The notes: a model not told the origin generated them from the letters alone. Counted from the stretch's first letter, positions 1 through 33,979 are shown. The stretch: DNA of 33,979 nt from Octopus bimaculoides (GCF_001194135.2 NC_068999.1:31324654-31358632), one strand, 5' to 3'. A program made the numbers and translations.

Positions 1-24
1 AGAGATTGATAGATAGATAGATAA

Positions 25-74
<50 letters not shown>

Positions 75-150
75 GCATACATACATGCATACATACATAC
101 ATACATACATACAGATAGATGGATGGATGCACACACACACACACACGTGG
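1..150. repeat. Compound microsatellite (AGAT)n/(ACAT)n/(AC)n
   Basis: Tandem tetranucleotide and dinucleotide runs read directly from the sequence. Confidence 0.95.
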
Positions 151-689
151 ATGTACAATGTGTACACCAACAACAAGCATGATGTAACTGGAAAGGAAAG
201 TAACAAGGTCTAACCACATCTTTAGTCCTGTTAGAAATAAACAAATCAAGAGAATTGCCATAGCAACATGCTACACTTGAACAATAAAGTACATCTTCAA
301 TGAGCCGACCAACTTTCTTGCTTTTAACTTACAAAATAAGCCTGAAGACAGACAATAATTCTGGGATATTTACCATGATAATCATCACTGCTATAGTTTT
401 ACATGGTTCTTTAGCAGAGGCCAACATGTAAAGGATGATTCTGGATGTATTGCATGATTCTGAACTTATCACTGTTCAATCTGCTGTGTACATCCTTGGG
501 GCTTTCTTGTTTTACAAGAATAGACTTCAGCATTTACGCATACTCATATACGCGTATACGTATGATACATGTGTATTCAAATGCCTAGACATGTATTCGC
601 ACTAAACATGCATATGTATGTCATCTATGCGCACACTCGCATGTGCACACACACACACACTTATATAAATATATATATGTATGTGTGTG

Positions 690-892
690 TGTGCCTTTGT
701 GTCTGTTTGTCCCCCCGCAGTTGCTTGACAACTGGCATTGGTGTGCTTATGCCACTGTTACCCAACAGTTCAGCAAAAGAGAATGATATTATAAGTGCCA
801 AGTTTTAAAAAAGAAGTACTGAGGTTGATTCATTCAACTAAAGCTTTTTGAAGGCATGGCCACAGTCTAATGACTGAAACAAGGAAAATATA
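690..892 (+). mobile_element. 3' half of SINE family A
   Basis: tgtctgtttgtcccccc...gcttgacaa...aagtactgaggttgatt...gcatggccacagtctaatgactgaaacaag is colinear with the 3' half of the copy at 32279-32690. Confidence 0.8.
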
Positions 893-904
893 TGTATATG
901 TGTG

Positions 905-1867
905 NNNNNNNNNNNNNNNNNNNNNNNNNNNNNNNNNNNNNNNNNNNNNNNNNNNNNNNNNNNNNNNNNNNNNNNNNNNNNNNNNNNNNNNNNNNNNNNN
1001 NNNNNNNNNNNNNNNNNNNNNNNNNNNNNNNNNNNNNNNNNNNNNNNNNNNNNNNNNNNNNNNNNNNNNNNNNNNNNNNNNNNNNNNNNNNNNNNNNNNN
1101 NNNNNNNNNNNNNNNNNNNNNNNNNNNNNNNNNNNNNNNNNNNNNNNNNNNNNNNNNNNNNNNNNNNNNNNNNNNNNNNNNNNNNNNNNNNNNNNNNNNN
1201 NNNNNNNNNNNNNNNNNNNNNNNNNNNNNNNNNNNNNNNNNNNNNNNNNNNNNNNNNNNNNNNNNNNNNNNNNNNNNNNNNNNNNNNNNNNNNNNNNNNN
1301 NNNNNNNNNNNNNNNNNNNNNNNNNNNNNNNNNNNNNNNNNNNNNNNNNNNNNNNNNNNNNNNNNNNNNNNNNNNNNNNNNNNNNNNNNNNNNNNNNNNN
1401 NNNNNNNNNNNNNNNNNNNNNNNNNNNNNNNNNNNNNNNNNNNNNNNNNNNNNNNNNNNNNNNNNNNNNNNNNNNNNNNNNNNNNNNNNNNNNNNNNNNN
1501 NNNNNNNNNNNNNNNNNNNNNNNNNNNNNNNNNNNNNNNNNNNNNNNNNNNNNNNNNNNNNNNNNNNNNNNNNNNNNNNNNNNNNNNNNNNNNNNNNNNN
1601 NNNNNNNNNNNNNNNNNNNNNNNNNNNNNNNNNNNNNNNNNNNNNNNNNNNNNNNNNNNNNNNNNNNNNNNNNNNNNNNNNNNNNNNNNNNNNNNNNNNN
1701 NNNNNNNNNNNNNNNNNNNNNNNNNNNNNNNNNNNNNNNNNNNNNNNNNNNNNNNNNNNNNNNNNNNNNNNNNNNNNNNNNNNNNNNNNNNNNNNNNNNN
1801 NNNNNNNNNNNNNNNNNNNNNNNNNNNNNNNNNNNNNNNNNNNNNNNNNNNNNNNNNNNNNNNNNNN
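905..1867. other. Assembly gap (N run)
   Basis: Run of N. ORFs spanning it are artefacts. Confidence 1.
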
Positions 1868-1940
1868 AATCCTGACTCTAAAACCACCAGGATTTAACTG
1901 CTATTTTTTCAGCGTGGTGGTATCTCTTGATACCCTGTAT

Positions 1941-1985
<45 letters not shown>

Positions 1986-1997
1986 ATATTTGGCATA

Positions 1998-2369
1998 TCC
2001 TATCTCTTCTATCTTTTCTCTTGTCAAAGCAAATATTTATCCAGTGTTTGCTATTTTTTTTACCTCCGTCTGGTCTAACGACCCTCCATGTTTGTTTTTG
2101 TTTTGTTTCCTTGCATGTCTCCACTGCTATCCTGTTTTTGTTATCAACTTTGACCTTCCATAAAATCCCAAATTTAATTTGGCTTTCATGGGAGCAACTG
2201 CCTGTGAAGACTCATATTGCTGTTCAATGCTCGAAATGAAGAGTAGAGAGCCAGCCAACAACTGATGAAGAGTCATTCTTTATGCTACTTGTCCTGTTTT
2301 CCATTTGTTTCTCTTCTTGTTTGCGTATTCAACTTATTTGTTTTCGTATTTCATGTTGTTTACTGTTTG
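1998..2369 (+). repeat. Dispersed repeat family H, copy 1 (unclassified)
   Basis: Reverse complement of 4103-4472 by eye, e.g. gttttcgtatttcatgttgtttactgttt vs aaacagtaaacaacatgaaatatgaaaac, and gaagactcatattg shared on opposite strands. Confidence 0.75.
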
Positions 2370-2521
2370 TGACGTCCTGTACCCATATATGCATGTATAT
2401 ATATAAAGTCAAGAAAACAGACAGGTTTGTTCTACATCAACTGAATGAGATTCAAAAAAAAAAAAGAAAACAGACGAAGTGTGCTACTTATTGCTTTCTT
2501 GACTGGAAAAAGAACATTTTT

Positions 2522-2554
<33 letters not shown>

Positions 2555-2563
2555 GATGATGAT

Positions 2564-2617
2564 GTCCAACCCATGGTAGCATGGAAAGCGGACATTAAAT
2601 GATAATGATGATGATGA

Positions 2618-2620
<3 letters not shown>
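2564..2620 (+). mobile_element. RTE LINE extreme 3' tail with (GAT)n
   Basis: gtccaacccatggtagcatggaaagcggacattaaatgataatgatgatg is the reverse complement of the tail at 11448 and 19337. Confidence 0.8.
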
Positions 2621-2666
<46 letters not shown>

Positions 2667-2744
2667 TATATATCTTTATATATATAGATGTATATGTATG
2701 TGTGTATGTATGTATATATATGCATATATATATATATATATATA

Positions 2745-2910
2745 TCATCATCATCATCATCGTTTAACATCCGCCCTCCATGCTAGCACGGGTTGGACGA
2801 TTTGACTGAGGACTGGGGAAACTGGATGGCAACACCAGGCTCCAATCTGATTTTGCAGAGTTTCTACAGCTGGATGCCCTTCCTAACGCCAACCACTCAG
2901 AGAGTGTAGT
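2745..2910 (-). mobile_element. RTE LINE 3' end fragment (5'-truncated)
   Basis: (CAT)n cgtttaacatccgc...ctggatgcccttcctaacgccaaccac matches 11448-11610 and 19337-19500. Confidence 0.85.
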
Positions 2911-3291
2911 CACTAAGCAAAAACATTCAAAGTAAGATATCACTTCTGTTAATATCATCTGCAATGAATATTATTAAGTGATGATATTAACAGCAGTAGT
3001 ATAGGTGGTTCAAGACTAATAGCATTATATAGCTATATAGCTAATAGCATTATATAGCTATATAGCTATAAAATTTAAAGTTAGCATAAGGCATGAGAAT
3101 GTGGAAACCACATCAACCTGTTTAAAAAATAGGAGCTACATTCTTAATTCAACTGCCGGAAAGCACCAAATAACAGAAATGCAACAGTAGGCGAGGAAAC
3201 GGATAAAGAATTAAAACATTAAAAAAGCATACCTTTAAAGAATATACCCTTCAGATACTCATTTACAATGGTTTCGGGTTCTATATATATA

Positions 3292-3555
3292 TTTTATTCT
3301 TTTCCTTGTTTCAGTAATTTGACTGTGGCCATGCTAGAGCACTGCCTTAAAGGAGTTTCAGTTGAAGAAATCAACCTCAGGACTTATTCTTTGTAAGCCT
3401 AGTACTTATTCTATCAGTCTCTTTTGCCAAACTACTAAGTTATGGGAATGTAAACACGCCAACATCCCCATAATTGTCAAGCAATTGTATATGTGTGTGT
3501 GGGGGGGGGACAAACACAAAGACCCATATACATATAAATACACACACACACACAC

Positions 3556-3588
<33 letters not shown>

Positions 3589-3783
3589 TGTATGTATGTA
3601 TGTATGTATAAATGTATGTATACAAAGAGCCTCTTCCAGTTTCCGTCTGCCAAATTCACTCACAAGGCTTTGGTTAGCCCTAGGCTATAGTAGAAAACAC
3701 TTGCCCAAGGTGCCACACAGTGGCACTGAACCCAGAACCATATGGCTGCGAAGCAAACTTCTCACCACACAGCCACACCTGCA
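3292..3783 (-). mobile_element. tRNA-derived SINE family A, near full length, with internal (TATG)n
   Basis: Reverse complement of 32279-32690. Head gtggctgtgtggtgag...gggttcagtgcc has A/B-box-like motifs followed by ccttgggcaagtg. Confidence 0.85.
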
Positions 3784-3804
3784 AGAAATGACTCACTTTA
3801 TCAT

Positions 3805-4075
3805 TTTTTGTTTTAAACCTGGTACTTATTCTATCAGTTTTTTGTTGTCACCAACACCAGCCATGAAACATAAAGGCACGTACTCACAAACACACACTCA
3901 AACACACAAACATATATGTATGATGGGCTTCTTTCAGGTTCCATCAACCAAATCCACTCACAAGTGTTTGGCTGGTCTGGGGAATATAATAGAAAACACT
4001 TGTCCAAGATGCCACATAATGGGACTGAACACAAAACCATGTGGTTAGGACTCAAACGTCTTACCACACAACCAT
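3805..4075 (-). mobile_element. SINE family A, second tandem copy, 3'-truncated and more diverged
   Basis: ccactcacaag...tagaaaacacttgtccaagatgccac...cttaccacacaacca is colinear with 3640-3780. Confidence 0.8.
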
Positions 4076-4102
4076 ATTTTGTGCCTATGATTGTATTTAC
4101 AG

Positions 4103-4472
4103 TAAACAGTAAACAACATGAAATATGAAAACAAATGAGCTGAATACGCAAATAACAAGATAAAAAAGGACAAGTAATACAAAGAATACAAAGAACGACC
4201 CTTCATCAGTTGTCAGTTGTCTAACCCTAACCCCATTTTGAGCACTCAGTGACAATATGAGTCTTCGAAGACAGTTTTCCCCATAAATACCAAAATTAAT
4301 TTTTGGATTTATGGAGGGTCAAAGTTGGGAACAAAAACATGACAGTGGAGACATATAAGGAAACCAAGCAAAAACAAACACGGAGGGTTGTTAGCCCCAA
4401 ATGAGGGGAAAATAGTGAATGCTAAGAGAAATGTTTTCTTTGAAAAGAGAAAAAATAGAAGAGAGAGATAGG
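4103..4472 (-). repeat. Dispersed repeat family H, copy 2 (inverted relative to 1998-2369)
   Basis: Reverse-complement similarity to copy 1 along about 370 bp. Confidence 0.75.
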
Positions 4473-4719
4473 AGACGTCCAGTCCTTAGAACATCAGTGC
4501 AGGAAAAGAAAGACGGTCACGTGAGGAAAAGAAAGATGGATGATGGTCATGTGTGAGTAATGAGAGAGAGAAAAAGAGAAAGAGGAGGAGAGAAAGACAG
4601 ACGGATAGAAAACGGTGAAAGAGGGAAAAAGGGAATTAGAGAAGGATGGAGGAGAAAACAGTATAGAGTAGAGTCGCATCAAAAAGGTTAAGATAAACTT
4701 ACTTGGAAATATACATATA

Positions 4720-5962
4720 TTAGGTTGTTTCACATGAAATATCATATTTGAAAGGTAACAATAAAATGTTTCAGAAGTATTAGAGAGCTGATTTATTTGA
4801 TCAAAGTATGTTCATTTATGATATTTACCCAATGTTTCTCTGTCATATATTCAATCTTTAAAAAAAATTCATCTTTCGTTGTGATAAACTGTCCGAATGC
4901 TTCAATTGTCTCTTCTCTATTTAAGAATGCTTTATTGCTTATGAAAAGCTCAAACTGATAAGTGATGATCAGTAGGAGAGATGATCAGTAGGAGAGATAT
5001 CAGGGGAATAGGGAGGATATTGCAAAATCTCATAATTCAGGCTTTGTAACTTTTGGACTGTAGCTTGAGGAATGTGAGGACATGCATTGTCATGGAGCAA
5101 AATTAGGCCATCTCTGTTCACTGGTCTGGGTTGCTTCTTTTTCAAATACTCATGCATACAAGCAATTTCCGATGTTGCTGTTAGTGTTTTTCCTTGTTGC
5201 AAAAATGAATAATGAATAACTCCCTTCGCAGACTACCATACAGTGACCACTAACTTTTTAGGGTGCAATGGTGGGTTTGGGTAGCGTTCAGGTGACTCCC
5301 CTGCATCTGGTCACTGTCTTGTTCTCCTGCTATTGTCAAAGAGTATCCATTTCTCATCACAAGTAATGATTTGATGCAAAAATGTTCTTTTTCCAATCAA
5401 GAAAGCAATAAGCAGCTCACTTCATCTGGGTTTTTTTTTAATCTTGTTCAGTTGATGTGGAACAAACCTATCTGTTTTCTTGACTTTTCTAATTTTTTTA
5501 CAGGTGTCCAAAAACAGTTGTGCAAGATGTTTGGAGTTCTGATGAAAGTTTTCGAACCTTTGTTCTCGGATTTTGTTCAGCAAAAGCATTTACTCCATGA
5601 TGCCAAATAACTGATTTTGGCCTACCCCTTGGTTTATTTTCAAGGCTATCATCACTTGAATGAGAGCTTCGGAACCATCTCTGAACGGTTCTGATGTCAA
5701 CAAAACCATTACCAAAGGCCTGCTTGATATTCCATAGCACTTCTGCAGCAGAGTGACCCAGTTTCTACTCATACAAGATAACCACTCAATATAGTTTGAT
5801 TGTTATCCTTTTCATAGGGTCTGTGGGTACGAATTTTGTATACCAATATTGTTGGGAAAGAAAAAGAGTCAAAGATCAAAAGCAAGGTATACATAGTTGG
5901 GTGTTTAAATGACTGAAATAACAAGTAATTAAAAATGCGACATTTCATGTGAAGCAACCTAA
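4720..5962 (-). mobile_element. Mariner DNA transposon, full length (1243 bp), decayed transposase
   Basis: TIRs ttaggttgtttcacatgaaatatcatattt and the reverse complement of aaatgcgacatttcatgtgaagcaacctaa match 26/30. TA on both flanks (4718-19, 5963-64). Minus-strand motifs TVQRWF...RGRP, IITCDEKWILFDN, HDNACPH and PPYSPDISPTD, with stops and frameshifts. Confidence 0.95.
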
Positions 5963-6190
5963 TATATTGTTAAAAGATCAAAAACCGGGCCATATCCTTC
6001 CATATTTATGGGAGACCCTTGGTTTCCATAAAATATATAGACGTGTTGTGCTGGTCAGCTATTTAACAGAAACCACGAGGTCACTGTGGAAAACTTTGGT
6101 CAGGCAGAGAAAAAAGATAAAAGATCAAGAACCGAGGTCAAATCTTAGAGTGTGCTTCTCCTCTGGATTTACGTATTTCTACAAATGATT

Positions 6191-6228
<38 letters not shown>

Positions 6229-6394
6229 NNNNNNNNNNNNNNNNNNNNNNNNNNNNNNNNNNNNNNNNNNNNNNNNNNNNNNNNNNNNNNNNNNNNNNNN
6301 NNNNNNNNNNNNNNNNNNNNNNNNNNNNNNNNNNNNNNNNNNNNNNNNNNNNNNNNNNNNNNNNNNNNNNNNNNNNNNNNNNNNNNNNNNNNNN
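6229..6394. other. Assembly gap (N run) next to (TA)n
   Basis: Run of N. Confidence 1.
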
Positions 6395-6442
6395 CAAATG
6401 AAAGACAGAAGATGGAATTTATGAGAATTTTTTTTATTGTTA

Positions 6443-6548
6443 ATCATGACAACTGTTTCGATACATCTAGCATCGATTCCTCTTGGGTGGGAGACTCAAC
6501 AACTGGTTCAAGAGCATCCGGTGGTGCAGATGTATCTCGTTAGGTGAT
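6443..6548 (-). ncRNA. Type I hammerhead ribozyme motif, degenerate (probably inactive)
   Basis: Minus strand reads AUCAC-CUAACGA-GAUACAUC-[61 nt]-GAUGUAUC-GAAAC-AGUU-GUC-AUGAU. It has a perfect 8-bp helix II, GAAA, a GUC triplet, 4/5 helix I pairing and one core change (CUGANGA to CUAACGA). Confidence 0.7.
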
Positions 6549-7845
6549 AAATAAATACAACTCATTAAAATGACTATGTATATATGTATATGTATATCCA
6601 AATGATGTGTGTATGTGAATGTGTGCATGCATATGTGCATGCGTGTGCGTATGTGGGTGGGGGGGGGTATTTTCATATATTAGACGAATAGATCTGTATA
6701 TATACATAGCTCAGAAATGTTTATTTATCTGTATATACTTATATATGTATATTAAGGGTCTGTGTGCATAATGTAAAGGAAATTAAATTAGCAGTTAATA
6801 TAAATGCACTAATTTTCGGTTTATGAAAATTAAGTTAGGAAGCAGTTAATCTTTTCCCATTTTAATCAGATTTATCTTTTAAATTTTGCCTATGAGGAAA
6901 GAAGCATGAGTATGCAATATCTATTGTATTTTGAAAGCTCTGCTTCAAATTTAGACATTATCACAGTTTTTATTGATTAGTGTTGACTTGGATAGAAGAA
7001 TCTTGAGAGATTCAAAAGTACAGAGCTGACAAGTTTTTTGCTGCTTAAGAAGGATTTCGCAAATACAATAATGTTTCAGTTGATATTATAGGGTGTGTGA
7101 CTAGACTTTAGTAGCAGGATGTAACTTGTTGAGGAGTTATCTGTTTTTTTTTTTTACTTTCTTAATTAGATTGTTGAAAGAGCTTGTAATATGTTTTTTT
7201 TAAATGTACAGGCTGTTAGACATATGTAACACCTATTAATGACACTGGTATGTACGTTGCAGAGTAAACAATTTCTCCATGCATGTGTAGAAGTTTGGGT
7301 TAATGCACTTACATATCTGGGAGCTAGCAATTGGGGCAGAAAGCTTCAATAAGTTAACATTATATGATGTATTCAAAATTGCTGGTAGGAGAGTATGATA
7401 GTTTGACATTTTATGTTTAGTAGTTTTGTCAGACTGACGCATTGACTGGAAGTGTTTACAAAAGAGGTGAAAGTAAAATTTGGCAACTGATGAAGATATA
7501 ATCAAGTAGAATGGTTGACTGCATCAGACCACATTTGTGTTTCTATTTGTTGGAAGGGATTGACATATTCCAGATGTATTAAACTTTTTTTCCTATATCA
7601 CTTTTTAGTTGATATTTCATTATATTGAAGACCAGGAAAGTCTAAAAGAGATACTTTTCTTTTAAATCCTAATATTACTTCAAGGATATTCAGTAGGCTT
7701 TATAAACAGTTTGTAAGAGGAGTTTTCCAGATACAAAGTTACATTGAGGAAATTAACTTCTTTTAGATGTACTTTATTGGTAATGGAAAATCTACTTTCA
7801 TAAGCAGATGCAAACAAACTGGTATAGACATTCATATCCATACAC

Positions 7846-8105
7846 ATGATGATGATGATGATGACAATGATGAAAATGACTGCAATTCTGGTGATAAAGA
7901 TGATTGTAGTGGTGGTGGTTGTGATGGTGATGGTAATGGTGGTGGTGATGCTGATGATAGGAATGTTAATGAAAACAATGATAAATAGAAGGGTGATGAA
8001 ACTGATAATGATGATAAGAGTAACAACGATGAGGATAATGACGATGATGAAGAGGAGTAGGAGAAGGTGAAAGATGGTGATGGTGGTGATGTAAATGATA
8101 CTGAT
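7846..8105. repeat. Degenerate (GAT)n/(GGT)n trinucleotide repeat
   Basis: Visible tandem repeats. They explain the poly-D, poly-M and poly-S ORFs here. Confidence 0.9.
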
Positions 8106-8344
8106 GATGTTCGTAGTGAAATGTTACAGTTGGTGATTATTCAGTTGATAAATGTGACAGAGATGCAAGTTAAATTCATTAGAGTGGATATAAGAATACT
8201 CTGCAAACCTAATGAGCCAAACTTTAATTAATTCATAACATTAAACCCCATTTAATTGAAATCATACAAAATTAGCACAAATTTAATTAAACAGTAGATA
8301 TTTTAACTACATTTGATTAAAACCTATATAGTTAGAGCCAACAA

Positions 8345-8515
8345 GGGAGTCTCTGTGACATTGTTCAATTTGTTGGAAATAGCAGCCAACCAGTGCTCCA
8401 ATCCCACCCTTTTGTCTAAAAAGATGGAAGAAGGATTCATTGGACAATACATATACATTAGGTCATGGCTGGAATGCTTTTGATCCTTGGGCTGACCTGG
8501 TGCAAATATTGTTCA
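8345..8515 (+). repeat. Dispersed repeat family F fragment (SINE-like)
   Basis: gttggaaatagcagccaa and ggtcatggctggaatgcttttgatc match the reverse complement of 24945-25160. Confidence 0.55.
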
Positions 8516-8898
8516 GCATCCTATATAGTTAAACCACAAGTAATTAAAACCTATATAATTAGACTATATTTAATTAATGATGTAGTAAGGCATATACACG
8601 TCATACAAATTTGCATGCATTGACCACATCTGGTTAATTTATTTGAAAATAGCCCATATTCAGATGATGTCTAATTAAAATGTTATAATTTAGACAGATA
8701 TAGACTCTGTTACATCACCACTGCTTTAACATTTAGCTTGTTCTTGATGGCATGGGTTAGATAGGTCTGCAGATCAGTTTTTTCTAAATGATTCACTCTT
8801 GTGTCACTAGCCTTGTGACACCCAATATTCTTAATGCTGATATATCTGTTTCTCTCCAAGTCACAGTTTTCATCCAGCAGGTATAATTCCAACATGTA

Positions 8899-9808
8899 TT
8901 GGGTCATGCCATAAATAATGTGGATTAAAAAAAAAAAAATTTTATTCTTTAAAATTAAGATAAACAAAGATCATTTTAAATCTAAAATATACTCTCCTTC
9001 ATTTTCTACAATGCACTTCCATCTTTCTGGTAGACTTGCAAGGCCCCTCTTCCAAAATTAACTTGTCTGTGATGAAAAATACTCCCCCAGTACTGTTCTG
9101 ACCTCGTCTGCAGGATTCATATTTGTTCCGTCCAAATGATTTTGAAGACTGCGGAAAAAATGATAACCAGATGGGGCAATGTCCACCAGTATGGTTAGTA
9201 GGGCATCGTTTTTCATTCAAACTGCTCCAGCCTTTGGAACGTCTTCCTTGCTGTGTGTGATCAAGCATTATCCCGATGGAAGAACACCTGTTGTCTTGAA
9301 ACCAAAGAAGGTCGTTTTTCTATGACATGCAGGTGTCGATGAATGGTTAAATGATCAAATCCAAGCATCTCTGCTAGTTCCTCAATAGTTATGATGGGGT
9401 TTTGCTCCCCCAGGGTTTGCAGGATGACAGATCTTCCAGGAGGAGGCTTGTCTTCCAGGCTTTAGTTTCTGGCTTGGAATTTCTGGAATCACCATTGACA
9501 CTGGCTTATGCTTATTGTCTGAGCCCCGTATACTGCATTAGTATTCCTCACACTTTCCATTGCATTGTTGCTTTGTTGAACTCATAAAGCAAAATATGGC
9601 AATTATGCTCCTTTGTCACTTCCATTATAGCTTTGAAAAAATAACTGTTAAAATTGAACTGCACTCTTCAAAACTTGCATTAAGAATAAGGACAAGGCAA
9701 AATTACTACCTGCTTTTATAGTAAGTTGATGTAAGTAGTTTATCCCATCCCCATCCAACTTTTAGTTCATGCAATTGAATAAACTGCATTATTTATGGGA
9801 TGACCCAA
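8899..9808 (-). mobile_element. Mariner transposon, internally deleted (910 bp), second subfamily
   Basis: TIRs ttgggtcatgccataaataatg and ttgggtcatcccataaataatg match 21/22, with TA flanks at 8897-98 and 9809-10. N-terminal HILLYEFNK...ELAEMLGFDHLTIHRHL is fused directly to KRPSLVSRQQVFFHRDNA*SHTA. Confidence 0.9.
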
Positions 9809-10139
9809 TATCATCGATCATCACTTCTGCATAAACCAATCAATACCATTCATCATCTTGAACCTCTCTCAGTTCACATAAGATATATATATATAAAAAA
9901 GAAAGCTATTGTATTGTAGATTACGAAATTCCTGTGACATGTTGATGCAAAGCACTAAAATGGTTTTTACAATTCCATGATTAATTAAGGAATATTCCAG
10001 TTTCTCAGTCATCCACTTCTGTTGGCAACTTCATACAAATCTTTATTGACATAATAACTTCATTTTTCTAACCAAATCTTGCAAGGAAACCTATTAGAAG
10101 GTTAGAAGTTCTAACCTATCTTCTTATTTTCACACCCAG

Positions 10140-10311
10140 GTACTGTAAGAACATAAACTCTTCAGCAAGTCTACTGTTATCTTCTGGAATATTTCTAGAT
10201 TATCAAAATAGGATGAAATTTAGTTCTTGCATTCCTGGTTTAGAATCAATGCTTATTTCTTTAATTTCTTATATTTTTTCTTATATTCTCCCAATCTTTG
10301 GTTATTTCAAA
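10140..10311 (+). CDS. Candidate internal coding exon of an unknown hydrophobic protein
   Basis: Acceptor ttcttattttcacacccAG and donor AAA|GTAAGT bound an open frame YCKNINSSASLLLSSGIFLDYQNRMKFSSCIPGLESMLISLISYIFSYILPIFGYFK. No recognisable homology, and AT-rich DNA readily gives hydrophobic frames. Confidence 0.25.
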
Positions 10312-10884
10312 GTAAGTAAAGTATCTTTTATGCAATTACAATCACAGAAGAATCAATATATATTCCCCACTCCTACCATACCAAAAAAAAAAAAGAAATT
10401 CTATTATAGCATTTTGTAAAATATGCTGAGAATAAATTTAAATAGATGCATTTTAGAGAAAATATGTTCTATAAAAAAAAACTACTATGGTAAATTTCTT
10501 GGTAATTTGGATGAAAAATATTAGTTTTTAAAGAAAAAAGTTTCTTTTGAAAAATGTACCAAGAAAAATCTACATGCCATTACTTTCAGAACAGTGTTAG
10601 AGCACAAGTTTTGTACCTTTTATTACAGCAAACAAATGTGTATAAAGTGGCCGATCTATGCATTTCATATAACCCATACACTCCAAACTAAGCCATTGAT
10701 TAAGATTTTGTGGCAACACATTTTATAAAATATAAAATATGTATGAAATATTTACAAATGATAATCTTGTTTTTAACTAATCCAACTAATTTATCAAGAT
10801 ATTTCAAGCTGCAACAGAAATTTATTAGATTTATCACAGTCACTAACAAATGTCTTGTTCATACTAACTCATAGCCCTGTAATA

Positions 10885-10910
10885 TTTATTATTATTATTA
10901 TTATTATTAT

Positions 10911-10951
<41 letters not shown>

Positions 10952-10965
10952 ATAGTAGTAGTAGT

Positions 10966-10997
<32 letters not shown>

Positions 10998-11010
10998 CAG
11001 CAGCAGCTGT
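10885..11010. repeat. Compound microsatellite (ATT)n-(AGT)n-(AGC)n
   Basis: Visible tandem repeats. Confidence 0.95.
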
Positions 11011-11284
11011 TGTAGTAGGTTAAAGTCAATAAAAATGGACTAACCTGTTTGTAACCCTTATATAAGCCATGTACTAATTCTGAAATAACCATAAATCAGA
11101 GAAGATTGTATAAGAGAAATATAGATATGGATTTTATTTAGAGTTTTCACAAAATATCGCCACATTTTCCAGATTGCTAAACACGTTTTTATGTTATAAT
11201 TACTGTGGGATTTCCAATATATTTTTGCTGACAAAATTAGGAAAGCAGAATCAATAATATATCAGGTAAAATGCCGAGTGGTAT

Positions 11285-11435
11285 AAAATTTCCTCCCTCT
11301 GCAGTTTGAATTCAAATTTCATTAAGATTGCTTTTGCCTTTCCTCTTTCTGGGATTGATAAAATAAAATACCAGTCAAATACTGAAGATGATATAATAGG
11401 TTCGATATAGTAGAGAACCAGTTAAATACTGGGGT
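11285..11435 (+). mobile_element. Fragment of SINE family E
   Basis: gaattcaaatttc...ttttgcctttcctctttctgggattgataaaataaaataccagt matches the reverse complement of 33735-33830. Confidence 0.6.
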
Positions 11436-11447
11436 AAATAAAATAAA

Positions 11448-14400
11448 TCATCATCATCATCATCATCGTTTAACGTCCGCTTTCCATGCTGGCATGGGTT
11501 CGACGGTTTGACTGAGGACTAGTGAGCCAGATGGCTGCACCAGGCTCAATCTGATCTGGCAAAGTTTCTACAGCTGGATGCCCTTCCTAATGCCAACCAC
11601 TCCAAAAGTGTAGTGAGTGCTTTTTACGTACCACCAGCATGAGGGCCAGTCAGGCGGTCTTGGCAACGACCTCACTCAAAAGGTGTTTTGACGTGCTACC
11701 TGCATGGGAGCCAGACCGGTAGCACTGGCAACGACCTCGCTCAAATGTTGTTTTTCACGTGCCACCAGCACGGTAAGGCGATCATGCTCAAATGGTGCAT
11801 TTCAAGTGTCACCGGCATGGGAGCCAATCCATAGCCCTGGCAACGATCATGCTCGGATATGGTTCTTTTAACATTCCACTGGGATGAGTGTCAATTAGGT
11901 GGTAATGTCATCAGCCACATCAGCGATTTTGATTTGTTTACACTTGCCTCAATAGGTCTTTGCAAGCAAAGTTTATTGTGTAATGAATGAGGGGTACTCA
12001 TAAGTGGGCCAGTTACACCCCACATTTGGATGTGCTTTTAGTGTTCCACTGGCACAAGTGCCAATCAGGCAGTACTGTCGTTGGCCACGTCAGCAATTTT
12101 GATTTTGATTTTGATTCCACCTTCCTCAATAGGTCTTCACAAGCAAGGTTTATTGTCCAATGAAAGGGGTATTCATAAATGAGCTGGTTACACCCACTGG
12201 CATAAGCCATGGGCTATGGTCTCACTTGGCTTGTCGGGTTTTTTCAAGCACAACATACCTTCAAAGGTCCCAGTCACTAGTCATTGCATCGGTAAGGTCT
12301 AATGTTCAAAGGTCGTTCTTCACCAACTCATCCCAGGTCTTCCTGGGCCTACCTCTTTCGCAGGTTCCCTCAACTGCTAGGGTGTGACACTTTTTCACAG
12401 CTGTCCTCATTCATTCGCAACACATGACCATACCAGCGCAGTCGTCTCTCTTGCACACCACATCTGATGGTTCTTAAATCCAACTTTTCTCTCAGGGCGC
12501 TTACACTCTGTTGTGTATGCACACTGACATTACACATCCAGCGGAGCGTACTGGCTTCATTCCTTGCAAGCTTACGCATGTCTTCAGCAGTCACGGCCCA
12601 TGTTTCACTGCCATGTNNNNNNNNNNNNNNNNNNNNNNNNNNNNNNNNNNNNNNNNNNNNNNNNNNNNNNNNNNNNNNNNNNNNNNNNNNNNNNNNNNNN
12701 NNNNNNNNNNNNNNNNNNNNNNNNNNNNNNNNNNNNNNNNNNNNNNNNNNNNNNNNNNNNNNNNNNNNNNNNNNNNNNNNNNNNNNNNNNNNNNNNNNNN
12801 NNNNNNNNNNNNNNNNNNNNNNNNNNNNNNNNNNNNNNNNNNNNNNNNNNNNNNNNNNNNNNNNNNNNNNNNNNNNNNNNNNNNNNNNNNNNNNNNNNNN
12901 NNNNNNNNNNNNNNNNNNNNNNNNNNNNNNNNNNNNNNNNNNNNNNNNNNNNNNNNNNNNNNNNNNNNNNNNNNNNNNNNNNNNNNNNNNNNNNNNNNNN
13001 NNNNNNNNNNNNNNNNNNNNNNNNNNNNNNNNNTTTACTACATACAAAAACTATCTTCCCAGTTAGCTTCCCTTTGATATTGCTGCACCTCTTATGTGTC
13101 CATAGCTTATACTGGGAACATCTTATGGAGTTTCTACATACACCTTTTCTACAGATTGAGCAGGGCCATCTATCTGAAGGGATTTGTGGTTTGCCTGCCT
13201 TCTTACTTATTAAGACTTTGGTTTTAGCTAGGTTGACTCTAAGGCCCTTCAATTCTAATCCTTGCTTCCATACCTGAAACTTCTCCTCTCGCTCTGATAG
13301 TGACTCAGCAATTAGTGCAAGGTCATCAGCATAGAGGAGCTCCTAGGGTTCTCCTGCCTTGAATTCCTCTGTTATTGCCTGGAGGACTATGATGAATAAG
13401 AGGGGGCCAAGGACTGATCTTTGGTGGACCCCTACCCCTACTAGGAATTCTTCACTGTACTTGTTGCTAACCCTCACCTTGCTGTCAGTATCCCTGTACA
13501 TGGCTTTCACAGCTCTCACTAACCATTTATCTATCCCTTGTTTCCTGATTGACCACCAGATAAAGGATCAGGAGACCCTGTCAAAGGCCTTCTCCATGTC
13601 AACGAAAGCCAGGTACAGAGGTTTATCTTTGGGTAACTATTTCTCTTGCAGCTGTCTTACCAGAAATATAGCATCAGTGGTGCTTTTCCCTGACACGAAC
13701 CCAAACTGCATCTCATCTAGACTGACTCTCTCCCTAATTGGTTGGGCTATGACCCTCTCCGTGACCTTCATTACCTGATCCAACAATTTGATACCTCTGC
13801 AATTATTTGTATCTAAAGCATCACCTTTACCTTTGTAGCAGTCATTGGGTATGACTCCTTCATGTATCACCTGATTAACTATACATGTGACTAGGCAATA
13901 GCCGACACCACCAGATATTTTGAGCATCTCTGTGGTGATTCCTGATGGGCTGGGGGCTTTCCCTGTCTTCATACTCTTAATTGCTTTATCTACCAAGGTA
14001 CTGTCAATTCAGATAGCTGATCCCTCTGTTGGGTCAACATTCGGCAGACTTCCTTTTTCCCATTCGTTCTCTTTATTGAGCAACCTTTCATAGTGGTGTC
14101 TCCAAACCTGTCTCTTTGAAGCCTCGTTTAATGGAAGTGAACCATCATCCATGCAGACACATTTTTCTCCCACAACATCATGATTCTCTCTCACACACTG
14201 TCTTGCAACACGAAATACCTCGAGTCTTTGGTACTAACGGTGTAGAACATTGGCAAATTTTTCTTATCTGCTTCCCCTCTGGATAAATAAACCTGTCTCC
14301 TAGCATCCCTTCTGGTAGTCTGATACAATTCCCTGCTACCACCGTTCATTGAGTCCTTCCAAGCCTGTTTCTTTTCTCTAATAGCCATGTCAACAACATT

Positions 14401-15181
14401 GTTCCACATTATTTTGGGTTGAGTGGGGACTTTGCACAATCCACAGATCTGGTCAGTGGCCCTCAGCAGGTTATCCCATAGAAACCTCCAGTTGTCTTCC
14501 ACATCGTGTGAAGCTATGTCCCCTTCTATTTCGTCAAAGGCTTCAAGTAATACGTCTCTAAACCTGTCCATTCGCAGGATCTTTAAGCTTCCAGACCCTT
14601 CTCCTCCATGCTGGTTGTCTTCTGGGCATCCATTTAGCCCTGATCCTGAAGTCGCTAACTACTAGTCTATGTTGTGGGGTACATTCTTCACCTGGGAAGG
14701 TTTTGGCATCTATAAACAGCCATCTTTCCCTTTTTCTGGTGTGGATGTAGTCAATTTGGCTAGTGTGTCGGCCAGAATGGTAGGTGAATATGTGACTGGC
14801 AGTTTCCTGAAGTTAGTATTGCAAACCATAAGATCATTTGCATCGCAGAACTCCAGCAGCCTGGTTCCCCCCTCATTACAGGAACCAAAACCGTAGCCTC
14901 CATGTACGCCATGGAAGCCTCCTGCATGTTGTCCAACATGTCCATTGAAGTCACCAGCTACAAAGAGTAGGTCCCTGTTATTCATCAATGCGGTAGCCTG
15001 CAAGAGGGTGTCATAAAATCGGTTTTTTTGTCCATCAGATAGCCGTTGCTGAGATAATGGTTGCTAACCCATGATGGAGCACTAATCTAATCTTAGGTAT
15101 TCTATCGCATACTCTGACTACCTCGATTACCTTATCAACCCATTTCTCTGTAAGAAGTAAACCCACACCGCGACCCTGTCA
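11448..15181 (-). mobile_element. RTE-clade non-LTR retrotransposon, 5'-truncated in the APE domain, decayed
   Basis: APE motifs FVAGDFNGHVG and LLEFCDANDLMVCNT. RT motifs RGIKLLDQVMK, QFGFVSGKSTTDAIF, AFVDMEKAFDRV and LLYADDL. C-terminal RRLRWYGHVLRM and GRPRKTW. Long 3'UTR and (GAT)n tail. Contains a gap at 12617-13033. Confidence 0.95.
12617..13033. other. Assembly gap (N run) inside the RTE element
   Basis: Run of N. Confidence 1.
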
Positions 15182-15750
15182 AAACCACTGACAAATGGTA
15201 TAAACACCATTCTGAAGCTGTGACTGAAGGAGAAAATGTATCTATTCTCTGGGACTTCCCCATGCATACCGACAAAACTATAAAAGCTAATAAACCGGAT
15301 ATTATTATAAAAGATCAGACAAAGAAGAAGTGCTTATTAATTGACATGAGTATTCCTTGCGATCATAATATAGCGGCGAAAGAATTTGACAAGATCAGTA
15401 AATATAAAGACTTGCTAATAGAAATTGAAAAAATGTGGCACCTCAAGGTGACTACCGTACCAGTGATTGTAGGATCTCTAGGAATGATAAAAAAAGGTAC
15501 TACAAGAAGTGTAAAAAATCATGTTAACTGAAACGACTCATATACTGAGAAGAGCATTATCGCTGTGAAAACAACATCCATTCATGAATTTATTTATTTA
15601 TTAATTTTAAAAAAAATACATATTTTACCTGTGAATTTGCGTGTGTAAACTGGGAATGCATACAATGAGCTTCTCTGCCCTAGGTGTACGGAAAACACTC
15701 GGCAAGAAATGGAAGAAAATTTGAAGAAAGAAGAAAAATAAAAGCAACAT
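15177..15750 (+). mobile_element. 3' fragment of an R4/Dong-like LINE (restriction-like endonuclease domain plus 3'UTR)
   Basis: KWYKHH...ILWDFPMHTDKTIKANKPDIIIKD...CLLIDMSIP...KISKYKDL...VPVIVGSLGMI is a PD-(D/E)xK-type RLE domain. The element ends at (AAT)n. Confidence 0.9.
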
Positions 15751-15939
15751 AATAATAATAACATTGAAAAATACCTTAGGAATGAGAACCCAGGTTCGAA
15801 ATTTTCACCAAGACACCTGATGAAGGATGGAGGGTATATCAGCTGAAACATGTTAACAACAAACAAGATGAGGACAAATATCCGTCTAATGTAAATAATG
15901 TAAATAATGTACATAATTCCTCATCTCTTAAATGTAGAA
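15750..15939 (+). mobile_element. SINE-G (AAT)n tract and hammerhead-like tail, copy 1
   Basis: aataataacattgaaaaataccttaggaatgagaacccaggttcgaaatttt...acacCTGATGAaggatgg...tcagctGAAAC...gatgagga...tcctcatc is homologous to 29830-30094 and to the reverse complement of 26761-26924. Confidence 0.85.
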
Positions 15940-16161
15940 ATGTATTTATGCAACAGTTTTCCAATTACTTTCCAAAGTAGACAATAATATTACTGTAATT
16001 TGGTCAGCTTCTAGGAACCATAGATATATGACATCAGATCCCTTTTATCAATAGCTTTGAAAATGAATTTAGTTTCTTTCACTTGGGTCAACTTCTAAAT
16101 TGCAGCAGCCCACCTTTATCCACATACCTCACTGCATAAAGCATGCATGTGTGTACGCGTG

Positions 16162-16192
<31 letters not shown>

Positions 16193-16729
16193 GTGATTGT
16201 TTCCAGATTCCTTAGAGACCACAATTTCAAAGACCTGGGTATAAATATGTACAAGCTGGAACCCAAAGAGAAAGTGATACAAATATAAATAATTCCAATC
16301 ATGTTGAAATTAATTTGATTCAACTGCACCTATTTTCAGCCCTCTCAGAGAAGGATTAAACATCACTATGTGGAATTATTGAATCAAAAGAGGTTGATCA
16401 AAGATTTCTCTTCCATTTGACTGAAATGCTATTAACCATTGACCAAAATCAATAAAGTAACTTTGATTTTGATGACCATCAGACCAGAGGAAATGACGTG
16501 AATTATTTATGAAAAATTTGATAAAACCAGAAGTTCTATTGACATTTTCTGAAGTGGTAAGATTGGTAGGGATAGAAGATTATTTAGAATCATTTTATCT
16601 TGACAAGAATTTCTCTAAAACAAATTGAATTTATATTTAAATAATTGGTTTTGATAATTCTAAATGGTTCTAGAATTAAAATATCAATGTCAAAATATTT
16701 CTGTCATTTTATTTCTTTCAGAATATCTC

Positions 16730-16960
16730 TGCTACAATATCTTCCATTCCAGAATACTTATCACAGTAGCTCTGCCACCATATCTCTGTCACAGTATCTC
16801 AGTTACTATCACAGCAATAAAATATGTCTTACAATATCTGTGACACAGTATCTTTATCATAGTATCTCTATCACAGTATTTCTGTCATAGTATCTCTTGT
16901 GCAGTATCTTTGTCACATTATCTATGTCACACTATCTCTGCCACTTATCTCTATCATACT
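16730..16960. repeat. Degenerate minisatellite, unit approximately cacagtatctctgt
   Basis: Repeated tatctctgtcacag, atcacagtatctc variants. Confidence 0.75.
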
Positions 16961-16966
16961 ACCTCT

Positions 16967-17294
16967 GTTTCGATTCCCAAACCGGGCATTGTGAGTGTTT
17001 ATTGAGCGAAAACACCTAAAGCTCCACGAGGCTCCGGCAGGGGATGGTGACGAAACCTGCTGTACTCTTTCACCACAACTTTCTCTCACTCTTTCTTCCT
17101 GTTTCTGCTGTGCCTGTAATTCAAAGGGTCAGCCTTGTCACACTGTCACGCTGAATATCCCCGAGAACTACGTTAAGGGTACACATGTCTGTGGAGTGAT
17201 CAGCCACTTGCACGTTAATTTCACGAGCAGGCTGTTCCGTTGATCAGATCGACTGGAACCCTCGTCGTCGTAAGCGACGGAGTGCCAACAACAA
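16967..17294 (+). mobile_element. SINE family C, 5'-truncated at the B-box
   Basis: Starts with B-box-like ttcgattccc, is richer in GC/CpG than its flanks, and ends with hairpin cgtcg-tcgtaag-cgacg and a (CAA)n tail. Single copy in the window. Confidence 0.6.
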
Positions 17295-17729
17295 ACTACC
17301 TCTGTTACAGAATCTTTTTCTCAATATTTATGTCACAGAATCTTCGTCACATGAGTTCTGTGAAAGTATCCCCCCGTCAAAGAATATACTTTTTTAAAAT
17401 TAAAATTCTGTTTTATTTTTCTCACAAAACTAGTTACTTCCGTTTGTACCAGAATATGCAACTGATATCAGCTGAGCTAATGTGTTAGTGCTTTCTATGA
17501 CTTCTGGTTTTAAATCCTGGCTTTTATATTTATCATTATGAAAGCCTAGACTTAAAAGTGACATTTGGACCATCAAAATGCCAAGCAATTACTTTATATT
17601 GGAAAAGAACTCCATCAAATTTTGAATTAAATTACTGGAATTATATGCTATTTTCTTAAGAATATGGATTAGGGAGTTTTGTTATAACCAGAGAATTGGT
17701 TATAGCCAATGAATTCACAAGAATGTGAA

Positions 17730-18245
17730 AAGAGAATACATCTCCACTTGGTGCAGCAGAGTTTTGAAATGAACTGCCAGGCTACATAAAACTTGAAATG
17801 AGAGGGATATGGAAAAGAGAATACACTGTTTGCAAAACAAAAGTTTGAATAAGTTCTGGAGGAATGATTCACAAATCTGACTTGGTTATTTGAACTTAGT
17901 CCAAACAAACACTCCCAGGACCAATGTAGAGATTGCTCAAAATGTCTACCATGAACAACCTACATTACAGGAAACAAGTTAATATAACAACAGTACTCTC
18001 TAATATTCACACAAATTACTGCCTGCTGGTGTGCAGAATTATGCTACATGTGCAGTATTGAAAGATGTTATTGCACAAAGACTGGTACTTTTAACACCTG
18101 TACACTCACTTCTGTGTCTGGTTTGATGCCAAATCCACACATTGAATGAAACTATCTGCACTTGGTTATAACCTTATTGAACAAACTTACAGAAGAACCA
18201 ATTGGCACCATCTCAGAAGATGGGATAGAAACATTTAAATAATGA
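17730..18245 (+). pseudogene. Heavily decayed transposase relic, Transib/Chapaev (RAG1-related)-like
   Basis: Ordered fragments across frames: LHLVQQSFE, YIKLEMRGIW, ITGNKL, YCTKT, MPNPH..YLH and EEPIGTISEDGIETFK. These resemble the Transib motifs LHAWIRxFE, NDGN, YCxETA, MPxxVHxxLxH and PIGxLSEEAQE. Matched by eye only. Confidence 0.4.
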
Positions 18246-18844
18246 ATATACAAGCACCTATTATCAGCCTCAACTTTGATAATGTAATGAACCAATAATT
18301 GACTAGTTTGACCCTGCTTTGTGGTGAATTGTACTATGAGGTTACTGCTCCTAAGTACAAGAAATAAAAATATATAACACCTATTGTAATTATAGATTTA
18401 TTTTGTATCTATTTGCCATCACTAGAGTGGTTGTGTGATGTCAAGGTGCCGAAAGAAATATTAAACTCTCAATGATCTGTATGTAATTAGAAATACATCA
18501 GAACATTGAAATTTACAAATGACTTAGCAGTTTTTCTATCTAAAGTAAGCAAGAAATAATTATTCCATTTACTAATCAATCAATCCTTAATAATCTCAGT
18601 CATGATGTTTCCTTAGTTAACCCCCACAGTTACATGATTGGCTCCATTTTGATGTGGCTTATAGGACCTTCAATTTAGAGGTGAAGAAAGTGGAAGGTTT
18701 CAATGTTCAAATTTCTCCTAAATTGTTGGTGGAGGTTAATAAGTTGAGTTGTCTTCAAATATAAGTTTGAACTGTTTTATATTCTGCCTTTACCAGGAGG
18801 ACACATTTTGTACTACAGTATTCAACTAGTGTTCATAATCATGC

Positions 18845-19255
18845 CATTATTATAGGGAGAATATTGTTGTTATGAAAATCATATAAATGGTATAGAGATA
18901 TTGATATAGATATCATTATTATGGAAGTACTATTGTTATTATGGAGATAGTATTATCGTTCTGGGTATGATATTGTTGACCTAGACATAATATTACTTTT
19001 ATAGCAATAATATTGCTGTCATGGAAATACTGAAGTTGTTATAGATATAATATTGCAGTTATAGAAATAATATTACTAAGGAGTTAATATTATTGCTATG
19101 GCAATAATATTATTATTATAGAGATAAAATTGTTGTTATAGGGATAATATGGCTGTTGTGGAAATAATAATGTTTTAATAGTTTTGTTATGTAGATGATA
19201 TTCTAGTTATAGATAAAAATTGTTTTTAGGGATATAATATTGTTAGGGCATATCA
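18845..19255 (+). repeat. Degenerate 20-bp tandem array, unit approximately atattgttgttatggagata
   Basis: Units such as atattgttgttatgaaaatc and tattgttattatggagatag recur with about 20-bp periodicity. Confidence 0.8.
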
Positions 19256-19336
19256 TTGATGAGGTCGCAAATGACAATGAAAGGGCCATGACAATCTTAA
19301 TTGACTGATTGATTGACTGATCAATCAATCAAACAA

Positions 19337-20648
19337 TCATCATCATCATTGTTGTTTAACGTTTGCTTTCCATGCTAGCATGGGTTGGACAATTTGACTG
19401 AGGACTGGCAAACCAGATGGCTGCACCAGGCTCCAATCTGATCTGGCAGAGTTTCTACATCTGGATGCCCTTCCTAATGCCAACCACTCTGAGAGTGTAG
19501 TGGGTGCTTTTACGTGTCACCAGCACGAGGGTCAGTCAGGCGGTACTGGCAACGGCCACGCTCAAATGGTGTTTTTTACATGCCACCTGCACAAGAGCCA
19601 GTCCAGTGGCACTGGCAACAACCTCACTCGAGTATTTCTTTGTGCCACCAGCACAAGTGCTAGTAAGGCAATGCAGGTAACCATCACGCTCAAATGGTGC
19701 TTTCACACGCCGCCGGTACAGGAGCCAAACAGCTGATCTGGCTATGATCATGCTTGGATGGTGCTGTTAGCGCTCCACTGGCACGGTTGCCAGTCATCGA
19801 ATTTGGTTCAATTTAGATTTCACTTGCCCCGACAGGTCTTCGCAAGCAGAGTTTGGTGTCCAATAAAGGAAAGGTTGGCATGAGTGCCAGTCGTCGAGTT
19901 TGGTTCGATTTTGATTTTGATTTTGACTTCACTTGCCTCAACAGGCCTTCTCAAGCAGAGCTTTAGTGTCCAATGAAGGAGAGGTACGCATAAGTGGGCT
20001 GGCTACTCCCCTGGCAAAGGCCACGCGTTATAGTCTCACTTGGCTTGCCAGGTCTTCTCACGCACAACATATTTCCAAAGGTCTTGGTCACTGGTCATTG
20101 CCTCGGTGAGGCCTAATGTTCGAAGGTCGTGCTTCACCACTTAATCCCAGGTAGCCCTTGTTGAGAGGCATAGGCTGAGATAATGGTTGCTAACTCATGA
20201 TGGAACACTAATCTAATCTTAAGTATTCTATCGCATACTCTGACTACCTCGATTACCTTATCAACCCATTTCTCTGCAAGAAGTATACCCACGCCCCCAA
20301 CCCTGTCAGTGTTCCCTGCCCAGAAAGTCTTGTACCTATGTTCTTTGCCTGTGAGGAACCTAGCGGAACCTTGGAGGCAGCACAAATCTACACGTCTCCA
20401 TTCAAGCATCTCAACAATCTCACCAGACCTACATTTCAGTGTTCCCACATTGAGTGTGCCAACTCTGAGGGTGTGGGAGGTGTGGGTCCGTGAGACTCTG
20501 GGATGGGGGACAGCAGCATCATGTACCTGAAAAGAAAGCTTGCATTTGGCAGAATTCATAAACAAACAATAGCCTTCAACCTGCATACACTACACCATCA
20601 TTTATATGCACTATATGATCACTACCTTACATTGGAGATAAACCCTAA
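19337..20648 (-). mobile_element. RTE derivative with large internal deletion (5' APE start fused to ORF end and 3'UTR)
   Basis: (CAT)n tail and 3'UTR as at 11448-12340, then a jump at 20148-52 to the APE N-terminus LRVGTLNVGTL...EKWVDKVIEVVRVCDR...ISAYASQQGLP. Confidence 0.9.
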
Positions 20649-20744
20649 TTGTCAAATACTAGGGTTGATATAATAAAATATACTACATCAAGATCTGTAA
20701 TTTTGTGATCAATGCTACAAATCCAATATTCAAATAAAAAATTA

Positions 20745-21188
20745 TGTGTTCTCTGCCCAGAAAATCTTGTGTTCTTTGCATGTGAGGAACCTAGTGGGAC
20801 CTCCTCTCCATCTTACTTCTTGGAGGCAGCAGATATCGACATATTTCTGTTCAAGCATCTCAACAATCTCGCCAGACCTACCTTTCAGTGTGTCGACGTT
20901 AAGAGTGCCAACCCTGAGGGTGTGGGAGGTAAGGGCCCGTGAGACCCTGGGGCGAGGAACAGCGGCGTCATGTACCTGAAAAGAAAGCTTGCATTTGGCA
21001 GAATTCATAAACAAACAATAGCCTTCAATTCAACCTGCATACACTACACTATCATATATTTGCACTATATGATCACTATGTTACATAGGAGATAAACCCT
21101 AAGTATAGGTGGGGGTGGCGTAAAGCCTTTAGAAGTGTTCATGGGAGACAACCAAAGGATAGGAGAGGATAGAAACTTCTGGTGCAGG
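20745..21188 (-). mobile_element. Second RTE 5' fragment (5'UTR and APE start), tandem to the previous copy
   Basis: LRVGTLNVDTLKGRSGEIVEMLE...LQEVRWRG. Colinear with 20320-20648 and runs into the gap. Confidence 0.9.
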
Positions 21189-21573
21189 NNNNNNNNNNNN
21201 NNNNNNNNNNNNNNNNNNNNNNNNNNNNNNNNNNNNNNNNNNNNNNNNNNNNNNNNNNNNNNNNNNNNNNNNNNNNNNNNNNNNNNNNNNNNNNNNNNNN
21301 NNNNNNNNNNNNNNNNNNNNNNNNNNNNNNNNNNNNNNNNNNNNNNNNNNNNNNNNNNNNNNNNNNNNNNNNNNNNNNNNNNNNNNNNNNNNNNNNNNNN
21401 NNNNNNNNNNNNNNNNNNNNNNNNNNNNNNNNNNNNNNNNNNNNNNNNNNNNNNNNNNNNNNNNNNNNNNNNNNNNNNNNNNNNNNNNNNNNNNNNNNNN
21501 NNNNNNNNNNNNNNNNNNNNNNNNNNNNNNNNNNNNNNNNNNNNNNNNNNNNNNNNNNNNNNNNNNNNNNNNN
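21189..21573. other. Assembly gap (N run) followed by (GA)n
   Basis: Run of N. Confidence 1.
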
Positions 21574-21634
<61 letters not shown>

Positions 21635-22094
21635 TAGAGAAGGGATAGTGGTCAGAACATGAGGGAGAAAAATATTCTTTTGGGATTTGTGTAGCATAAT
21701 TTAACGAGACAGCAAATGTTGATAATAGTAAAATAGAACTGAAAAATCTGAGAGGTTTTGGTCAGCCAATCTATGACAAAATTAGAGAAATAAGTGACGG
21801 TTTCATAAACTTGAATAAATGAATGAATGAATGAATGTAATGACATGGTAATGAAATAGACAGAATAGTGAAAAGAACTAAGTAAGTGGTTATGATCTGC
21901 TCATAAATAGAAGGGTATGAACGAGGTTGAAAAGACAAAGACCTCTTATCTGAGCATCTTCTGAGATTGGGATTTCTTCAGCTGATTAATTGGTTAAATA
22001 ATTAACCAATTGACAAATAAACAATAACGAAGTGAAATAGAACCTGTGCATGAGTTTATTGTTAGCAGAAGGACTCTCCTGAGATGCAACATAA

Positions 22095-22650
22095 ACATAA
22101 TACTTTTATTATAGAGATAATATTGTTGTTTTGAAGATAACAATTGTTATTTTGGTGGTTAAAAAATATTATAGAGGTGATGATGTTGGTATAGAGTTAA
22201 TGTTGTTATAGAGATAATATTTTCTTTATGGAGAAAATACTATTTTTATGGAGTAGTTACAACAGTTAAAGTGCTAGTAATGTTTTTATACATATAATAC
22301 ATTTTGTTATGGAGGTAATATTGTTATATAGATATAGTATTATTGTTACAGTGATAATATTGTTGTTATAGAAATAATAGAGTGGTTATGGTGATAATAT
22401 TTTTGTTATTGTCATAGTGTTATTGTTATACAGATACTATTGCTAAAGACATATTTTTTTTTGCTATAGAGATATGTTGTCTTGGAAATAATATTAGCTA
22501 TTATTAAAGAGATAATGTTTTGTTATGGAGATAATGTTGTTGCTACTAATATAATATTATCATTTTGGAGCTAATATTGTTGTTATGGAGATGATATTGC
22601 TGTTAGCTGTCATTATAGTGAAAACTTTCCAGCAATAGAGATATTACTAG
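22095..22650 (+). repeat. Second degenerate 20-bp tandem array, same unit and orientation as 18845-19255
   Basis: Units such as ataatattgttgttatagaa and aatattgttgttatggagat. Confidence 0.8.
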
Positions 22651-22654
22651 GTCT

Positions 22655-22815
22655 ATAGAGATGATGTTGCATCTTTGTTTATAGCCTGTACAGCCCTTGC
22701 AAACCATTTTTCTGCATCATGTTTCTTTAGTGACCACCAAATTATTGAATATACCTTGTCAAACATTTCCAAATCAACAAAAGCCAAGAAGAGAGGTTTA
22801 AGCCAGGATATAATG
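22655..22815 (-). pseudogene. Old RTE reverse transcriptase fragment
   Basis: KPLFLAFVDLEMFDKVYSIIWWSLKKHDAEKWFARAVQAINKDATS aligns by eye with KPLYLAFVDMEKAFDRV...IWWSIRKQGIDKWLVRAVKAMYRDTDS at about 13480-13630. Confidence 0.8.
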
Positions 22816-23313
22816 GTCGTTTGGAACCCTTGAATGGAATCCTTGAAAGTTCTTAATGCAATAAAAGTGTTCCCTGAGGATCTGTTGTGGTTGAGCGTCA
22901 ATATGCATTTAGAACTTACATTGTAGGGTTTCAAACAACCATCTAGAAACTTTAATATATACCTACATTTATCCTTATTATTCCTACATTTGTTCAGTAA
23001 CTCATAACTGGTAACACTACTCAATATAATAGTTAATTAACAACTCTACAGAAAACAGACTGGATTATGAAAATCTTCTTGGACACATACTTTCTAATAT
23101 ATATATGCATATATATATAAATGGAGTTAAATGCAGGTGTTATTCAAATCTTTATATTTCTGACATATGTTTTGAAGAAAACATTGGTATTATTCCAGAA
23201 GGAATAAAATGATGTAAAACAATGCAATCTTCTCATCAGGGAAAGAAAGAGAAACATAACACATCAATAAGATAGTTTAACCAAATGTGATTACTACATA
23301 TATGATGAAGTTA

Positions 23314-23427
23314 TTTGGATTTCTATTCGCATACACAGCAACTCTTGCTGCTAACTGTAAACTAGAAATTAATTTTTTCAGCTTATCAAACTTTGATACA
23401 GGTAAATTTACAACCTTCTATATCAAC
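23314..23427 (+). repeat. Left arm of a 114-bp near-perfect inverted repeat (right arm 23993-24106)
   Basis: 113/114 identity to the reverse complement of 23993-24106 by direct comparison. Confidence 0.95.
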
Positions 23428-23669
23428 CTTCTATGGTAAGTTATTTTTTAAAAAAATCCGTTAATAGGTATAACGTCAAAGGCAATTTATAGAAAGAGAA
23501 GGAGGAAAAAAGAAATTAGCAGAAAACTAAAAGTGGAGAAATATAGTGTGATAGGTGAATAGAAATAAAGATTAAAGGTGTGGAAATAGATATATTTAGT
23601 GGAAGTGAAATGTAAGAAGACAGTTAAAGATCGAATTTTATAGACTGGTAGAAATCACTTATAGGAACT

Positions 23670-24106
23670 GAAGATATGTTTTTACCAATGTTTGCCATGG
23701 TAAACACATTCTTTAAATGTGTTTACAAGAGGATTCTCTGAGAGCAGGATGAAATACAGTTCATTATTACAGAGTGAACAAAAAGATTTGCATTTATCAT
23801 AAGGAAAAGATCTAGATAGAACATTCCATTCCAAATCAAATTGATTGTTATGTTCCTTTAGAGACCAAATTAATTTACTAAGCATATATATATACGTAAA
23901 GCTCAGATCCAAAGATTTAGGTATAGGAAGATAGTAAGCCCAAGCAGTCTGTAGAAGGTATAAAAAACAACTTTCAGGAACAATTGTGGTTTGTTGACAT
24001 AGAAGGTTGTAAATTTACCTGTATCAAAGTTTGATAAGCTGAAAAAATTAATTTCTAGTTTACAGTTAGCAGCAAGAGTTGCTGTGTATGCGAATAGAAA
24101 TCCAAA
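23670..24106 (-). mobile_element. Penelope-like element relic (GIY-YIG endonuclease C-terminal region)
   Basis: LSKLIWSLKEHNNQFDLEWNVLSRSFPYDKCKSFCSLCNNELYFIL...N...H resembles the PLE endonuclease tail LSKxIWxLK...W.IL...PY...CxLCxxEK..IL...LN...H. The upstream YTATL...FFSLS...FTTFYVN is a weak match to YxAT...YIGxT...FKxRYxNH. Confidence 0.7.
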
Positions 24107-24329
24107 ATTAGGGAATGGGGTAGATAAAATCCGGGCTACATATGTTTTATAGCTAACAGAACCTCAGAAGTAGTAATTATCCAGATGAGGGGTAATCTGC
24201 TAGCTACTTGCCAATCCAAAGATACATTAATCAAAAGAAGTTAACATTATCATCAAAGGATCCCATGTTGACTTGCAAGAAATTTGATTGAAAATGTATG
24301 TAAACATATGTACCCTGGATTACTACTTT

Positions 24330-24341
24330 ATTTATCATCAG

Positions 24342-24384
<43 letters not shown>

Positions 24385-24460
24385 TTCATCATCATCATCA
24401 TCAGCAGTAGCATTATCATCATTGTTTAACGTCCATGGGTTCTAAGCTGAATTTGCAGAG
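24330..24460 (-). repeat. (CAT)n microsatellite attached to a decayed RTE tail
   Basis: Long (CAT)n followed by gtttaacgtcc-atgggtt, the RTE terminal motif. Confidence 0.7.
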
Positions 24461-24944
24461 ATTTGTTAATTTAGATGGCTTCTTTAGATTAAGTCTACAT
24501 AAATGACAACATTTCCAGAATGCTATATTTCATGCTCTATTAAATAAGCATAATTATCAGTGTGTCAAAGATTTCTGTGTGAAATTCCTCTTCTGCAGGG
24601 AATATAGATAGTGCTGAAGAAGAGTTAACTGTAAGCTATCTGAGAGCCAGCTTTGATGCAATTTCTATTCTTGGCAGAAACTATTCCACATCACATATTC
24701 TGAAAATACTTTTTAAGAATGACATAACATGACAATATCCAATATCTATATAAGGTGTTTGTGCCTTGACAAAAGAAACCAATATTGATCAGAAGATATT
24801 TAAAGCTCTACCAATAACTTCAATGTCTTCATAACAATCTTTGTTCTATTTTTAACCTGTTTCACATGAAGCATTTGATGCAATCACCTACTTACACCAA
24901 TGTTCACTGTGCTATTTTTCAAAACACAGTTTTGGCATTGCTTT

Positions 24945-25160
24945 TGTTGTTGTTGTTGTTGTTTAGCTACATGTTAGTCCTGACTAAGCAGACCTGTGAT
25001 CAAAGGCATTCAATCCATGACCATCTTCATAATTCTTTCAGTCATTGCATATTTAAGAATAAATTATATATGTCCTTCCATTTTCAAGACAGTAAAGTAT
25101 AATTTGATGAAGATTTGGCTGCTATTTGTAGCAGGTGAAATGACCACATAGAGACTATTG
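24945..25160 (-). repeat. Dispersed repeat family F copy with (TTG)n end
   Basis: gatcaaaggcattcaatccatgacc and atttggctgctatt are reverse complements of motifs at 8345-8515. Confidence 0.55.
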
Positions 25161-26399
25161 TTTACTGAACTGTCTTACATAGAGACTATTGTTTTCTAAA
25201 CTGTCTTGTTTATCCAACTTTAAACTGTTATAACATTCTATAAATATGATTATTGATTCATTTATGATGCTCTATTGTCAGAGAAAATTTGTGCAACCAC
25301 ATTATACTCTTAAATACTTTATCTCTGAAATAGATATTTTAGTTGATCCATCTTGTGAATGTTTATCAAATAGATCCATCATATGGTTGACTAGACACAT
25401 CCAACCAATTGAGTTTTATATTGATTCAAGCTTTGATAATTCAGTTTCTCAGACATTCATAAAATTTGAATATTAAGAGGAGGACTAAAGAGATATAAAA
25501 AGTTAGGCACAGATAAGGTGAGAACTAAATATAAAGAAAGACTCAACCTGAAATAGATGAACAAGATAGTTTGATGAAGGTTAGGCTGTTTGCAAGTTTA
25601 CAATAGACTATCTCTGAAGTTGTTAAGATAGACATAGTCTCAAAATTTGATGTTAGTTCCTATGAAGCTAGACAGGTAGAGGACAAATAGCATATATATA
25701 GCTTAAATAAGAATAAACCAAGAGGCAAATTACACATATTAAGAAATATTCTGTTTTGTAGCTTACTTTAAACTGACTTGTTCTTTCAGTAATTTTATTC
25801 AGTAATAAGTTGTAACCAATAGTATGGAAGGTAGATTATGACCTAGAAGGAATAATATGATATTAACACTTACTAATCATACATGCACCTTTATGTGATG
25901 GCTGTTAGTTTTTTGGGGGATGTGAAGCTATATTTAAAGGAAAACATTACCTTCATTTGAGACCCATAACAAACTGTTTCCCCAGAAAATTCTGAAGTTA
26001 TTTATTAGCACAATAGAATTTTCTCTGTCCTTTGACCTGAATTAGTATGAATGATAGTTATAATGGATTTTGAATATGTATGTGGTAAGGTCCATATAGT
26101 TAGTTTTGATGCACTGTCACAACATTAAAAATGCTTTGTATATTACATTGAATTAATAAGTAGGGGAATATATGCAGTTAGAAGTTTGTTAGAATGGTTC
26201 AGTCTTAGTGTATGCTTTTGAGTGTAGTGTGTGATCTAGTGAATGATTTTATCATAACAAAACTACCTTTATTGTTGTATTTGTATATCAGTGAAAAATG
26301 TTGTATTACAACAAATAGAAATTTCATGACTATATCAGTGCTTACTATATCAGTGTTTAAAGATAGATTAGGCAAATCTACCTTCCATTTTGTGGTTTT

Positions 26400-26495
26400 T
26401 CAGTGTGTGCATGTGTGTGTGTGTGTGTGTGAGAGAGAGTGTGTCTGCGTGCATGTGCGTGCGTGCATGTGTGAGTGCATGCGTGTGCATGTGTG
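26400..26495. repeat. (GT)n/(GCAT)n-type microsatellite
   Basis: Visible tandem repeats. Confidence 0.85.
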
Positions 26496-26760
26496 AATAA
26501 GACTCAGTGCTCCTCGCTTACATCAAAGCTCTTCAGATAGAAATAATGCGTTTGTGAATATGGATATGTATTTGTTTGGATTAACGTTTGTGAATATGCA
26601 TTTCACATATGATGAAATCATACGGGACTCACTGCAAACATTTTCAAAATTATTACTCACATTCACTCTTTATTCACAAATTTATCTCAAGTTTGTATGG
26701 AGATTTAGGTTCAAGATATTAAAACAGCCAAAGATATCACTTAACTGAATATCAGAGCTA

Positions 26761-26924
26761 GTACATTATTTACATTAATTACATTTGACAGATATTTGTC
26801 CTCATCATTGTTAATACAACGTTTTGGCTCTTACACCCTCCAGCCTTCATCAGGTATCTTGGGGAAATTTCGAACCTGGATTCTCATTCCTAAGGTATTT
26901 TTCGATCTTATTATTATTATTATT
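26761..26924 (-). mobile_element. SINE-G tail (hammerhead-like), copy 2, separated from its head by the R4/Dong insertion
   Basis: Minus strand: (aat)n gatcgaaaaataccttaggaatgagaatccaggttcgaaatttccccaagATAC-CTGATGA-aGGCT..AGCC-aAAAC-GTT-GTAT. Confidence 0.85.
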
Positions 26925-29641
26925 TTATGTTTGGCTTTTGCTTTGCTTTAGTACAAGTTGACTCCAAGTCACACCCAGAGACTTCAAGAAACAACAAGTT
27001 AGAAGTTCATGTTGGTGGTATGCCTAGGGTGCCATATATTTGGTTTTGTACATAGTGTTGTTCTAGAGAATGTTTAAGAAACCATAAGAAAATTATGTGT
27101 TTGTTTTAAAATTTGAAATTACATAGAGAGTATTTTATGTAGGATATGAACACTATCTTTTGAATTTCTGCCATTTTGGAGTTTCCTGGTATCTGAGCTA
27201 GGTAGCAATCATCCCCTTTTGCTATCATTCCTATTACAACAGGTATTGTTTTAGTCTTCAGGTTCCACATTTTGCTAATTTCTATTTCAAGATCTTTATA
27301 CTTGCTCAGCTTTTGGTAGGTCTTGACAGATAAATTTATATCGATTGGGACAGTCATATCAATGAGGAGGCATGATTTTTGTCTGAAGTCTTTCAATATG
27401 ATATCTGGCCTATTTGCATCTATCTTTCTGTCAGTTTGATTGGTGAATTTCCAGAGGAATGAGATGTGACCATTTTCAAGCACTGGAGGTTGTTTGTGTT
27501 CCCACCAGTTTTTATCATGGGGCAAGTCCATGTTTTTGCAAATTACCCAGTGAATATATTGTGCAGTTCTATCATGCCTGTTGAGATATTCTGTAGGTGC
27601 TAGAAGACTGCACATGAAGACAACATGATCAATGGTTTCATTTTGTTGTTGACATACACGACATGTGGGGAAGCTGCGTTCTTTAATATGTTGGCCTGAT
27701 AGTTCCTTGTAGGTAGGCATTAATTTTGGGCTGCTATGATAAACCCTTTTGCTTCTGATTTTAAGCCAGAAACCATTAGCCATTGATGGGTAAGGGCTTT
27801 GTCAACATTGGCATTATTTGCTCTCTTTGGGTATTTACCATTGAGAGGTTTTTCTTGCCATTTATCAGTCAGAATATCTAAGGAAGCAGCTTTAGCATAG
27901 ATTTTCATGTGCTTAGCTTTTTCTGCGCTTGTTTCTAGTACGTCAAATTCTGGAATTTGTATTTGCAATTCACTTAGATATTCCTTTGTCTGTTTTGTTA
28001 CTAAGTATGATGCTTTCTTGTTTTCATGTTTTGAGACAAGTTTTAACATCCAGTCATTAGAGTTTTTCAGGTAGGTATCTAGGCCTATTATGACAATCTT
28101 CATTGTTAATGCCATTTGTAAAAGTTCCCAGCCTCCCTCTTTTCTTGACAGATAAAGTTGATCTATATCTGCCTTAGCGTGGTGCATTCTATGGATTTTC
28201 AACAGTTTTCGTATTTTCCTGTCAAGATTACATATTTCAGTAATCGACAAGTTAATGATATTGAAACCGTAAGTCAAGACTGGTATGGCTAAAGCATTGA
28301 TCACTTCAATCCTGTTTCTTGCATTCAGCCCTGTCTTGAGTATTGCTCTCACCCTGCGATAACATTCTCTTCTGATCCTTTCCCTCATCACTGAATGTTT
28401 GATTTCATCCCCTTCAATTAACCATAGGTATTTGTAGCTCTCCACTGGTTCTCTTTTATGACATTCTGCTGGTCAAGGTTAACATTAGATATTTCTGTCA
28501 TTTTTCCCTTGATAAAGGCAGCTTTTGCACATTTATCAAGGCCAAATTGCATCCTGATGTCATCACTGAATTGTTTGACTATTGATAGTAAGCCCTTGAG
28601 TTGCTGGTAATTTTTTGCAAAGAGCTTTAAATCATCCATGTAAATGAGATGATTTATATTTTTATCAAATATTTTATAACCGTACAGTGCATCATTGAGC
28701 AATTTTGAGAGAAGTATTAAGGCTAGACAAAAGAGGAGTGGTGATAGTGAGTCACTCTGGAAAATGCCACATGAGATTCTTATATCACCAGCCTTTAGAG
28801 ATTCATTGTCACTGTTCAAAGTCAGTGTGGTTCTCCATGATCTCATGCTTACAGACAAAAGGTTTCGCAGAGTAGGAGCTATTTTATACATTTCCAGACA
28901 TTTTTTAATCCAGCTATGTGGTAGGTTAGCAAAAGCTTTTTTATAGTCTTTGCAGGCTATTGACAAGTTTTTGTGTTGTTTGTGACAATCTTCTAAGATC
29001 ATTTTATTGATGAGTAACTGATCATTACAACCATAAGATCCACATTTACATCCTTTTTGCTCATTAGGGAATATGCTACTTCCTATTAAAAAACTATAGG
29101 TATATTCAGTCAGGACAGATGTTAGTATTTTATACATTGTTGTTAAGCAGGTTATTGGTCGATAATTTTTTGGTTCATTTATTTCTTCATTTTGTGTAAG
29201 TAGGAATGTTAAACCATTAACTAGTCAAGAGGGAATCATACTTGGATGTTGCAAAACATTGTTGTAAAGTTTTGTTAACAGCTCATGGCTCTCTGGGAAG
29301 GCATTCAACCAGAAGTTAGGAATTTTATCCTTTCCTGGAGACTTCCATTTGCTTGACCTCCTGAGAGCAGATCTTATATTTTCTACCTTGATATCCTCCC
29401 ACTTTTGCTTCTCTTAGGAATCTAAGTCTGTAGATATTCTATCAATCCAAGGGGACTTTTCATTGTGTGTTTTTTATTCTGCCCAAATTTTATTCCAAAA
29501 TTCTTGCACTTCTTTTGATGGGACAGACTTTATTGTAACTGGTATTTTCTCTATCTTCCTGTAAAAACTTCTGGGGTTATTTTTGAACATGTTGTCCTTG
29601 AAGAATCTAACGTGCTTTTCATACCGTGCTATTCAGGCAAC
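26925..29641 (-). mobile_element. R4/Dong-like non-LTR retrotransposon (RT, CCHC finger, RLE), 5'-truncated, flanked on both sides by (TAA)n
   Basis: RT motifs EQKGCKCGSYGCNDQLLI, DYKKAF, GIFQSDSLSPLLF and YMDDLKL. C-x2-C-x7-H-x4-C in CRVCQQQNETIDHVVFMC, then RHD. RLE RPDIILKD...LIDMTVP...KYKDL. Frameshifts present. (TTA)n at 26908-26924 and 29643-29735. Confidence 0.95.
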
Positions 29642-29642
<1 letters not shown>

Positions 29643-29716
<74 letters not shown>

Positions 29717-29798
29717 CATTATTATTATTATTATTCAGGTCACTGCCTGGAATTGAATTCGGAATCTTGGGGTTAGCAGCCCGCGCTCTTAACCCCAA
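29643..29798 (-). mobile_element. SINE-G head (tRNA-like) and (AAT)n tract, copy 2
   Basis: Minus strand ggttaagagcgcgggctgctaaccccaagattccgaattcaattccaggcagtgacctgaataataat has a tRNA-like 3' half with a B-box-like motif. Confidence 0.75.
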
Positions 29799-29844
29799 GA
29801 TTCTGAGTTTGATTCCAAGCAGTGACCTGAATAATAATAATAAC

Positions 29845-29898
<54 letters not shown>

Positions 29899-30094
29899 CA
29901 TGATAATAATAATAACATCGAAAAATACCTTAGGAATGAGAATCCATGTTCGAAATTTCCCCAAGATATCTGATGAAGGCTGGAGGGTATATCAGCTGAA
30001 ACGTGTTAACAACAAACAATATGAGGACAAATATCTGCCAAATGTAAGTAATGTAAATAATGTACATAATTCCTCATCTCTTAAATATAGAACT
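29790..30094 (+). mobile_element. SINE-G copy 3: partial head, (AAT)n and hammerhead-like tail
   Basis: taaccccaagattctgagtttgattccaagcagtgacctga (aat)n aacatcgaaaaataccttagg...CTGATGAaggctg...cagctGAAACgtgtt...tcctcatctcttaaatatagaa. Confidence 0.85.
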
Positions 30095-30770
30095 GTATTA
30101 TCAGAGCTAGTCTCTGGTAACTGCCATGAGGAAAAATTGTATTGGACCATTTTCATATGTCTGAAAATTCATGTCTTGCTGATTCAAATGTATGGTCAAT
30201 AGACTCAACTATGTTCACTGAGTAATTATCTTGGGATCCTCATTTGTCTGGATCAGGTGCACTCCCTTACACTATTGCCAAATATTCAACCACTGACCAG
30301 GTAGCAACCATTGAAAATCTCATTAACGTTCTTAAATCCTTTAACTTTTAAAACCTTTTCATCATTTTTTTGTCCCCCAAAAAATGGAGCCAGAAAGATT
30401 TTTAAATGTTAATGGACTTAGAAAATTTATTGCTTCAAATTAAGCATAAAAGACTCATAAAGAAATATGAAAACATCACTAATAGAAAAAGATCAACAAA
30501 CTATGAAGAGTCCTTCAGGAGGTGCCATTTTTTCTTTTCTTTTTTTTATGTTTATTTTTCACATCAATAGCAAAAATGTGTTTACATTCTATATTTACAC
30601 ACAATCTTTTGCCGCTTAGATTTTATTTAATTTCTTCTGGCTTATGCCGTGTTGTGCATTACACATGAATGCATGCACTCATGCACATCATTTGTACCTT
30701 ATTCATTGTTAGGCTTTAAAATATCACATACATGCTAGCAAATATGTTTTTCACTATAACTAATTTATTT

Positions 30771-30815
30771 ATTCTTTTACTCTTTTATTTGTTTTAGTCA
30801 TTTTACTGCAGCCAT
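30771..30815 (-). mobile_element. Short 3' tail fragment of SINE family A
   Basis: cttttactcttttatttgttttagtcattttactgcagccatg is the reverse complement of 32645-32690. Confidence 0.65.
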
Positions 30816-31094
30816 GTTTCTTTGAATAATAAATATATGAAAACACATATTTATCGTGGGGCCTTTCATGTTTAAGAATGCAGCCTCTTACCTCTACTTC
30901 TTGCCTTTTACTGACTATGATCGACCCAACTCATTATCGTATCAGTTCCTTTTTGCTTAACTTGCTTTTATCATCTATATTCTGATATATTGTTGTTATC
31001 ACTTATATATGTGCATGTAATTTTGCTTGTGCATATGTGTGAATATAACTACAAATGTATGAATGTGTGTACATCTGTTAAATAGATACTATTT

Positions 31095-31408
31095 ATTTTG
31101 AGACCCCCTTCAGATAGCACTTAGAAAGTTCCCTTCCAAGGCACAAGTCCGGCCAAGGTCATTTGTTTGGAAGGCCTGGAGTTGCCCATGAATATCAGCC
31201 TCCCCTTTCCACACTACCCATGTTATCCAAGGGAAAGGCAAAGGCTGATACACCTTGGCACCAATGACGTTACAACTCATTTCTACAGGTGAGTTAACTG
31301 GAGCAACATGAAATAAAGTGTCTTGCTCAAGAATACAACACAGCCCAGTCCGGAAATTGAACTCACTACCTCATGATTGAGAGCCTGACACTCTAACTAC
31401 TTAGCCAC
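31095..31408 (-). mobile_element. tRNA-derived SINE family D
   Basis: Minus head gtggctaagtagttagagtgtcaggc...gagttcaatttccgg has A/B-box-like motifs, followed by tcttgagcaagacacttta (CORE-like central motif). Confidence 0.7.
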
Positions 31409-31599
31409 AGGGAAGTAAACTGTTGGTGATTTAAGACCACTTCTAGATTCCTTCACTGCTTAAAAATCACATTATTGAACCTAATGATCATGTGATCATA
31501 TAAATTACCAGTGACAAATCTGATGATCATGCAGAGGCATGCACTGCCACGCCTTCTTTTCTCTTTTCTACTTTAAAACCTGTACTTATGTAAGGTATC

Positions 31600-31618
31600 A
31601 TGTGTGTGTGTGTGTGTA

Positions 31619-31707
<89 letters not shown>

Positions 31708-31720
31708 AGAAAGAAAGAAG
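31600..31720. repeat. (GT)n-(GA)n microsatellite
   Basis: Visible tandem repeats. Confidence 0.95.
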
Positions 31721-32278
31721 AGAGATTAAGTGTGTATATCTATGAAACAATAAACTCCATTGAAGAAATGGATAAAATATTTACCAGAAATATCTAAGTC
31801 TAAAAGCATTGATGAGACAAAGAAAAGAAGAGAAAAAATGTTTCCATAGCGATATTCAAAGATTTATATTTCCAATTTCTGTTCATATTGTGTTGCCTTC
31901 TCTTTTAATTGTATCTTTAAATAACATTATAATGCTGAAATCAAAATCTAAATGTTTCCATTAGTCTTCAGTAAATTAAGGAATAAACAGACATTTTTGC
32001 AAGTTCCACTGGTGATTTAGAATTATTGAAAAAGCTAAACATATTTCTTGATTATATTTGTGTGAACCTGGAGCTATCATAGGTCAGGATTTAAAATAAT
32101 TTTATTGAAATAAAAGTGTATTTTTTACTTTACTTCTGGTTAGACAAAGACTGATTGGTAGGATGAGTGCTGTAGTCAACTGAATGGATCCCAGTATATT
32201 ACTCTTACAATATATTCTGGTTTTTAAATCTGGTATGAGGCAAAAATGTTATCAATGTTATCAGAAATGTTATAGGCA

Positions 32279-32690
32279 CAGGAGTGGCTGTGTGGTAAGT
32301 AGCTTGCTTACCAACCACATTGTTCCGGGTTCAGTCCCACTGCGTGACACCTTGGGCAAGTGTCTTCTACTATATAGTCTCGGGCCAACCAAAGCCTTGT
32401 GAGTGGCTTTGGTAGACGGAAACTGAAAGAAGCCCGTCGTACATATGTATATGTATATATATGTGTGTGTGTGTTTGTGTGTCTATGTTTGTCCCCCCCC
32501 CCCCAACATCGCTTGACAATCGATGTTGGTGTGTTTACGTCCCTGTAACTTAGCGGTTCAGCAAAACAGACCGGTAGAATAAGCACTAGGCTTACAAAGA
32601 ATAAGTCCTGGGGTTGATTTGCTCGACTAAAGGTGGTGCTCCAGCATGGCTGCAGTCAAATAACTGAAACAAGTAAAAGAGTAAAAGAGA
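32279..32690 (+). mobile_element. tRNA-derived SINE family A, full length, with internal (TA)/(TG) microsatellite and poly-C
   Basis: A-box-like tggctgtgtgg, B-box-like ggttcagtccc, ccttgggcaagtg central motif, tail (gtaaaaga)x2. Homologous to 3292-3783, 3805-4075 and 690-892. Confidence 0.9.
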
Positions 32691-32914
32691 ATGTTTGTTG
32701 AAAAGTGGAGGGCCAGACTTACTCAGACTAGTGGCACTGATATGACTGATGCCCACCCAGCCTGAACATCAGTAGAATGTTTGCAAAAAAATCATCACAA
32801 CTAATGACACAAAAGCACCAAGGGACCGTGTGAAAGTGGATGGTACATTAGGTCTGTATATTTACTTTCTCAGTTCCAATTATGTCTGTGTTTGTCTTTC
32901 TACTACATACATGT

Positions 32915-33025
32915 TATATCCATCCATCCATCCATCCATCCATCCGTCCGTCCGTCCGTCCGTCCGTCTGTCCGTCCATCCATCCATCCATCCATCCATC
33001 CATCCATCAGATAGACAGACAGATT
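32915..33025. repeat. (CATC)n-(CGTC)n-(CATC)n-(AGAC)n microsatellite
   Basis: Visible tandem repeats. Confidence 0.95.
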
Positions 33026-33670
33026 GATATAAATGTCTGTTAACTCAGTTGTCAACAAAATATTTGACAATATGTAGTTACATCTTTTTATGATCTTTTG
33101 TTACATCCCTCTACAGTTTCAGCTCATTATTGTATGTAGTTTTATCTCTTTATGTTATATGCTTGTATCTATACACTGACACACACATACATATGTAAAA
33201 AAGTGGACCAGAAAACACAACATGTTATCAAAAGGTTTGGGCACAGCAGGTGAGTTCTACACCTGCACTCATATGCTCTACACTACACTCTACAATACAT
33301 AAGTTCTACACTACACTCAATATGGTTTCATAACAATTTTGATAACTTCACTTAAGCTAGTGGAAAAGGAACATAGAAAACTTAACTGGTATTTTATCTT
33401 TATATAATGCACACGTTTCATAAATATAAGCCTGTTAATTACATAAGCCTGTATCCCCTATTATACAATACAATGCAGCTGGGCAAATCATGATACAAAG
33501 ATGCAAGCCCTTATATACACAAGTGTGCAAATAAGTATAGTTAGAATTGAATAAAGGAAAAAGGAAGTGAAGGGGTAAGCAAATATGCATAAATATGATA
33601 CAGGGTGAAGAGGAGAGAGGAAGAGACAGCAACAAAAGTAACAACAACAACATAACAATAATAATAATAA

Positions 33671-33886
33671 TCCTTTCTGTTATAAGCACAAGGCCTGAAA
33701 TTTTGGGGTAATGGGCAAGTCTACTACATTGATCTCAGTGCATAACTGGTTCTTATTTCATCTAACCTCAAAGGATAAAAGGCAAAGTCGACGACTTCGA
33801 TTGAATTGGAACTAAGAATGTAAGGATGGATGAAATGCCATTAAGCACTTTGCCTGACATGCTAATGATTCTGCCAGCTTGCCACC

Positions 33887-33888
<2 letters not shown>
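33671..33888 (-). mobile_element. tRNA-derived SINE family E embedded in an (AAT)n tract
   Basis: Minus head aaggtggcaagctggcagaatcattagc...tagttccaattc, central tttgccttttatcctttgagg...aaataagaaccagt. (AAT)n on both sides. Confidence 0.75.

Positions 33889-33979
<91 letters not shown>
33889..33979. repeat. (AAT)n microsatellite running to the window end
   Basis: Perfect trinucleotide run. Confidence 0.98.

What the first reader, a model, noticed from the sequence alone, without database searches (positions are those of the whole stretch)
15177..29735. R4/Dong-like LINEs insert into the (TAA)n tract inside SINE-G: a mobile landing pad
Seen: the 2.7-kb element at 26925-29641 splits SINE-G copy 2 exactly within its (AAT)n, with the head at 29736-29798, the tail at 26761-26907 and the same orientation. 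A second R4-like 3' end (15177-15750) also ends at the (AAT)n of copy 1 in the same orientation. The two LINEs have clearly different RLE sequences (ILWDFPMHTDKTIKANKPD vs FLWKFTNQTDRKIDANRPD) and unrelated 3'UTRs, which argues for independent insertions. Established: Dong of the R4 clade targets TAA repeats. Inference: the SINE spreads target sites for a site-specific LINE, and could supply an upstream Pol III promoter and a downstream self-cleaving ribozyme that define the LINE transcript ends. This would be a three-part SINE, LINE and ribozyme dependency.
Basis: partly seen in the sequence, partly recalled or inferred. Interest (0 to 1): 0.8.

Follow-up and report, generated by a model that had tools for sequence, protein, structure and literature searches.

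The report
Dong-like LINEs nested in SINE microsatellite
In this octopus genome window, two dead copies of a jumping gene that always lands in TAA repeats sit in the TAA repeat carried inside a short mobile element; this is ordinary nesting of mobile DNA, and the proposed promoter-and-ribozyme partnership has no support.

Summary
The window is octopus DNA: the best protein match is Octopus bimaculoides at 83% identity. The structural core of the finding holds. LINE2 (26925-29643, minus strand) has a reverse transcriptase, a zinc knuckle and a restriction-like endonuclease. It has TAA repeats on both sides and lies between a SINE-G head piece and a tail. LINE1 (15182-15749) comes from a different family (55% amino-acid identity) and ends at (TAA)4 followed by a SINE-G tail. 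Relatives in a sea star, a shrimp and a third assembly also end in (TAA)n, so these are Dong-like, TAA-specific LINEs.

- The "head" is a 95-nt near-perfect hairpin. On its other side lies a second (AAT)29 tract and tail.
- A 13-bp direct repeat (TATCAGAGCTAGT) flanks the whole of 26763-30098. "Copy 2" and the intact copy are therefore the two arms of one inverted-dimer SINE-G insertion at a non-TAA site, and LINE2 hit one arm later.
- Both LINEs are 5'-truncated and dead.

No hammerhead, tRNA or Pol III signal was found, and the LINE sense strand is full of T-runs. Shared orientation follows from TAA strand polarity. Enrichment over other TAA tracts cannot be tested in one window. This is ordinary nested insertion and of low interest.

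The parts
15182..15749 (+). LINE1: 3'-terminal 570 bp of a Dong-like LINE. It holds the end of the restriction-like endonuclease domain, a stop at 15529-15531, and a 3'UTR at 15532-15749. It is 5'-truncated, and its 5' side abuts another truncated LINE.
   Evidence: 55% aa identity to the LINE2 C-terminus. The homology of the neighbouring LINE ends at 15181. Sequence read.
15750..15761 (+). (TAA)4 between the LINE1 3' end and SINE-G tail c1
15762..15946 (+). SINE-G tail, copy c1
   Evidence: blastn and alignment with c2 and c3. The O. bimaculoides peptide P0121 is a translation of a fourth copy.
26750..26762 (.). Left target-site duplication, TATCAGAGCTAGT
   Evidence: Its 12-base core ATCAGAGCTAGT occurs only at 26751 and 30100 in the window; the preceding T also matches at both sites, read from the flanks printed.
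26763..26907 (-). SINE-G tail c2, the inverted arm. At its own 3' end it is 34 nt shorter than c1 and c3, and the duplicated target abuts it directly.
26908..26924 (-). About (TAA)6 on the minus strand, between the LINE2 3' end and tail c2
26925..29643 (-). LINE2: 2.7-kb 5'-truncated, frame-broken Dong-like LINE. Parts: pre-RT region, RVT_1 (28418-29137), CCHC knuckle and PD..D..K endonuclease (27106-27783), 3'UTR (26925-27105).
   Evidence: Pfam RVT_1 at 1.4e-16. Best PDB matches are R2 proteins. A profile of the C-terminus matches the R2 CCHC and endonuclease region at E = 0.002. Frame analysis.
29644..29735 (-). (TAA)31 on the minus strand, upstream of the LINE2 5' junction. It is the rest of the left-arm microsatellite.
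   Evidence: TRF
29736..29782 (-). Left arm of the head hairpin: 47 nt of the SINE-G head in minus orientation
29783..29830 (+). Right arm of the head hairpin: 47-48 nt of the SINE-G head in plus orientation
29830..29915 (+). (AAT)29, the uninterrupted internal microsatellite of the plus-strand arm
   Evidence: TRF
29916..30098 (+). SINE-G tail c3, the direct arm with a complete 3' end
30099..30111 (.). Right target-site duplication, TATCAGAGCTAGT

Best explanation
This is a nested cluster of dead retrotransposons in an octopus genome.

Step 1. A short non-coding retroposon (SINE-G: head, internal (TAA)n of about 30 units, 185-nt tail) inserted once at a non-TAA site. It made a 13-bp target-site duplication. 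Its 5' half is an inverted copy of its 3' half. The likely cause is snap-back or twin-priming-like template switching during target-primed reverse transcription. This made the 95-nt head hairpin and two mirror-image TAA tracts.

Step 2. A Dong-like LINE later inserted a 5'-truncated 2.7-kb copy into the left TAA tract. Its endonuclease and its TAA-ending RNA target (TAA)n/(TTA)n DNA. A second Dong-like family did the same next to another SINE-G tail at 15.7 kb.

The SINE is a landing pad only in the passive sense. It is moved by some other LINE and carries a long TAA microsatellite, which any TAA-specific element can use. Nothing suggests that the SINE supplies a promoter or a ribozyme to the LINE.

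Shown directly: the element boundaries, the duplicated target, TAA on both sides of LINE2, the domain content, and the TAA ends of relatives. Inferred: the snap-back mechanism, the order of events, and the passive nature of the relation.
For: - Octopus origin: the best hit of the LINE2 C-terminus is O. bimaculoides A0A0L8FXY1 at 83%.
- RT plus CCHC plus PD..D..K endonuclease homologous to R2 proteins.
- TAA on both sides of LINE2.
- Relatives end in TAA. In Asterias amurensis the layout is (AAT)36 / 1.2-kb truncated LINE / (TAA)73. In an ENA contig it is (TAA)15 / 4.2-kb LINE / degenerate (AAT)24. In Penaeus chinensis (AAT)23 starts 36 nt after the stop codon.
- Literature: Dong elements target TAA in a moth, a mosquito and a snail (PMC3812793). 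Dong-R4 is abundant and recently active in Octopus vulgaris (PMC13282606).
- The 13-bp direct repeat brackets 26763-30098, and its 12-base core occurs nowhere else in the window.
- With LINE2 removed, the left half is collinear with the right half, with about 37 versus 29 TAA units.
- In the first 76 tail columns c2 and c3 differ at 3 sites, against 9 sites for c1 and c3. c2 and c3 also share states that differ from c1 and P0121.
- The truncated left end abuts the duplicated target directly. That fits reverse transcription and does not fit cut-and-paste transposition.
Against: - Overall the two arms are less alike (tails 88%, head arms 83%) than c1 and c3 (about 90-92%). This is mainly due to a cluster of changes in c2 (alignment columns 140-170). 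If the arms were born identical, that cluster needs a separate explanation.
- Only one head exists in the window, and no other genomic copy could be fetched. The full SINE-G 5' end is therefore unknown.
- LINE1 shows only a 3' junction. A chimeric read-through retrocopy (LINE 3' end, TAA, tail) cannot be excluded for that locus.
- Placement in the R4/Dong clade rests on behaviour and domains, not on a tree with reference sequences.
Confidence: 0.78

Rival explanations
1. One reading: a functional three-part dependency. The SINE-G head supplies an upstream Pol III promoter, the tail supplies a downstream hammerhead ribozyme, and together they define the ends of the LINE transcript.
For: A CUGAUGA...GAAAC string is present in tails c1 and c3. 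A B-box-like GGTTCGAAAT lies in the tail, and T-arm-like strings lie in the head arms (seen by eye). The LINE and the SINE share orientation.
Against: - Rfam gives no hammerhead or tRNA hit at the gathering threshold or at E<=10 on c3 and c1. ARAGORN finds nothing.
- Stem II has only 2 contiguous base pairs from the core, and no stem I or III of at least 3 bp exists in type I or type III topology.
- c2 has CAAAAC where GAAAC is needed.
- The tail RNA folds no better than shuffled sequence (z = +1.6).
- The LINE2 sense strand has 11 T>=4 runs, and a full-length relative has 14. These are Pol III terminators by established knowledge.
- Both LINE copies are 5'-truncated, and the head is truncated to 47 nt.
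- Dong defines its 5' end with its own HDV-like ribozyme (PMC3774820).
- The shared orientation is forced by TAA polarity.
Confidence: 0.03
2. Shared-tail model: the (TAA)n and tail are the true 3' end of these LINEs. SINE-G is then their non-autonomous partner with a common tail, and nothing inserted into the SINE.
For: Both LINE 3' ends are followed by (TAA)n and the same tail at the same base. SINE and LINE partners sharing a tail is a classic arrangement.
Against: - LINE2 has TAA on both sides, and no TAA follows the tail.
- The LINE proteins are only 55% identical and the 3'UTRs are unrelated, yet the tails are 85% identical at the DNA level.
- Relatives in other phyla end at (TAA)n with no such tail.
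- The duplicated target brackets the SINE-G dimer, not LINE2 plus the tail.
Confidence: 0.05
3. The mirror structure at 26763-30098 is a foldback or MITE-type DNA transposon with long terminal inverted repeats (tail plus TAA). It is not a retroposon dimer.
For: There is a large imperfect palindrome of about 330 bp per arm with a flanking direct repeat. Copy c1 cannot exclude this model, because its upstream side is disrupted.
Against: - The ends are asymmetric. The left terminus is 34 nt shorter, yet it abuts the duplicated target directly.
- 13 bp is long for a duplication made by a cut-and-paste transposon (own knowledge).
- No transposase-related sequence is present.
- The arm divergence pattern fits an old single event equally well, so it does not discriminate between the models.
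Confidence: 0.1
4. The palindrome is an assembly artefact of a draft genome.
For: The window has four N gaps and many simple repeats.
Against: The arms differ by 10-17%. LINE2 is present in only one arm. The TAA unit counts differ. Unique duplicated target sequence flanks the structure.
Confidence: 0.03

Closest known systems
Dong (R4 clade) non-LTR retrotransposons of Bombyx mori, Anopheles gambiae and Biomphalaria glabrata, and the Dong-R4 families annotated in octopus genomes
   Same: Single RT-containing ORF followed by a CCHC knuckle and a restriction-like endonuclease. Insertion into (TAA)n with TAA on the sense strand on both sides. Frequent 5' truncation. Abundant in Octopus (PMC3812793; PMC13282606; PMC9115989).
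   Different: No tree with Dong or R4 reference sequences was made here. The 5' HDV-like ribozyme known for Dong (PMC3774820) cannot be checked, because both copies lack their 5' ends. Two families only 55% identical occur in one window.
Tx1L LINE inserting into Tx1D, a non-autonomous piggyBac transposon of Xenopus laevis
   Same: A target-specific LINE whose target sequence travels on another mobile element, which gives composite elements (PMC4494074).
   Different: Tx1L recognises a sequence specific to Tx1D. Here the target is a generic microsatellite that also exists outside the SINE, and relatives use plain TAA tracts in other phyla. The link to the SINE is therefore incidental.
L1 5' inversion by twin priming, and snap-back synthesis by non-LTR reverse transcriptases (own knowledge)
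   Same: One insertion bracketed by one target-site duplication, with its 5' part inverted relative to its 3' part.
   Different: Classical twin priming joins different parts of the RNA. Here the inverted part repeats the same part (head piece, TAA, tail) and makes a true inverted dimer. The mechanism is inferred only.
SINEs with internal microsatellites, for example the (CA)n inside Haliotis MESC SINEs
   Same: A simple repeat inside a SINE body that expands (PMC4758252).
   Different: In that case no site-specific LINE is known to use the repeat.

Membership tests
Dong / R4-clade non-LTR retrotransposon | Reverse transcriptase domain of non-LTR type | tested here: met
   RVT_1 at 1.4e-16 on 28418-29137. 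The best solved-structure matches are R2 retrotransposon proteins at 9e-13.
Dong / R4-clade non-LTR retrotransposon | C-terminal CCHC zinc knuckle plus PD-(D/E)XK restriction-like endonuclease, with no APE domain | tested here: met
   The alignment shows C-x2-C...H-x4-C, then NRPDI...LIDM...SKYKDLEIE. The profile matches the R2 knuckle and endonuclease region at E = 0.002. The N-terminal part is missing, so absence of an APE domain is not directly shown.
Dong / R4-clade non-LTR retrotransposon | Insertion into (TAA)n with TAA on the sense strand on both sides | tested here: met
   LINE2: (TAA)31 at the 5' side and about (TAA)6 at the 3' side. LINE1: 3' side only. Relatives in Asterias, Penaeus and an ENA contig. 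In Styela only a short degenerate remnant.
Dong / R4-clade non-LTR retrotransposon | Phylogenetic placement with the Dong (L08889) and R4 (U29445) reference proteins | not tested
   No reference sequences were available in the tools. The classification rests on target, domains and the published Dong-R4 annotation of octopus repeats (PMC13282606; PMC9115989).
Dong / R4-clade non-LTR retrotransposon | 5' HDV-like self-cleaving ribozyme at the TAA/element junction | not testable with these tools
   Both window copies are 5'-truncated. The 5' end of the full-length relative L004 gave no Rfam hit. This is inconclusive, because these ribozymes are hard to detect by sequence models.
SINE (Pol III-transcribed, LINE-mobilised short retroposon) | Short, non-coding, dispersed in many copies | tested here: met
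   Three tails in the window, plus a fourth copy elsewhere in O. bimaculoides seen as peptide P0121.
SINE (Pol III-transcribed, LINE-mobilised short retroposon) | Target-site duplication of variable sequence flanking the insertion | tested here: met
   The 13-bp TATCAGAGCTAGT at 26750-26762 and 30099-30111. None was found for c1, whose upstream side is disrupted.
SINE (Pol III-transcribed, LINE-mobilised short retroposon) | Head derived from tRNA, 7SL or 5S with A and B boxes | tested here: inconclusive
   ARAGORN finds nothing. Rfam gives no tRNA hit at E<=10. Only 47 nt of the head is present per arm. It looks like the 3' half of a tRNA by eye only.
SINE (Pol III-transcribed, LINE-mobilised short retroposon) | 3' tail shared with a partner LINE | tested here: not met
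   No other sequence in the window matches the tail 3' end. The partner may simply lie outside the window.
Hammerhead ribozyme | Conserved core CUGANGA ... GAAA | tested here: inconclusive
   Present in c1 and c3. c2 has CAAAAC instead of GAAAC.
Hammerhead ribozyme | Three helices (I, II, III) around the core with a UH cleavage site | tested here: not met
   The descriptor scan found 2 contiguous bp for stem II and no stem I or III of at least 3 bp in type I or III topology. Rfam gave no hammerhead hit at E<=10.
Tx1L/Tx1D-type composite (LINE specific for another mobile element) | The target sequence is carried by a mobile element | tested here: met
   The SINE-G unit, including (TAA)n, inserted at a non-TAA site with a duplicated target.
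Tx1L/Tx1D-type composite (LINE specific for another mobile element) | The LINE is restricted to copies of that element | tested here: not met
   Relatives sit in plain TAA tracts with no SINE-G in other phyla. In this window the test has no power: 2 events among about 5 tracts.

The most novel reading that the evidence does not exclude
SINEs that carry TAA tracts may seed most of the long (TAA)n tracts in octopus genomes and so steer where Dong-R4 LINEs accumulate. Two kinds are seen here: SINE-G, moved by a non-Dong LINE and carrying an internal tract, and TAA-tailed SINEs such as the one at 33678-33886. This would be a measurable cross-family dependency (LINE A moves a SINE that supplies the target for LINE B), possibly with a positive feedback in which each Dong-type insertion adds a new TAA target. 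The stronger version, with a SINE promoter and a tail ribozyme shaping LINE transcripts, is nearly excluded.
Probability: 0.2. Interest if true: 0.45.

Novelty: new member of a known kind. Interest (0 to 1): 0.2.

Why it matters
If the weak form holds genome-wide, it would help explain why Dong-R4 LINEs and SINEs are both so abundant in octopus genomes. It would also give a clean case of one retrotransposon family shaping the target landscape of another. As it stands, the locus is an ordinary nested insertion. Its main practical value is for annotation:
- The head hairpin is the junction of an inverted SINE dimer, not a promoter.
- The tail motif is not a ribozyme.
- LINE2 and LINE1 are dead fragments.

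Tried and rejected
- **Fetching other genomic copies of SINE-G failed.** Exact-protein look-ups for the window ORF and for O. bimaculoides P0001 were not on record. P0051 gave only 1.1-kb Logan contigs that stop before the LINE 3' end. DNA pattern scans of the viral and metagenome collections gave 0 matches. Searching the protein database with translated tail sequence found one peptide, P0121. Searching with translated head sequence found nothing.
- **Hammerhead.** Rfam at the gathering threshold and at E<=10, plus my own stem scan, were all negative.
- **HDV-like ribozyme** at the 5' end of the full-length relative L004: no Rfam hit, which is inconclusive.
- **Target-site duplication for c1, and for the neighbouring truncated LINE.** Nothing convincing was found.
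- **Similarity of the head to the tail, or to the TAA-tailed SINE at 33678-33886.** Only a 9-nt CCCCAAGAT string is shared, which is not significant.
- **MITE inserted into a single TAA tract as an explanation for the head.** Rejected, because the left flank is (TTA)n and the right flank is (AAT)n on the same strand. The flanks are therefore inverted, not directly duplicated.
- **In-window enrichment test.** It has no power: (3/5)^2 is about 0.36.

Full report
**Source and setting.** The window is AT-rich (35.6% GC), rich in simple repeats and has four N gaps. The C-terminal ORF of the 2.7-kb element matches an Octopus bimaculoides protein best, at 83% identity. Other hits of 45-57% identity carry an organism name from a source in four cases: a tunicate (Styela clava), a coral (Montipora capricornis), a sea star (Asterias amurensis) and a shrimp (Penaeus chinensis). 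The window is therefore octopus DNA.

**The assembly gap.** N 21189-21573 lies between unique sequence and an (AG)n run. It is more than 5 kb from the LINE1/c1 junction (15182-15946) and from the LINE2 block (26750-30111). No ORF or repeat of the claim spans it. Continuity across it cannot be shown from the window. Only the statement that the two loci are neighbours depends on it.

**What the observation gets right.**
- The SINE-G tail occurs three times: 15762-15946 (+), 29916-30098 (+) and 26763-26907 (-). Identity is 85-92%. Each copy starts at the same base directly after a TAA run.
- A fourth copy exists elsewhere in O. bimaculoides. The 51-aa "protein" A0A0L8FV75 is a translation of the tail.
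- LINE2 (26925-29643, minus) has an RVT_1 domain (1.4e-16). Its closest solved relatives are R2 retrotransposon proteins.
- The LINE2 C-terminus has a C-x2-C...H-x4-C knuckle followed by NRPDI...LIDM...SKYKDLEIE. As a profile, this region matches the knuckle and restriction-like endonuclease of R2 (E = 0.002).
- On its sense strand LINE2 has (TAA)31 upstream and about (TAA)6 downstream, followed by the tail.
- LINE1 (15182-15749, plus) is the last 570 bp of a related element. It is 55% identical in protein, and its 3'UTR is unrelated. It ends at (TAA)4 and then tail c1.
- The two LINEs are therefore independent insertions from different families.

**Are they Dong-like?** I fetched four relatives of the C-terminal domain from other animals.

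| Locus | Source | Upstream | LINE | Downstream |
|---|---|---|---|---|
| L005 | Asterias amurensis | (AAT)36 | 1.2 kb, 5'-truncated | (TAA)73 |
| L004 | ENA assembly contig | (TAA)15 | about 4.2 kb | degenerate (AAT)24 |
| L006 | Penaeus chinensis | not examined | C-terminal ORF | (AAT)23, starting 36 nt after the stop |
| L007 | Styela clava | none | C-terminal ORF | short degenerate TAA remnant |

TAA specificity is thus a property of this LINE lineage across phyla. The literature says the same of Dong:
- Dong elements target TAA microsatellites in Bombyx, Anopheles and the snail Biomphalaria (PMC3812793).
- Dong-R4 is one of the most recently active LINE groups in Octopus vulgaris, with 5 families and 1129 recent insertions totalling 4.7 Mb, or about 4.2 kb each (PMC13282606).
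- A full-length Dong is in the O. bimaculoides repeat library (PMC9115989).

I did not make a tree with reference sequences, so clade membership rests on domains, target and published annotation.

- The "head" exists only once (29736-29830) and is a near-palindrome. It is 83% identical to its own reverse complement and folds into a 45-bp hairpin (-70.7 kcal/mol, z = -14).
- To its right lie (AAT)29 and an intact plus-strand tail. To its left lie (TTA)31, LINE2, (TTA)6 and the minus-strand tail. The left flank is (TTA)n and the right flank is (AAT)n on the same strand, so the symmetry continues outward.
- With LINE2 removed, the left half aligns collinearly with the right half, with about 37 versus 29 TAA units.
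- The decisive detail is the 13-bp string TATCAGAGCTAGT at 26750-26762 and 30099-30111. It directly abuts the two outer ends. Its 12-base core ATCAGAGCTAGT occurs nowhere else in the window; the preceding T also matches at both sites (read from the flanks printed).
- Given the base composition, a specific 13-mer match has a probability of about 2e-8. Even allowing about 400 position pairs, this is about 1e-5.

This is a target-site duplication around the entire 3.3-kb block. "Copy 2" and the intact copy are therefore the two arms of one SINE-G insertion whose 5' part is an inverted copy of its 3' part. Supporting points:
- The left tail stops 34 nt short of the end shared by c1, c3 and P0121, yet it abuts the duplicated target. 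That fits 5' variability in target-primed reverse transcription. It does not fit a cut-and-paste element, which needs two equal ends.
- In the first 76 tail columns c2 and c3 differ at 3 sites, against 9 for c1 and c3. They also share several states that differ from c1 and P0121.
- A cluster of c2-specific changes (alignment columns 140-170) lowers the overall arm identity to 88%. I cannot explain this cluster.
- Snap-back or twin-priming-like synthesis is my inference for how the dimer formed.

**Consequences for the interpretation.**
1. Both arms contain head piece, (TAA)n and tail in the same order, and the unit landed in a non-TAA site. The TAA tract is therefore internal to a mobile unit, and that unit is moved by some LINE other than Dong. 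In this passive sense the "mobile landing pad" is real and is shown by the sequence.
2. LINE2 is in only one arm, so it arrived after the dimer formed.
3. LINE2's coding homology starts right at its 5' junction (ARYEKHVRFF...). Its frame is broken into at least three pieces with stops. LINE1 is a 570-bp stump. Neither copy can say anything about transcription of a functional LINE.
4. "Same orientation" is not independent evidence. A Dong-type LINE always has TAA on its sense strand, and SINE-G has TAA on its own sense strand, so the orientation is fixed.
5. Enrichment cannot be judged here. The window holds about five independent TAA tracts: the three SINE-G tracts, (TTA)9 at 10886, and the tract around 33659-33979. 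Two events falling in SINE-G tracts has a chance probability of about 0.36.

**Ribozyme and promoter.**
- Rfam finds nothing in the window at gathering thresholds. It finds no hammerhead or tRNA even at E<=10 around c3 or c1. ARAGORN finds no tRNA.
- Around the CUGAUGA...GAAAC string, stem II has only 2 contiguous base pairs from the core. No stem I or III of at least 3 bp exists in type I or III topology.
- c2 has CAAAAC in place of GAAAC.
- The tail RNA folds no better than shuffled sequence (z = +1.6).
- The LINE2 sense strand has 11 runs of T>=4, the first at nt 77. The full-length relative L004 has 14. By established knowledge of Pol III termination, a SINE promoter could not transcribe such a LINE.
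- Dong is known to be co-transcribed and to free its 5' end with its own HDV-like ribozyme at the TAA junction (PMC3774820). I could not test that here, because the copies are truncated. The 5' end of L004 gave no Rfam hit, which is inconclusive.

**LINE1 locus.** Its 5' side abuts a 5'-truncated LINE on the minus strand (11437-15181), not TAA. No further Dong-like sequence lies beyond that element, and I found no duplicated target for c1. The simplest reading is insertion into a SINE-G TAA tract followed by a later rearrangement. A read-through retrocopy (LINE 3' end, TAA, tail) is not excluded.

**Comparison with what is known.**
- The elements behave like Dong.
- The relation to the SINE resembles Tx1L inserting into the mobile Tx1D element of Xenopus (PMC4494074). 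The difference is that the target here is a generic microsatellite, which relatives also use outside any SINE.
- Internal microsatellites in SINEs are known, for example (CA)n in Haliotis MESC SINEs (PMC4758252).
- I found no paper describing this particular octopus arrangement. It follows directly from known properties.

**Verdict.** The nesting interpretation is supported. The functional three-part dependency is not supported. This is a new member of a known kind, and interest is low (0.2).

Noticed in passing
33659-33979: Another SINE-like element (33678-33886, plus strand; starts CCTTTCTGTTATAAGCACAAGGCCTGAAATTTTGGGG, ends GCCAGCTTGCCACC). It is preceded by about (TAA)5 and followed by (TAA)31 or more, running off the window end. 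TAA on both sides and a TAA tail suggest that a Dong-type LINE mobilised it. Such SINEs would be a further, perhaps larger, source of TAA tracts. It shows no similarity to SINE-G.
   Followed up: partly
29736-29830: Outside the hairpin apex, all six differences between the two head arms are transitions, so the RNA hairpin keeps pairing through G-U. With six sites this could be chance (about 0.05). It could also reflect selection on, or editing of, a double-stranded RNA.
   Followed up: no
11437-15181 (minus), also 19323-21102: A 5'-truncated non-LTR retrotransposon of another type. It has a weak RVT_1 hit and an endonuclease-like N-terminal region, and N gap 12617-13033 lies inside it. It abuts LINE1. 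Related fragments, including a tandem pair of N-terminal pieces (20309-20648 and 20746-21102, 82% identical), lie just left of gap 21189-21573. Its clade was not determined.
   Followed up: partly
23314-23427 and 23993-24106: Two 114-bp inverted repeats, 99% identical, about 565 bp apart. They look like the ends of a young non-autonomous DNA transposon. No clear target duplication was seen.
   Followed up: partly
18898-19244 and 22097-22605: Two related arrays of a degenerate 20-bp tandem repeat (ATAATATTGTTGTTATAGAG-like), 66-73% alike.
   Followed up: no
4969-5740 (minus): ORF fragments that look like a Tc1/mariner transposase (for example ...HDNACPHIPQATVQKLQSLNYEILQYPPYSPDISPTDH...). Seen in the ORF list only.
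   Followed up: no
26763-26907, alignment columns 140-170: Tail c2 carries a dense cluster of substitutions and a 3-nt deletion in the stretch that holds the supposed hammerhead core. The rest of c2 is nearly identical to c3. The cause is unexplained.
   Followed up: no
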